In this document: positions 1 through 29,945 of the stretch, one piece after another | How positions within the stretch are numbered: position 1 is the first letter of the stretch | Layout of the letters: every line of letters begins with the position of its first letter | Virus record (IMG/VR): IMGVR_UViG_2671181114_000018 | From: a virus | Taxonomy: Duplodnaviria > Heunggongvirae > Uroviricota > Caudoviricetes | Strand: one strand, 5' to 3' | Length of the DNA stretch: 29,945 bases | Position numbers and translations under genes: made by a program | Notes under the pieces: model-generated | Told to the model about the DNA's origin: nothing | Database searches by the model: none | What the model saw: the letters and a program-made list of their open reading frames with translations, nothing else

Positions 1-1365
1 TTATGGACGGAGGCAATACTCGGCAATTCGAAGCGCTGAAATGTGCTTTTCATGGATCATGTCGTTCCCGCATCCGCATTCATTCTCACATGGTTCTCGC
101 ACCCATACACCATCGCTATTTTTTCGGTAGAACCATCCAGGACGAAAACCTGCGTTCTGCATATACATCCCTGGGTGAACGACAACTAATTCACATACTT
201 CAATCAGGTCAGTCTCATGGCATATGATTCCAATTCCCTTCTGATACACGGCCTGAAAGTCTTTATTGACATGTTTTATTAGTTCATCTATCTCAAAAGC
301 GACGTAATTTTTTCCTTTAAGAAGCCGCTCTATCTTTGGCAAGCGCAATGGAGAATTGTCATTATCTGTACCAAAGAGAATTATGCTGGGTGAACTTATT
401 GTAACGCCGCCTGTTAATTCGCCTCTCATCGTTTCAATAGAGTCAAATAGCTCAGCTATTTTCCCACCACGATAGAAAGCAATACTAGGAGAAACGTTTT
501 TCACATAACTATCATGATATTCAGGTAATTCAAGTGACCGCTTGAATACAGGAATATCTATATTTGGATCCCTTAATTGTTCAACTTCCCGCCAAGGTAA
601 GTCTAATAACTCCTTGAGGATAGGATCCTCCGTAACTGACGGGAATAAGGAATTTGTATCAGTGATTGCATTCAATACGGCATATTGTTTTAAAAGTGAC
701 CGACTAGCTTTTATCTGTGCAATAAAGCAATTTTCTGGAACTGGCTCTCCATATAGCGGCCCTAGTAACCAAGCATCTTGGGCCTGCATTCTGGGTCGGA
801 AACCCTTAATTTCAATATCAGAAAGATCAACCAAACCAAGACGAGATGCTAGTGATTTATCTAGAATGTAGAGATATCCATCTCCATCTTCATAATAATA
901 CCTTACCGCTTTTTTTATCAGCCATATGGGGTTTTCATTACAGTCTTCGCACATGTCTATCTTTGGCGGTGGAGATGGTTTTATTGACAGTGAACATTTA
1001 TGACTCGCAAACCAAGCGGCAACTGCAGGGTTAGTGGTACAGTCAACATAGAATGATCTCCATCCATAGTGTTGTAACAGTGCCTGTACATATTCCAGAT
1101 CGTTTGCATGGCTACCAATTACTCCCTCAAGCACACTTGCAGCATAGCTAATCCACTTTATCATCGTTGACTTGTTACATTCATCGCGATCAAAAGAAGC
1201 AAGTACGGATGGTACCTCCTGCTTACCATAGAGAGAATTTTGACCTCGAAATAATACATTGTCACCAAACTGTGCAATTACAGCTTCCAGCTCACTAATA
1301 GTTCTGACCTCAAATTGTTCCAATTCTTCCCTCTCCCCTGAATTCGCAATCATGGCATCTTGCAC
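1..1365 (-). CDS. Hypothetical accessory protein with N-terminal FRG-like motif and Cys-rich C-terminus (candidate defence/cargo gene)
   Basis: Complete 454-aa ORF (stop = revcomp of nt 1-3). Contains 'VLFRGQNSLYGK' near the N-terminus, which I recall as the FRG domain signature, and Cys clusters (CEDCNENP; PCENECGCGNDMIHEKH). Visibly AT-rich compared with the phage structural genes. Function not known from sequence. Confidence 0.45.
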   Translation of the reverse strand: MQDAMIANSGEREELEQFEVRTISELEAVIAQFGDNVLFRGQNSLYGKQEVPSVLASFDRDECNKSTMIKWISYAASVLEGVIGSHANDLEYVQALLQHYGWRSFYVDCTTNPAVAAWFASHKCSLSIKPSPPPKIDMCEDCNENPIWLIKKAVRYYYEDGDGYLYILDKSLASRLGLVDLSDIEIKGFRPRMQAQDAWLLGPLYGEPVPENCFIAQIKASRSLLKQYAVLNAITDTNSLFPSVTEDPILKELLDLPWREVEQLRDPNIDIPVFKRSLELPEYHDSYVKNVSPSIAFYRGGKIAELFDSIETMRGELTGGVTISSPSIILFGTDNDNSPLRLPKIERLLKGKNYVAFEIDELIKHVNKDFQAVYQKGIGIICHETDLIEVCELVVVHPGMYMQNAGFRPGWFYRKNSDGVWVREPCENECGCGNDMIHEKHISALRIAEYCLRP

Positions 1366-1439
1366 GCAAAATTTATGAACACCGACTCTAGTACTATGTT
1401 AACAAATGTATCAAAAACTTCCCCTGTCATTTGAGTTAG

Positions 1440-1728
1440 CCATCGGAAAACCATCACAACCATCACGCCTCTTAAAATCATATCTTAACCACATGAATAA
1501 TATAGATAAATGTTGTGACGGTAAAACCATCACAAAACATAACGTAAACCGTCACACCCAATAAATTCAGTAAGTTATAAAACAGAGTTGTGATGATTTA
1601 AGACCGTCACACTGTGATGCTGTTGTGATAGTTTTGTGATGGTTTTCAATACCATTATTTACTTATATATATCATATAGATAGATACTATTATTAAATTT
1701 TGTGACGTTTGTGACGGTTTTCCGATGG
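1440..1728. repeat. Iteron-like array: about 12 copies of octamer TGTGA(C/T)GG / CC(A/G)TCACA in both orientations, bounded by 19-bp inverted repeats, with an AT-rich core
   Basis: Read directly: arms ccatcggaaaaccatcaca (1440-1458) and tgtgacggttttccgatgg (1710-1728) are reverse complements with one mismatch. Octamers at about 1451, 1460, 1514, 1526, 1549, 1589, 1604, 1613, 1624, 1635, 1701, 1710. AT-rich stretch around 1650-1700. No ORF of 60 aa or more in the region. Confidence 0.8.
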
Positions 1729-2345
1729 TCCCCCTCAATTTTTGAAAAAATCAGAATCGGTCAGAAATCACCCTGATTTGTTGGTAGTTTTGTATATCTA
1801 TCTGTTAGTGACTTGAACACTGGAGCGTATACGTTAATGCAGGTATGGCGATGGTTCAGGCTGTGCAAAGTATTTCAGTTCCGCATTTCACTGCCATTCC
1901 GCGCCAGAGCACGTCAGTTAAGGCCTGGACACTTCCACGCACTGACCTGATCTCGCTGCGACCATTACGTAAAAAGTCACGTAATCGCTGTTGTTCCCGC
2001 ATGTAATCAGGCTCCGATATTTTTCATCCACAGCCGGCAATCACACAAAAACTGAAATCCTCGAAATCTGTTTCACACATTTCAGTTGGCGAACTACTGC
2101 CAAAGCCCCAGCGCTGGCGCGGTCTGGCGATGTGTTTTGTACCACCGGAAAAACTGAAATCATTCTCAACACGAAAACCGCAGGCGGGTGCGGTGTAGCG
2201 CCGTTTTCGTCACTTCCGCCGTTATTTCGTCGTGGCAGGCTGCATCAGCGCCTTGCTGCGCTTCTGAAGTTAATCAGGTTGGGATGAACGGGTGCAGATA
2301 ATTGCGGCGCTCAGAATGCGTCTGGTGAGGTCTGGGAATGGGTAC

Positions 2346-2370
2346 AAAAAAGCCCGCATTATGCGCGGGC
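2346..2370 (-). terminator. Rho-independent terminator closing the minus-strand late (tail) operon
   Basis: Plus strand aaaaaa-gcccgc-attatgc-gcgggc: 6-bp GC stem (2352-2357 / 2365-2370) with 7-nt loop. On the minus strand the hairpin is followed by TTTTTT, 12 nt after the stop of the 2382-4085 gene. Confidence 0.6.
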
Positions 2371-2381
2371 TGATGGGATGA

Positions 2382-4085
2382 TCAGGCGATTATCTTCTGG
2401 TACTTACTCCGGGTCTGACCTGCCTTCTCCGCCGTCTGTGTGAATGCGCCGGCATTGGTTGGCGTACCAACGCTGGGGTGTGAATGGCTCGCACACTGCT
2501 GCGCCAGCTCGGCCAGTAAATCAATGGTGTCCAGCATCATGGTCAGCGTGTTAACGCTCTCACTGCCAATATGGACGGTTGGCCCCATAATCTGCTGACC
2601 GCCCGATGCCACCGATTTACGTAATGCAGCAATCTTTTCTGTCAGGGTTCCCCCCACATCAACATCCACGGCACCGGCCACTTTCGTGGATTGTTTGCCG
2701 GTTATATCGGCTTCGTCATTCCCCTCAATGCTGGCCAATCTGTTGCCCTTCACGGCCTGGCTATAATCACCGGCACTGACCTGCTGAATGGCTCCGGCCA
2801 TCAGGGTGGCGGTACCCAGCACCGTGGTTTTATCAGTGGCTTTAACTGTCGTTTCACGGCTGACCAGATCACGCTGTTCTGTATCGGCTTTAACCGTCCG
2901 CGCCATCGATGTTTCGCTGATGGTCTGATCGGTCTGCCGTACCCAATCGCCAGCCTGGGTAACGCGCTGCGACACTTCAGCCCGCTGCTGTTGCAGCTGC
3001 TCACCGGGCTTAACATCCGGCAGGCTGGTACCATCCGGCAGTGTCTGCCTGATAAACGGTTTATCAGGTCGCCCCCCGGTAAACGCAACTTCAACCAGCG
3101 TCCCTTCTGGCGGGAACTGGAACATGCCAGAGTCATTCCCGGCCATAGGTACCGGCAGCGGCACCGCTGAATAAACCGGCGTCTGGTTGTCCGGGTTGCC
3201 GTCTGCATCAAGCAGCTGCACATCAACGGCATAGCGCGGCCGGAACGGATCGGCAAAATTACCACTTTTCACAGTCTCACTGGGTGCCACCACTCTGGCC
3301 AGTTTTGGCAGGTGCAGCCCGGAAGCCAGTTCCGGGTAATGGCTTTCAATCTGGCGCTGTGCCGGTGTTTTCTGTAATGGCTGACCTGTTGCGCGGTTTC
3401 TGGGTGTCCAGGTGATGGCCATGGTGTCATTGGTCAGATGAACTTTGGTCACGCGTTCTCCGTTCAGCTCCACACCCGGCCGCAGACTCTGGATCACTGG
3501 CAGCGTCATGGAATGACCGCCAGCCGCCCCCTGGCTGAACTCTGCCGGGATATCAACCGGACGATCGGCGAACATCGCTTTTTCCGCGCCGCCCACATAC
3601 AGGGAACCATCCGGCAACTGGTACCAGATGTAATCCGGGATACTGAATGCTTTGCCCAGATTATTCAGCAACTGATAGCCAGTGCCATTGTGGGTGAAAT
3701 GGGGGATCGGCTTATCGCTGTATGGGGCATCCGGCACACTGACAGCAATTCCGCTGTTTTCCTCCAGCCAGATGGCTACCTTGCGCAAAGTGGGATGCTG
3801 AAATGAACATGGCCACATCCTTTCAAATACGCCGACCAGCTCGCGCACAAACAGACGCTGAAAACCGTTTTCGGCGGGTTGTGCGCGTTCCACATAGCCG
3901 GTAAACCAGCGCAAAAGCAGATCGGAATAACCCACATCCAGCCGCACCAGTTTCCCGGTGTAATCCGTGGCTGTCTGTGCGGTGATAAACCCCCGGCCAC
4001 AGCTGCTCAGCTCCAGCACCAGGCTGGCATCAGCCAGATGAACTTCATCCGTTGAAAGGTACAGGCGTTTAACTGGTTTCATCAT
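2382..4085 (-). CDS. Baseplate central hub-spike protein (gpV/gp5-type OB-fold domain with N-terminal extension; VgrG-like arrangement)
   Basis: 567 aa, last gene of the late operon. 'EGTLVEVAFTGGRPDKPFI' resembles the gpV/gp5/VgrG OB-fold signature (xVLVxFxxGDxDRPxV); C-terminal 'CASHSHP' resembles the HxH metal-binding spike apex. From memory; no HMM run. Confidence 0.5.
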   Translation of the reverse strand: MMKPVKRLYLSTDEVHLADASLVLELSSCGRGFITAQTATDYTGKLVRLDVGYSDLLLRWFTGYVERAQPAENGFQRLFVRELVGVFERMWPCSFQHPTLRKVAIWLEENSGIAVSVPDAPYSDKPIPHFTHNGTGYQLLNNLGKAFSIPDYIWYQLPDGSLYVGGAEKAMFADRPVDIPAEFSQGAAGGHSMTLPVIQSLRPGVELNGERVTKVHLTNDTMAITWTPRNRATGQPLQKTPAQRQIESHYPELASGLHLPKLARVVAPSETVKSGNFADPFRPRYAVDVQLLDADGNPDNQTPVYSAVPLPVPMAGNDSGMFQFPPEGTLVEVAFTGGRPDKPFIRQTLPDGTSLPDVKPGEQLQQQRAEVSQRVTQAGDWVRQTDQTISETSMARTVKADTEQRDLVSRETTVKATDKTTVLGTATLMAGAIQQVSAGDYSQAVKGNRLASIEGNDEADITGKQSTKVAGAVDVDVGGTLTEKIAALRKSVASGGQQIMGPTVHIGSESVNTLTMMLDTIDLLAELAQQCASHSHPSVGTPTNAGAFTQTAEKAGQTRSKYQKIIA

Positions 4086-4630
4086 TAACCCAAAGCATCA
4101 TTGACGGGTTTCAGCACCCGTTTTTCAAACCACGTCAGTTTTTCTTCATCTTCTCCAGCGCTCTGGCCGCCAGGCTGTCCGGCATTACCGGCCGTCTGTT
4201 TTTTGGCAGACGTTTTACCTGTTGCCCTGGCTTCCCGTTTTTCCTGCACGCTGATATGTTCTGCCAGCGTAAACGTGACCAGCCAGGCCATTTTCCCGTC
4301 CTGCTGCGAGGCATCTAGCATTCCGCTGAATGTCGCCTCACGAAAATTCACGGCTCTGGCCACTTCATGCGCCACGCGGTATTTCTGGCGGTTGCCTCCG
4401 GCATCCGTGGCACTGGCCAGTTCGAAAATACGCTTCAGGATCTCCGGGCTTTTAAGCGGAATTTCGCCACTGATACGCAGCTCTTTCCCTTTTGCCCCCT
4501 GTTCTGATTTGGTTGTGGCACTTGTCTGGCCGGACTGGTCTTTATCCTGAAACTGCTGCGAGACGGTCACGCGCATGTTTTTCAGCTGGATAGCCTCACC
4601 ATTAAGCGCCAGCGTTGGGATCGAAGTCAT
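4085..4630 (-). CDS. Hypothetical tail/baseplate-associated protein
   Basis: 181-aa ORF, start overlapping the next gene's stop inside the tail operon. No motif recognised; assignment by operon context only. Confidence 0.3.
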   Translation of the reverse strand: MTSIPTLALNGEAIQLKNMRVTVSQQFQDKDQSGQTSATTKSEQGAKGKELRISGEIPLKSPEILKRIFELASATDAGGNRQKYRVAHEVARAVNFREATFSGMLDASQQDGKMAWLVTFTLAEHISVQEKREARATGKTSAKKQTAGNAGQPGGQSAGEDEEKLTWFEKRVLKPVNDALG

Positions 4631-5327
4631 GAATCATTCCCTTTATTCCATCCAGATTGTCACCGACCAGCATCACCGCCGCAGTGTAGACGGCTGACGG
4701 TTGCGGGATATCCTTTACCAGTTCCAGCAGCGTGGTGGCCGTATCACCGGTGCTGGTAAACACCCATGCTCTGGCACTTTTCCCCTGCAAATCATTCAGC
4801 CCGCTGGCCACATCACTGATCAGGTTGTCGCGCAGCTGCGTGAACTCACCCAGTTGCTGCTTTAGTCCGTCCAGGCTGAATCCCGCACTGGCCGCTTTTT
4901 GTGCCTGGCTGACAGCCGCCGCAGACAATGCCGCCCTGCTGGTTGGCACAGACAGCGGAATGGCCACCGGCAACCCCGCCCCGGCTTTAGCGGGGATCTG
5001 CATTTTTTCGATGGCCAGCGCCGCTGCGGATTGTGCCAGGCGTTTTACCTGAGTGAATGCCGGTGCCGGGAAAACATCGACCAGACCGTTGAGACGGGTC
5101 ATAAAATTCTCATGCGTCTGGCCTGTCACCATCATGATCATCACATCGGCATTCCCGCCCGTTCCGGTAAGCCTTTCAGCAAGATAGCTAACAGCATTCA
5201 CCGGGCTGAGATATGCCCCGTTATCCGTCTGTTGCCCCAGACCGTTTATCCATGGATGCGCCGGAACTATGGAACAATTCAGCGCGGCCAGTGAGTCAGT
5301 AAACGCCAGACGCGCTTCACGCCACAT
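4602..5327 (-). CDS. Hypothetical tail/baseplate-associated protein
   Basis: 241-aa ORF between the fibre chaperone and the hub-spike gene, co-oriented and overlapping. No motif recognised; true start may be internal. Confidence 0.3.
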   Translation of the reverse strand: MWREARLAFTDSLAALNCSIVPAHPWINGLGQQTDNGAYLSPVNAVSYLAERLTGTGGNADVMIMMVTGQTHENFMTRLNGLVDVFPAPAFTQVKRLAQSAAALAIEKMQIPAKAGAGLPVAIPLSVPTSRAALSAAAVSQAQKAASAGFSLDGLKQQLGEFTQLRDNLISDVASGLNDLQGKSARAWVFTSTGDTATTLLELVKDIPQPSAVYTAAVMLVGDNLDGIKGMIHDFDPNAGA

Positions 5328-5661
5328 CAGGCACCTCTGGCCAGAAAGGATCCGAAGTATCCACCCTGTTCACCATGACGCTATATCGCTCCCACGCATC
5401 CAGAAGCAGGATCTCTTTTTCGGTCGCCATACCAAGTCTTACAGACCTTTCAAGCAGGGCTATGACAGAATTCGCCTCAGCCAGAAGACGAGATTTATCA
5501 CTCTCAGCCTGCTCCTTTATCTGTTCCGCTGTAAGGGGCTTATTCAGTATTGCCTTCGCTTCCTCTTCAGTTATCGCAATTAACCCGCGGCGGTAGTATT
5601 TTTTATCAGCATCATCTTCATAAGCGTAAATTTCATTTTTACTCGTTTTAAAATACTTCAT
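5317..5661 (-). CDS. Tail fibre assembly chaperone (Tfa; P2 G / Mu U-like)
   Basis: 114 aa directly downstream of the fibre gene (3-nt gap); size and C-terminal '...DPFWPEVPDVA' typical of the enterobacterial Tfa family. Confidence 0.7.
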   Translation of the reverse strand: MKYFKTSKNEIYAYEDDADKKYYRRGLIAITEEEAKAILNKPLTAEQIKEQAESDKSRLLAEANSVIALLERSVRLGMATEKEILLLDAWERYSVMVNRVDTSDPFWPEVPDVA

Positions 5662-5663
5662 CG

Positions 5664-7451
5664 TTATCTTAACTCCGTCCAGGCCCTCAATATCGTAGAG
5701 ACACCAGAAACATCAACCCGGTAGGTAAAGCCCGGTGGGACAATGAAAAACGCGGTTGCAAGCGATGTGTCTAAAGCGGTTGCACCACCACCACCAAATT
5801 CAATCCCATTGATATAAGCATAAAGGTTTGCTGACGTTCCCCCAGTAATTCGGACATATACTGCTATCGGAAACCCTGTGGAATTGGTGTATGTCACCCC
5901 GGTTCCACGAGATGATTTTAAATCCTGTAATGTTTGCCCTTTACCTAGAGATGGGTAAGTTTGTATTGCAGTAGTTACTGCCGCCTGCGGCATGACTAAA
6001 GAATTTGATCCCCCCATTGAATTAACAAGCTGAACAAGACCTGCATTTGTGATAGTTGCCCCGTCCGCTGTGTATTTTGACTGCGCCAGTTCATATGCAG
6101 ATTGCGCCTGTTTCAGCACATAATTTACAGCGGTGGTGGTGGCAGCGGTTTTTGAATCAGGCGCACCTGTATTGTCACTGAGCATGACAATACCTTTCTG
6201 CGACGTTGTCGCTTCAACTGCACTCCATTTCTTTTTAGCAATTTCCGCTGCGGCCATTGCCGTGTCATAAGCAATTTTTACCGCACCTGACGTTGCAGCA
6301 GTCTCGTTACTTTCATCTGTTACTCCACCATTAAGACGAACCAGCCCCTTTTGTGAGGTAGAAGCATCGTAAATACCTATGTTTTGCCTGAATAATGCAG
6401 GGTTAAGGATATCCCCACCATTCCGCTCTTTAGCAAGACGCGCATTGGCATTATCCATCGCGATTTTGACTGCTTTCGGTGTAGCGGCCTGTCCTTCACT
6501 AGTGCTGTCTGTCGCGCTGCTTAACTGGGTGAATCCCTTCGCGCTGGTCGTGGCATCAGGATGATTTCGGGACTGCTCATGCTTTTTAAGCGCATCGCTG
6601 GCCTGTTGTTCGTTCAGCGTCCCTTTGGGCCGTAAATCCGTGATATTGCCATTCACATCAATGCTGGCCACGGCAAACACATAATGCTGTACGCCGTTCT
6701 GCACGTAATCCGTCAGGTTTTCCGCCACGGTGATTTTGCACTGAGCATTCCACATACTGGTAAGCGATCCTGTCCAGCACACATCCAGCCAGACTTTGAC
6801 CGGTTTTGTCGTCACGGTGATATTCTGATTGTCAGCCAGTGACGTACGCAGTCCTGCCACATAGCCGGTACCTTTGGTCACAAAGAACTGATTGCCCGTT
6901 TTACTGACCAGCCAGCCATCGCCAAAGAATGCCGCAGCCCCGTAAATATCCGTGTTTTCCAGGCGCTGACGTTCATCCATTCCGGCCATTCGCGCCGTGA
7001 AATCAATCTGCCAGGTCTCAGCCGGTGTATTAATCCCGGTTTCAGTCTGTGCGCCGTTGTACTCCATCAGAAACGAGCGGGTAAGCACGTTCCCCTGTTG
7101 CCCTTCCGCTGTTTTCAGCTTCTGCTGCACAGGCGCATGAACAATCATGGCCAGGGTGCCACTGGCCTTATTCAGCAGACCGATCCAGTTAAAACTGAAG
7201 TCGCCCACATCCGCGCCCAGAACGGTGGAATACACCACGCCGTTTTCATTCACCACGCCAGTGCGGGTAACAGGCTGCCGGTGCACAATCTGCTCCACAG
7301 GTGGCAGTGCTTCATTCCGGTCAACGGGTGTATCCGGGTTCAGTCCTGGCACATTTGCAAACACAAATTCATCCAGTAACACCGGCTCGCCGGTTGCACC
7401 CTGCTGCGCTTTCCAGTGCTCAAATGCCAGCGTGATAGCTGTCTGTGACAT
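5664..7451 (-). CDS. Tail fibre protein (P2 H-like central motif)
   Basis: 595 aa; internal 'HEQSRNHPDATTSAKGFTQLSSATDSTSEGQAATPKAVKIA' matches the conserved P2 gpH-family motif (HEQSRRHPDA..AKGFTQLSSATNSTSETLAATPKAVK) as I recall it. Followed by Tfa. Confidence 0.8.
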   Translation of the reverse strand: MSQTAITLAFEHWKAQQGATGEPVLLDEFVFANVPGLNPDTPVDRNEALPPVEQIVHRQPVTRTGVVNENGVVYSTVLGADVGDFSFNWIGLLNKASGTLAMIVHAPVQQKLKTAEGQQGNVLTRSFLMEYNGAQTETGINTPAETWQIDFTARMAGMDERQRLENTDIYGAAAFFGDGWLVSKTGNQFFVTKGTGYVAGLRTSLADNQNITVTTKPVKVWLDVCWTGSLTSMWNAQCKITVAENLTDYVQNGVQHYVFAVASIDVNGNITDLRPKGTLNEQQASDALKKHEQSRNHPDATTSAKGFTQLSSATDSTSEGQAATPKAVKIAMDNANARLAKERNGGDILNPALFRQNIGIYDASTSQKGLVRLNGGVTDESNETAATSGAVKIAYDTAMAAAEIAKKKWSAVEATTSQKGIVMLSDNTGAPDSKTAATTTAVNYVLKQAQSAYELAQSKYTADGATITNAGLVQLVNSMGGSNSLVMPQAAVTTAIQTYPSLGKGQTLQDLKSSRGTGVTYTNSTGFPIAVYVRITGGTSANLYAYINGIEFGGGGATALDTSLATAFFIVPPGFTYRVDVSGVSTILRAWTELR

Positions 7452-7460
7452 AAAAACTCC

Positions 7461-8054
7461 TTACAAACCTGCGCTGAATGTCGCGCTTCGGGTTTCCGTC
7501 CCTGCTAACGAAGCCGGATAAACCACATATTCCCCCTGATCCCATCCGGCTCTGATAACCATTTTTTCCGATGTGATCACCTCAAACTGATAACGACGGC
7601 ATGTTCGCCCGTACTGCCGGATTATCTGGATAAGCAGCTGCGTGTTGTCCGCTATCTGGCTGTCTGTCACACGTACCAGGAGCACATCCCAGTCAATACC
7701 CGGCTGACGCTCCCGCAGCTCCACATATCCAATGCCCAGCCGTTCAAAGATGTTGATAAATCCCTCAACGGAACCGGCATCACGCGCATTCACGAAGGCA
7801 AACGCCACCCGTTTGCGGAACAGACTCAATGGCTCACCATCAAAGCGGGTTATGTCCCGGTCATACGCCAGCAGGTTCAGTAATGCCGGTGTGCAGGTCA
7901 GCGGATCAAACTGGTTCAGTGGCCAGGTTATCCAGCCGTAAACCTCCGCCCAGAATCGCCGGGCTGTTTTCAGCAGCTTGTTCGGCTCCCCCTGATTCAT
8001 CCAGGAAGGCAGCACCATCCCGGCCAGCTTTTTCATGAACTCATTCATTCTCAA
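7461..8054 (-). CDS. Baseplate/tail protein (Mu gp48-like, DUF2313 / P2 I-position)
   Basis: 197 aa between the J-like gene and the fibre gene, the conserved position of the P2 gpI / Mu gp48 / YmfQ family. Synteny-based. Confidence 0.5.
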   Translation of the reverse strand: MRMNEFMKKLAGMVLPSWMNQGEPNKLLKTARRFWAEVYGWITWPLNQFDPLTCTPALLNLLAYDRDITRFDGEPLSLFRKRVAFAFVNARDAGSVEGFINIFERLGIGYVELRERQPGIDWDVLLVRVTDSQIADNTQLLIQIIRQYGRTCRRYQFEVITSEKMVIRAGWDQGEYVVYPASLAGTETRSATFSAGL

Positions 8055-9225
8055 GACTCACTACCAGTGACTTCAGGCGCGGCACATTCAGCTCACTGGT
8101 AATGTCACCCAGTGAAAAGGACAGCGAATCCGCCAGCGCAAAGGTTTTGTGGATCTCCCGTCCCAGCTGAGAAAACGAGAACCGCGAATATGGCCACGTC
8201 TTTCTGACGTCAAAATCAGCGTTTTCACGAAAAGCACAGCGGATCATGTTTTCAATCCCGGCCTTCAGGCTGTTACGTTCGTCGTCTGTCAGGTTGGCCA
8301 GATTTCTGACGTACACCGTCACCGCCAGATCGTGGCGAGTTTCCGGCATGGCGTAACACTGCATATCGTCACCGTGGCCGTGATGCCCCTGCGTGTTGAT
8401 GTAATCATTCACCGCATTCACAAACGGCGCGGAAGTCACCCCGCTGTCCAGCAATAAATAGGCATTTGCGGTACCCGGTCCCCTCGGCGCTTCATGCTCA
8501 AAGAAAATCCGGTCAATACTCAGCCCGGCAACACCGGCAATCATTGAACGGTAAACCGCATCCGTGTGGTAATTGCCCACCAGGTTGAACTGGTTGCGGC
8601 AGCGTTCACGCAGTTCATCATCACTTTCTTCATCGGCACCCGGCACTGTCAGCCAGTTTTCCTCGCTGGCCACATGACTGATGCCGTCAACGGCCACAGG
8701 TAAAATGCGGTAATACCCTGGCGCAAGGTTATAGGCTCCCCCGGCTCCGGTGGCTTTCACCGGCAGCAGGGCACTGGCCGTGCCGGAAGGGATCACCACA
8801 TCGGCCGTGGTCGCCAGTTCGTACACCCTGCCGTTAATGCGTTCAGTCTGGATAACTGTCCCGGCCTTAACCGTCACAACGGCTTTGGTATCCTCCTTAA
8901 AGAAACGGATCACACCCTGTGCAGCGCTGGCGGGTTTCGCCGTCACGTTCACCGCCCAGGCCAGCAGACGCAACATGCTCCCGCTGGCCGTGGCCACAAA
9001 CATATTGGCCAGTACCGTGAACACCAGAACATCTTTCAGCCACATCACCGGTGCAGTCACAATGGCTGTGATTAAGCGCCAGAACGGTGACATGCGGGAT
9101 GTATTGGTGATGATGCCCTCCTCAGCCGCAATAGCATTAAAGCGATCCCGTACTTCAGCTTCTGTCACCGGCATCCCGCTGGTTTTCACTACTTCCTCAA
9201 AATCAACCTGGGGCTTTTCCGTCAT
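8041..9225 (-). CDS. Baseplate J-like protein (P2 J / Mu gp47-like)
   Basis: Track ORF is 8041-9279 (412 aa); likely start is the internal Met 'MTEKPQVDF' at 9225, giving an ATGA overlap with the upstream gene's stop. Size and position fit Baseplate_J. Confidence 0.6.
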   Translation of the reverse strand: MTEKPQVDFEEVVKTSGMPVTEAEVRDRFNAIAAEEGIITNTSRMSPFWRLITAIVTAPVMWLKDVLVFTVLANMFVATASGSMLRLLAWAVNVTAKPASAAQGVIRFFKEDTKAVVTVKAGTVIQTERINGRVYELATTADVVIPSGTASALLPVKATGAGGAYNLAPGYYRILPVAVDGISHVASEENWLTVPGADEESDDELRERCRNQFNLVGNYHTDAVYRSMIAGVAGLSIDRIFFEHEAPRGPGTANAYLLLDSGVTSAPFVNAVNDYINTQGHHGHGDDMQCYAMPETRHDLAVTVYVRNLANLTDDERNSLKAGIENMIRCAFRENADFDVRKTWPYSRFSFSQLGREIHKTFALADSLSFSLGDITSELNVPRLKSLVVSLENE

Positions 9226-9551
9226 AAATCCACCTGATAAGAAAGTGTGCCAAAGTCGTATGTACTGGCAGTCACCCAAAGGCGTTTCTGACTTTCTTCA
9301 TTGATTTCAACTGTGCCAGGCACTATGCGTTCATCATTTTCAACCAGTAATTCAAGCTGGGTAAAAATATCTGCCCTCAACGTCGGGCTTCGCTCCGCAA
9401 TCAATTGTGTTGCCAGTCCGCTTTCAATAATGGCGTGCACAATATCCTGCCCGATACTTTTACGGTTATTGCATAATTCAGGCTCATGACCTGCATTCAG
9501 TGAGAAATCACCATTATTAATAAGCAGGTCAATATAAAGAAATTCACTCAC
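9222..9551 (-). CDS. Small baseplate protein (Mu gp46-like / GPW-position)
   Basis: 109 aa directly between the tape measure and the J-like gene, translationally coupled on both sides. Synteny-based. Confidence 0.5.
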   Translation of the reverse strand: MSEFLYIDLLINNGDFSLNAGHEPELCNNRKSIGQDIVHAIIESGLATQLIAERSPTLRADIFTQLELLVENDERIVPGTVEINEESQKRLWVTASTYDFGTLSYQVDL

Positions 9552-11587
9552 GCATTAAGCTCCTGCCATTCCATTAGCTGGGAGGGTGAAAGTGCTTCTT
9601 TGGTATGAAAATGCACTTCACCAATTTTACGGCTGTTATCCGTCACTGATTTAGAGTTACTGCTTATTGTTTTACTGATACCACCGCGATCCACATCCTT
9701 TAACTTTCCACCTGTTGAAAGGGTATTGGCAGTCAATGTTTCACTGGTATTTGCAGTATGGTTGTTCTGTATTAATGAAGGTACCACCCCACCTGTAATT
9801 TTATTTATTTCCGGCGAAACGGTTGTGGACAGGTCAATATTGACGCCCGGAATTTTATTCAGTTTTTCAACAATCCAGTTCCACGACTTCAGAAATCCGC
9901 TTTTAATGGTCTGCCAGACGTTATCAAACAGGGAAACAATACCGCTGGCCATCCCGCTTAATGCCTGTGAGGGTGAGAACCCGGCCAGCAGCGCAATAAA
10001 ACTGTTCCAGCCGTCTTTAATCCACTGCCATGCAGCGGAGAACACGCCGGCAAGCCATTCCACCACGCCCGCCACCGCCGTAAACGCTGCAGTATTCATC
10101 ACCGCCGCTTTCACATCATCCCAGTGTTTAATCAGCAGGTAACAGCCCGCAGCCAGCAGGGCTATCGCCCCGATAACCAGCAGCACCGGCCAGCTCATCA
10201 GATTAATACCAATGCCGGCCATAATCGCCGCCATGCGTACGGCCAGCAGCGTGCCACGAAGGAATTTAAGCGTGATGTTCCATGCCGCGACGGCTTTTGA
10301 GGCAATCCAGACAGTGGCGGTGTATATCTTCGTGACTGAAGTCAGCGTCTTCCAGAGAGCAATCGCGCCCAGCTTAATAAGTTTTGAGACGCCCAGAACG
10401 ATGTTCGCTACCGCGCCGGCAGCAGCAAACCCCAACAACGCCATAGCCGCATAGCCGATAACACGCGCAATGTTGGGAAACAACTGCATCCAGCGGGCAA
10501 AGGTCTGCCCCATATCGGCCAGGCGATTCAGCACCGGATACAGGACGGGGATCAACGTCAGCCCAATGACGGTCTGAATAGACTTAAGGATCTGAACAAA
10601 GCGATCCCACGGTTTCACCAGTTTCCCGGCCATCTCCTGTGTACGCTTCAATCCGTCAGAACCGCCCAGCTCAGTGATATTACGTTGCAGTAAGGCCACA
10701 TTGCCGTAAAGATGTTTCACCACCGCTGAACTGTCACCAAATGCCGCATCCAGCTCCGCCTGGGCTTTCAGGTTCCCTTCCAGGCTTTTGCCATACTTAC
10801 CCTGTAACTTGATCAGCATTTCAGGCATGGACAGCATTTTGCCGGTGGCATCCGTAAAGGACAGCCCCAGCTTTTTACCGCCCTCAATGGCTCCGGTCAT
10901 GAAGCCTTCATAAGCGCTGCTGGCTTCCGTTCCCAGCGTTCGGTTAAGCTGCCCCAGTACGGCCAGTTGTTCATCCAGCCCCACGCCGTAGTTGGTACCC
11001 ACGCCGCGCGCACCTTCCATCAGGTCTTTGATGACGCCCATTTCAGTACCGAAGACCTTGCGCATGTACACCATTTTTCCGGCCAGTTGTTCAGCAAACT
11101 GGACTTTACCCAGCCGTGCCGCCTCGGCGGAAAAGTTGCCGTACATCTGCCCCATAAACTCTGCGGTATCGGCAGATGTTGATTTCAGTGCAAACGCCAG
11201 CGTGTTGGCGACTTTCGTCACCTTCGGCAGTTCATTCCCGGTCAGGCCGGCAATGGCGGTGTTAATACTTTCCGTGGACTGGACAAACTCCACCGCGCTG
11301 GCGCCGTAGGTCATACTGAACCGCAACGCATCACGCTGGACGGCCTTTAAAGCCTGATCATCAATGCCTTTTGCGGCTGCGTCATTCAGCGCGTCATACA
11401 TCTCAATAGCCGGCGACAACGCCCCTTTGATGGCCATCCCTGTGCCGGCTAAAGCCAGCGCACCGCCCCCAATCTGCGTAAAGGCCACTTTCGATTTTTC
11501 AGCAAAGCCTGTAACACTGCTCTGCACCTGCTTTAACGGGCGCGTCAGTTTATCAATCAGGCTTAAGGTAAAATCTAACTGTTTCAT
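9548..11587 (-). CDS. Tail tape measure protein
   Basis: 679 aa, Ala/Gly-rich helical N-half, several hydrophobic segments in the middle (e.g. 'LLVIGAIALLAAGCYLLI'), directly downstream of the frameshifted chaperone. Confidence 0.8.
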   Translation of the reverse strand: MKQLDFTLSLIDKLTRPLKQVQSSVTGFAEKSKVAFTQIGGGALALAGTGMAIKGALSPAIEMYDALNDAAAKGIDDQALKAVQRDALRFSMTYGASAVEFVQSTESINTAIAGLTGNELPKVTKVANTLAFALKSTSADTAEFMGQMYGNFSAEAARLGKVQFAEQLAGKMVYMRKVFGTEMGVIKDLMEGARGVGTNYGVGLDEQLAVLGQLNRTLGTEASSAYEGFMTGAIEGGKKLGLSFTDATGKMLSMPEMLIKLQGKYGKSLEGNLKAQAELDAAFGDSSAVVKHLYGNVALLQRNITELGGSDGLKRTQEMAGKLVKPWDRFVQILKSIQTVIGLTLIPVLYPVLNRLADMGQTFARWMQLFPNIARVIGYAAMALLGFAAAGAVANIVLGVSKLIKLGAIALWKTLTSVTKIYTATVWIASKAVAAWNITLKFLRGTLLAVRMAAIMAGIGINLMSWPVLLVIGAIALLAAGCYLLIKHWDDVKAAVMNTAAFTAVAGVVEWLAGVFSAAWQWIKDGWNSFIALLAGFSPSQALSGMASGIVSLFDNVWQTIKSGFLKSWNWIVEKLNKIPGVNIDLSTTVSPEINKITGGVVPSLIQNNHTANTSETLTANTLSTGGKLKDVDRGGISKTISSNSKSVTDNSRKIGEVHFHTKEALSPSQLMEWQELNA

Positions 11588-12032
11588 CCTGAACCTTTAA
11601 ACGCGGTGCTTATTCCGTTAGCAACCGCTATACGCGTATTTTCCCAGTGGCGATTATCCAGCCAGATAGCGGCGGAAATATCATCCACGGAATCCTGACC
11701 ATGCGGTAAATAATGACGCCGTAATATCAGATATTGTTCGAGTCCGTTCTGTTCAATTGCCCGGACTCGCTTTGTCAGTTTTTTACTTCAATTTCCAGTT
11801 CGGGCGCATAAAGCTCATTAATTTTCCCTGCAAGCTGAAGCGCTGCCCCCGGACGTTTAAGAATATCTTCCAGCGCTTCTTTACATTCTGGTACAACAAT
11901 GCGCATAAGATAACTATGGGCTGGAGCTACTTTATTATCCATCGCCATTTCGTTGATGAATTTATTATAAGCCGTCTGATTTGGTTCAAAGGTAATGTCT
12001 TTTTTACATACAACCAGATTAATTTTTTCCAT
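11584..12032 (-). CDS. Tail assembly chaperone, long form made by programmed -1 ribosomal frameshift (P2 E+E' / lambda G-GT analogue)
   Basis: Minus strand reads gtA AAA AAC tga: perfect X XXY YYZ heptamer (plus 11778-11784) as the last codons. The -1 frame from there is open for about 64 codons across the otherwise ORF-free 11588-11774 gap and stops at TGA (11584-11586) overlapping the tape-measure ATG. Confidence 0.6.
11775..12032 (-). CDS. Tail assembly chaperone, short form (P2 E-like)
   Basis: 85-aa ORF immediately upstream of the tape measure gene, ending '...EIEVKN*' with a slippery heptamer at its 3' end. Confidence 0.6.
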   Translation of the reverse strand: MEKINLVVCKKDITFEPNQTAYNKFINEMAMDNKVAPAHSYLMRIVVPECKEALEDILKRPGAALQLAGKINELYAPELEIEVKN

Positions 12033-12318
12033 AAATAATATTCTCTCTTAAATTAATTTCATCAACCAGCGTGTTATGACGTGCAGCACATTGCCCGTAT
12101 AACTCCAGATATAGTGTCAGTAATTCCGCCGCATCTTTTCCCTGCGTGCCATTCAGGCGCGGCAGCTGCGTGGCACATTTAGTTTTCAGGTTTTCCTGAT
12201 AACGTACGTTCGGTACTGGTGACGGCATCGTTGTACATGCTGACAAAATCATCAGACAGGCACTTATTGGTAAACACCGGCTTAACCACTTCCGTACGGA
12301 TTTCACGCGGTGGCGCAT
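12019..12318 (-). CDS. o-spanin (Rz1-like outer-membrane lipoprotein), overlapping the i-spanin in another frame
   Basis: Lipobox 'LMILSAC' followed by Pro-rich 'TTMPSPVPN'; the ORF starts inside the 3' half of the i-spanin gene and extends past it. True start may be internal. Confidence 0.55.
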   Translation of the reverse strand: MRHRVKSVRKWLSRCLPISACLMILSACTTMPSPVPNVRYQENLKTKCATQLPRLNGTQGKDAAELLTLYLELYGQCAARHNTLVDEINLRENIIYGKN

Positions 12319-12511
12319 TTTTCAGTGCCTCCAGTTTGTCTTCCAGCCGGCGACCAGAAATACCGGCAATATCAGCCAGCCTTTCCCCGGTCGCAGTGGC
12401 CGCTTTTGAGACGGTCAGATCGATGCTGTCCCGTTGCCAGCCGGCCGTTTTCCAGCCGGCTAAAAATGCCAGAACAAGGGTGAATAACCAACCTGACACC
12501 ACGCGATCCAT
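12179..12511 (-). CDS. i-spanin (Rz-like)
   Basis: 110 aa with N-terminal transmembrane segment 'WLFTLVLAFLAGW' and a charged helical periplasmic part; immediately downstream of the endolysin. Confidence 0.6.
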   Translation of the reverse strand: MDRVVSGWLFTLVLAFLAGWKTAGWQRDSIDLTVSKAATATGERLADIAGISGRRLEDKLEALKNAPPREIRTEVVKPVFTNKCLSDDFVSMYNDAVTSTERTLSGKPEN

Positions 12512-12852
12512 CAGCGCACCCCGTTGTGTTCCAGGCTGAAATGATTACCATCAGGACGGGTTTTAAAACGTCCGCCCCAGCTCCCGCCCAGCGATTCCCA
12601 GTATTCCCCCAGTGGCAGATAATCTTCCGTTCGGGTTTTGTATTCGCCCTTCACAAACAGATTAAAATCCACGGCCAGACGCTGGGTGTGCAGACTGTTG
12701 GAAATACCGCTGCCCTTCTTCGCGTTCAGTGCCGCCTGTTCCGGCGTCCGGTACGCCTCACCGAACGTCAGCCACATCCCGTTGGCGTTGGCATACTGGA
12801 TCAACAAAGCAATCATTGATGTAAACCGTTGTTGTTTCTCGCTCAGCGTCAT
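12511..12852 (-). CDS. Endolysin, peptidase M15 family (L-alanyl-D-glutamate peptidase type)
   Basis: 113 aa with 'HTQRLAVD' (H-x6-D) and 'DGNHF' zinc-ligand motifs typical of M15/VanY-type endolysins; lies between holin and spanins. Confidence 0.75.
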   Translation of the reverse strand: MTLSEKQQRFTSMIALLIQYANANGMWLTFGEAYRTPEQAALNAKKGSGISNSLHTQRLAVDFNLFVKGEYKTRTEDYLPLGEYWESLGGSWGGRFKTRPDGNHFSLEHNGVR

Positions 12853-13145
12853 TTCCCTGCCCCTTTATCAAAAATCCCTGTAAGGCCACGTTTGCGCAGC
12901 CAGGCTTCCACCACGTTCTGCCCCAGAATACCCAGCGCGGAACCAATGCCGGCCAGCGCAAGTGGGTGAATATCCGGGACAAAGTACAGTGCCACGCCGG
13001 CAATTAGTGACAATCCGCTGCCAACAATGACACGGCCAGTGACCAGCCGAAGGGTGATCGGCTCGTCGCTGTTGAGTAATTTCCCCAGTGCAATCATCGC
13101 CCCCATGACAGCCAGTGCAATGAACCCTTTTTCATACTCCTGCAT
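12849..13145 (-). CDS. Holin (putative)
   Basis: 98 aa with 2-3 hydrophobic segments ('FIALAVMGAMIALG', 'VIVGSGLSLIAGVALYFV', 'LALAGIGSALGILG') and a charged C-terminus; directly upstream of the endolysin. Confidence 0.6.
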   Translation of the reverse strand: MQEYEKGFIALAVMGAMIALGKLLNSDEPITLRLVTGRVIVGSGLSLIAGVALYFVPDIHPLALAGIGSALGILGQNVVEAWLRKRGLTGIFDKGAGK

Positions 13146-13157
13146 CCCTGCTGCCTC

Positions 13158-13613
13158 TTATCCAATCAGGTTTTCCGTGGCTTCCGCTTCCAGATACGGC
13201 ACCCCGTTGATGTTCACGAACTTAGGACTTGTCACGAAGTATTTGATTTTGTGCGTGGATACGCTGCCACCCTTCGGATCACCATCCAGTACACTGTTGA
13301 GCTGGAGCTTGTTCCCGAAGGTTTCCACCTTCATTTCTTCGCTGCCGGCTTTGGCGTAAAAAAGGAAATCCACCGGGGGAATACCCCGCCATGAACCCGC
13401 TGAACGGGCTTTGGCCGTCAGTACCTGAAGCACTTTTGAGCTGACTTCAATTTCCCCTTCGGCGGCAACATCGCCGTCAATATAGCCGTCCGGGACACCG
13501 CGTGTCTGGGCTGCGGCGCTGTTGTCGGTGATATCCAGCGAAATTTTTTCAATGTGGATCAGGTCGCCGTCCACGTAGACGTCAAAGGACATCCCTGAAA
13601 TACGTTTGGTCAT
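13158..13613 (-). CDS. Tail tube protein (putative)
   Basis: 151-aa ORF directly downstream of the putative sheath gene, overlapping stop/start. Sheath-tube gene-pair logic; no motif verified. Confidence 0.5.
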   Translation of the reverse strand: MTKRISGMSFDVYVDGDLIHIEKISLDITDNSAAAQTRGVPDGYIDGDVAAEGEIEVSSKVLQVLTAKARSAGSWRGIPPVDFLFYAKAGSEEMKVETFGNKLQLNSVLDGDPKGGSVSTHKIKYFVTSPKFVNINGVPYLEAEATENLIG

Positions 13614-14737
13614 GCGCTGGCCTCCAGACTCGCATCCAGTAACAGACTGATGGTGATTTGCAGTGGTACTTCATACGTACGCACCACAATGTAGATATCC
13701 ACCGCCTTTTTGTTCTTCCAGACAATGGTCACGTCACCGTCCTGCGGTGGCTTCACTTCGCCCGGAAATGACACGCCGTTAATACTGGCCGCCGTGGACA
13801 TTTCACGCAGCGGACGGGCAAACAGCGTCTGGTGTGCGGCAATACTGCCCGGTGTACTGTTCAGTGAGCGATCGGCAATCTTACCGATGGCCAGCAGACG
13901 GACACGACGTGCTGCCTTATCCACAATACGCAGCGTCTCAATGGACTGATAATCACCGCCCTCAACGTCGAGTGTACGACCGTCAGACCAGTAAAAGCCG
14001 TCATAGTCCGGATACCACATCGGCACGCTGTAGCGCTGTGCCTCCAGCGCCTGAAGGGTCGCCAGCTCCAGCGTTGCCCCTGCTCCATCTTTCGGCAGTT
14101 CGTCGCTACCCAGGCTCAGTAATGGTCCGGTTTTTACCCGCGCCGGACTGTCAGCGATGGTAACAGCGCGATTACAGAGGCGACCGGCAAGCACGCCCGG
14201 ATCATTCCCCCAGAGGCGCGGAACCAGTTGCACCGATTTTTCAGCAATACCCTGCTGAAGGGTGGACAGACGTTTCAGATAATCCGCCTGTGATTCATCC
14301 TCCTGCATTCCCTGTACGGCCAGAATGAACCACACCCAGCGGCCGTATTTTGCAATCAGTTCAGATCGCAGCGTTGCCGCCTGGTTAATCTGCTCTTTTG
14401 CCGCCACATCATCAGACAGCACCACACCTTCCACCGAACAGGAAACCTGTGCAGCTTTGACGGCATCAACCCACGCCCCCGGCTCACTGTCAGCGGCCAG
14501 CACATGGATAAATCCCCACCAGTTCTGTCCGGCGTTCGCCAGTGCGGCCAGAACATCGCTTTTTAACGGGCTGTCCCCCTCACCCAGCAGCGCATCAAAA
14601 TCGCTCTGTGCGTTAACTGCCTGTGTTTTCCCTACATTTTTGGTTCCCGTACCGATAAACAGCAGCGTGCGCTCCACTTCCGTGGTTTCACCCAGCAGCT
14701 GATTTACCTGGTTTACGGTCACAATTGGCCAGGTCAT
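13610..14737 (-). CDS. Tail sheath protein (putative)
   Basis: 375-aa ORF followed by a small tube-size ORF, downstream of the tail-completion genes. Synteny-based. Confidence 0.5.
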   Translation of the reverse strand: MTWPIVTVNQVNQLLGETTEVERTLLFIGTGTKNVGKTQAVNAQSDFDALLGEGDSPLKSDVLAALANAGQNWWGFIHVLAADSEPGAWVDAVKAAQVSCSVEGVVLSDDVAAKEQINQAATLRSELIAKYGRWVWFILAVQGMQEDESQADYLKRLSTLQQGIAEKSVQLVPRLWGNDPGVLAGRLCNRAVTIADSPARVKTGPLLSLGSDELPKDGAGATLELATLQALEAQRYSVPMWYPDYDGFYWSDGRTLDVEGGDYQSIETLRIVDKAARRVRLLAIGKIADRSLNSTPGSIAAHQTLFARPLREMSTAASINGVSFPGEVKPPQDGDVTIVWKNKKAVDIYIVVRTYEVPLQITISLLLDASLEASA

Positions 14738-15438
14738 GATCTCCCCCTGATATCCTGCGCGTTAACATCCCAGCCGAACCCGATAGCCTGAAGCTGTCGC
14801 GCCAGCGCTTTGTTAAAGTCATCCTGACCGATCCCCAGAAATCCCCTGGCAGGTAAATCTATCTGCCAGGATGTTTTGACCGGCTTGTCCTCCAGTATCC
14901 GGATAAGCAAACCTGCCTGTCTGGCGGTCATTTTTTCCTGTATTTCCTTATATCCGGGCTTGCGCCAGCGCTTGCCGCGCCTGACTTTATACCCGGCCTT
15001 ACGCAGACGTTTCGCCTGTCGCAGTGATGCAGGTTTATCCCCCTGCTCACGGCCTTCCACCTGCTTGCGGTTGACGGTCACGCTCATGCCGTTCTGCTGG
15101 ACATAACCCACCACGCCGGCAGGCAGATTTCCCTTCGCATTCCGGTAATTACCACCGGTCAGATACAGCCTGACAGACTCCGTTTCTGGCATTTCACGGA
15201 TGCGGATAAGTTTCGGCATATTGCGCAACATTTTGCCTTTACGCCGGGTCTGTCTCCCCTGCCACTTATCCCCCTCCGGTGACTGCTGATTACGCACATT
15301 GCGCTTTGCTGCGGCTTCCACGCCGTATTTCGCCATTCGCCACAGCAGCCGGCGACGTTTGGCAGGAGGCAAATCCAGCTTTTTCAGCGCCTCCTGTAGC
15401 TGGCGGAACTGTTCCTGGTTCAGTTCGCCATTTATCAT
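14734..15438 (-). CDS. Virion morphogenesis / tail completion protein (P2 S-like)
   Basis: 234 aa, very basic C-proximal region, positioned after the R-like gene as in P2 (L-...-R-S). Confidence 0.5.
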   Translation of the reverse strand: MINGELNQEQFRQLQEALKKLDLPPAKRRRLLWRMAKYGVEAAAKRNVRNQQSPEGDKWQGRQTRRKGKMLRNMPKLIRIREMPETESVRLYLTGGNYRNAKGNLPAGVVGYVQQNGMSVTVNRKQVEGREQGDKPASLRQAKRLRKAGYKVRRGKRWRKPGYKEIQEKMTARQAGLLIRILEDKPVKTSWQIDLPARGFLGIGQDDFNKALARQLQAIGFGWDVNAQDIRGRS

Positions 15439-15917
15439 TCCTGCCCCTCATTGACGGGGATCACCGTCACCTCATCCGCCGTCCAGACTTCGGGATTTGC
15501 CAGCTTCCAGCGCTGGCCATCAAACGGGATCTGACCTTTGGGATCGGGGATCAGATTCAGTTCCTCCACCATTGGCAGCGTCACCACCATGATGGCGGTT
15601 TCCTGGTCGATGGTTTCAATATCAAATTCCGGCAGTTCGGCATCAATGCCGGTTTCCTCAAAGAGCGCCCGCTCATCCTGGCAAAGCCACGACATAAACA
15701 ACGCCATCAGGATTTTGGGATCGTACTCGCGGTAGGGATAACGCTCCCACGTCAGCACAGCGTTATAGCGAATGATGGCAATGCGATACTGCCCCAGCCC
15801 GGTGTCACGCTGTGCCGGGATGAATGCGATTTCATCCATCTGGCTGTCAAATCCCTGCATTGCCCGTTTGGGCATGTTCGCAATGAGAAAATCCGTTAAT
15901 TCGGTGAGCTGGCTCAT
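15435..15917 (-). CDS. Tail completion protein (P2 R-like)
   Basis: 160 aa immediately after the head completion gene, translationally coupled; size matches P2 gpR. Confidence 0.5.
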   Translation of the reverse strand: MSQLTELTDFLIANMPKRAMQGFDSQMDEIAFIPAQRDTGLGQYRIAIIRYNAVLTWERYPYREYDPKILMALFMSWLCQDERALFEETGIDAELPEFDIETIDQETAIMVVTLPMVEELNLIPDPKGQIPFDGQRWKLANPEVWTADEVTVIPVNEGQE

Positions 15918-16405
15918 ATCATGGCCACCGTGATGCGTTTCAGTCCTTTAATACGCCGTACCGCCAGCGTGGATTCCGCTATCAGGCTGGATCGGGTTTC
16001 ATCGCTTTCCTGCCCCGGATGGCTTTCACGGCGACCAACAGACGCAAATTCGCCCATCAGGTCAGCTTTGGCGCGGGCAAAAACAGCCTTGCGGTAACGG
16101 GCGCACAACAGATTTTCACCGTCAATCTCAACGCCCGGAACGTCCGCCGCGCTTGCATGGCCACTGAGGCGACAATCTGCCACTACCCTGACCAGATCAT
16201 CATTGATTTCACCGGCTGCGGTCAGCAGCGCCTGACGGATGGTGGCTGCGTCGATATCGGCAGGAATAGCACGCTGGGACTGAAAATCCTTCACGCTCAG
16301 GTCTGGCCAGAAGCCATCATTCGTCAGAATGGCATCATCAAAATCAATTGCAGTTCCGCTGAACATCCTGTTCCTCCGGAAAAAAGCGGGCTGGCCGGTT
16401 TCCAC
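15914..16405 (-). CDS. Head completion/stabilisation protein (P2 L-like)
   Basis: 163 aa, last gene of the O-N-M-L capsid block; position and size as P2 gpL. Confidence 0.6.
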   Translation of the reverse strand: METGQPAFFRRNRMFSGTAIDFDDAILTNDGFWPDLSVKDFQSQRAIPADIDAATIRQALLTAAGEINDDLVRVVADCRLSGHASAADVPGVEIDGENLLCARYRKAVFARAKADLMGEFASVGRRESHPGQESDETRSSLIAESTLAVRRIKGLKRITVAMI

Positions 16406-16459
16406 GGGCGATACGCTGATGCGATCCCCTCCACCGCGCCCGCTTTCGGGTCGGTAGTC

Positions 16460-16651
16460 TTATTCGCCGCTGACTGCGGCCTGAATCTCACCTTCTTCAA
16501 ACCACGAATCAACCGCACGGCCATCAGCAGCCTGATAGTGGATCAGATACTGATTGCAGCAGTGGGTGTATTCTGCACGGGCTTTCACATGCCCTTTCTC
16601 ACCGCTGACAGAAATCTTCACTGCTTGCCCAAGTGAATGTTTAAACCCCAT
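16460..16651 (-). CDS. Small hypothetical protein (possible moron between M and L)
   Basis: 63-aa ORF filling the gap between the M-like and L-like genes; not part of the canonical P2 set. Confidence 0.3.
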   Translation of the reverse strand: MGFKHSLGQAVKISVSGEKGHVKARAEYTHCCNQYLIHYQAADGRAVDSWFEEGEIQAAVSGE

Positions 16652-16669
16652 TTTTGAACTCTCCGATGA

Positions 16670-17368
16670 CTATTTTTCAAGCGCCCGCAGACGGGCAGCG
16701 ATACGCTGCAACATCGTGCCAACGCCACATTTAGGGTCGAATCCCTTCGCCTGCTCCAGCAAATCCTTCGCCCGGAGCAATACATCCCTGTCTTCCGTTG
16801 CCGCTGCGCGTGGCTCTCCGTTCTCATCGCGTAGCAGGTGCAGACCGGCAAACTTCACGTATTTGGCCTTAATGACCTCATACACATTCCAGTGCTGCAT
16901 AACGTTTCCCAGCGTGCGGCTGAAATACGGCTCCACATCCTGCCCCTGTGCGGCTTCCGTCTCCGCCCAGGCCAGTACCGTATCGGCCACAAACACCGGG
17001 AACGCACTGCCGAACGCGGCCGGGGTTTCCTGTCCCCGTTCGATGGCCACATCCGCCCAGTCCAGCGCCTGATCAAACTGGCCAGTATCAAACAGCCAGA
17101 CGACACACCAGGCAAAAACGGGATTCTGATGCGTACTGTCACTTTCCAGCCAGGTTTGTGCGGTCGGCATCCAGCGGGGCAACAGCACATCGCGCTTGAA
17201 CTCCATACGCTCTGCACGGTTGCTAATCGCTGCGGCCGCTGCCACATCCTTTTCCAGCGCGGCAATCTGGACATGCAGACTGGTTTCGCTGTCAAGCGAC
17301 TGCTGCTGACGCAGTAACCGCTCCGCCTCTATACGTGCACTGTGTCGCTGTGCCGGTGACAGTTGCAT
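16670..17368 (-). CDS. Terminase endonuclease (small) subunit (P2 M-like)
   Basis: 232 aa immediately downstream of the major capsid gene; order O-N-M-L and size match P2 gpM. Confidence 0.65.
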   Translation of the reverse strand: MQLSPAQRHSARIEAERLLRQQQSLDSETSLHVQIAALEKDVAAAAAISNRAERMEFKRDVLLPRWMPTAQTWLESDSTHQNPVFAWCVVWLFDTGQFDQALDWADVAIERGQETPAAFGSAFPVFVADTVLAWAETEAAQGQDVEPYFSRTLGNVMQHWNVYEVIKAKYVKFAGLHLLRDENGEPRAAATEDRDVLLRAKDLLEQAKGFDPKCGVGTMLQRIAARLRALEK

Positions 17369-17378
17369 CAGTTCCCCC

Positions 17379-18398
17379 TTATGCGCCCGCTGATACCGCG
17401 CCGATTGTCACCGCGCTTTCATCAAATGCGGCATACAGTTCCGGATATTCCACGGCATAACCTTCATTACGCAGATATTTGTTTTCATACTGCTTACGGT
17501 CTTCCACAAACTCCGCTTTACGCTGACGCGTGCCGCGCTGGGTGTAGATGTGCAGGTTAGGCAGTGTGGTAACAATCATGCGCTTGCCAGGCATAAACGG
17601 CGGAACATAAGCCGTACGGCCGGCGATACTGTCAGACAGCAGCTGTGCGGCAATCTTTTCAGTGGGTTTATCGGCTTTCTGGTACAAACGGAACGACTCC
17701 GCCGCCACCAGGTCAGCCCCCACCAGAACCACCAGACGCGGGTCATTACGGAACTGTGCCGGAATTTTGGCGTTGATAAGGTCGGATGCCATCGCATCGA
17801 GTGACACATAATCGCCTTTACCGTCACCATCGAGCACAACCGCATCGGTGACGATCTGCTTACCGCCATCCCACTCTTTAACAATCTGGTGCCAGCCTTT
17901 ATTCACATCTTCGCCGTTCGGGTTCTTCTCGGCATCCGTGGTCTCTGCAACAGATTTCCCGTTGAAGCCGATACGCAGCATATCCAGTGCAAACGCCTGA
18001 TTGGTGAAATCCTGGACGCGCTGGAAAAACTCGTTTTCATCGCCGGCGTTTGCCCATACAGAAAGCAACTGCCAGGTCAGTGCAGCACATGAATCCGTCT
18101 CAACCAGCTTGTAATCATTGCCGCTGACACCTACTTTCTTACGGAAACGGCCATCCAGCACACGCCCGGTATACAGGCCAGAACTGCCAACCGGTACCAC
18201 CTGTCCCTGTAACTGGTCAACATCAGCGACCGTCAACAGATTCAGGAAAGAAGATTCTTCCAGCAGTGCATTACGCATCTGGGTTTCTTTCGGATCGGAC
18301 AGCGCAAACCAGCGGTCGCCATCGGTCGCACCGTAGGATTCACGCAGCCCGTTGTGGTACTGACGCAGAAACTCACGGGCTTTCGCATTTAATTGCAT
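17379..18398 (-). CDS. Major capsid protein (P2 N-like)
   Basis: 339 aa between scaffold and small terminase; size and position as P2 gpN. Confidence 0.8.
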   Translation of the reverse strand: MQLNAKAREFLRQYHNGLRESYGATDGDRWFALSDPKETQMRNALLEESSFLNLLTVADVDQLQGQVVPVGSSGLYTGRVLDGRFRKKVGVSGNDYKLVETDSCAALTWQLLSVWANAGDENEFFQRVQDFTNQAFALDMLRIGFNGKSVAETTDAEKNPNGEDVNKGWHQIVKEWDGGKQIVTDAVVLDGDGKGDYVSLDAMASDLINAKIPAQFRNDPRLVVLVGADLVAAESFRLYQKADKPTEKIAAQLLSDSIAGRTAYVPPFMPGKRMIVTTLPNLHIYTQRGTRQRKAEFVEDRKQYENKYLRNEGYAVEYPELYAAFDESAVTIGAVSAGA

Positions 18399-18432
18399 AT
18401 TCTTTTTCCTTAAAGAAAAGTCGTGTTATCCC

Positions 18433-19272
18433 TTACAGGAAATTGAAGCCTTTCTTGCCCTTGCTGAATTTCTTGTCCGGCAACTGGGTAACTTTGTTAT
18501 TCAGCTTGGTGAAGTTCTTCACCAGCTCCGGCAGATTACCCACCAGACGCGCAAAATCTTCGGTATCCACCACTTCCTTAACGGTGTCCACATCTTCCTG
18601 CACATCAGATACTGCTTCTTCCGCTTCACCCAAACGGGTTTCAATGGCAGATACACGCTTATCAATCGCATCCAGCGCTTCAGCGAGCGCCTGTAAAGCA
18701 TCAGGCTGTGATGCTTCCTGCTCCGTTGTCTCTTCTGGTTCTTCAATACTGAAAAAATGGCGCCAGCCCTTTTTCGCGGTCTTTGACATTCCCTTTTCCT
18801 TTTTAAATTCCCTGACTTCATCAAACGCCAGCGGCTTATACGGGCCGACGCGTTTTCCTTTGGTGCGGCTGAAACGTAGCCGAGTGGTACCTACCCCAGC
18901 CGGACTGTCAGTAACAGCCAACCCCTCAAGATAGGTTTTGCCTGTACTTCTGAAATTACCGTCCGGGGTAAACTCCGGTGATAAAAATAAAAGCTGACCT
19001 TTTGCATTTGCCTGAAGCAATGAAATAGCCGGGCAAAGACGGGCATATAAACGCAAGATCCCTTCATCATCACGTTCAGCTTTTAATTCCAGTACCTCAC
19101 CCATATTTCCGTAATTACGGGTATGTTCCGGCCATAACAAGGCAGGATAAAGTGAGTAGTCATATAACTCGGCAGCATCCAGTAACCATTGTTCCTCAAT
19201 GGTTCGCTTATCAACCGTTTCACCCGCAGTGGCGATACAAATCCAGTTTGTTGCCAGCTGTGAACCTGACAT
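18433..19272 (-). CDS. Capsid scaffolding protein (P2 O-like)
   Basis: Track ORF 18433-19332; probable start at internal Met 'MSGSQLATNW' (19272). Acidic coiled-coil C-terminal half typical of gpO scaffold; first gene transcribed divergently from P-Q. Confidence 0.7.
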   Translation of the reverse strand: MSGSQLATNWICIATAGETVDKRTIEEQWLLDAAELYDYSLYPALLWPEHTRNYGNMGEVLELKAERDDEGILRLYARLCPAISLLQANAKGQLLFLSPEFTPDGNFRSTGKTYLEGLAVTDSPAGVGTTRLRFSRTKGKRVGPYKPLAFDEVREFKKEKGMSKTAKKGWRHFFSIEEPEETTEQEASQPDALQALAEALDAIDKRVSAIETRLGEAEEAVSDVQEDVDTVKEVVDTEDFARLVGNLPELVKNFTKLNNKVTQLPDKKFSKGKKGFNFL

Positions 19273-19415
19273 ATTGCCTCCCTTCCTGCTGCGGTTTTCA
19301 GTATCGCCAATTAAATTAACCGCCGCATTCACTTCATTTCGGATATAAACAATTAGCCGAACACATCAGAAATAAAGCAGGATTTAATAAAGAAGCGCCC
19401 GTGCATAATGTGTGC

Positions 19416-21200
19416 ATGGCTAAATACTCAGAAGAATTAAAAGGCGTTGCGCGGGCGCTTTATTTAAAACGTTATACCCCGCAGGAAATTGCCAGTGAAC
19501 TTAATCTGCCTAACAGACGCATTGTCTATTACTGGGCAGCGAAATATTGCTGGGCGGAATTACTCAGCCACGAATCAACCGAGGACGCATTAAACCGCCG
19601 CATTCAGTCTCTGACATTACGTGAAGGGAAATCCGAGCTGGAGCTGCGGGAGCTGGACAGCCTCGTTTCTCACCTGGTGAAACTGCGAGCACAGCATAAT
19701 AAGCATCAGGAAAAACTGGCAGAAATTAAGCACAGCGAAAGTGATGCGCCGACGTCCCGTCAGTCCGGTGGAGACGAAAAGCCCCGTAAACGTGGCAAGT
19801 ACAAAAAAAATGATATCAGCGGGCTGACGCAGGAAGATTTCGACCGGTTCGCGCTCGAGCACCTTTTCGGCTACCAGAAACACCTTCGCGCCAATCTCAA
19901 TCAGCAAATCAGGAACATCCTGAAAAGTCGCCAGATTGGCGCAACCTGGTATTTCTCAATAGAAGCCTTTGAAAATGCGGTTATGACAGGCGATCCGCAA
20001 ATCTTCCTGTCCGCGTCAAAGGCTCAGGCTGAAGTGTTCCGCAGCTATATCGTCAACATTGCGGAGCAGTATTTCGGCGTGGAGCTGACAGGCAACCCCA
20101 TCCGCCTGTCCAACGGTGCGGAGTTGCGCTTCCTGTCCACCAATAAGAACACCGCCCAGTCATACAGTGGTCATCTGTATTGTGATGAATATTTCTGGGT
20201 ACCCAACTTTGCAAAATTAAACGAAGTGGCCAGCGCAATGGCCACACACGACAAATGGCGCACCACCTACTTTTCCACTCCCAGCAGCAAAACACACCAG
20301 GCTTACCCGTTCTGGACAGGTGAAGAATGGAAGCGCGGCAACAAAAAACGCGCACGCGTGGCGTTTCCAACAGAGAAGGAGCTGCGTGACGGTGGACGGT
20401 TATGTCCTGATGGCCAGTGGCGCTACATCATCACACTGGAAGACGCGATTGCGGGCGGGTTCAATCTGGCCAGCATCGAAAAACTACGTAATCGCTACAA
20501 CCGCGACACTTTCAACATGCTGTACATGTGCGTTTTCGTGGACAGCAAAGACAGCGTTTTTTCGTTCTCCCATGTGGAACGCTGCTGTATTGATCCGGAT
20601 ATCTGGGAGGATCATGACGAAGACCTGCCCCGGCCATTCGGCAATCGTGAAGTATGGGCAGGCTATGACCCGGCTCGCAGCGGCGACACCTCAACCTTTG
20701 TCATTGTCGCCCCGCCGATAGTGGCCGTCGAAAAATTTCGCGTACTACGCGTATTCCACTGGCAGGGAATGAACTGGAAATGGCAGGCGGCACAAATCAA
20801 AAAACTGTTTGGCCAGTACAACATGACTTACATCGGGATTGATATCACCGGGCTGGGGAGTGGTGTCTTTGAAGATGTGCAGCACTTTGCCATGCGTCAG
20901 GCGGTGGCTATCCGCTATGGCGTGGAAACCAAAAACCGCCTGGTGATGAAGATGATCGACGTTATCGAAGACAACCGCGTGGAGTGGGACAAGGAGAAAA
21001 CTGAAATCGCCGCCAGCTTTATGACCATCCGCAGAACGTCCACGGCCAGCGGTAACGCCATGACGTTTGTTGCCGACCGTACAGCTGAAACCGGCCACGC
21101 TGACAGTTTCTGGGCTATCGCCCATGCCATAGACAACGAACCATTACACTTTGAAAACCAGCGCAAATCACGCTGGGGTAACTTAGGGAAAGCAGCATGA
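19416..21200 (+). CDS. Terminase ATPase (large) subunit (P2 P-like)
   Basis: Track ORF 19401-21200 (599 aa); probable start 'MAKYSEELKG' at 19416. Size and position (P then Q, divergent from O-N-M-L) as P2 gpP. Confidence 0.85.
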   Translation: MAKYSEELKGVARALYLKRYTPQEIASELNLPNRRIVYYWAAKYCWAELLSHESTEDALNRRIQSLTLREGKSELELRELDSLVSHLVKLRAQHNKHQEKLAEIKHSESDAPTSRQSGGDEKPRKRGKYKKNDISGLTQEDFDRFALEHLFGYQKHLRANLNQQIRNILKSRQIGATWYFSIEAFENAVMTGDPQIFLSASKAQAEVFRSYIVNIAEQYFGVELTGNPIRLSNGAELRFLSTNKNTAQSYSGHLYCDEYFWVPNFAKLNEVASAMATHDKWRTTYFSTPSSKTHQAYPFWTGEEWKRGNKKRARVAFPTEKELRDGGRLCPDGQWRYIITLEDAIAGGFNLASIEKLRNRYNRDTFNMLYMCVFVDSKDSVFSFSHVERCCIDPDIWEDHDEDLPRPFGNREVWAGYDPARSGDTSTFVIVAPPIVAVEKFRVLRVFHWQGMNWKWQAAQIKKLFGQYNMTYIGIDITGLGSGVFEDVQHFAMRQAVAIRYGVETKNRLVMKMIDVIEDNRVEWDKEKTEIAASFMTIRRTSTASGNAMTFVADRTAETGHADSFWAIAHAIDNEPLHFENQRKSRWGNLGKAA

Positions 21201-22216
21201 AAAAACGGAAATACAGGGAACGCCGCACCGTTACCAAACAACGCCATATGAGCCTTATCACGCTGGGCAAGCCAGAACCCATTCTGACGACCGGCACGAA
21301 CTATACAGACGTCTGGTATGACAATGAGGCGGAACACTGGACGCTCCCGATTGACAGGCTGGCACTGGCACAACTGGTGAACCTGAACGCGCAGCACGGC
21401 GGCGTGCTGTATGCCCGTCGCAATATGGTGACAGCAAATTATGATGGCGGCGGCCTGACACATGAGCAACTGGGCGCGGCCGTATTTGACTGGCTGACGT
21501 TCGGTGATGTGGCCATTCTCAAAGTACGTAACGGCTGGGGGGATGTGGTTGCACTGTACCCGCTGCCGGCGCTCTATACCCGCCAGCGTAAGACCGGGGA
21601 ATTTGTTGTACTTCAGCAGGGTGAACCGGTGATTTATCCGCCTGAAGATATTATTTTTCTCAGGCAGTACGACCCGCAACAGGCTATTTATGGTCTTCCG
21701 GATTACATCAGCGGCATCCACTCCGCCCTGCTCAACGGTGAAGCCACGATTTTTCGCCGGCGTTACTATCACAACGGTGCTCACACGGGCGGTGTGCTCT
21801 ATTCCAATGACCCGAATATGACCGATGAAGTGGAAGAAGAAATTATTCAGAAGCTGGAGCAGTCAAAGGGGATCGGGAATTTCAGCACCATGTTTGTGAA
21901 TATCCCCAAAGGTGATCCGGATGCCATCAAATTTATCCCGATTGGTGATATCAGCGCCAAAGATGAGTTTCAGAACGTGAAAAGCATCAGCGCTCAGGAT
22001 GTACTGACCGCGCACCGTTTCCCGGCCGGTCTGGCCGGAATTATCCCCACGAACGGGGCAGTAATGGGGGATATTGAGAAAGCGGCCAAAACATACCGCA
22101 AAGCGGAGATTTTACCTATTCAGCGCATGTTCACCGCCGCAGTGGAGCAAGAAAGTGATGTACCACCCCACCTGTACCTTAATTTCCTGAAAGACAGTGA
22201 GCTGGAAGGTGATTAA
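21197..22216 (+). CDS. Portal (capsid vertex) protein (P2 Q-like)
   Basis: 339 aa immediately downstream of and overlapping the large terminase gene; size as P2 gpQ. Confidence 0.85.
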   Translation: MKKRKYRERRTVTKQRHMSLITLGKPEPILTTGTNYTDVWYDNEAEHWTLPIDRLALAQLVNLNAQHGGVLYARRNMVTANYDGGGLTHEQLGAAVFDWLTFGDVAILKVRNGWGDVVALYPLPALYTRQRKTGEFVVLQQGEPVIYPPEDIIFLRQYDPQQAIYGLPDYISGIHSALLNGEATIFRRRYYHNGAHTGGVLYSNDPNMTDEVEEEIIQKLEQSKGIGNFSTMFVNIPKGDPDAIKFIPIGDISAKDEFQNVKSISAQDVLTAHRFPAGLAGIIPTNGAVMGDIEKAAKTYRKAEILPIQRMFTAAVEQESDVPPHLYLNFLKDSELEGD

Positions 22217-22269
22217 TGTCCGCAAAAAGGCTAAAATATCATCGTTTTCCAACTTCCGGAGCGATGGAT

Positions 22270-22545
22270 ATGCGGGTAATGAAGGTTTACTGTCCGGTAT
22301 GTGAGGCAAGGGCTGTTATCAAAAAAACAGCCAGAAAACACAAGGAGCTGTCTGATTTATATTGCGCCTGTACTGATGTTGAATGCGGTCACACTTTTGT
22401 GATGAATATGACGTTCTCACATACCATCAGCCCCAGCGCCAAATCCAGCGATGCGTTGATCGCCACTATCTGTAACAGCCTTGATATGCAGCAAAAACAG
22501 CTGATGCTCAAATTTTTAAGTCAGGATGCTACCGCAGCAGCATAG
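22270..22545 (+). CDS. ogr: Ogr/Delta-family zinc-finger late transcription activator
   Basis: Track ORF starts at 22216 overlapping the Q stop; likely start at Met 'MRVMKVYCPVC' (22270, GGAG about 9 nt upstream) or 'MKVYCPVC' (22279). Cys pattern CPVC...YCACTDVECGHTF parallels P2 Ogr CPLC...HQCQNVNCSATF as I recall it. Confidence 0.7.
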   Translation: MRVMKVYCPVCEARAVIKKTARKHKELSDLYCACTDVECGHTFVMNMTFSHTISPSAKSSDALIATICNSLDMQQKQLMLKFLSQDATAAA

Positions 22546-22574
22546 AAAAAGGCACCGTTACAGGTGCCTTTTTT
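22546..22574. terminator. Bidirectional rho-independent terminator between ogr-like gene and the convergent cargo gene
   Basis: aaaaa-ggcacc-gttaca-ggtgcc-tttttt: 6-bp GC stem flanked by an A-run and a T-run, immediately after the ogr stop and 17 nt from the stop of the minus-strand cargo gene. Confidence 0.6.
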
Positions 22575-22590
22575 CATAGACACTGAGCAA

Positions 22591-23598
22591 TTATTTGCTT
22601 TTATTTCCATCATTATTAGGATGATTTACAGGAGTAAGGCCTGAGGCTACATCATTAGCAGTTTGAAGACTGGTAGGAATCAGACCGGGCCAATTTGCCC
22701 CATTTAGTCCCCAATTGAGTTTAGCTAAATTCTCACCAGGCCAGGTTGATTTCGCAGAATTTAAATCAAGTCCCTGAAGCCCCTGAAGCCCCTGAACCCC
22801 CTGAAACCCCAGAGAACCTAAAGTCGGCCTGGCAAAAGGCAGTGTATTCTTAGATATTTCCTGATTAATATCGTCTAATTTATTTTGATTCGCTATAATT
22901 TTGGCATTCAAATCCATCAATTCTTTTTCTTTTAATTCCAATTCCGTCCTCACCTTCGAAATTGAGTCCATAGCATTATAATAAGAATTGGTAACTGACT
23001 GAACCTCTTTTCCCTTTTCCTTTATTAACTCATTAATATCCCTGAGCTTTACCTGAGCGTTATTATATTTATCTTCAAGCGCGTTTGTATCATATTCGAT
23101 AGCTTTATTTGCCTTTTCAGCATTTAACCTCGCTTTTGCGTCTGCATATTCATACTCGACATTTTTATTTATTTCGTCTATTTTTAAATCAAGAGCACTC
23201 TGTTTTCTCTTACTATCATTTGTACTCTTTTTCGTAAGCACTCCATTTTGTATTACATCAACAACATATGAGATAAAAGGAGTGCCAACTACAAATATAA
23301 TTGAGGCAACAAATGGATACCAAAACGTATGAGTATGAGGGATGCTAATTCCAAAAAAGACACTATTTGATGGTAACGCCTTTATTTTTTCAATACGTTG
23401 TTCTATGTCCAGACTGAACGAGAATAAGAGTAATAGAGTGCGGTCCCAGTTACAGAGAATCCAAGAGGATATGAAGCATAGAAAAAATGGATTTGATAAC
23501 CGTTGATTAACAGCTTTCACTACCGGTTCAGTTGTAACTGATTTTACCGCATCCAAAGCTTTATCTATTGTTTCGCTCATTTTAGGAGTATCAACCAT
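22591..23598 (-). CDS. Accessory membrane-anchored coiled-coil protein with C-terminal collagen-like G-x-Q repeats (candidate superinfection-exclusion/defence cargo)
   Basis: 335-aa ORF (start may be the internal Met 'MSETIDK'). Hydrophobic N-terminal segments ('FFLCFISSWILC', 'VASIIFVVGTPFISYVV'), long K/E-rich heptad region, C-terminal 'GFQGVQGLQGLQGL'. Visibly AT-rich; sits between the replication gene and ogr/portal, the position of tin/old in P2. Confidence 0.5.
   Translation of the reverse strand: MVDTPKMSETIDKALDAVKSVTTEPVVKAVNQRLSNPFFLCFISSWILCNWDRTLLLLFSFSLDIEQRIEKIKALPSNSVFFGISIPHTHTFWYPFVASIIFVVGTPFISYVVDVIQNGVLTKKSTNDSKRKQSALDLKIDEINKNVEYEYADAKARLNAEKANKAIEYDTNALEDKYNNAQVKLRDINELIKEKGKEVQSVTNSYYNAMDSISKVRTELELKEKELMDLNAKIIANQNKLDDINQEISKNTLPFARPTLGSLGFQGVQGLQGLQGLDLNSAKSTWPGENLAKLNWGLNGANWPGLIPTSLQTANDVASGLTPVNHPNNDGNKSK
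22772..22807. repeat. In-frame tandem repeat, 4 units of 9 bp (ccctgaagc x2, ccctgaacc, ccctgaaac) inside the cargo gene
   Basis: Read directly from the plus strand; on the minus strand the units encode the G-L/F/V-Q triplets of the collagen-like tail. Confidence 0.9.
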
Positions 23599-23714
23599 TA
23601 TTTTTAAACAAAGTTATTGATAAATGAATAATATCATACTACTAGAAAACTGTAACATCACGACTTCCTTCATGATGTCACAGTTTTTAGCTATAACTGA
23701 GAGATATAAAGTAG

Positions 23715-26369
23715 TTAATCTCGTTTAAAAATCCAGCATCGGAATGTATCCGGCATCCGTTGCATATCCCCTTTACCACGGTTATGGCGCTCACTAACTG
23801 CGCTGCGCGTGGTGCTTTGTCTGATGAACCGACGTTCATTACCGTTTTTAAGCAGCTTTTTGATTTCCGTTAAAGTGAACGGAATCCGCTGCCGGTGTGC
23901 TGCTGCGACTTCTTCCATATGATTGAAATTAATTGCAATTTCATTTTCATCTGATGAGTGATTGACGCCATAGGGTGCCAGTTCATCCAGGTAATCAAAC
24001 AGTTCCCAAAACTCCTGCACCATCGGGTGATCCTTTTTAAGCGCCTGACAACGTTCAATAGCCAGCGCGGTGATGGCTTCGCGAGTTTTTTCTATGCGTT
24101 CAACCGGTACCGGCACAACAAGCGCAAGCGCCTCCAGCAAACCCACAAGCTGCGCGTGATTCTTTGCAATACGGATATGGCGAATACTACTGTTAGATTC
24201 CAGCGCATTCCTGGCGCGTTCGTATCCCTTACCGAACGTCTGCATGATTTCTTTCTCACGCATGGTGGCCAGTAGTGTGAATCCCGATACCTGGCTAACA
24301 GGGAGTTGTTCCAGCCGCTCCGCAGCGTGGCGCGTCTGAATAGACTGCCCGCGCTTGTCGGTATAGATATGGATAATACGCTCCAGAAACGCCTTGCTGC
24401 CGTCTGTATCAGCGTTCTGCGCAATCACAATACTGCCCCTGAATGGCGGTTCGTATGTTTCGTTATTGTTGGACTTTATCCCCACAGCACGGGAAGCGCG
24501 GCCGTTATACAATGATTTCAGTTCATCCCAGTCAAAAGCACGTTGCTTGGCGTTATCCGTTGTGCGGTCGCCTTCGATTAACACAACCGGCAGGTTGCCG
24601 ACCTGGGCAAAGTTGCGCCCACGCGCTGCGGCCGTGGACTTAGAAGGATCAAAACCTTCATATTCTTCACGGCCGGCGAGCTTCCACAGAAATTCAATCA
24701 GTGTAGATTTACCTGTCCCCGGTTCACCCACGATTTCCAGAAACGGGAATGACTTATCGCGCTCCCGGATTTGTTCGGCAAAAAGCGACCCCAGCCAGAA
24801 TGCTAGCGCCACGTACCCCTTTTCACCAAATGCCGTCCAGATATCGTCAATCCAGCCCGTGGTAAATTCATTCAGCTTTGGATTCAGATCCAGCGATGGT
24901 GTCAGGCTCAGGCTTTTTACACTGGCGTGATTGATTTCAAAATAGTCTTCATCGTTCATCTCATACAGCCGGCCATCGCACACGGCCACACGGTTAAACA
25001 GCCACGCTGAATAATCTTTGTTGTAGCCGATAAAGTTCTGTGTCTTAACCTCTTTTATTTCAGGAAGCCGCATCTGGATGAACTTATCCAGTTGCTTGGT
25101 GCTGCCGGTGTATACCGCCCCTTTGGCGATATGCAGCAAACGTTTCTTAAACTCGGCGGAGCTGGTGAGCTGGTTCGCCGTGAAGGTATCCTTCACCGCT
25201 GGCCGGTTCGGCATGTTGACCTTAACGTAATACCAGGACTCGTCAGTAGGTTCAGAACGCTGGAAATAGAGCGGAGTCAGCCAGCAGTTAGCTATTTCTG
25301 TCACGCCGCCAGATTCTTTCACCGCACGTTCTTTGGCTTCCCAGTCCTGGATAACTTCGGTACCGGTATTACTTATGCGCTCATAGGCTCGCATGTACCT
25401 GTCCAGATCCAGTTCAAACCAGAACATGCGGGAATTATGTTCAAAATAGAACGAATGCCACTCATTATGCTGATGCATGAGCAGCGCTTTTTCAGTCGGA
25501 CTTTTCGCCAGCAGAATATCGCCATAGTAGCGATAATTTTTGATGTCCGATTTACTGAACCGGCCACGCAACAACAAGTCATTCCAGTCCAGACAGGAGG
25601 ATGATTTCACCGGCTGCGCCGCACGAACTTTCCAGCCGGCATCCTCACTACGTGCAGCAAATGCCAGCGTGTGCTTTGTGCCGGCCTTATCGCCGTCAAA
25701 TGCCCATACAAGGCGTGGGCGCGGTTTTTCGCCCAGTTCTTTGGCCAGCGTATCCAGTGCGGCCAGAGGGTAGTTGTTACTGCTCAGTGTGGCAACTGCG
25801 GGTAAACCCGCCTGGCAAAGACTCAGCGCATTAAATATCCCCTCAGTGATCCAGATTTCATTCACTTCCAGCAGGTTGACAGAAGGTGGTACCCACCAAT
25901 GGCCAACATAACTCCCTTTAATATTGGCTTTTTGCTTACCAAAGCGTTGGGGCTGGTCAATAATGCGCTCCCACGTCGCACCACATGCCAGCTTAAATTT
26001 GACTGTTGCCGATCCCATGCCATCTTTAACAAACGCGCCCTGGGTGAAAATGCCTTTCAGTGGTTCGGTATCCAGCCCTCTGGCCTCACGCAGATACGCC
26101 TCAGCAGCTGCGTGTGGGGTTTCAGGAGTGTCCTGATACCGTTTAGACCAGTCCTCAAAAATATCCGGGTACAGCTCTTTAACAACGACCTGATGGCCGC
26201 AGTTATTTTCGCGACCACACTTCAGAATCCAGGGCTTATCTATGCTGGTGAATAATTCGCGCTTACGACACTTAGGGCATACACCCTGCTGCAAATACTT
26301 ATCCCGCTCTTTAAACTCAAAATCCTGAACAAGACGGCGCACAACGTCCTGTTGTATCGTTGCGTTCAT
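23715..26369 (-). CDS. Replicative primase-helicase, P4 alpha-type (zinc-binding primase + D5-like SF3 helicase)
   Basis: Track ORF 23715-26405 (896 aa); probable start 'MNATIQQ' (26369). N-terminal zinc-ribbon Cys pairs (CPKC...CGRENNCGH), Walker A 'GEPGTGKST' in the helicase part; size and domain order resemble P4 alpha. Confidence 0.8.
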   Translation of the reverse strand: MNATIQQDVVRRLVQDFEFKERDKYLQQGVCPKCRKRELFTSIDKPWILKCGRENNCGHQVVVKELYPDIFEDWSKRYQDTPETPHAAAEAYLREARGLDTEPLKGIFTQGAFVKDGMGSATVKFKLACGATWERIIDQPQRFGKQKANIKGSYVGHWWVPPSVNLLEVNEIWITEGIFNALSLCQAGLPAVATLSSNNYPLAALDTLAKELGEKPRPRLVWAFDGDKAGTKHTLAFAARSEDAGWKVRAAQPVKSSSCLDWNDLLLRGRFSKSDIKNYRYYGDILLAKSPTEKALLMHQHNEWHSFYFEHNSRMFWFELDLDRYMRAYERISNTGTEVIQDWEAKERAVKESGGVTEIANCWLTPLYFQRSEPTDESWYYVKVNMPNRPAVKDTFTANQLTSSAEFKKRLLHIAKGAVYTGSTKQLDKFIQMRLPEIKEVKTQNFIGYNKDYSAWLFNRVAVCDGRLYEMNDEDYFEINHASVKSLSLTPSLDLNPKLNEFTTGWIDDIWTAFGEKGYVALAFWLGSLFAEQIRERDKSFPFLEIVGEPGTGKSTLIEFLWKLAGREEYEGFDPSKSTAAARGRNFAQVGNLPVVLIEGDRTTDNAKQRAFDWDELKSLYNGRASRAVGIKSNNNETYEPPFRGSIVIAQNADTDGSKAFLERIIHIYTDKRGQSIQTRHAAERLEQLPVSQVSGFTLLATMREKEIMQTFGKGYERARNALESNSSIRHIRIAKNHAQLVGLLEALALVVPVPVERIEKTREAITALAIERCQALKKDHPMVQEFWELFDYLDELAPYGVNHSSDENEIAINFNHMEEVAAAHRQRIPFTLTEIKKLLKNGNERRFIRQSTTRSAVSERHNRGKGDMQRMPDTFRCWIFKRD

Positions 26370-26408
26370 ATATAATCCATGTGTGAAATGATGAATAAAA
26401 GGCAAAAA

Positions 26409-26627
26409 CTATATTCTGTACTGCTTGTTATATCTTTCATGCGTCATTAACTCCCAGCTTCTGCCCTTATCCTTACTAAGCAAACGCCAGCGATAGGAGA
26501 CATGAACAGAGAAATAATGATTTGGTTTTATAACCTGATATATCTTTTTGCCGTTGTAATATTCTGTCAGCGCTGAAAATGCCTTGTTAATGACACTTTC
26601 ACTTGCATGAGAGGTCACTTTCAGCAT
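26409..26627 (-). CDS. Hypothetical early protein
   Basis: 72-aa ORF immediately upstream of the primase-helicase gene in the same operon; AT-rich; no motif recognised. Confidence 0.35.
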   Translation of the reverse strand: MLKVTSHASESVINKAFSALTEYYNGKKIYQVIKPNHYFSVHVSYRWRLLSKDKGRSWELMTHERYNKQYRI

Positions 26628-26629
26628 AG

Positions 26630-27199
26630 TTATTTCACACTGGCTATTTTAACGAGATAAGTCCAGACGTAAGACACTAGTTTAGCCTGATAAATAGCGT
26701 CATATAGTGCATGGTGCGGTGTACCTTCAAATTTAATAATATTTTTGATGTTCAAACCTAAATCTTTGGCCAGCGCATTTATCGTCCTGACATCCCGGTC
26801 ATTCCAGTAATTCCACATCGGGCTTAACAAGCCTACCTTATTTGCAGCATGGCGGAGGATAACGTTATCAAACGACGCTCCATTACCCCAAACCTGTAAA
26901 TGATGTGCATCAGTGAGTTCACTGATAAAGTGGAAAAGGTCAGAAATGGCCGTATCCAGCGGACAATTCGCATCATTAATAATCTCGCTCCTTGCTTCGG
27001 AGGACTGACGCAGCCACCACAGAACTGTATCGGCTCCCATAGTGCAGTCGTAATCAACGCTACTTGCAAGACTGACACGGCGATAGAAAGTTTCCCCCAT
27101 TTCACCCGTTTCCGGATTAAATAATACAGCGCCAATAGCGGTAATTGCTGCCGTTGGTTTGTTATCCATTGTTTCAAGATCAATCATTAAATGTTTCAT
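26630..27199 (-). CDS. 3'-5' exonuclease (DnaQ-like fold)
   Basis: 189 aa beginning 'MKHLMIDLETMDNKPTAAITAIGAV...', an Exo I-type motif (D-x-E); later 'HHALYDA' resembles the Exo III motif. Common in P2-like early operons. Confidence 0.65.
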   Translation of the reverse strand: MKHLMIDLETMDNKPTAAITAIGAVLFNPETGEMGETFYRRVSLASSVDYDCTMGADTVLWWLRQSSEARSEIINDANCPLDTAISDLFHFISELTDAHHLQVWGNGASFDNVILRHAANKVGLLSPMWNYWNDRDVRTINALAKDLGLNIKNIIKFEGTPHHALYDAIYQAKLVSYVWTYLVKIASVK

Positions 27200-27208
27200 A
27201 TCGGTTCC

Positions 27209-27544
27209 TTAACGTTGGGAAGCTGCAACAGGTTTTAGATGGGAGTTATTTATTCTTAATGCGTTAGTCGCCAGAGACATAAGACCTGAAATATTGTTTT
27301 CGGTTGGGATGTTTCCACCGAACACCATAAGCGTGATTTTATGAAGTTCCTCAAAATCTTCACTGTCATTATTAAAACGAGCAGTAGAGGTTATACCTTC
27401 AAGACATTTTGCAAGCTGAATGTTTAATTCCATTAACTGCAAACCATCGCTATGAACAGAGAACGTTTCTTTATCAATGGCTTTAGCCTGAGCGTGATAA
27501 TTTTGCAACAGGCTGCGTATGAGAGTCGCGTATTTAGTTTTCAT
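27209..27544 (-). CDS. Hypothetical early protein
   Basis: Track ORF 27209-27577; likely start at internal Met 'MKTKYATLIR' (27544), just after the cox stop. No motif recognised. Confidence 0.35.
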   Translation of the reverse strand: MKTKYATLIRSLLQNYHAQAKAIDKETFSVHSDGLQLMELNIQLAKCLEGITSTARFNNDSEDFEELHKITLMVFGGNIPTENNISGLMSLATNALRINNSHLKPVAASQR

Positions 27545-27816
27545 CGTGGTTCTCCCAAACCCAGCCACATTAACCACCCATCCCTAATTTCCTTCGGGCG
27601 GCTCTCATACGCTAATTTCATTCCGTTGTTCCAAGCAGGAAGATAAATCCAATATTCTCCAGCTCGACCAGAGGTGGATTGCGGGTCTGTCATTTCAACA
27701 ATAGGTAATTTCCCTTTTTCAATCATCCCCTTTACAGCTCGCTCCGATTTTCCAATGAGCCGAGCGAATTCCTGATAGGGGACAGCATCGCTGGTTAGAA
27801 CAATTTGCTTAGTCAT
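27541..27816 (-). CDS. cox: Cox-like excisionase / early-promoter regulator
   Basis: 91 aa, first gene of the early operon, divergent from C. Length and sequence closely resemble P2 Cox as I recall it ('...IPYQEFAKLIGKS...GRAGEYW.YLPAWNNG...'). From memory. Confidence 0.75.
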   Translation of the reverse strand: MTKQIVLTSDAVPYQEFARLIGKSERAVKGMIEKGKLPIVEMTDPQSTSGRAGEYWIYLPAWNNGMKLAYESRPKEIRDGWLMWLGLGEPR

Positions 27817-27933
27817 TTCAAGCCCTCTCGCGGTTCTGAAATTGCCTTTAATGGCTTATAGTGTCCTCTGATGTTCAGTTTTAAACATCAAACAATCTAC
27901 ATCTAAATCAAATACTATTGAGATCTAAACACC
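27817..27933. promoter_or_regulatory. Immunity switch region between cox and C (early and repressor promoters with operator-like repeats)
   Basis: 117-bp AT-rich intergenic region between divergent genes. Direct repeats ATCTAAA at 27901-27907 and 27923-27929 (22-bp spacing) and palindrome tgatgtt-N8-aacatca (27869-27890). Promoter elements not individually assigned. Confidence 0.5.
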
Positions 27934-28233
27934 ATGTCAAACACGATAGGCGAAAAAATAGTACTAATTAGAAAGTCTGAATACCTAAGTCGACAGCAAC
28001 TAGCTGATATATCTGGCATTCCTTATGGGACTCTTAGTTATTACGAAAGCGGTCGTTCTACCCCTCCGACTGACGTTATGATGAAAATCCTCCAAACACC
28101 GCAGTTCACTAAATACACCCTATGGTTTATGACTGACCAAATCTCGCCAGAATCCGGTCAGATCGCGCCGGCTCTCGCACACTTTGGGCAAGATGCAACA
28201 ACCTCGCAGCCCTCAGACCAAAAGACTGGCTAA
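27934..28233 (+). CDS. C: Immunity repressor C (P2 C-type)
   Basis: 99 aa; 'MSNTIGEKIVLIRKSEYLSRQQLADISGIPYGTLSYYESGRSTPPTDVMMKILQTPQFTKYTLWFMTDQISPESGQIAPALAHFGQ' is near-identical to P2 C as I recall it, same length. Confidence 0.9.
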   Translation: MSNTIGEKIVLIRKSEYLSRQQLADISGIPYGTLSYYESGRSTPPTDVMMKILQTPQFTKYTLWFMTDQISPESGQIAPALAHFGQDATTSQPSDQKTG

Positions 28234-28348
28234 CCATTTACCGCGAATACATGCACCACAAGTGCATGCTACTGGCAGCTAAATTTTGCACCAGACATTA
28301 CAAAGAGTTAGGAACGAGAAGAGAACGAACCCATCGGAGGGCTTTCTT

Positions 28349-29362
28349 ATGACAGTTAAGAAACTCGATGATGGTCGGTATGAAGTGGATATCAGACCTG
28401 CCGGGCGCAACGGAAAGCGCATCCGCAGGAAGTTCGACAAAAAAAGCGAGGCTATCGCTTTCGAAAAACACACGCAGTACAACCACCACAACAAAGAATG
28501 GCTTTCGAAGCCGACAGACAAGCGGCGTCTGTCAGAGCTAACGGCTATATGGTGGGAGTTGAAAGGAAAGCACGAGGAACACGGAAAATCTAATCTTGGG
28601 AAAATTGAAATATTTACCCGGATAACTGATGACCCCTGTGCGTTCCAGATAACGAAAGCACTTATCAGCCAGTACAGCGCTACCCGCAGAAGCCAGGGTA
28701 TAAAGCCATCAAGCATTAACCGGGATTTAACCTGCATAAGTGGCATGTTCACCGCATTAATTGAGGCTGAATTGTTCTTCGGTGATCACCCGATACGCGG
28801 TACGAAAAGACTGAAAGAACAGAAGCCGGAAACCGGCTATCTGACACAGGATGAAATTAGCTTGTTGCTTTCGCAACTGGACGGAGACAACAAGAAGATT
28901 GCGATTCTTTGTCTTAGTACCGGCGCAAGATGGGGTGAAGCCGCGCGGCTGAAAGCGGAGAACGTGATCCATAACCGCTGTACGTTTGTTAAAACCAAAA
29001 CGAACAAACCACGCACTGTGCCAATTTCTGACGAGGTGGCAAATATGATCGCCAACAACAAGCGAGGCTTTCTTTTTCCGGATGCAAACTATCCAGCATT
29101 CAGACGGTTGATGAAGGAACTGAAACCTGATCTTCCGGCCGGACAAGCAACCCACGCATTGCGTCACAGCTTCGCAACCCATTTCATGATTAACGGTGGG
29201 AGCATCATCACGCTGCAACGTATCCTTGGCCATTCGCGAATTGAGCAAACTATGGTCTACGCACACTTTGCCCCGGAATACTTGCAGGACGCGATCGCCC
29301 TCAATCCGTTACGTGGAGGAATTGAGGTTCAGAGTGTCCACACAGTGTCCACAGACGAGTAA
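28349..29362 (+). CDS. int: Tyrosine integrase (P2 Int-type)
   Basis: Track ORF starts at 28286 with TTG; real start is Met 'MTVKKLDDGRYEVDIRPAGRNGKRIRRKF' at 28349 with GGAGGG upstream. Catalytic C-terminal 'HALRHSFATHFMINGGSIITLQRILGHSRIEQTMVYAHF' (R..H-x-x-R...Y). Downstream of C as in P2. Confidence 0.9.
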   Translation: MTVKKLDDGRYEVDIRPAGRNGKRIRRKFDKKSEAIAFEKHTQYNHHNKEWLSKPTDKRRLSELTAIWWELKGKHEEHGKSNLGKIEIFTRITDDPCAFQITKALISQYSATRRSQGIKPSSINRDLTCISGMFTALIEAELFFGDHPIRGTKRLKEQKPETGYLTQDEISLLLSQLDGDNKKIAILCLSTGARWGEAARLKAENVIHNRCTFVKTKTNKPRTVPISDEVANMIANNKRGFLFPDANYPAFRRLMKELKPDLPAGQATHALRHSFATHFMINGGSIITLQRILGHSRIEQTMVYAHFAPEYLQDAIALNPLRGGIEVQSVHTVSTDE

Positions 29363-29446
29363 CTAAATATGGCTTTCAGTGGTCTTGTGTGCCGCGCAAA
29401 CCCGCATTGCACCGTTGAAAGCCCCTATTGTAAGGGTACATAAACG

Positions 29447-29469
29447 CCCTTACACGGGCTTATTTTTTT
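29447..29469. other. Phage attachment-site core (prophage right junction), P2-type core
   Basis: cccttacacgggcttattttttt is the reverse complement of the P2 att core AAAAAATAAGCCCGTGTAAGGG as I remember it; about 85 bp downstream of int, within a hairpin (gtaaggg...cccttac) plus T-run. Confidence 0.6.
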
Positions 29470-29627
29470 ATGCATAAGCCCTATCTCTGGTAACCGTCTT
29501 CCATTGACCACATCGATAGAATCCTCCTTCATAGCACGATGCCTTTCACTTATCGGCATCGTGCTCCCACAAGTTCCGGCTACGCACAGCCAGAACGCGC
29601 ATATTTGACGCTTACCAAAAAATATTC

Positions 29628-29945
29628 TCACTCTCCACATTTGAATGTCAGACGAGCGACACCATGTAATCCTACACCTTCTGTCTTCAGCTCAACTATT
29701 TGCATTTTTTTGCCCTGAGTAACACAGAAATGAGTTGCATCATTTTTTACTATATTTTCTGCACCAGATATTCTACCCCTGGCTAAAGAAGCTTCGGCTT
29801 CGGTGTAGTATTGGTTATCGAGTTTACGCTGAATATTACTTTTATATGCAAGACCAAATTTACCGATACTTGTCTCATCATTATGCACAGCACAACCAGA
29901 CATAATAAAAATACTAATTAATGATATAGCAGCTATCTTTTTCAT
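29628..29945 (-). CDS. Small lipoprotein (probably flanking, non-phage gene)
   Basis: 105 aa starting at the window edge; signal peptide with lipobox 'IMSGC' (MKKIAAISLISIFIMSGCAV). AT-rich; outside the att core. Confidence 0.55.
   Translation of the reverse strand: MKKIAAISLISIFIMSGCAVHNDETSIGKFGLAYKSNIQRKLDNQYYTEAEASLARGRISGAENIVKNDATHFCVTQGKKMQIVELKTEGVGLHGVARLTFKCGE

What the first reader, a model, noticed from the sequence alone, without database searches (positions are those of the whole stretch)
22772..22807. In-frame 9-bp tandem repeat encoding the collagen-like tail of the cargo protein
Four consecutive 9-bp units (ccctgaagc-type) encode the G-x-Q triplets. Short in-frame tandem repeats are slipped-strand hotspots, so the repeat number, and hence the length of the extracellular or periplasmic tail, could vary between isolates.
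Basis: seen in the sequence. Interest (0 to 1): 0.45.

Follow-up and report, generated by a model that had tools for sequence, protein, structure and literature searches.

The report
Variable 9-bp repeat in prophage gene
A short 9-base repeat inside an uncharacterised accessory gene of a P2-like prophage really does change copy number (2, 4 or 5 units) between otherwise identical E. coli and Salmonella copies, lengthening a floppy protein tail by three amino acids at a time. This is a clean but ordinary example of replication slippage, not a collagen-like structure.

Summary
Window 22768-22810 holds a period-9 tandem array, the best in the window and never reached in 100 shuffles. It lies in frame in the minus-strand ORF 22591-23598 and encodes GFQ-GVQ-GLQ-GLQ-(GLD).

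The predicted copy-number variation is also confirmed. An E. coli contig with 5 units matches the window at 12,999 aligned positions with 0 mismatches and a single 9-bp gap. Exact protein look-ups found 2-, 4- and 5-unit alleles on an identical backbone. More diverged alleles carry 1 unit or 3 degenerate units.

Two parts of the interpretation fail:
- "Collagen-like" is not supported: there are only 5 triplets, no proline and no Pfam Collagen hit. Homologues replace the glycine (NLS, NPFADGVS units), and AlphaFold gives pLDDT about 30.
- "Extracellular or periplasmic" is unlikely: lysine/arginine distribution predicts an N-in/C-in membrane hairpin, which puts the coiled coil and tail in the cytoplasm.

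The gene is low-GC (36.5%) and sits between the primase and the ogr/portal genes, the cos-proximal P2 hotspot. It has no known domain or defence-family match. Other lineages carry unrelated in-frame arrays at the same position in the gene, so the tail is recurrently repeat-prone.

In kind this is a new member of a known class, a coding VNTR.

The parts
22768..22810 (-). 9-bp tandem array (unit GGG-NTT-CAG on the coding strand). It has 4 full units plus a terminal GGA-CTT-GAT and encodes GFQ-GVQ-GLQ-GLQ-GLD (aa 264-278).
   Evidence: TRF; sequence; codon parse; shuffle test.
22591..23598 (-). Accessory (cargo) ORF, 335 aa from ATG 23598 (329 aa if started at ATG 23580, the start used in WP_062877090.1). 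No Pfam, NCBIfam or PADLOC family; matches phrog_4780 (unknown function).
23230..23598 (-). Conserved N-terminal membrane module (aa 1-123). It has a weak hydrophobic helix at aa 38-60, a strong one at aa 93-117, and the motifs NPFF...W..NW and P95/P107. Mean pairwise identity among 44 homologues is 74%.
   Evidence: Hydropathy; alignment; conservation; 130 remote clusters.
22846..23229 (-). Single long helix or coiled coil (aa 124-251), pLDDT about 90. Its length is invariant (0% indel positions) across 44 homologues.
   Evidence: AlphaFold.
22594..22845 (-). Hypervariable, predicted disordered C-terminal tail (aa 252-335, pLDDT about 30). It holds the repeat array followed by two W-P-G-x-(N)-L motifs. 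Across homologues identity is 25%, 39% of positions are indels, and length ranges from 51 to 184 aa.
22546..22574 (.). Bidirectional terminator hairpin (AAAAAGGCACC-GTTACA-GGTGCCTTTTTT) between the convergent ogr gene and the cargo gene.
   Evidence: Fold: -19.2 kcal/mol (z -5.3) on + and -17.4 kcal/mol (z -3.9) on -.
23628..23656 (-). Promoter-like site (GTTACA, 17 nt spacer, TG-TATTAT) in the 116-bp gap between the primase gene and the cargo ORF. Consensus match only.
22216..22545 (+). Ogr/Delta zinc-finger gene; one border of the cargo slot.
   Evidence: Pfam (E 1e-15).
23715..26405 (-). Toprim primase/helicase-like replication gene; the other border of the cargo slot.
   Evidence: Pfam.

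Best explanation
The array is a coding variable-number tandem repeat. Its 9-bp units (GGG-NTT-CAG) lie in the part of a prophage accessory gene that encodes a disordered, low-complexity tail. They misalign during replication (slipped-strand mispairing, or unequal exchange between units), which adds or removes whole G-x-Q triplets without breaking the reading frame.

Shown: the array is real and in frame. Alleles with 2, 4 and 5 units exist on an identical protein backbone, and a one-unit difference is the only change in about 13 kb between two E. coli prophages.

Inferred: slippage is the mechanism. The triplets act as a flexible spacer between a fixed-length coiled coil and the distal W-P-G motifs, not as a folded or collagen-type element. 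The protein is a membrane-anchored hairpin with a cytoplasmic coiled coil and tail, expressed from the cos-proximal hotspot of a P2-like prophage. Its most likely role is exclusion of, or abortive defence against, other phages.
For: - Array and significance. Frame and units.
- L001 (E. coli GCA_014573215.1, 5 units) against the window: 12,999 aligned positions, 0 mismatches, one 9-bp gap; 100.0% identity across the gene.
- Exact look-ups of synthetic alleles on the window backbone. n=4 is WP_062877090.1 (E. coli). n=2 is WP_238067817.1 (Salmonella). n=5 is P0054 plus a Logan copy.
- The Salmonella 2-unit gene differs by about 4 substitutions plus an 18-bp gap.
- One-unit alleles (L004, L014) and a degenerate three-unit allele (L006, L007) occur in lineages 83-93% identical.
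- Tail disordered: pLDDT about 30.
- Tail indel-rich while the coiled coil has no indels.
- Unrelated in-frame arrays at the same gene position in other lineages: 24 bp x6.6, 9 bp x5.3, 9/18 bp x7.6, 18 bp x2.8.
- Slot and cargo nature. P2 hotspot defined between the replication gene and the portal gene in PMC9122126.
- Topology.
Against: - No read-level or within-culture data, so the rate of change is not measured.
- 3- and 6-unit alleles on the exact backbone were not found. The 2-to-4 step also needs a point change (the GTT unit), so history is not purely one-unit steps.
- Only about 40 of 256 cluster members could be read.
- Function of the protein is entirely inferred: there is no PADLOC, Pfam or structural match.
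- The gene occupies the same slot in every homologue context examined, so it may be a lineage-typical accessory gene rather than freely shuffled cargo.
- Topology rests on the positive-inside rule only.
Confidence: 0.8

Rival explanations
1. Adaptive tuning. The repeat, and the tail as a whole, is a specificity or reach determinant of a phage-sensing or phage-blocking protein. Copy-number change is selected as a quick way to alter what the protein recognises, an in-frame 'contingency' repeat in an arms-race gene.
For: - Independent, unrelated in-frame arrays sit at the same gene position in at least five lineages.
- A second tandem duplication (16 aa) occurs further down the tail in Salmonella alleles.
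- The tail is the only hypervariable part, while the coiled-coil length is strictly fixed.
- The gene sits in a known defence hotspot (PMC9122126).
- Most unknown genes tested at the analogous P4 hotspot conferred protection, 6 of 8 (PMC13586616).
Against: - No phenotype is known.
- Low-complexity disordered segments accumulate repeats neutrally.
- The units encode bland G/L/Q/N/S residues rather than an obvious binding surface.
- The change is length only, with no on/off switching.
- No test for selection was possible.
Confidence: 0.15
2. Collagen-like structural element. The Gly-X-Y triplets, nucleated by the adjacent coiled coil, form a short trimeric collagen triple helix whose length is set by repeat number.
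For: - The formal pattern (G-x-Q)4-G-L-D gives 5 consecutive Gly-X-Y triplets directly after a long coiled coil that could in principle oligomerise.
Against: - Only 5 triplets (1-2 in common alleles), with no Pro and no charged pairs.
- Pfam Collagen was not hit even at E<=0.1.
- pLDDT is about 30.
- In homologues the equivalent segment is NLS-NLS-NLS, GLN-SLN or NPFADGVS. Gly is not kept every third residue; what is kept is a hydrophobic residue every third position. This is incompatible with a collagen helix.
- The predicted cytoplasmic location is atypical for collagen-like proteins.
Confidence: 0.03
3. Artefact. The copy-number differences are assembly or sequencing errors in short-read drafts, not biological variation.
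For: - All alleles come from draft assemblies. The 4-unit allele is on one NCBI contig, which is the window's own source.
Against: - The whole array is at most 54 bp, shorter than a read, so assemblers do not collapse it.
- The 5-unit allele is seen in two NCBI assemblies and one independent Logan assembly.
- The 2-unit allele is on 33 or more contigs and in two IMG/VR contigs.
- Differences are always exact multiples of 9 at unit boundaries.
Confidence: 0.02

Closest known systems
Coding VNTRs (minisatellites) of bacterial genes, e.g. the loci used for MLVA typing of Salmonella and E. coli, and the Ser-Asp repeats of staphylococcal surface proteins (PMC3324548, listed but not read; MLVA from my own knowledge)
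   Same: Short head-to-tail units with length a multiple of three, in a low-complexity protein segment. Copy number differs between closely related isolates with no other change. Slipped-strand mispairing is the accepted mechanism.
   Different: This array is very short (1-5 units) and lies in a prophage accessory gene of unknown function. The tail is predicted cytoplasmic rather than part of a surface adhesin. No typing scheme or phenotype is attached to it.
Phase-variable contingency loci (simple-sequence repeats that switch genes on and off; my own knowledge)
   Same: Repeat-mediated, high-frequency, reversible length change in a gene involved in conflict with the environment.
   Different: The unit is 9 bp, so the frame is never broken. 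There is no on/off switching, only a 3-aa length change. The defining frameshift or promoter-spacing effect is absent.
old and tin of phage P2, and other cargo of the cos-proximal hotspot of P2-like prophages (Rousset et al. 2022, PMC9122126)
   Same: Same genomic slot: after the replication gene, before the portal gene, next to cos. Low GC. The slot is replaceable, since a different gene sits there in E. coli NT1F10. The gene is co-directional with the early operon and has its own promoter-like site and terminator.
   Different: No sequence or domain similarity to Old, Tin or any PADLOC family. Anti-phage activity is untested. An ogr gene lies between the cargo and the portal gene. The replication gene is a Toprim primase rather than P2 gpA.
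Bacterial collagen-like proteins (Scl1/Scl2, BclA; Pfam PF01391; my own knowledge)
   Same: A run of Gly-X-Y triplets whose number varies between strains through repeat slippage.
   Different: Those have tens of triplets, are rich in Pro or charged residues, are secreted or surface-exposed, and are detected by the Collagen HMM. Here there are 5 triplets, none of these properties, and the Gly is not conserved in homologues.

Membership tests
Coding variable-number tandem repeat (VNTR) | Head-to-tail near-identical units, more than chance | tested here: met
   TRF period 9, 4.8 copies, 91% matches, score 65. 0 of 100 shuffles reach the self-match score.
Coding variable-number tandem repeat (VNTR) | Copy number differs between otherwise (near-)identical alleles by whole units | tested here: met
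   2, 4 and 5 units on an identical protein backbone. The 4- and 5-unit prophages differ by a single 9-bp gap and 0 mismatches in 12,999 aligned positions.
Coding variable-number tandem repeat (VNTR) | Unit length a multiple of three, so the reading frame is preserved in all alleles | tested here: met
   All alleles translate through to the same C-terminus.
Coding variable-number tandem repeat (VNTR) | Length heterogeneity within a single culture (ongoing slippage) | not testable with these tools
   No read-level data are available.
Phase-variable contingency locus | Repeat change switches expression on and off (frameshift or promoter spacing) | tested here: not met
   9-bp unit inside the CDS; no allele is frameshifted.
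Collagen-like (Gly-X-Y) repeat protein, Pfam PF01391 | Match to the Collagen HMM / long uninterrupted Gly-X-Y run | tested here: not met
   0 Pfam families at E<=0.1. Only 5 triplets here, and 1-2 in the commonest alleles.
Collagen-like (Gly-X-Y) repeat protein, Pfam PF01391 | Gly strictly conserved at every third position across homologues; Pro or charged residues at X/Y | tested here: not met
   Homologues have NLS, SLN or NPFADGVS units at this site. A hydrophobic residue, not Gly, is the period-3 constant. There is no Pro in the array.
Collagen-like (Gly-X-Y) repeat protein, Pfam PF01391 | Forms a triple helix | not testable with these tools
   The AlphaFold monomer gives pLDDT about 30 for aa 252-335, which is not evidence of a fold.
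Cargo of the cos-proximal hotspot of P2-like prophages (PMC9122126) | Lies between the replication gene and the portal gene of a P2-type prophage | tested here: met
   Toprim primase 23715-26405, cargo 22591-23598, ogr 22216-22545, portal 21197-22216. P2-family capsid, GPO scaffold and terminase are also present. The hotspot is defined.
Cargo of the cos-proximal hotspot of P2-like prophages (PMC9122126) | Slot holds different genes in related prophages | tested here: met
   18 complete E. coli genomes match only the flanks at about 90% identity. The one inspected, NT1F10, carries an unrelated 240-aa gene there. However, all 11 contexts retrieved for homologues of this protein have it in the same slot.
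Cargo of the cos-proximal hotspot of P2-like prophages (PMC9122126) | Confers protection against other phages | not testable with these tools
   Needs cloning and a phage challenge.
Known anti-phage defence families (PADLOC-DB v2) | Significant full-domain match to a defence protein model | tested here: not met
   Only weak coiled-coil matches to LmuB/JetC arms (best E 5e-5, aa 127-250), with no ATPase head. NCBIfam gives the same coiled-coil noise.

The most novel reading that the evidence does not exclude
The protein is the founding member of an undescribed single-gene prophage defence or exclusion family. It would consist of an N-in/C-in membrane hairpin, a fixed-length cytoplasmic coiled-coil 'ruler' and a hypervariable tail. 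The recurrent in-frame tandem arrays at the coil-tail junction, which arose independently with different units in E. coli/Salmonella, Enterobacter and Pectobacterium lineages, would be a selected mechanism for rapidly retuning the reach or specificity of the tail against competing phages.
Probability: 0.12. Interest if true: 0.6.

Novelty: new member of a known kind. Interest (0 to 1): 0.3.

Why it matters
On its own the finding matters little. It is a tidy natural example of replication slippage outpacing point mutation: one 9-bp change against zero substitutions in 13 kb. It could serve as a fine-scale marker for tracking this prophage among E. coli and Salmonella isolates.

The more useful by-product is the gene itself. 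It is a widespread accessory protein (130 clusters at 50% identity for its N-terminal module), completely uncharacterised, membrane-anchored and coiled-coil. It occupies the P2-type defence hotspot, and its tail repeatedly evolves tandem repeats at the same point. That makes it a reasonable candidate for experimental anti-phage screening, and the natural 1-, 2-, 4- and 5-unit alleles are a ready-made series for testing whether tail length matters.

Tried and rejected
- **Collagen reading.** Rejected: no Pfam hit, too short, and Gly is not conserved in homologues.
- **PADLOC, NCBIfam, Pfam.** Only coiled-coil noise (LmuB/JetC/SMC/Rad50 arms), so the gene is not filed under any of them. PHROGs gives phrog_4780 and phrog_13369, both of unknown function.
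- **Pfam scan of 113 remote relatives of the N-terminal module.** No informative domain.
- **Structure.** The AlphaFold model has mean pLDDT 63 and pTM 0.25. Foldseek against BFVD and PDB found nothing at E<=0.001. A PDB sequence search of the N-terminal module found nothing below E 0.1.
- **DNA pattern scans for further alleles.** Flank-anchored, with a variable gap. Two 2-unit copies turned up in IMG/VR. There were none with 5-7 units in IMG/VR, and none with 2-5 units in GTDB representative genomes or JGI metagenomes.
- **Protein-based locus scans.** They added only 1 GTDB locus and 6 IMG/VR loci.
- **Complete E. coli genomes.** They lack this gene; only the flanks match.
- **Phage GenBank records.** One distant homologue (33% identity), in a lambdoid Klebsiella phage.
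- **Plus-strand ORF 22746-22853 (PEAPEAPEPPETPE).** This is just the repeat read on the other strand and was disregarded.
- **Exact look-ups of hypothetical 1-, 3- and 6-unit alleles on the window backbone.** Not in the collection.

Full report
**1. The observation**

The plus strand at 22772-22807 reads ccctgaagc, ccctgaagc, ccctgaacc, ccctgaaac. Tandem Repeats Finder reports 22768-22810 with period 9, 4.8 copies, 91% matches and score 65. This is the top array of the twelve it lists for the window.

I computed a simple local self-match score over periods 4-15. It gives 22 at period 9, starting at 22771. In 100 dinucleotide-preserving shuffles of the whole window the mean is 9.1 and the maximum is 13. 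The repeat is real, lies at the stated coordinates and is more than chance.

**2. Reading frame and product**

The array lies in the minus-strand ORF 22591-23598 (335 aa). In codon register the units are:
- GGG-TTT-CAG
- GGG-GTT-CAG
- GGG-CTT-CAG
- GGG-CTT-CAG
- GGA-CTT-GAT (terminal)

These encode G264-F-Q-G-V-Q-G-L-Q-G-L-Q-G-L-D278, so the G-x-Q triplets are correct. The short plus-strand ORF 22746-22853 is only the repeat read backwards.

**3. Genomic setting**

The window is 100% identical over 17,355 bp to E. coli GCA_001606445.1, contig LOGK01000057.1. It is a prophage with:
- a P2-type head and packaging module: P2-family capsid, GPO scaffold, large terminase and portal;
- an integrase, an HTH repressor and Cox;
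- a 3'-5' exonuclease and a Toprim primase.

The ORF sits between the primase (23715-26405, minus strand) and ogr/Delta (22216-22545, plus strand), which abuts the portal gene. Rousset et al. defined the P2 hotspot as the cos-proximal region between the replication gene and the portal gene, where P2 itself carries old and tin (PMC9122126).

Several features fit a cargo gene:
- Its GC content is 36.5% against 50.1% for the window.
- It is followed by a strong bidirectional terminator hairpin at 22546-22574.
- It is preceded by a promoter-like site in a 116-bp gap.
- In 18 complete E. coli genomes only the flanks match. The one inspected, NT1F10, has an unrelated 240-aa gene in the slot.

One caveat applies. 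All 11 genomic contexts retrieved for homologues show this family in the same slot of the same phage type. It is therefore a frequent occupant of the slot.

**4. The protein**

No library gives a meaningful match:
- Pfam finds no family.
- NCBIfam gives only sub-threshold coiled-coil matches.
- PADLOC gives only weak coiled-coil matches to LmuB/JetC arms.
- PHROGs gives phrog_4780 (E 2e-71), of unknown function.

Forty-six cluster representatives were found in Salmonella, Citrobacter, Enterobacter, Yokenella and Pectobacterium.

The alignment and the AlphaFold model divide the protein into three parts:

| Part | Residues | Model | Variation across 44 homologues |
|---|---|---|---|
| N-terminal module | 1-123 | helices, moderate confidence | 74% mean identity |
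| Long helix (coiled coil) | 124-251 | pLDDT about 90 | 55% identity, 0% indel positions |
| Tail | 252-335 | pLDDT about 30 | 25% identity, 39% indel positions, length 51-184 aa |

The N-terminal module has a weak hydrophobic helix at aa 38-60 and a strong one at aa 93-117.

The density of Lys and Arg points to the topology. It is 0.30 per residue just after the second helix, 0.13 before the first, and 0.10 in the loop between them. The same trend holds in 113 remote relatives. By the positive-inside rule this predicts an N-in/C-in hairpin. The coiled coil and the tail would then be cytoplasmic, not periplasmic or extracellular. This is an inference.

The N-terminal module alone finds 130 clusters at 50% identity. 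It is always N-terminal in proteins that are mostly 250-480 aa long. No informative Pfam domain appears in any of the 113 scanned.

A 33%-identical homologue in the lambdoid Klebsiella phage ST11-VIM1phi8.2 lies on the opposite strand between the replication and nin genes, which is a typical moron position.

Fold and sequence searches against BFVD and PDB found nothing.

**5. Does copy number vary?**

Yes. The allelic series is as follows.

| Units | Where found | Relation to the window |
|---|---|---|
| 5 | L001, E. coli GCA_014573215.1; also a second NCBI contig and a Logan assembly | 12,999 aligned positions, 0 mismatches, one 9-bp gap |
| 4 | Window; WP_062877090.1 (E. coli) | identical |
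| 2 | WP_238067817.1 (Salmonella); P0050 and relatives on 33 or more contigs; two IMG/VR contigs | identical protein backbone; gene DNA differs by about 4 substitutions and an 18-bp gap, in a prophage 96.8% identical overall |
| 3 (degenerate: GFP-VLQ-GFQ) | L006, L007 | 83% protein identity |
| 1 | L004 and the very common P0047 (494 contigs); L014 | 93.5% DNA identity (L004); 83% protein identity (L014) |

The 2-, 4- and 5-unit alleles on the identical backbone were found by constructing synthetic alleles on the window's exact protein sequence and looking them up by identity.

The arrays are at most 54 bp and every difference is an exact multiple of 9, so assembly error is not a credible explanation.

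**6. What the repeat is not**

It is collagen-like only in the formal sense of five Gly-X-Y triplets. The evidence against a collagen structure is:
- There is no proline in the array.
- The Collagen HMM is not hit.
- The commonest alleles have one or two triplets.
- The region is predicted disordered.

Most tellingly, homologues have different repeats at the equivalent position: NLS-NLS-NLS, GLN-SLN-GLN-SLS, LGALNNLGTLNGLGTL or NPFADGVS. What recurs is a hydrophobic residue every third position next to G/N/S, not an invariant glycine.

The repeat is also not a phase-variation switch, because a 9-bp unit never breaks the frame.

**7. A wider pattern**

TRF on the homologous genes shows unrelated DNA arrays, all in frame, at the same place in the gene, roughly nt 754-960:
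- 24 bp x 6.6 in Pectobacterium (L018)
- 9 bp x 5.3 (L019)
- 9/18 bp x 7.6 in Enterobacter (L020)
- 18 bp x 2.8 (L021)

Salmonella alleles P0064, P0066 and P0068 add a 16-aa tandem duplication further down the tail. The junction between the fixed-length coiled coil and the tail is thus recurrently repeat-bearing.

This may simply reflect tolerance of a disordered linker to slippage; that is my preferred reading. Alternatively it may reflect selection for rapid change in a conflict gene. The data here cannot separate the two.

**8. Mechanism**

*Shown:* a real, in-frame tandem array. Whole-unit copy-number polymorphism between otherwise identical alleles. Location in the prophage hotspot.

*Inferred:* slipped-strand mispairing during replication as the cause; each unit carries a G4-5 run, and adjacent units are identical. 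The triplets act as a flexible spacer. The tail is cytoplasmic. The protein has a role in exclusion or abortive defence. This last point rests on slot, composition, membrane anchor and analogy with old/tin. It also draws on the report that 6 of 8 unknown genes tested at the P4 hotspot conferred protection (PMC13586616).

**9. Novelty and score**

Coding VNTRs that vary by slippage are well known, so this is a new member of that kind and specialists would not be surprised. The clean natural allelic series and the uncharacterised hotspot protein give it modest value. Interest 0.3.

The most novel reading not excluded is a new single-gene defence family whose tail is retuned by recurrent in-frame repeats. 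I give it a probability of about 0.12.

Noticed in passing
L018:4777-4958, L019:4771-4818, L020:4754-4836, L021:4777-4838 (gene nt about 754-960 of homologues): Homologous genes in Pectobacterium, Enterobacter and other lineages carry unrelated in-frame tandem arrays at the same position as the window's repeat. The arrays are 24 bp x6.6 encoding NPFADGVS, 9 bp x5.3 encoding NLS, 9/18 bp x7.6, and 18 bp x2.8.
   Followed up: partly
Proteins P0064, P0066, P0068 (Salmonella); equivalent to window about 22650-22720: A 16-aa (48-bp) tandem duplication, KLNWGQGINWPNLNSA, lies in the distal tail of some Salmonella alleles. It is a second, larger-unit copy-number variant in the same tail. More distant homologues (P0028-P0032) have 2-4 copies of a roughly 30-aa W-P-x-x-N-L...L...A motif.
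   Followed up: partly
window 22846-23229 (-): The coiled-coil segment (aa 124-251) has no indel positions at all across 44 homologues that are only 55% identical there. The adjacent tail has 39% indel positions. This suggests the length of the helix is under strict constraint.
   Followed up: no
window 1-1365 (-) and 1449-1716: At the left end of the window there is a 454-aa ORF with an FRG domain (Pfam E 1e-7), at 41% GC. It may be another accessory gene. Upstream of it lies a cluster of small tandem repeats (AACCATCAC x2, TGTGATGGTTT x3.1, TTTGTGACG x2) in a long non-coding gap.
   Followed up: no
window 22546-22574: A strong bidirectional intrinsic-terminator hairpin with U/A runs on both sides lies between the convergent ogr and cargo genes. 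The consensus scan missed it because the T-run is absorbed into the stem.
   Followed up: yes
Cluster of P0005: Many Salmonella draft assemblies hold only N-terminal 'partial' fragments (112-167 aa) of this protein at contig ends. Assemblies therefore often break inside the gene near the start of the coiled coil. This is unexplained; one possibility is two prophages per genome sharing the 5' half.
   Followed up: no
window 22216-22219: The ogr/Delta gene starts at the portal gene's stop (ATGA overlap at 22216). It lies between the portal gene and the cargo slot, unlike P2, where ogr is elsewhere. Some relatives annotate a shorter 89-91 aa ogr separated from the portal gene.
   Followed up: no
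window about 26410-26630 (-); L022:6954-7172: A 72-aa ParE_like ORF lies between the exonuclease and primase genes. It is present in the window's source record, in L004 and in L023, but was not called in L001/L002.
   Followed up: no
L023 versus window: The Salmonella prophage carrying the 2-unit allele has a different integrase and attachment site (next to pheA/pheL rather than yegS/yegR) and is 96.8% identical overall. Its cargo gene and neighbouring 2 kb are about 99.6% identical to the window, which suggests mosaic exchange around the hotspot.
   Followed up: partly

What the first reader, a model, noticed from the sequence alone, without database searches (positions are those of the whole stretch)
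23715..26405. Mosaic replication module: P4-alpha-type primase-helicase inside a P2-type lysogeny and late-gene backbone
The immunity and integration genes (int, C, cox, att core) are P2-type, but the replication gene is a P4-alpha-like primase-helicase rather than the P2 A rolling-circle initiator with B. The early operon is cox, unknown, exonuclease, unknown, replicase. This implies theta-type or primase-dependent replication in a P2-like helper-type phage and shows modular exchange between helper and satellite lineages.
Basis: partly seen in the sequence, partly recalled or inferred. Interest (0 to 1): 0.5.

Follow-up and report, generated by a model that had tools for sequence, protein, structure and literature searches.

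The report
phiCTX-type primase-helicase in P2-family prophage
The large gene is a real primase-helicase replication protein, but it is the normal replicase of a known branch of P2-family phages (phiCTX / Evevirus type), not a recent import from satellite P4; the swapped part is the P2-like integrase-repressor-Cox cassette.

Summary
The ORF exists as described: 23715-26405 on the minus strand, 896 aa from TTG, most likely 884 aa from the ATG at 26369. It has a Cys4 zinc ribbon, a DnaG/T7-gp4-type Toprim primase, a three-tier AAA+ helicase and a C-terminal winged helix. No P2 A or B gene is in the window or in complete relatives.

The protein belongs to PHROG 1139, the phiCTX orf37 family found across several Peduoviridae genera. 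The window is collinear, at 84-87% nt identity, with Escherichia phage ESSI2_ev239 (Evevirus; replicase 94.6% aa).

The exchanged module is cox-C-int-att (27545-29468). It is 80-89% aa identical to P2 but only 38-53% to the backbone's relatives. Contigs with 99%-identical replicases carry other cassettes.

I also found a probable origin at 1440-1728: at least 11 iterons and an 86% A+T block, bounded by a 27-nt inverted repeat. Homologous cassettes lie just downstream of the replicase gene in relatives.

Verdict: ordinary, a new member of a known kind.

The parts
23715..26369 (-). Replicase CDS, 884 aa (the ORF extends to a TTG at 26405, 896 aa). A fusion of zinc ribbon, DnaG-type primase, Cch/SaPI-Rep-like helicase and winged helix.
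26184..26315 (-). Zinc ribbon, aa 19-62; invariant C31, C34, C51, C57.
   Evidence: invariant columns; beta-strand pattern; no Pfam zinc-ribbon hit
25554..26183 (-). Primase RNA-polymerase domain with Toprim, aa 63-272. Motifs ITE176GIF, FD225GDKAG and D261WND are conserved.
24870..25463 (-). Beta-rich N-tier of the helicase, aa 303-500.
   Evidence: AF2 secondary structure; covered by the Cch and SaPIbov1 Rep alignments of 438 and 419 residues
24270..24857 (-). AAA+/SF3-like ATPase, aa 505-700. Walker A G548EPGTGKST556, Walker B VVLIE599GD601, sensor-1 IAQ651N652, invariant R664.
   Evidence: DUF5906 sub-threshold in 40 of 46 members; hhalign to the P4 alpha ATPase core 87.6%
23718..24269 (-). 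Helical lid plus C-terminal winged-helix-like domain (aa 701-884); presumed iteron reader.
   Evidence: AF2 elements H815-840 and E846-883; assigned by analogy with the SaPI Rep C-terminal winged helix (PMC9371898); binding is inferred, not tested
1440..1728 (.). Candidate replication origin. A 27-nt inverted repeat bounds at least 11 RTCACA iterons (consensus about ACCRTCACAA) and an 86% A+T block at 1650-1699.
   Evidence: (10 of the 17 CRTCACA sites in the window lie here); homologous cassettes next to rep in relatives
26409..26627 (-). 72-aa ParE-like ORF directly upstream of the replicase in the early operon.
   Evidence: Pfam PF24732 1e-16; PHROG 1525
26630..27199 (-). DEDDh 3'-5' exonuclease (Rv2179c-like).
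   Evidence: Pfam PF16473 2e-72; PHROG 255
27209..27544 (-). 111-aa early gene of unknown function (PHROG 7058). Last backbone gene before the mosaic junction.
   Evidence: 93-95% aa to relatives
27541..27816 (-). cox, 80% aa to P2 Cox; first gene of the early operon.
27912..27940 (-). Early promoter (Pe-like), TTGACA-17-TAGTAT.
   Evidence: a consensus match only
27934..28233 (+). Immunity repressor C, 87% aa to P2 C.
28349..29362 (+). Integrase, 89% aa to P2 Int.
29442..29468 (.). att core region (end of P2 homology); yegR lies beyond it.
23646..23687 (-). 18-nt-arm hairpin followed by T's just after the replicase stop codon; probable terminator of the early operon.
1872..2202 (.). AACTGAAAT repeats (1872, 2050, 2079, 2152) and the inferred cos cleavage region (about 2185-2190).
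   Evidence: The ESSI2_ev239 record ends in Nextera adapter read-through immediately after the sequence homologous to window ~2179-2187 (...CCGCAGGCGGG)

Best explanation
The window holds most of an Evevirus-like Peduoviridae prophage of E. coli, integrated beside yegR. Its native replicase is a single 884-aa polypeptide of the phiCTX orf37 / PHROG 1139 family.

Proposed mechanism (inferred). After derepression, Pe transcribes cox, orf111, the exonuclease, the ParE-like gene and the replicase. The replicase's C-terminal winged helix binds the RTCACA iterons of a palindromic origin at 1440-1728. Two hexamers self-load on either side of the 86% A+T block, as described for SaPI Rep and Cch. The AAA+ ring then unwinds the DNA. 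The fused zinc-ribbon/Toprim primase lays down primers for the host polymerase III. This gives theta-type (later possibly sigma) replication with no nicking initiator.

The mosaic event in this particular phage is replacement of the int-C-cox-att cassette by a P2-like one. That swap changes immunity and integration site. It is not acquisition of the replicase.
For: Identity and family:
- PHROG 1139 matches over the full length at 1250 bits.
- tblastn gives 94% to ESSI2_ev239, 47% to RSY1, 41% to phiCTX orf37, 40% to Smp131 and 29% to phi3, all Peduoviridae.
- 1632 database homologues and at least 597 IMG/VR stretches.

Backbone and mosaic:
- The window is collinear with ESSI2_ev239 at 84-87% nt from 1430 to 27544, then switches to P2 homology at 27545-29468.
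- L011 is the same phage. L009, L010 and L012 have 99%-identical rep but a different cassette.

Domains:
- Pfam Toprim is significant.
- Invariant Cys4, E176, D225, K554, E599/D601, N652 and R664.
- AF2 model with pLDDT 86.8.

Origin:
- The iteron cluster, 27-nt inverted repeat and AT block are shown.
- The same cassette layout (CGGAAAAC, two iterons ... two iterons, GTTTTCCG) occurs in L023, with variant end sequences in L026 and L036. GTYACA/CCTTACA-type clusters lie 0.2-1.3 kb downstream of rep in eight relatives.
- phi3 has 10 copies of CGGAACA 75 bp after rep. phiCTX has its own cluster.
- Controls: the scan recovers the annotated P4 ori and crr and finds nothing in P2.
- P2-type cos cores in L024 and L026 lie beside the portal gene, 2.6-3.3 kb from the iterons. 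This separates the iterons from packaging.
- The SaPI ori description (iterons on both sides of an AT-rich centre, pointing in opposite directions, read by a C-terminal winged helix) is in PMC9371898.
Against: - No experiment on any member of this family was found in the searched literature; phiCTX orf37 and Smp131 orf39 are only called 'primase-like'.
- In the window the iterons lie about 460 bp from the inferred cos site. In phiCTX they lie about 170 bp from cos. A packaging role is therefore not excluded for those two phages.
- In about 50 of the 63 loci scanned (60 IMG/VR loci plus phiCTX, RSY1 and phi3) no cluster was detected. These are mostly high-GC relatives, or close relatives whose cluster would lie outside the fetched flank.
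- The helicase and winged-helix assignments rest on a predicted structure.
- The DUF5906 and DUF927 hits are all below the Pfam thresholds.
- The left prophage end is not in the window, so completeness of the element is not shown.
Confidence: 0.75

Rival explanations
1. One reading: the replicase is a P4-alpha-type gene moved from the P4 satellite lineage into a P2-type helper phage.
For: The domain order is the same as in P4 alpha: zinc ribbon, Toprim primase, P-loop helicase, C-terminal DNA-binding domain. Both hit Pfam Toprim_3 and, weakly, DUF5906. hhalign gives 87% for the Toprim core and 87.6% for the ATPase core.
Confidence: 0.05
2. The iteron cassette at 1440-1728 is not the origin. 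It is instead a packaging (cosB-like terminase/IHF) or partition site, and the real origin lies elsewhere, for example inside or next to the replicase gene.
For: The cassette lies about 460 bp from the inferred cos site. The phiCTX cluster is next to its known cos and carries annotated IHF sites. No iterons were found next to rep in the window.
Against: In L024 and L026 the homologous cassette is adjacent to rep and 2.6-3.3 kb from a P2-type cos core. P2, whose terminase is homologous, has no such cluster. The symmetric layout of iterons around an AT block matches described SaPI origins (PMC9371898). A separate repeat set (AACTGAAAT) lies between the cassette and cos, its nearest copy about 25-30 bp from the inferred cleavage site.
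Confidence: 0.15
3. The protein is not the phage replicase. It is an accessory or defence-type primase-ATPase, or the prophage is defective.
For: There are weak PADLOC hits to the DnaG-like domains of DRT systems, E 1e-7 and 8.5e-6. No experimental data exist for the family.
Against: It is the only replication-type gene in the complete 29-kb relative ESSI2_ev239. It sits in the early operon in the place of P2 A. It is conserved across Peduoviridae genera with all catalytic residues invariant. The PADLOC hits cover only the Toprim segment.
Confidence: 0.05

Closest known systems
phiCTX orf37 family (PHROG 1139 'DNA primase'), as in Escherichia phage ESSI2_ev239 (Evevirus), phiCTX (Citexvirus), RSY1 (Arsyunavirus), phi3 (Phitrevirus) and Smp131
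   Same: Full-length homology: 94.6% aa to ESSI2_ev239 gp29, 41% to phiCTX orf37 and 29% to phi3. Same position at the end of the early operon. Same Peduoviridae head module.
   Different: In this copy the flanking lysogeny cassette is P2-like rather than the Evevirus type. The cargo genes also differ. No member has been studied biochemically, as far as the searched library shows.
SCCmec Cch and SaPIbov1 Rep (self-loading, MCM-like initiator-helicases of staphylococcal mobile elements)
   Different: Sequence identity is only 12-14%. Pfam DUF927 is hit sub-threshold in only 6 of 46 members. Here a DnaG-type primase is fused at the N-terminus, whereas Cch and Rep use separate primases. In this phage the origin is several kb from rep rather than immediately downstream.
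Satellite phage P4 alpha protein (D5-family SF3 primase-helicase)
   Same: The functional logic is the same: one polypeptide combining a zinc ribbon, a DnaG-type Toprim primase, a hexameric helicase and a C-terminal origin-binding winged helix that reads short iterons (ori/crr). The Toprim and ATPase cores are distantly homologous.
   Different: No D5_N, Pox_D5, Zn_Ribbon_Prim or TIGR01613 signatures. The middle and C-terminal domains cannot be aligned. The iteron sequence differs (P4 TGTTCACC against ACCRTCACA here). The protein is 884 aa against 777 aa.
P2 gpA / gpB rolling-circle system
   Same: It occupies the same slot in the early operon downstream of cox.
   Different: There is no Phage_GPA domain and no homology. 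P2 nicks an origin inside gene A, whereas this phage has an iteron origin and a primase-helicase.

Membership tests
P4 alpha / D5-family primase-helicase (TIGR01613, D5_N, Pox_D5) | D5_N domain (PF08706) preceding the helicase | tested here: not met
   Present in P4 alpha. Absent from the window protein and from all 46 aligned family members at E<=0.1. hhalign of the middle regions gives probability 0.1%.
P4 alpha / D5-family primase-helicase (TIGR01613, D5_N, Pox_D5) | C-terminal Pox_D5 / P4-type origin-binding winged helix and TIGR01613 primase_Cterm | tested here: not met
   No Pfam PF03288 hit and no NCBIfam TIGR01613 hit. hhalign of the C-terminal regions gives probability 0.1%.
P4 alpha / D5-family primase-helicase (TIGR01613, D5_N, Pox_D5) | Zn_Ribbon_Prim (PF08273) N-terminal zinc-binding domain | tested here: not met
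   No hit. A Cys4 ribbon exists but cannot be aligned to that of P4: hhalign 2.4%.
P4 alpha / D5-family primase-helicase (TIGR01613, D5_N, Pox_D5) | Toprim primase core and SF3-type Walker A/B/C ATPase core | tested here: met
   Toprim_3 at 3e-11. hhalign gives 87% for the primase core and 87.6% for the ATPase core against a P4 alpha alignment. These features are shared with many other families.
DnaG/T7 gp4-type (Toprim) primase | Zinc ribbon plus RNA-polymerase domain with Toprim Glu and DxD acidic residues | tested here: met
Cch / SaPI-Rep-type self-loading initiator-helicase | Three-tier fold: N-tier, AAA+ ATPase, C-terminal domain with winged helix | tested here: met
Cch / SaPI-Rep-type self-loading initiator-helicase | Sequence membership (Pfam DUF927) | tested here: inconclusive
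   DUF927 is hit in 6 of 46 members, best E 9e-5. The window protein itself gives no hit.
Cch / SaPI-Rep-type self-loading initiator-helicase | Cognate origin made of short iterons on both sides of an AT-rich centre, in opposite orientations | tested here: met
   Window 1440-1728. Homologous cassettes lie next to rep in relatives. Binding was not tested.
Cch / SaPI-Rep-type self-loading initiator-helicase | ATP-independent origin binding and melting, and 3'-5' helicase activity | not testable with these tools
   This requires biochemistry.
P2 gpA rolling-circle initiator | Phage_GPA (PF05840) HUH nickase domain, with a gpB partner | tested here: not met
   P2 A hits PF05840 at 2e-124. Neither A nor B gives a tblastn hit better than E=1 in the window. 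At E<=1e-3 neither hits ESSI2_ev239, phiCTX, RSY1 or phi3.
Peduoviridae, Evevirus-like backbone | Collinear nucleotide similarity to Evevirus ev239 and a P2-family head module | tested here: met
   84-87% nt identity over about 24 kb. Capsid 93% and portal 92% aa. Head genes are 23-45% aa to P2. The similarity is below 95% nt, so this is not the same species.

The most novel reading that the evidence does not exclude
This untested family would be a distinct replicon class: a DnaG-type primase fused to a Cch/MCM-like self-loading initiator-helicase, working with a portable, palindromic iteron origin cassette of about 290 bp. The cassette sits beside rep in some phages and several kb away, beyond att, in others. 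The replicon would drive a large share of Peduoviridae. It may also drive ~12-kb satellite-like islands (L030, L032, L036) that carry the replicase, an integrase, the iterons, an Ogr/Delta homologue and a P2-family capsid homologue, but no detected terminase or portal.
Probability: 0.45. Interest if true: 0.45.

Novelty: new member of a known kind. Interest (0 to 1): 0.25.

Why it matters
P2 is the textbook for its family, so P2-like prophages are often assumed to replicate by gpA rolling-circle initiation. A recent large survey even uses GpA as a core marker (labelling it a primase) and notes that many prophages lack a match (PMC13586616). This window is a clean example showing that a whole branch of Peduoviridae uses a different, self-contained primase-helicase replicon. 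It also shows that immunity/integration cassettes, not the replicase, are what get swapped between P2 and this branch. The candidate origin gives a directly testable rep-ori pair in E. coli. None of this is surprising to a phage genomics specialist, because the gene family has been visible since the phiCTX genome was sequenced.

Tried and rejected
- PDB sequence search with the protein found only marginal Lon P-loop hits.
- The NCBIfam scan gave only a weak dnaG Toprim hit.
- A search near the replicase gene (22400-28300) found no iterons, only a terminator-like hairpin.
- A search for P2/phiCTX cos overhang sequences in the window found nothing convincing. I inferred cos instead from adapter read-through in the ESSI2_ev239 record.
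- A plasmid search meant to separate rep-ori from packaging found only 4 records, which look like phiCTX-type episomes, so it was uninformative.
- RSY1 and most high-GC relatives showed no exact-k-mer iteron cluster. Degenerate iterons were not searched for.
- The P4 alpha alignment used for hhalign is shallow (85% identity or more), which limits sensitivity.
- I considered and rejected a defence-system reading of the replicase, because the PADLOC hits cover only the Toprim segment.
- I did not use the search of protein representatives or the metagenome and genome scans; the family's size was already clear.
Full report
**1. The observation**

Homologues and the annotated ESSI2_ev239 gene begin at the equivalent of the ATG at 26369, and M1 is nearly invariant. 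The product is therefore most likely 884 aa.

The gene order upstream is as described:
- cox, 27541-27816
- a 111-aa unknown, 27209-27544
- a DEDDh exonuclease, 26630-27199
- a 72-aa ParE-like ORF, 26409-26627
- the replicase

A near-consensus promoter lies at 27940-27912 on the minus strand. An 18-nt-arm hairpin follows the replicase stop codon.

**2. What the protein is**

Sequence evidence:
- Pfam gives significant Toprim_3 and Toprim_2 hits. DUF5906 P-loop matches are sub-threshold.
- PHROG 1139 'DNA primase' matches from end to end at 1250 bits.

A 46-sequence alignment shows these invariant residues:
- a Cys4 ribbon: C31, C34, C51, C57
- the Toprim Glu, E176 in ITEGIF
- the DnaG-like FD225GDKAG motif, and D261
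- Walker A, G548..GK554ST
- Walker B, E599/D601
- sensor-1, N652
- R664

Structural evidence comes from an AlphaFold model built on that alignment (pLDDT 86.8).
- Among viral models the best matches are Toprim and DUF927 proteins. P4 alpha is not in the top 50.

The protein is thus a zinc-ribbon/DnaG-type primase fused to a Cch/SaPI-Rep-like three-tier initiator-helicase with a C-terminal winged helix.

**3. Is it 'P4-alpha-type'?**

Only in architecture.
- BLASTP to P4 alpha gives two short HSPs, one over the Toprim core and one over Walker A (E 0.002-0.003).
- Domain-wise hhalign gives 87% probability for the Toprim core and 87.6% for the ATPase core. It gives nothing for the zinc ribbon (2.4%), the middle domain (0.1%) or the C-terminal domain (0.1%).
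- P4 alpha hits Zn_Ribbon_Prim, D5_N and Pox_D5. None of the 46 family members does.
- TIGR01613 is not hit.
- Kazlauskas et al. place P4 alpha in the D5 group of SF3 helicases and list DUF927 proteins fused to DnaG or AEP primases as a separate, uncharacterised group (PMC4889955).

Membership in the P4 alpha family is therefore rejected. 'Works like P4 alpha' stands.

**4. Is there a P2 A/B pair?**

No. P2 A (Phage_GPA, 2e-124) and P2 B give no tblastn hit in the window. At E<=1e-3 they also give none in ESSI2_ev239, phiCTX, RSY1 or phi3. The left end of this prophage is outside the window, so absence there is inferred from the complete relatives.

**5. Where the mosaic really is**

- The window is collinear with Escherichia phage ESSI2_ev239 (Peduoviridae, Evevirus) at 84-87% nt from 1430 to 27544.
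- The exceptions are the tail-fibre region (5343-6597), a cargo slot (22442-23728) and part of the exonuclease gene.
- Exactly at the cox stop codon the similarity switches to P2: 75.8% nt over 27545-29468, reaching the attP core.

| Gene | vs P2 (aa) | vs ESSI2_ev239 / E. coli NT1F10 prophage (aa) |
|---|---|---|
| Int | 89% | 47-53% |
| C | 87% | 38-45% |
| Cox | 80% | 38-42% |
| Replicase | no hit | 94.6-94.8% |
| Portal, capsid | 35%, 29% | 92-96% |

IMG/VR holds the same phage (L011: cassette 99.7%, cargo 97%). It also holds three contigs with 99%-identical replicases but unrelated lysogeny cassettes. So the replicase is backbone and the immunity/integration cassette is the exchanged module.

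The host flank is E. coli yegR at 99.8% identity. Close versions of the replicase occur in only 19 of 5426 complete E. coli genomes. In the example examined (strain NT1F10) the prophage lies beside pheL/pheA and carries its own int-repressor-cox set.

**6. 'P2-type late backbone' is only partly right**

The head and packaging genes are P2-family at 23-45% aa. The sheath, tube and baseplate genes give no P2 hit. The tail gene order (sheath, tube, lysis genes, tape measure, baseplate, fibres) is that of ESSI2_ev239 and phi3, not of P2.

**7. How it probably works: a candidate origin**

A k-mer cluster scan found one dense iteron cluster in non-coding DNA at 1440-1728.
- Ten of the window's 17 CRTCACA sites lie in these 289 bp.
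- The element is bounded by a 27-nt inverted repeat. Each arm holds two tandem iterons.
- It contains an 86% A+T block at 1650-1699.
- It is conserved in ESSI2_ev239.

Related cassettes occur in relatives.
- Relatives whose replicases are 50-56% identical carry related clusters 0.2-1.3 kb downstream of rep: L023, L024, L026, L027, L028, L030, L032 and L036.
- L023 has the same layout as the window: CGGAAAAC, two iterons ... two iterons, GTTTTCCG. L026 and L036 have variant end sequences.
- Their iterons are GGTYACAA, or CCTTACA in L028.
- phi3 has 10 CGGAACA copies 75 bp after rep. phiCTX has an AAGGTAAT cluster, the annotated 'R3 repeats'.

Controls behave as expected. The scan recovers the annotated P4 ori and crr, and it finds nothing in P2.

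Packaging can be separated from the iterons.
- L024 and L026 have exact P2-type cos cores (GGCGAGGCGGGG and GGCGTGGCGGGG) beside the portal gene, 2.6-3.3 kb from the iterons.
- In the window, cos is inferred at about 2185-2190. The ESSI2_ev239 record runs into Nextera adapter sequence right after the homologous ...CCGCAGGCGGG.
- A different repeat, AACTGAAAT, fills 1872-2160 next to that site.

The layout matches published SaPI origins. Those have iterons on both sides of an AT-rich centre, with at least two per side in opposite orientation. A C-terminal winged helix reads them, and two hexamers self-load (PMC9371898). Binding, melting, priming and helicase activity are all inferred, not shown.

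**8. Comparison and novelty**

- The family has been in the databases since the phiCTX genome (orf37) and has its own PHROG.
- It is annotated 'DNA primase' or 'toprim domain-containing protein' in RefSeq.
- It has 1632 detected homologues.
- The closest named phage belongs to an ICTV-classified genus.
- I found no paper that characterises the protein or names an origin.

The finding is therefore a new member of a known kind. Interest is low to moderate. The origin candidate is the one useful new lead.

Noticed in passing
window 1440-1728: Palindromic iteron cassette: at least 11 RTCACA iterons, an 86% A+T block and 27-nt terminal inverted repeats. It is conserved in ESSI2_ev239. Homologous cassettes lie next to the replicase gene in relatives. 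Probable phage origin.
   Followed up: yes
window 1872-2202; L001 29100-29203 and 1-123: AACTGAAAT repeats lie next to an inferred cos site (about 2185-2190). The RefSeq/GenBank record of ESSI2_ev239 appears to end in Nextera adapter (CTGTCTCTTATACACATCT...) plus poly-A. Its first ~116 nt are a misplaced tail-fibre fragment that matches window 7144-7266. This looks like adapter or chimera contamination in a reference record.
   Followed up: partly
window 22591-23598 (-): Low-GC (37%) 335-aa cargo gene with an N-terminal hydrophobic segment, coiled coil and GLQ repeats (9-nt tandem repeats at 22768-22812). It hits PHROG 4780 and, weakly, LmuB/SMC-like PADLOC models. It sits in the replicase-to-portal slot, which is a known P2 defence hotspot. 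ESSI2_ev239 and the NT1F10 prophage carry different genes there.
   Followed up: partly
window 1-1365 (-), cut by the window edge: Low-GC FRG-domain ORF of at least 454 aa, with weak hits to the PADLOC candidate system PDC-S15. It occupies the slot where ESSI2_ev239 carries an O-acetyltransferase. It is probably a moron or defence cargo. attL lies beyond the window.
   Followed up: partly
window 26409-26627 (-): 72-aa ParE-like toxin-domain ORF (PF24732) immediately upstream of the replicase, with no obvious antitoxin partner. The NT1F10 prophage has it at 93% aa; it is not annotated in ESSI2_ev239.
   Followed up: no
window 26630-27199 (26677-27067 divergent): The exonuclease gene is internally mosaic. 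It is only 48% (ESSI2_ev239) and 67% (NT1F10) aa identical, while the genes on both sides are 93-95%. This suggests a second recombination patch inside the early operon.
   Followed up: no
L030, L032 (about 3500-15500), L036: About 12-kb satellite-like islands encode a replicase of this family (about 50% aa), one or two integrases, the GGTTACA iteron cassette, an Ogr/Delta homologue and a P2-family capsid homologue. No terminase or portal homologue was detected, and tail genes were not comprehensively screened. In L032 the island is flanked by host genes on one side and by another prophage on the other. These may be a satellite lineage that uses the phiCTX-type replicase.
   Followed up: partly
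window 29442-29945: The prophage is integrated beside E. coli yegR (99.8% identity to many strains). This fits its P2-like integrase and att core. Relatives with other integrases sit elsewhere, for example beside pheL/pheA in strain NT1F10.
   Followed up: partly
window 5343-6597: The tail-fibre segment is not shared with ESSI2_ev239. The C-terminal fibre part and the fibre-assembly protein are 48-53% aa to P2 H and G. This is the usual host-range cassette exchange.
   Followed up: no

Follow-up and report, generated by a model that had tools for sequence, protein, structure and literature searches.

The RelE-superfamily interferases have two N-terminal helices and are encoded in autoregulated two-gene loci. 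Bacteriophage T4 RegB, a phage early product with a RelE/YoeB-like fold, inactivates mRNAs with no known antitoxin and is thus a precedent for a solo early phage RNase of this fold (PMC3014915), and Salmonella SehA, a HigB-like protein, inhibits RNase III and thereby imposes a non-nucleolytic block of ribosome production, so that HigB-like proteins need not be RNases (PMC12817084). Among temperate phages, P2 and 186 carry non-essential early genes (fil, dhr, orf80-83 and the 186 exonuclease-like gene) in the slot between cox/apl and the replicase gene; these are small and dispensable, and some are host-directed. The integrative elements (ICEs) of the ICEclc/SPI-7/SGI4 type possess a bisD-bisC activation operon which is expressed only in the activated state. 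Here we describe two small genes, ORF72 and ORF111, from the corresponding slot of a P2-like (Peduoviridae) prophage of E. coli adjoining yegR, contained in a window of 29,945 nucleotides (the whole stretch of DNA analysed, IMG/VR record IMGVR_UViG_2671181114_000018). Both are new members of known, uncharacterised families and as such fairly ordinary.

The original prediction placed two ORFs, of 72 aa and about 111 aa, on either side of an exonuclease gene, and its coordinates proved exact, with both ORFs on the minus strand of an operon running from a Pe-like promoter through cox, ORF111, the DEDDh exonuclease gene and ORF72 to a Toprim primase/helicase gene (Table 1). Its description of both as AT-rich and as small accessory genes of a temperate phage's early lytic operon agrees with their base composition (38.4% GC in each vs 50.1% in the whole window) and with the P2-like anatomy of the operon. 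The location of the promoter matches that of Pe in the annotated P2 record, no terminator-like site was found on the minus strand between it and the primase gene, and the region 26000-28400 gave no Rfam match at E values up to 1. The primase shares 41-47% identity with the phiCTX and RSY1 primases. The C repressor holds this operon silent in the lysogen, and ORF72 and ORF111 are genuine accessory genes of it; since the operon is C-repressed, their products would be made only after derepression or infection. The cox stop codon overlaps the ORF111 start (ATGA), ORF111 is preceded by the Shine-Dalgarno sequence GGGAGAA, and a gap of 9 nt separates it from the exonuclease gene. Only 2 nt lie between the exonuclease stop codon and the ATG of ORF72, for which no Shine-Dalgarno sequence is evident, and its translation may be coupled to that of the exonuclease gene upstream.

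Table 1. Features of the prophage early region, with positions in the window.
Feature	Position	Strand	Support and remarks
C-type immunity repressor, 99 aa, HTH_3	27934..28233	+	PF01381 1.6e-8; phrog_147 1e-39
Pe-like early promoter	27912..27940	-	TTGACA, 17 nt, TAGTAT; faces cox; adjoins divergent C repressor gene
cox, 91 aa, first gene of operon	27541..27816	-	PF10743 4.5e-43
ORF111, 111 aa, lineage-restricted helical protein (predicted)	27209..27544 (stop 27209, ATG 27544)	-	phrog_7058 1.4e-43
DEDDh 3'-5' exonuclease, Rv2179c-like, 189 aa	26630..27199	-	PF16473 1.7e-72; phrog_255
ORF72, 72 aa, minimal RelE/ParE-superfamily toxin-fold protein (predicted)	26409..26627 (stop 26409, ATG 26627)	-	PF24732 1.1e-16; phrog_1525 1.9e-32
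Toprim primase/helicase replicase, 884 aa, phiCTX orf37 type, last gene of operon	23715..26369	-	Toprim_2/3 + DUF5906; phrog_1139

Conservation across relatives, which the original prediction had proposed as a check, was borne out, with both genes kept across enterobacterial prophages at low dN/dS. Values against relatives were 0.06-0.16 for ORF72, indicating strong purifying selection, and 0.02-0.12 (at dS 0.9-2.2) for ORF111, indicating very strong purifying selection; the latter protein retains 93-95% amino-acid identity at dS above 1. Homologue clusters numbered 465 for the ORF72 family and 43 for ORF111. An MKxKY start was present in 43 of 43 ORF111 homologues, which places the start of the gene at the ATG at 27544 and not at the upstream GTG.

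By profile comparison ORF72 belongs to Pfam PF24732 (ParE_like), a family defined by sequence and predicted fold, which it matches at 60.9 bits (gathering cutoff 24.4 bits) over profile positions 2-67 of 67. The same profile was matched by all 12 diverse relatives tested, and relatives in E. coli, Salmonella, Klebsiella and others bear the ParE_like annotation, those of E. coli being labelled 'ParE family toxin-like protein' by PGAP. NCBIfam and PADLOC gave no match for ORF72, whilst ORF111 matched nothing in Pfam, NCBIfam or PADLOC; the earlier statement that neither ORF has a recognisable motif thus held for ORF111 but not for ORF72. Literature searches found no mention of PF24732 or of a 'ParE family toxin-like' family, and no toxicity, RNase or binding assay for any PF24732 member. 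The 123 family members examined each consist of a single domain, their median pI being 10.4, and ORF72 is itself strongly basic (pI 9.9).

The AF2 model of ORF72 (pLDDT 90) comprises a strand at residues 2-4, a helix at 10-24, four further strands and a helix at 63-70, a beta-alpha-beta4-alpha topology. Foldseek matches in the PDB were led by YafQ, HigB, YoeB, RelK and GraT, with probabilities of at most 0.97, TM scores of 0.5-0.6 and E values of only 0.03-0.3, and RelE/ParE-superfamily toxins made up about 40 of the top 50. As modelled, the 72-aa protein has the RelE/ParE toxin-superfamily fold with one N-terminal helix in place of the two of the interferases, and its predicted shape is nearest to the translation-targeting branch (YafQ, HigB, YoeB).

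Residues conserved throughout the family are W47, R48, L49, L50, S51, G55, W58, H63, E64 and Y66. The pattern WRLLS...G..W.L..HE.YN is kept in at least 90% of 118 family sequences, and R48, H63, E64 and Y66 (R48...H63-E64-x-Y66) are invariant or nearly so. The S-x-D-x-G-x-x-W portion of the invariant motif is an Asp-box-like hairpin and is therefore probably structural, not catalytic. Like YafQ, HigB, YoeB, RelE and RelK, ORF72 has a basic charge; its last strand and C-terminal helix, the sites of catalytic residues in these toxins, contain conserved Arg, His and Tyr. Its C-terminal WELMTHERYN is similar to REVMTHKEYD in HigB of E. coli (PDB 5IFG, sequence verified), MTHERYN corresponding to MTHKEYD, and in a decayed Klebsiella copy it is exactly the C-terminal motif part that is gone. 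In SehA, which like ORF72 falls in the HigB-type branch, Y91 of the corresponding motif is required for toxicity (PMC12817084); SehA differs in having a cognate antitoxin and the full length of a HigB homologue, about 100 aa, and any homology of ORF72 to it lies in the short motif. With the YoeB-type catalytic set E46/R65/H83/Y84 as a yardstick, the position matching E46 varies in the ORF72 family, so that YoeB's catalytic Glu has no conserved counterpart. Sequence-profile similarity was likewise not significant in hhalign comparisons of the ORF72 profile with single YoeB, RelE, YafQ, RK2 ParE and HigB sequences, of which that of HigB was confirmed against the PDB, the best being HigB at E 0.006 over 10 columns; a PDB sequence-profile search with the family returned only chance or Asp-box matches.

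In contrast to the autoregulated two-gene loci of the interferases, ORF72 stands in a phage lytic operon with no adjacent antitoxin. No antitoxin-type neighbour of a ParE_like gene was found in Peduoviridae with differing replicases, in the virulent Sortsnevirus and Murrayvirus, in Serratia and Yersinia phages or in ICEs, and in the contexts examined no co-transcribed antitoxin with an RHH, HTH, Phd/YefM or AbrB domain, by which we define a type II toxin-antitoxin pair, adjoined an ORF72-family gene. The neighbours were instead genes for an exonuclease, Dam methylase, BisC/DUF2857 or replicase, or else small ORFs that matched nothing in Pfam. The exonuclease was discarded as a candidate antitoxin because the upstream neighbour changes with context (methylase, BisC, small ORFs). 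A role for ParE_like as obligate partner of the Toprim primase was also rejected, since ParE_like occurs in GPA-type phages as well and the ORFs upstream of the phiCTX and RSY1 primases are unrelated. In the bisD-bisC operon, PF24732 homologues 33-48% identical to ORF72 lie between bisC (DUF2857) and STY4528. This operon, like the phage early operon, is expressed only in an activated state; the ICEs differ in element type and neighbouring genes, and carry neither the exonuclease nor an ORF111-like gene.

The reading that we favour, tentatively and with somewhat less than even confidence, is that ORF72 is an antitoxin-less RelE/ParE-fold toxin and ORF111 an accessory helical adaptor or modulator, both being accessory early genes. 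ORF72 would attack host or early-phage translation or RNA processing, either by ribosome-associated mRNA cleavage or by binding an RNA-processing factor, and would act through its conserved basic surface and the R48/H63-E64-x-Y66 motif. We propose that an antitoxin is superfluous because, as with T4 RegB, the cell is by then bound to lyse; the place of the ICE homologue in a transfer-competence operon, after bisC, represents another terminal activated state. RegB is, by analogy of function, the closest counterpart of a solo toxin-fold protein in lytic growth, although it is a protein of 153 aa from a virulent phage, with an extra N-terminal helix, two catalytic histidines and no sequence relation to ORF72. 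A host-directed role, as the original prediction had suggested, is plausible for ORF72 given its toxin fold.

The Pfam and PGAP names of the family are ParE-like, and ORF72 could accordingly be read as a ParE-type gyrase poison that blocks host DNA replication and topology during lytic growth, comparable to Dhr of phage 186, whose corresponding operon holds a host-replication inhibitor. Genes of the family lie directly upstream of replication genes (the Toprim primase in the phage, the STY4528 replication protein in ICEs), and the sequence co-variation of ORF72 is highest with the primase (Mantel r 0.65). That correlation, however, fits simple linkage, and because a Dam methylase lies between ParE_like and the replicase in GPA-type Peduoviridae the adjacency to replication genes is not general. 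ParE typically has a longer C-terminal region than the 72-aa ORF72, which does not possess it. Canonical ParE was absent from the top 50 Foldseek matches, which point to the ribosome-dependent RNase branch (one chain is labelled 'YoeB/ParE'), and Dhr itself is unrelated in sequence to ORF72. We consider a gyrase poison quite unlikely.

A different objection to toxicity comes from the abundance of the gene, which is a stable component of at least 587 IMG/VR contigs and of many ICEs although no antitoxin was seen in the contexts examined. ORF72 might then be a non-toxic, toxin-derived scaffold, serving as a regulatory or replication accessory of mobile-element activation operons without killing. 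The reduced fold of the AF2 model, with its single N-terminal helix, the structural Asp-box hairpin that accounts for much of the conserved motif, and the precedent of SehA, in which the same fold acts through protein binding, would all suit such a role. It is nevertheless improbable in our judgement, as the invariant H-E-x-Y together with R48 and the very basic surface suggest a nucleic-acid or active-site function, and a harmful product would have to be repressed as tightly as this one is in phage and ICE alike.

ORF111 is, on sequence, a member of PHROG 7058, a narrow orphan family with no functional annotation, which it matches over positions 1-105 of 110. A profile search of 1.84 billion proteins recovered only four clusters (50% identity) at E<=1e-10, plus two spurious long proteins. 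The AF2 model (pLDDT 72) has helices at 3-26, 30-57 and 61-74 and is disordered in its tail, from residue 91 onwards, so that the folded core is predicted to be a three-helix bundle of about 75 aa. Foldseek found no structural relative (best E 0.5 against the PDB and 0.4 against BFVD), and the best hit of a PDB sequence-profile search (E 0.31) was at chance level. When both families were compared by hhalign with all small early ORFs of P2, 186, phiCTX, RSY1, SI7 and Reipivirus, the only relation found was that of ORF111 to a 125-aa protein of the Reipivirus early operon, a distant relative (probability 91%); DUF5405, Dhr, Fil, P2 B and phiCTX orf36 were unrelated. The early genes of P2 and 186 resemble ORF72 and ORF111 in position, size and dispensability, and 186 also has an exonuclease-like gene there, but none is detectably related to either in sequence. 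ORF111 would most likely be a protein-binding adaptor or modulator and not an enzyme.

Amongst 80 viral loci anchored on ParE_like, the genes immediately upstream were an ORF111-like gene and the exonuclease in 45, the exonuclease only in 5, an ORF111-like gene only in 6 and neither in 24. ORF111-like genes thus occur in 51 of the 80, alongside two replicase types, and since ORF111 combines a helical N-terminal domain (pI 5.8) with a disordered C-terminal tail, the usual build of a type II antitoxin, and ORF72 is strongly basic, ORF111 might be an antitoxin-like neutraliser of ORF72 in a split pair into which the exonuclease gene was inserted. The persistence of ORF111 where ORF72 has decayed or been deleted is the direction of loss allowed for an antitoxin. 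We regard this as very doubtful. About 20 intact ParE_like loci, together with the virulent phages and all the ICEs, have neither an ORF111-like gene nor another antitoxin-type neighbour, a Pfam scan found no DNA-binding domain signature in ORF111, and the two genes are not adjacent. Their co-variation is at linkage level only (r 0.27), and because C co-represses both there is no addiction logic.

The same counts bear on a second possible partner. ORF111 directly precedes the exonuclease gene, at the 9 nt distance given above, co-occurs with it strongly in the ParE_like loci, and in one locus (L054) is retained with it where ORF72 is missing. The predicted three-helix core of ORF111 is in the size class of theta, about 75 aa, and ORF111 could be a helical partner that stabilises or directs the DEDDh exonuclease, as theta (HolE) and P1 HOT do on epsilon. 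Against this, theta/HOT (HolE) was absent from the 50 best Foldseek PDB matches of ORF111, and the exonuclease is the most variable gene of the set, with ORF111 alleles recombining freely with exonuclease alleles only 41-99% identical among relatives. In another locus (L023) the exonuclease has decayed and yet ORF111 is intact and under purifying selection, and the co-occurrence counts are drawn from few related lineages. Such a partnership therefore seems decidedly improbable.

Natural variants miss one or all three of ORF111, the exonuclease and ORF72, and all three are therefore accessory; ORF111 is intact where both the exonuclease and ORF72 have decayed. Mantel tests placed the co-variation of ORF111 with either gene at linkage level only, and special co-evolution among the three was rejected because the correlations simply fall off with gene distance. 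The three form a recurrent but dispensable accessory set whose members tend to travel together. A pair of endonuclease and exonuclease in RNA degradation seemed unlikely, because RelE-type cleavage produces 2',3'-cyclic phosphate termini that a DEDDh 3'-5' exonuclease should be unable to use. A broader proposal is that an ORF111-like gene, an Rv2179c-type DEDDh exonuclease gene and a solo ParE_like gene constitute an unrecognised early-operon accessory module of Peduoviridae that moves between phages with unrelated replicases. Its toxin-fold part, conserved in the bisDC operon of SPI-7/ICEclc-type ICEs, would be a general 'activated-state' effector which, acting without an antitoxin, reprograms or disables host RNA metabolism or translation or counters RNA-based defence. 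We put this forward as speculation and think it unlikely.

The original prediction had also suggested that one or both ORFs are anti-defence or anti-restriction factors inhibiting a host immune system early in infection. Both proteins are small, AT-rich in their genes and dispensable, and assort as mosaic cassettes in the early operon; the DEDDh exonuclease encoded between them might in principle break down nucleic-acid signals or effectors, and ParE_like genes are also found in accessory-gene clusters of virulent phages. No annotated anti-defence relative was found, however, in the PDB, BFVD, PHROG annotations or the literature, PADLOC matched neither ORF, and a literature search on Rv2179c with anti-defence returned nothing relevant. 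ORF111 is moreover extremely constrained and almost ubiquitous within its lineage (27 of 28 primase-anchored relatives), unlike typical anti-defence genes, which are fast-evolving and patchy, and in ICEs the ORF72 homologues belong to a regulatory/replication operon. An anti-defence function is, on this evidence, unlikely for either gene.

These findings leave current understanding in place. ORF111, a highly constrained orphan without a homologue in the two experimentally characterised reference phages compared, P2 and 186, offers a cheap functional target. If ORF72 is an active toxin, temperate phages and ICEs would make wide use of RelE/ParE-fold proteins as effectors that have no antitoxin, are restrained solely by the repressor of the element itself and are turned on at commitment to lysis or transfer, a logic that differs from that of addiction modules and would bear on how P2-like phages shut down their hosts. 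Prophage genes of this kind should then not be annotated as 'toxin-antitoxin systems'.

ORF72 (72 aa) and ORF111 (111 aa), which flank the gene for a DEDDh exonuclease, are real genes of the early operon, and we hold this with high confidence, as we do the PF24732 membership of ORF72, its RelE/ParE-like predicted fold, its lack of an antitoxin and the accessory status of the pair. The regulatory region of this P2-like prophage spans 23.7-29.4 kb of the window, the right end of the prophage adjoining E. coli yegR (99% identity), and no terminator-like sites were found on the minus strand of the early operon. Gene junctions are tight: the ORF111 start overlaps the cox stop (ATGA) and has a GGGAGAA Shine-Dalgarno upstream, and ORF72 starts 2 nt past the exonuclease stop, with no Shine-Dalgarno evident ahead of it.

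Early operon, regulatory genes and candidate cargo genes, in window coordinates
Feature	Position	Strand	Remark
Integrase	28286-29362	+	
C-type repressor	27934-28233	+	
Pe-like promoter	27940-27912	-	TTGACA, 17 nt, TAGTAT
cox	27816-27541	-	first of five genes after the promoter
ORF111	27544-27209	-	second early gene
DEDDh exonuclease	27199-26630	-	third early gene
ORF72	26627-26409	-	fourth early gene
Toprim primase/helicase	26369-23715	-	fifth early gene, 884 aa
335-aa ORF	22591-23598	-	AT-rich (region GC 37-44%)
FRG-domain ORF	1-1365	-	cut by window edge

The coordinates and lengths given for both ORFs in the original prediction were exact, and the AT-richness it described is borne out (38.4% GC versus 50.1% for the window). 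Both are conserved across relatives under purifying selection, with 43 homologue clusters for ORF111 and 23 close ones for ORF72 (465 in the wider ORF72 family, at 90% identity). In comparisons with orthologues from other enterobacterial prophages, ORF72 gave a dN/dS of 0.06-0.16 and ORF111 one of 0.02-0.12, the synonymous sites of the latter being close to saturation (dS 0.9-2.2). Since MKxKY begins all ORF111 homologues, the ATG at 27544 is its start. Across window 26350-27950, none of 5,426 complete E. coli genomes covers at least 80%, although the host flank is E. coli; the best alignments reach 75% coverage (ORF72 through ORF111) at ~80% identity, and a near-identical copy lies on IMG/VR contig IMGVR_UViG_2636415848_000011.

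Neither ORF had been credited with a recognisable motif, which holds for ORF111 (no Pfam, NCBIfam or PADLOC match) and fails for ORF72, which matches Pfam PF24732, 'ParE-like toxin domain', at 60.9 bits (cutoff 24.4) over the whole profile, and also PHROG 1525; its E. coli relatives (~80% DNA identity) are named 'ParE family toxin-like protein' by PGAP. In the AlphaFold2 model of ORF72 (24 sequences, pLDDT 90), a short strand and a single helix precede four strands and a helix at the C-terminus. RelE/ParE-superfamily toxins make up about 40 of its 50 best Foldseek PDB matches (V. cholerae and E. coli YafQ, P. vulgaris HigB, YoeB, RelK, HP0894 and GraT), with probabilities up to 0.97 and TM-scores of 0.5-0.6, yet E-values of only 0.03-0.3. 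Despite the family name, a ParE-type gyrase or replication poison is unlikely, canonical ParE gyrase poisons being absent from these 50 matches.

Family members are all short, mostly 70-90 aa, with one domain and a strongly basic character (median pI 10.4), and WRLLS..G..W.L..HE.YN is kept in at least 90% of 118 of them. Its S-x-D-x-G-x-x-W part is probably structural, as it resembles an Asp-box beta-hairpin, and ORF72 could be a non-toxic scaffold, a reading to which we give low probability; beyond the hairpin, R48 and H63-E64-x-Y66 are also conserved, in the final strand and the helix at the C-terminus. RelE-type RNases have catalytic residues at these same two elements. The invariant S-K-D-x-G-x-x-W of ORF72 (residues 51-58, window ~26454-26477) is a textbook Asp-box/BNR-type motif, and this stretch gave weak BNR and sialidase matches in PDB and Pfam searches. 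The WELMTHERYN motif of ORF72 is similar to REVMTHKEYD in E. coli HigB (5IFG, sequence verified), although alignment of the family profile to HigB falls short of significance (E 0.006 over 10 columns). The HigB-like SehA needs the Tyr of this motif to be toxic, and SehA is an RNase III inhibitor rather than an RNase (PMC12817084), so the fold is a better predictor of a target in translation or RNA than of a specific chemistry.

Members of the ORF72 family turn up in 61 phage records and no fewer than 587 IMG/VR contigs. The family was seen in Peduoviridae with a Toprim primase (Evevirus-like, comprising the window, ESSI2_ev239 and Salmonella pheA prophages) or a P2 A-type nickase (Reipivirus, Irrigatiovirus SI7, Hafnia and Serratia prophages), in virulent Sortsnevirus and Murrayvirus, in Serratia and Yersinia phages, and in SPI-7/ICEclc/SGI4-type ICEs, with bisC (DUF2857) immediately upstream and the gene for the STY4528 replication protein downstream. 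This ICE gene is conserved in loci L009, L012, L069, L152 and L153 (Xenorhabdus, Pantoea, Photorhabdus, Salmonella SGI4), often with start and stop codons that overlap. BisDC acts as the master activator of transfer competence in ICEs, and the small PF24732 gene is unmentioned in that ICEclc regulation study (PMC7423338). The upstream gene varies (exonuclease, methylase, BisC or small unknown ORFs), and no neighbour in the contexts examined carries an antitoxin-type domain, so ORF72 is a solo toxin-fold gene. T4 RegB, an early phage RNase of RelE/YoeB fold without known antitoxin (PMC3014915), is a documented precedent.

ORF111 matches PHROG 7058, which has no annotated function, and weakly PHROG 2549. 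When 1.84 billion representative proteins were searched exhaustively with its profile, only four clusters matched at E<=1e-10, and ESSI2_ev239 is its sole carrier among 50,697 phage records. One distant relative, a 125-aa Reipivirus early-operon protein, was found (hhalign probability 91%, E 1e-6), and hhalign related ORF111 to no early ORF of P2, 186, phiCTX, RSY1 or SI7. AlphaFold2 predicts for ORF111 (pLDDT 72) a bundle of three helices (residues 3-26, 30-57 and 61-74) followed by a disordered tail, and Foldseek found nothing for this model in PDB or BFVD. That ORF111 is a theta/HOT-like partner of the adjacent exonuclease is given little weight. The anti-defence function suggested originally for these ORFs is likewise given a low probability.

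The 335-aa ORF, a candidate anti-phage defence cargo gene, occupies the position of the tin/old cargo hotspot of P2, with the primase gene on one side and ogr/portal on the other; it has no Pfam match and weak PADLOC LmuB-like matches (E 5e-5). The FRG-domain ORF (PF08867, E 1e-7), at the AT-rich left end of the window (40% GC), has a PADLOC match to candidate system PDC-S15 (E 3.7e-9) and is possibly cargo of a second hotspot.

Among 28 primase-anchored IMG/VR loci with an intact upstream region, ORF111 and the exonuclease are each present in 27 and ORF72 in 26. Of the best 80 ParE_like-anchored loci, 50 have an exonuclease gene whose end lies no more than 60 nt upstream and 51 carry an ORF111-like gene (both 45, exonuclease alone 5, ORF111-like alone 6, neither 24). 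The trio is found with both replicase types, these counts being non-independent because few lineages were sampled. A split toxin-antitoxin pair of ORF111 and ORF72, which their co-occurrence might suggest, has only a slim chance of being correct. Each of the three genes acts as a recombination cassette of its own: identities to the window copies range over 57-97% (ORF111), 40-99% (exonuclease) and 72-100% (ORF72) in nearly all combinations. Mantel correlations (ORF72-primase 0.65, exonuclease-ORF72 0.46, ORF111-exonuclease 0.27, ORF111-ORF72 0.27) simply drop with gene distance. The exonuclease, compared across window 26630-27199 (-) and relatives L001-L007 and L031-L059, is by far the most divergent early-module gene (mean pairwise distance 0.38, identity down to ~40%), flanked by much better conserved genes as if recombination exchanged whole alleles.

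Natural variants show each of the three to be dispensable: ORF72 alone is missing from L054, L056 lacks all three and keeps the primase, and Klebsiella L023 has decayed copies of the exonuclease (136 aa) and of ORF72 (54 aa, HE.Y end lost) beside intact ORF111 and primase. The early region of L056 (IMGVR_UViG_2576861453_000001, 1000-2100) is an entirely different, minimal one, a repressor and two small ORFs (63 aa and 71 aa), also without cox; its primase is 87% identical to that of the window.

Taken together, we tentatively favour, at a little under an even chance, a mechanism in which ORF72 would be a solo toxin aimed at translation or RNA, its translation coupled to that of the exonuclease, and ORF111 would serve as a binding adaptor. 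ORF72 joins a catalogued but experimentally untouched family and ORF111 an unannotated PHROG; modestly new are the recurrence of the ORF72-family gene with an ORF111-like gene and a DEDDh exonuclease, and its consistently antitoxin-less occurrence in activated-state operons of phages and ICEs alike. Such operons stay off as long as the element has not committed to lysis or transfer, and once it has, a harmful product needs no antidote.

Follow-up and report, generated by a model that had tools for sequence, protein, structure and literature searches.

The stretch of DNA analysed here, hereafter the window, comprises 29,945 nucleotides (IMG/VR record IMGVR_UViG_2671181114_000018), and the region of interest within it is the 117-nt cox/C intergenic region at positions 27817-27933, which separates two divergent genes. 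On its left lies cox, a 91-aa open reading frame on the minus strand (27541-27816) that heads the early (lytic) operon; its product was matched by Pfam to Phage_Cox (PF10743, E=4.5e-43) and is 80% identical to the Cox protein of phage P2. On its right lies the gene of the C immunity repressor on the plus strand (27934-28233), a 99-aa product with an HTH_3 match in Pfam that is 87% identical to P2 C over 99 aa and wholly identical at residues 30-50. The recognition helix of P2 C is Tyr31-Ser39 with Arg41 close by (PMC2995052); helix 3 (Tyr31-Ser39) and Arg41 are the same in the prophage C, so that the specificity residues Tyr31, Thr33, Ser35, Tyr36 and Arg41 are all kept. The integrase gene (28349-29362, plus strand; Int_N and Phage_integrase in Pfam) is the second gene of the operon read from the promoter Pc. 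The order of C and then int, with Cox encoded divergently from C, is that of P2, which is also the closest phage to the cox-C stretch (74.6% identity overall). An earlier note on this DNA, made from its letters, had described a divergent cox/C intergenic region with a P2-type C/Cox immunity switch, and the open reading frames, the Pfam matches and the P2 alignment agree on that description.

The prophage as a whole is a mosaic. Its structural and replication genes (6597-27544) are 86.5% identical to Escherichia phage ESSI2_ev239, an ESSI-2-like member of Peduoviridae, and this match ends at about the 3' end of cox, beyond which the cox-C-int module (27541-29362) is P2-like. The early operon downstream of cox (23715-27577, minus strand) is unlike that of P2, which has B and A there: it comprises a 122-aa open reading frame (27209-27577) that gave no Pfam match and shares 37 nt with the 3' end of cox, an Rv2179c-like 3'-5' exoribonuclease (26630-27199), a 72-aa open reading frame and an 896-aa Toprim/DUF5906 primase-like protein (23715-26405). 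The right flank (29380-29945) is E. coli chromosome, 99.1% identical and carrying the gene yegR, which identifies the host as E. coli and places the prophage next to yegR. None of 5426 complete E. coli genomes contained a cox/C region more than 78% identical over its length, and when complete E. coli genomes were searched for additional lineages, the sole yield was P2-type sequence rightward of 27890.

The two promoters of the switch could be placed by scanning and by alignment with P2. On the minus strand, the promoter scan recovered TTGACA-17-TAGTAT (27940-27912; 10/12 match, 17-nt spacer), the hexamers of which are those annotated for the P2 early promoter Pe; the -35 element TTGACA (27935-27940) overlaps codons 1-3 of C and the -10 element TAGTAT lies at 27912-27917. 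The promoter prediction that the earlier note had proposed as a check thus yields Pe. On the plus strand, Pc of the C-int lysogenic operon is represented by a putative -35-like TGAAAT (27837-27842), a weak match that aligns with the annotated Pc -35 of P2, and by the -10 element TATAGT (27857-27862; TATAAT in P2), aligned with the annotated Pc -10. The latter reads TATA[AG]T in all 23 distinct aligned sequences, with five of its six positions invariant. The genes are divergent, yet Pe and Pc face one another and are convergent; since Pe has its -35 element over the first codons of C, the operator adjoins the C start codon. In P2, the transcripts from Pe and Pc have an overlap of about 35 nt (PMC1904263), which should also hold here, judging from the P2 primer extension.

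Two copies of ATCTAAA lie on the plus strand near the C start, at 27901-27907 and 27923-27929, 22 bp from start to start, as had been noted earlier. Taken within the window alone, these repeats and the palindrome described below are weak against chance: ATCTAAA occurs three times in the whole window against 2.83 expected, and when the 117-nt region was dinucleotide-shuffled 5000 times, 15.5% of the shuffles held an exact direct repeat of 7 nt or longer with a spacing of 11-40 bp and 7.5% a palindrome whose arms were 7 bp or longer. Their significance therefore rests on homology and conservation. A degenerate scan of viral contigs for two ATCTAAA copies 22 bp apart gave mostly chance hits among the matches listed.

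The homology with P2 is close. The O1 half-site (27923-27930, minus strand; ATCTAAAC on the plus strand) matches P2 at 8/8 positions and lies between the Pe -35 and -10 elements; the O2 half-site (27901-27908, minus strand; ATCTAAAT on the plus strand) matches at 7/8, departing from P2 at the eighth base, and lies over the predicted Pe start (~27905). In pairwise alignment, both coincide exactly with the 'O1/O2 repressor binding site' annotated in the P2 record AF063097. Between 27890 and 27960 the window differs from P2 at a handful of positions, only two of which (27908-27909) fall in the operator/Pe stretch 27890-27948, and 335 E. coli genomes with P2-type prophages align solely from 27890 rightward, at 91-96% identity. 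O1 and O2 flank the Pe -10 element at 22 bp from centre to centre and fit the P2 half-site GTTTAGAT on the Pe strand. The target of P2 C is a pair of direct half-sites of 8 bp, spaced 22 nt from centre to centre and spanning the Pe -10, both of which are needed for binding (PMC1904263, PMC2995052); mutation of O1 (GTTTAGAT) in P2 abolishes repression and binding, and the C footprint consists of four patches that reach down to about +16 of Pe (PMC1904263). The suggestion that the repeats are an operator of the P2 C type, to be compared with P2 operator sequences, is thus upheld base for base. Given the identical recognition residues of C and the homology of O1 and O2, the two repeats can be assigned with high confidence as the C operator half-sites of a prophage of the P2 immunity class, and the prophage very probably has P2 immunity. 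As a separate observation, O1 lies inside an 11/12 quasi-palindrome, TTGAGATCTAAA (27918-27929), centred on AGATCT, and O2 of the L108 lineage lies likewise within TGTTTA-catc-TAAACA; the 'direct-repeat' half-sites are, on these two examples, partly dyad-symmetric internally.

Between Pc and O2 lies the palindrome TGATGTT-cagtttta-AACATCA (27869-27890), which the earlier note had reported as having 7-bp arms; the arms (27869-27875 and 27884-27890) are indeed 100% complementary, with 8 nt between them. It starts about 7 nt past the Pc -10, at the predicted Pc +1, and covers about +16 to +37 of the Pe transcript; a stem that starts at Pc +1 is consistent with the 35-nt overlap in the literature, provided that the Pe start is at ~27905. 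As RNA of the plus strand it forms a hairpin of -6 kcal/mol, and the folding of the Pc leader is not unusual (z = -0.79); on the minus strand the hairpin extends to 11 bp with G.U pairs. An Rfam search gave no family match at E<=1. An intrinsic terminator was considered and rejected, there being zero terminator-like sites in 27500-28300, an A+T-rich stem and no T-run on either strand. The cox leader RNA of the window (27805-27905, minus strand) folds at -27.7 kcal/mol (z = -4.55 to -5.1, reached by 0/200 shuffles) into the 11-bp G.U-extended palindrome hairpin and a second hairpin over the cox AUG. A strong fold of the Pe (cox) leader was rejected as a general feature since it is not conserved (P2 z = -1.2), and so was sequestration of the cox start codon, where 27815-27820 pairs with 27837-27842: it is found in the window and in P2 and is not general, the mean pairing probability across the switch classes being 0.52.

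The Cox sites of P2 follow the consensus TTAAA(G/C)NC(A/C), with at least six boxes spaced 10-11 bp over Pc (PMC3936717). In the window, the consensus scan recovered one perfect box (9/9), TTAAAGGCA on the minus strand at 27843-27851, which is homologous to the P2 box TTAAACGCA, and a weaker cox-box-like sequence (7/9), TATAAGCCA on the minus strand at 27852-27860, the P2 equivalent of which is TATAAGACA. These two Pc-proximal boxes have starts 9 bp apart, lie to the left of the palindrome and overlap the Pc -10. The other matches, at 27875-27889, are weaker or oppositely oriented; an array of six boxes is not recognisable by the consensus scan, and P2 likewise gives just three clear boxes. 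The loop and right arm of the palindrome hold TTAAACATC (27881-27889; 8/9), and TAAAACTGA (7/9) lies on the opposite strand within it; P2 has no good cox-box at the position aligned to TTAAACATC, its sole match in the palindrome being 7/9 in the left arm. O1 itself scores 8/9 as a cox-box, and TTAAACATC resembles one because the C half-site core CTAAAC is like TTAAA(G/C); the TTAAACATC match is weak evidence of Cox binding in the palindrome, where contact by Cox is conceivable. The same likeness is seen at the C half-site with its flank, CTAAACACC (27923-27933; 678-686 in P2, locus L001), which is an 8/9 cox-box. C and Cox, though antagonistic repressors, would on this comparison recognise related A+T-rich cores, a likeness that may be relevant to the repression of Pe reported at high Cox.

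Relatives of the switch were gathered by an exact search of public viral and metagenome contigs for O1 with the Pe -35 element, together with a search for C homologues; more than 120 loci resolved into five lineages and two close relatives of the window, L138 (IMGVR_UViG_3300010279_000222) and L139 (IMGVR_UViG_2636415848_000011). The fragment L018 of E. coli CM2, which carries the Pe/operator portion alone, was left out as a likely engineered construct: it is an isolated copy of the P2 Pe/operator (NZ_CP114891.1, 578534-578589) beside polylinker-like sequence, upstream of a Dam-family methyltransferase gene, and is probably an engineered reporter or recorder construct rather than a prophage. 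In every lineage the Pc -10 and O2 are equally far apart, so that the alignment is gap-free, and the 22-nt blocks at the palindrome can be compared directly: TAGTGCCCACATCCAAGCACTA in P2, TAGTGTTCAATACTAAACACTT in the L108 type, TGATGTTCATTTCTAAACATCA in the L116 type, TGATGTTCAGTTTTAAACATCA in the window and TTGTGTGCATTTCTAAACACAA in L014. The five lineages share exact O1 and Pe -35 sequences, yet they differ in the arms at the same centre, with TAGTGC/GCACTA, AGTGTT/AACACT, TGATGTT/AACATCA and TTGTGT/ACACAA among them. RNAalifold returned a 5-bp core stem with three pairs changed on both sides. Over the 7-pair stem, 85% of the cells are paired and three of the seven pairs show compensatory change; the covariation score was reached by 0/500 shuffles, only about four independent compensatory events lying behind it, and sliding the partner by 1-3 columns lowered the pairing to 19-47%. 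Single transitions break the stem in the natural variants L138, L199 and L040/L042/L046. As judged from this alignment, the palindrome is a real and separate conserved element, kept by position rather than by sequence. The two close relatives encode a C 100% identical to that of the window; the intergenic region of L139 is that of the window bar one base before the ATG, and in L138 the right arm is altered (AACACCG) and O2 is restored to ATCTAAAC.

Systematic comparison was extended to 233 P2-like cox/C intergenic regions, which reduced to 132 distinct sequences; these formed 34 classes by sequence, many of which are heteroimmune. In 14 of the 34 classes the stretch 20-85 nt upstream of C holds a palindrome whose arms are 7 bp or longer, against 2.28 +/- 1.42 in shuffles (maximum 7), an enrichment of about six-fold in which the observed count was reached by no shuffle; with arms of at least 8 bp, the count is 8/34 against 0.59. 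A third repeat, with at most 2 mismatches and 18-24 bp further upstream, occurs in 16/27 classes against 2.58 +/- 1.49 (maximum 8) when the promoter-proximal repeat pair was held fixed and only the upstream part was shuffled. These counts establish a recurrent architecture of such switches, in which the stretch from the Pc start to O2 contains a palindrome overlapping a third repeat in phase. In several heteroimmune classes one arm of the palindrome is the operator repeat: the right arm equals O2 in CL2 and CL7, and CL10, CL23 and CL31 carry TTAGAG with its inverted copy. In CL2 (e.g. L352 and L353) the palindrome has 10-bp arms, TCACCTATCG-N14-CGATAGGTGA, of which the right is the O2 of the class, and L353 shows a compensatory double change (T...A) with the O2 sequence altered too. 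An operator repeat that serves as a palindrome arm is as compatible with a DNA-binding dyad as with a hairpin. The variants compatible with G.U pairing showed no strand preference, being split between the strands, and folding z-scores over the 34 classes showed no strand bias (mean -1.70 on the plus strand, -1.43 on the minus strand). Without such a preference an RNA role is not separable from a DNA-level role, and the recurrent palindrome may act in RNA or in DNA.

The third repeat has a counterpart in the window. The candidate half-site O3 (27877-27886, plus strand; AGTTTTAAAC) matches O1 (AGATCTAAAC) at 8/10 positions and is spaced exactly 22 bp from O2 and twice that (44 bp) from O1; the repeat search accordingly pairs 27874-27890 with 27918-27934 at 76% identity and a spacing of 44. 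Scored against A[CG]ATCTAAAC, this position, -57 from the C ATG, gives 7-8/10 in 5/5 lineages of P2 immunity, P2 itself (ACATCCAAGC) included, and the chance of such a score is P=0.012 per fixed position. O3 falls within the palindrome, across its loop and the inner part of its right arm (about +8 to +17 of Pc), and is put forward as a candidate third C half-site, weak and degenerate, in helical phase with O2 and O1. High levels of C repress Pc in P2 (PMC3448106, PMC1904263), and the end of the published P2 C footprint (about +16 of Pe, PMC1904263) stops short of O3.

Alternatively, the palindrome region might be an auxiliary C operator acting on DNA only, in which C at O3, perhaps with an inverted partner, blocks Pc when repressor is abundant, and arm complementarity is a by-product of half-site-like repeats. 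The exact 22-bp phase of O3 in 5/5 lineages, the third phased repeats in 16/27 classes where 2.6 are expected, the class-specific half-sites in the arms of CL2, CL7, CL10, CL23 and CL31, the TTTAG and CTAAA within the P2 arms, and the known repression of Pc by high C (PMC3448106, PMC1904263) are all in keeping with it. Against these, the C helix is identical in the five lineages and yet the outer arm positions, outside O3, co-vary, for which a single protein of fixed specificity does not account; the arm centres are 15 bp apart, whereas a C dimer spans two consecutive major grooves (PMC2995052); and the reported C footprint ends before O3. We regard this DNA-only account as possible and somewhat doubtful.

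A functionless palindrome, that is a chance inverted repeat in an A+T-rich spacer with the repeats alone making up the switch, is unlikely. It would suit the modest rarity of the palindrome within the window alone (P=0.075), the natural variants with a stem mismatch, and the want of a strand-specific signal or an Rfam family, but 5/5 diverged lineages have, at an unchanged centre, palindromes of 6 bp or more that differ in sequence, and this and the roughly six-fold enrichment over 34 classes that no shuffle matched speak against it.

Least probable of the alternatives is the proposal of the earlier note that the palindrome is a site for Cox or a host factor, a dyad whose bound dimer or filament would modulate Pc or Pe: the matches TTAAACATC (8/9, loop and right arm) and TAAAACTGA (7/9, other strand), the reported spread of P2 Cox filaments from Pc toward Pe at high concentration (PMC3936717), the conceivable co-variation of site and protein given that Cox differs among the five lineages, and the binding of H-NS to fragments with Pe and Pc from a P2-like phage of Yersinia (PMC10321612) favour it, but cox-boxes are 9-mers every 10-11 bp rather than dyads whose arms are centred 15 bp apart, the perfect box and the one beside it sit to the left over Pc as in P2, P2 is without a good cox-box where the window has TTAAACATC, the cox-box likeness follows from the C half-site core (O1 itself scoring 8/9), H-NS binding is driven by composition and is not palindrome-specific, and a host factor of fixed specificity cannot track, and would not tolerate, arms that vary compensatorily between same-operator phages of one host species.

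The reading we favour, to which we assign a probability of roughly 0.8 as a whole, is that of a P2-immunity switch (O1/O2, Pe/Pc and Cox-boxes) with, in addition, a palindrome that carries O3 and is probably selected as a stem-loop. The near-identity of the DNA and the proteins with those of P2 allows us to infer for the prophage the steps demonstrated in P2. Pe (-35 at 27940-27935, -10 at 27917-27912) would fire leftward into cox, and the weak Pc (-10 at 27857-27862) rightward into C and int. As in P2, C dimers bound cooperatively to O1 and O2 would shut off Pe and keep lysogeny, Cox on its boxes over Pc (27843-27860) would turn off C and int, and the convergent Pe and Pc would interfere mutually. 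At high C, O3 may also be filled, which would block Pc and give the negative autoregulation reported for P2. The arm complementarity appears to have been selected for itself, with a stem-loop at the very 5' terminus of the C-int mRNA as its likeliest form; a mirror-image stem-loop would form near the 5' end of the cox mRNA, the palindrome filling the 5' part of the transcript overlap. Protection of the 5' end, or pairing of the overlapping Pe and Pc RNAs, are possible roles. A stem-loop fits better than a protein-binding dyad because the C recognition helix is constant while the outer arm bases co-vary.

A wider proposition is offered tentatively, as one that may well fail: P2-like switches in general might possess a three-part operator, in which a weak phased O3 within a compensatorily kept palindrome at the Pc start gives Pc autoregulation together with 5' stem-loops of the convergent RNAs. 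If true, the three-part operator would explain the long-known and mechanistically unexplained repression of Pc by C, and a switch treated as purely transcriptional would gain a further layer at the RNA level, through stabilisation of 5' ends or sense/antisense pairing. The palindrome and O3 at the Pc start are candidates for self-repression of C at high concentration and for Pe/Pc RNA interaction. For annotation purposes, the prophage can be described as an ESSI-2-like E. coli phage with a P2 immunity cassette, which should be P2-immune and repressed by P2 C; the operator and the N-terminus of C move together almost unchanged, as a module, against a diverging cox side.

With regard to known systems, 5' stabilising stem-loops of the ompA type and cis-antisense hairpins of the CopA/CopT type serve as analogies of mechanism only. 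The likeness lies in a short stem-loop at the predicted Pc 5' end and a complementary hairpin in the convergent Pe transcript; the difference, in that the stem is short here (5-7 bp) and without strand-specific conservation. To our knowledge, neither mechanism has been experimentally evidenced in any P2-like phage.

The pR/pL switch of phage 186 (CI/Apl) is alike in its face-to-face promoters, its overlapping transcripts and the Cox-like Apl, which is also an excisionase (PMC1904263, PMC7498355), but its CI is a two-domain protein of about 196 aa that acts on inverted repeats, with distal sites and looping, and it has a CII establishment promoter; since none of these features apply here, a 186-type switch was ruled out. 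The heteroimmune P2-like switches (W-phi, P2 Hy dis) share a small C on direct repeats at Pe, face-to-face promoters and Cox as counter-repressor (PMC1904263, PMC1904268), and differ in half-site sequence, in spacing (34 nt in W-phi), in where the half-sites lie with respect to Pe and in the residues that set C specificity; by its half-sites, spacing, Pe position and C residues the prophage would not be heteroimmune to P2.

Closest of all is the P2 switch itself (AF063097). The P2 literature examined makes no mention of the palindrome or of O3, and the original papers of 1984, 1987 and 1999 may describe the dyad. The order int-C / cox, O1, the 22-bp spacing, the Pe -35 and -10 elements and the position of the Pc -10 are shared with P2, and each of the two has a palindrome centred at the equivalent position between Pc and O2. 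In contrast, the cox-proximal half, from Pc to the palindrome, has diverged, the arms are TGATGTT/AACATCA here and TTTAGTGC/GCACTAAA in P2, only one perfect cox-box is found here, and the remaining prophage is ESSI-2-like. On sequence grounds, then, the switch is the known P2 C/Cox system, to which the prophage adds a member, with the palindrome and O3 as a modest and apparently undescribed detail of that system.

Follow-up and report, generated by a model that had tools for sequence, protein, structure and literature searches.

The window, by which we mean the whole stretch of DNA analysed (29,945 nucleotides), is occupied by a prophage whose integrase gene is read towards a short piece of host chromosome at the right end. 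The features to which we refer are the following.

1-1365, minus strand: FRG-domain cargo gene of 454 aa (Pfam FRG, 1e-07), the last prophage gene before the left junction
2351-2371, minus strand: intrinsic terminator after the tail spike gene, from a terminator scan (2371-2351, then TTTTTG)
23715-26405: primase/helicase-type replication protein
27541-27816: cox gene (Pfam Phage_Cox, 4.5e-43)
28349-29362, plus strand: P2-type tyrosine integrase of 337 aa (Pfam Int_N, 4.5e-24; Phage_integrase, 1.1e-21), read towards the junction
29328-29354, plus strand: P' arm, inside the 3' end of int, aligning with P2 24470-24496, where the P' arm Int site is annotated
29352-29425, plus strand: predicted counterpart of the P2 Cox-binding region, aligning to the P2 Cox protein_bind feature 24399-24472
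29424-29458, plus strand: phage/core RNA hairpin with its 5' arm in phage DNA and its 3' arm in the core, then CTTATTTTTTT; candidate int terminator
29447-29469, plus strand: att core copy, equal to the final 22-23 nt of cyaR, which comprise the U-tract and the 3' half of the terminator stem
29447-29453, plus strand: CCCTTAC, the putative crossover segment, sole stretch between the flanking differences in which phage and host are the same
29454-29945, unstranded: host chromosome, comprising yegR and the region between it and cyaR; joined directly to cyaR where the site is unoccupied
29481-29516, plus strand: host segment resembling the P2 P arm, including an exact 15-nt match, CATTGACCACATCGA (29502-29516)
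29533-29565, unstranded: perfect 11-bp stem-loop in host DNA, arms 29533-29543 and 29555-29565
29628-29945, minus strand: host gene yegR, annotated as such under the match in E. coli genomes

The integrase is 89% identical to P2 Int over all 337 aa, and the 3' end of its gene holds two direct arm-type Int sites, TGTCCACA, predicted by reading the sequence at 29335-29342 and 29346-29353; the reverse complement of this motif, TGTGGACA, fits the P2-type arm consensus, tgTGGaCa (PMC3448106). The Cox-region counterpart contains an inverted repeat (29371-29383 / 29411-29423) that is also present in P2, and position by position the P' arm sites, the Cox region and the core line up with attP as annotated in P2. 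Arm-type sites flank the core on both sides, the P' arm in the window and the P arm (GTCCACA and GACCACA) in L013 and L015, two near-identical assemblies that continue beyond the left end of the window. The order of elements is likewise that of P2 attP, with the P' arm in the 3' end of int, the Cox region, the core, a putative IHF site and the P arm, at which Int, Cox and IHF would be expected to bind. When attP was rebuilt from the two junctions, megablast against phage genomes returned no match to it, and a more sensitive search gave an unbroken alignment with P2 24292-24493 as well as with other Peduovirus genomes.

The core, CCCTTACACGGGCTTATTTTTT, spans 29447-29468, to which 29469 adds a seventh T, and is the single match in the window at up to 3 mismatches (0 expected, from 100 shuffles); the absence of a left-side repeat inside the window, which the preliminary description had reported, is thereby confirmed at this threshold. 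Against the 27-nt P2 att core, annotated in attP and reading AATCTCCCTTACACGGGCTTATTTTTT in the orientation of the window, 25/27 bases agree, 22 of them contiguously, and against the 3' end of K-12 cyaR 22/22 are identical. In the fold of native CyaR RNA these bases make up the 3' half of the terminator stem and the U-tract. The preliminary description had placed a P2-type core beside int at a prophage/host junction, and in this it was right, the alignments of both core and integrase to P2 bearing it out; what it had overlooked is that the core is the 3' end of the host gene cyaR, one half of its terminator. In RefSeq, the cryptic prophage PR-X of K-12 (ogrK, yegZ) is annotated as starting inside cyaR, and its end, ...ACACGGGCTTATTTTTTTATGCATAAGCCC, is identical to the window from 29452 onward. 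The classical P2 site locI is located between trhP/yegQ and yegR. In the paper on the E. coli W genome (PMC3032704), "cyaR RNA" is listed among the sites that P2-type prophages occupy in strains W, K-12 and B, and as empty in Crooks. An Rfam search of the whole window at the gathering score found neither CyaR (RF00112) nor any other credible family, and a permissive search (E up to 10) of 29300-29700 gave the same result; the full-length matches to the CyaR model, at 99 and 100 bits, lie outside the window.

Beyond the core the DNA is that of the host. The window from 29368 to 29945 matches 5418 of 5426 complete E. coli genomes, and a composite query made of K-12 cyaR and the right flank aligns without a break, at 100% identity, to the unoccupied site in genome H79. 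Compared with Salmonella lysogens that have the same integrase, the phage DNA shows 100% identity up to 29453, and the divergence starts at 29454. Because the composite reproduces the empty site and because the divergence from the Salmonella lysogens falls at this very position, we assign everything from 29454 onward to the host, and phage DNA, with its P' arm Int sites and Cox region, extends up to 29446. In the comparison with an uninfected locus that the preliminary description had proposed, the flanks join into an uninterrupted attB in H79 and in most E. coli genomes; the cyaR-yegR site is uninterrupted or carries no more than a small remnant in 4562/5426 of them. Such remnants are of the K-12 type (~630 bp) or of another class with an insert of ~170 bp, and the site is split by a large insert in about 16% of the 5426 complete E. 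coli genomes. The P-arm-like segment within the host flank reaches a local alignment score of 38 against the P2 P arm, compared with a maximum of 27 in 500 shuffles; it is also present in K-12, and a similar sequence, TTGACCACA, occurs at a comparable distance in the Salmonella flank (L016-L025). On this similarity, the segment is probably the fossil of an older integration. In its layout the flank repeats the phage itself: where the phage has its P arm, terminator and cargo gene, the flank has the P-arm-like segment, a strong hairpin and then yegR, whose reading direction is towards the core. This suggests that an earlier integration of the P2 type left behind the right flank, and perhaps yegR as well, as fossils.

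The left junction was read in L015 and L013 rather than in the contig of the window; these two assemblies were found by exact-protein look-ups and match the window throughout the overlap, L015 with 0 mismatches over 7481 nt and L013 with 1 mismatch over 17451 nt. In both, the order leftward from the window is the stop codon of the FRG gene, a stem-loop (AAACCCCGTCTTGACGGGGTTT), the P-arm sites (ATGTCCACATATCGACCACAT), the core (CCCTTACGCAGGCTTATTTTTT), the rest of cyaR, trhP, yegP and baeR. The core copy is located 111-132 nt to the left of window position 1 (-132 to -111), and 20/22 of its bases are identical to the copy at the right; the search for a direct repeat to the left of the window, which the preliminary description had recommended, thus recovers it by way of these assemblies. 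The junction regenerates a full cyaR (100 bits against Rfam RF00112), and in the window's own contig the left core would read CCCTTACGCAGGCTTATTTTTTG. The FRG gene occupies the slot adjoining attP in which relatives carry an O-acetyltransferase. When complete E. coli genomes were searched with the left 2.4 kb, nothing matched window positions 1-1429; an origin of the left DNA outside E. coli, which this absence had first suggested, was discarded, the absence being explained by a cargo gene shared with Salmonella. The structure at 2346-2370, an "A-run/hairpin" that had been considered as an attachment site, is instead a canonical intrinsic terminator on the minus strand.

The same reading follows from the sequence identities, from where the two junctions lie, from the empty site and from colinearity with the attP of P2. 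The locus is almost certainly the integrase-side junction (BOP' in lambda/P2 terms) of a P2-family prophage at the cyaR terminator, and we are equally confident that its own tyrosine integrase inserted the prophage at locI, in the 3' end of cyaR, an sRNA gene of E. coli. The type of junction is ordinary and already understood, and the site is a known hot spot; the minor new details are the mosaic phage and a core of the Salmonella type.

Of the two possibilities that the preliminary description had offered for the left side, an extension of the prophage beyond position 1 is the one that agrees with the second core 111-132 nt outside the window in the near-identical assemblies, and a degenerate left site finds no support there other than the 2 nt at which the two core copies differ. 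The corresponding view of the whole element, that it is a remnant whose left attachment site was lost or has decayed, could appeal to the lack of a second core in the window, to the two differing bases and to the deleted form of the element known in Salmonella (L006), but the assemblies that agree with the window over 7.5 and 17.5 kb keep an intact P arm and a core that regenerates cyaR just outside it, and the complement of head, tail, lysis, replication and integration genes in the window is complete, which makes this view extremely improbable. Nearly as improbable is that the 11-bp hairpin belongs to the recombination site or comes from the phage in some other way. Its distance of about 65 nt from the core, and its position after the P-arm-like fossil, just where in phages the P arm precedes a terminator hairpin, could be taken in favor of such a role; however, K-12, genomes whose site is unoccupied and almost all E. 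coli possess the hairpin, and it lies outside the stretch colinear with P2 attP, so that it would be at most the relic of an ancient integration. The preliminary description was correct that a perfect 11-bp inverted repeat exists here, but placed it at 29527-29557, 6-8 nt too far to the left, the true repeat lying partly outside the range of 29400-29560 that it had delimited for the junction; a link between this repeat and the junction finds no support, since it is host DNA found in K-12 and at unoccupied sites. The GGGCTTAT/ATAAGCCC repeat, in the DNA from 29454 on, likewise belongs to the host. The hairpin lies 63 nt downstream of the yegR stop codon and folds with -19.3 kcal/mol on the plus strand and -21.7 kcal/mol on the minus strand (z = -6.7 and -5.2), with a T-run on neither strand. 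Among Escherichia and Shigella genomes its stem is conserved and its loop variable, and in the genomes carrying yegR the stem is invariant, with no compensatory changes; because only the loop varies, covariation is uninformative for or against an RNA structure. Our best guess is that it would form a stem-loop at the 3' end of the yegR transcript. Directly downstream of it on the minus strand (29529-29481), a strong Shine-Dalgarno-like AAGGAGG precedes by 9 nt a 10-codon ORF (MWSMEDGYQR), an arrangement that is conserved in several E. coli and Shigella genomes and could be due to chance.

The hairpin at the core itself calls for a more balanced judgement. The preliminary description had the core sitting inside a hairpin followed by a T-run, and this is what we find, the 3' arm CCCTTACA (29447-29454) pairing with TGTAAGGG (29429-36) in a 9-bp stem of -12.7 kcal/mol (z = -3.3). 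A scan of 29200-29945 for the consensus terminator pattern found no terminator, and at the core it is negative because the T-run begins 8 nt past the 9-bp stem. A longer RNA fold extends the pairing to a bulged stem, 29424-29458, which ends 1 nt ahead of UUAUUUUUUU. Since the core is the 3' end of cyaR with half of its terminator, we regard the hairpin and T-run as what is left here of the CyaR terminator, its 3' half, which was displaced and now pairs with unrelated phage DNA. That they are instead primarily a Rho-independent terminator, designed by the phage for the int transcript, would fit the direction of int, which is read towards the structure with 62 nt between its stop codon (29362) and the stem from 29424, as well as the fold in which the bulged stem is directly followed by CUUAUUUUUUU and the stability of the entire 110-nt 3' region (-35.7 kcal/mol, z = -3.1). 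Set against this, the U-tract and the bases from 29454 are host DNA and part of the CyaR terminator, the consensus scan is silent at the core, and P2 lacks the TGTAAGGG complement, so that this stem is not conserved in the module. We therefore consider a primary terminator function unlikely, though its chance is not negligible; folding makes a role of the core hairpin in terminating int possible, and any such role would rank second to its function in attachment.

Returning to the reading of the locus as a cyaR junction, the two copies of the core are not quite the same, and the difference hints at how the exchange took place. They differ at 2/22 bases, the left copy, on the cyaR side, having GCA and the right copy, on the int side, ACG; in addition, the cyaR-side copy has six Ts followed by G and the int-side copy seven Ts. 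The phage core, CCCTTACGCAGGCTTATTTTTTGC, which is of the GCA form, matches Salmonella cyaR exactly. Salmonella lysogens have GCA at both junctions, with a host-derived 5' half of the stem, GCCTGCGTAA, complementary to this form; SseK2 and accession CP040648 confirm that those loci are from Salmonella. In Salmonella enterica, the integrase and the cargo protein are both widespread in identical form. The split seen in our prophage, with the phage-type bases on the cyaR side and the host-type bases on the int side, recurs in EC11, a second and unrelated E. coli lysogen. Because the phage-type bases are all at one junction and the host-type bases all at the other, we infer that the crossover occurred in the 7 bp CCCTTAC (29447-29453); the same pattern may also have arisen by segregation of a heteroduplex overlap, the number of informative lysogens being two. 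Neither the exact left junction nor the reciprocal right junction, i.e. GCA next to the E. coli flank, is present in the complete E. coli genomes, and the papers covered by a literature search did not give exact strand-exchange points for P2.

The phage carries a copy of the 3' end of cyaR, and an Int-mediated exchange within the core would insert the phage in such a manner that its own copy completes cyaR at the cargo-side junction and the displaced host copy lands beside int. The circular phage attP would then read ...AAACGCCCTTACGCAGGCTTATTTTTTGCC... / ...ACATAAACGCCCTTACGCAGGCTTATTTTTTGCCTG, and the emptied attB ...AATCTCCCTTACACGGGCTTATTTTTTTATGC. Phages of the P2 type cannot be induced through the SOS response. 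Phages with tRNA or sRNA genes as their targets usually restore the gene in this way. The chimeric CyaR terminator is still fully paired in the RNA fold, with -20.3 kcal/mol against -19.8 kcal/mol for the native one. We put forward tentatively, at somewhat less than even chances, that the integration was a cross-genus one, in which a core with a 2-nt heterology was exchanged within CCCTTAC and left the E. coli lysogen with a chimeric, half-phage CyaR terminator.

The comparison with related systems places the element between two groups of phages. With P2 it shares the integrase family and the host target, the cyaR terminator, but its phage-side core is AAACG-CCCTTAC-GCA-GGC where that of P2 is AATCT-CCCTTAC-ACG-GGC. 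Moreover, its gene order is not P2-like, combining a primase-type replication protein with the structural module of the ESSI-2/Evevirus type, and the P arm is adjoined by a cargo gene rather than by ogr, which here is next to the portal gene. ESSI2_ev239 (Evevirus, Peduoviridae) matches 76% of a 25-kb query at about 86% DNA identity and shares the gene order, in which a cargo slot separates attP from a non-coding stretch of roughly 1 kb. In contrast to our prophage, however, ESSI2_ev239 has another integrase and att module and carries an O-acetyltransferase instead of the FRG protein, and a relative of it integrates between raiA and pheL. By sequence, then, the head, tail and replication genes are like those of ESSI-2/Evevirus, and the int-cox-att module is of the P2 type. 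The cyaR insertion site is shared with PR-X of K-12, Wphi2 of E. coli W and P2*B of E. coli B, whose right host flank is the same from ACACGGGCTTATTTTTTTATGCATAAGCCC onward (PMC3032704); unlike the window's prophage, which is apparently complete, PR-X is a 630-bp remnant without int. Phages 186, HP1 and Fels-2/SopE-phi at ssrA, which use the 3' ends of tRNA or tmRNA genes, similarly restore the RNA gene by the phage copy and leave a partial duplicate at the other junction (PMC3448106), but the target here is the terminator of an Hfq-dependent sRNA and not a tRNA-like gene.

Some further observations concern the rest of the prophage. The non-coding block of ~1 kb at 1430-2380 is conserved at 86% in related prophages, and 7/8 of the TGTGAYGG motifs of the window cluster at 1440-1730, in both orientations, around an AT-rich portion at ~1650-1700, with 8 seen in the whole window where about 2.2 would be expected; in sequence, the block looks like an iteron-type origin or a cis-acting replication region for the replication protein. 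The 454-aa FRG protein has a weak PADLOC match to the candidate defence family PDC-S15 (3.7e-09), and proteins identical to it are mostly found in Salmonella enterica. In relatives, the slot holds an O-acetyltransferase (ev239, L003) or a PIN_12 protein (L014). A 335-aa ORF on the minus strand (22591-23598), between the ogr-like and primase genes, has weak PADLOC matches to LmuB (4.9e-05) and no Pfam match; at this position ESSI2_ev239 has two small unrelated genes, and it may be a second variable cargo slot. The deleted version of the element in Salmonella (L006, GCA_042191955.1, 1-11365) is also at the cyaR site and retains the int end and the FRG end, with the portal gene truncated and fused to tail-fibre fragments, and the head genes and most tail genes missing.

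The right boundary of the prophage is thus to be set at 29446-29453 and its left boundary about 110-130 nt beyond the window, and neither the 11-bp hairpin nor any other DNA from 29454 on should be counted as phage. The locus adds one further case of P2-type integration in the cyaR terminator, by a mosaic phage that joins an ESSI-2-like body to a P2 int/att module and whose core fits Salmonella better than E. coli. If the cross-genus integration is true, the chimeric CyaR might subtly alter the stability of the sRNA or its binding to Hfq. With the natural 2-nt heterology one may ask whether a host sRNA terminator is changed in the lysogen, and the heterology offers a small usable handle on where P2-type integrases exchange strands.
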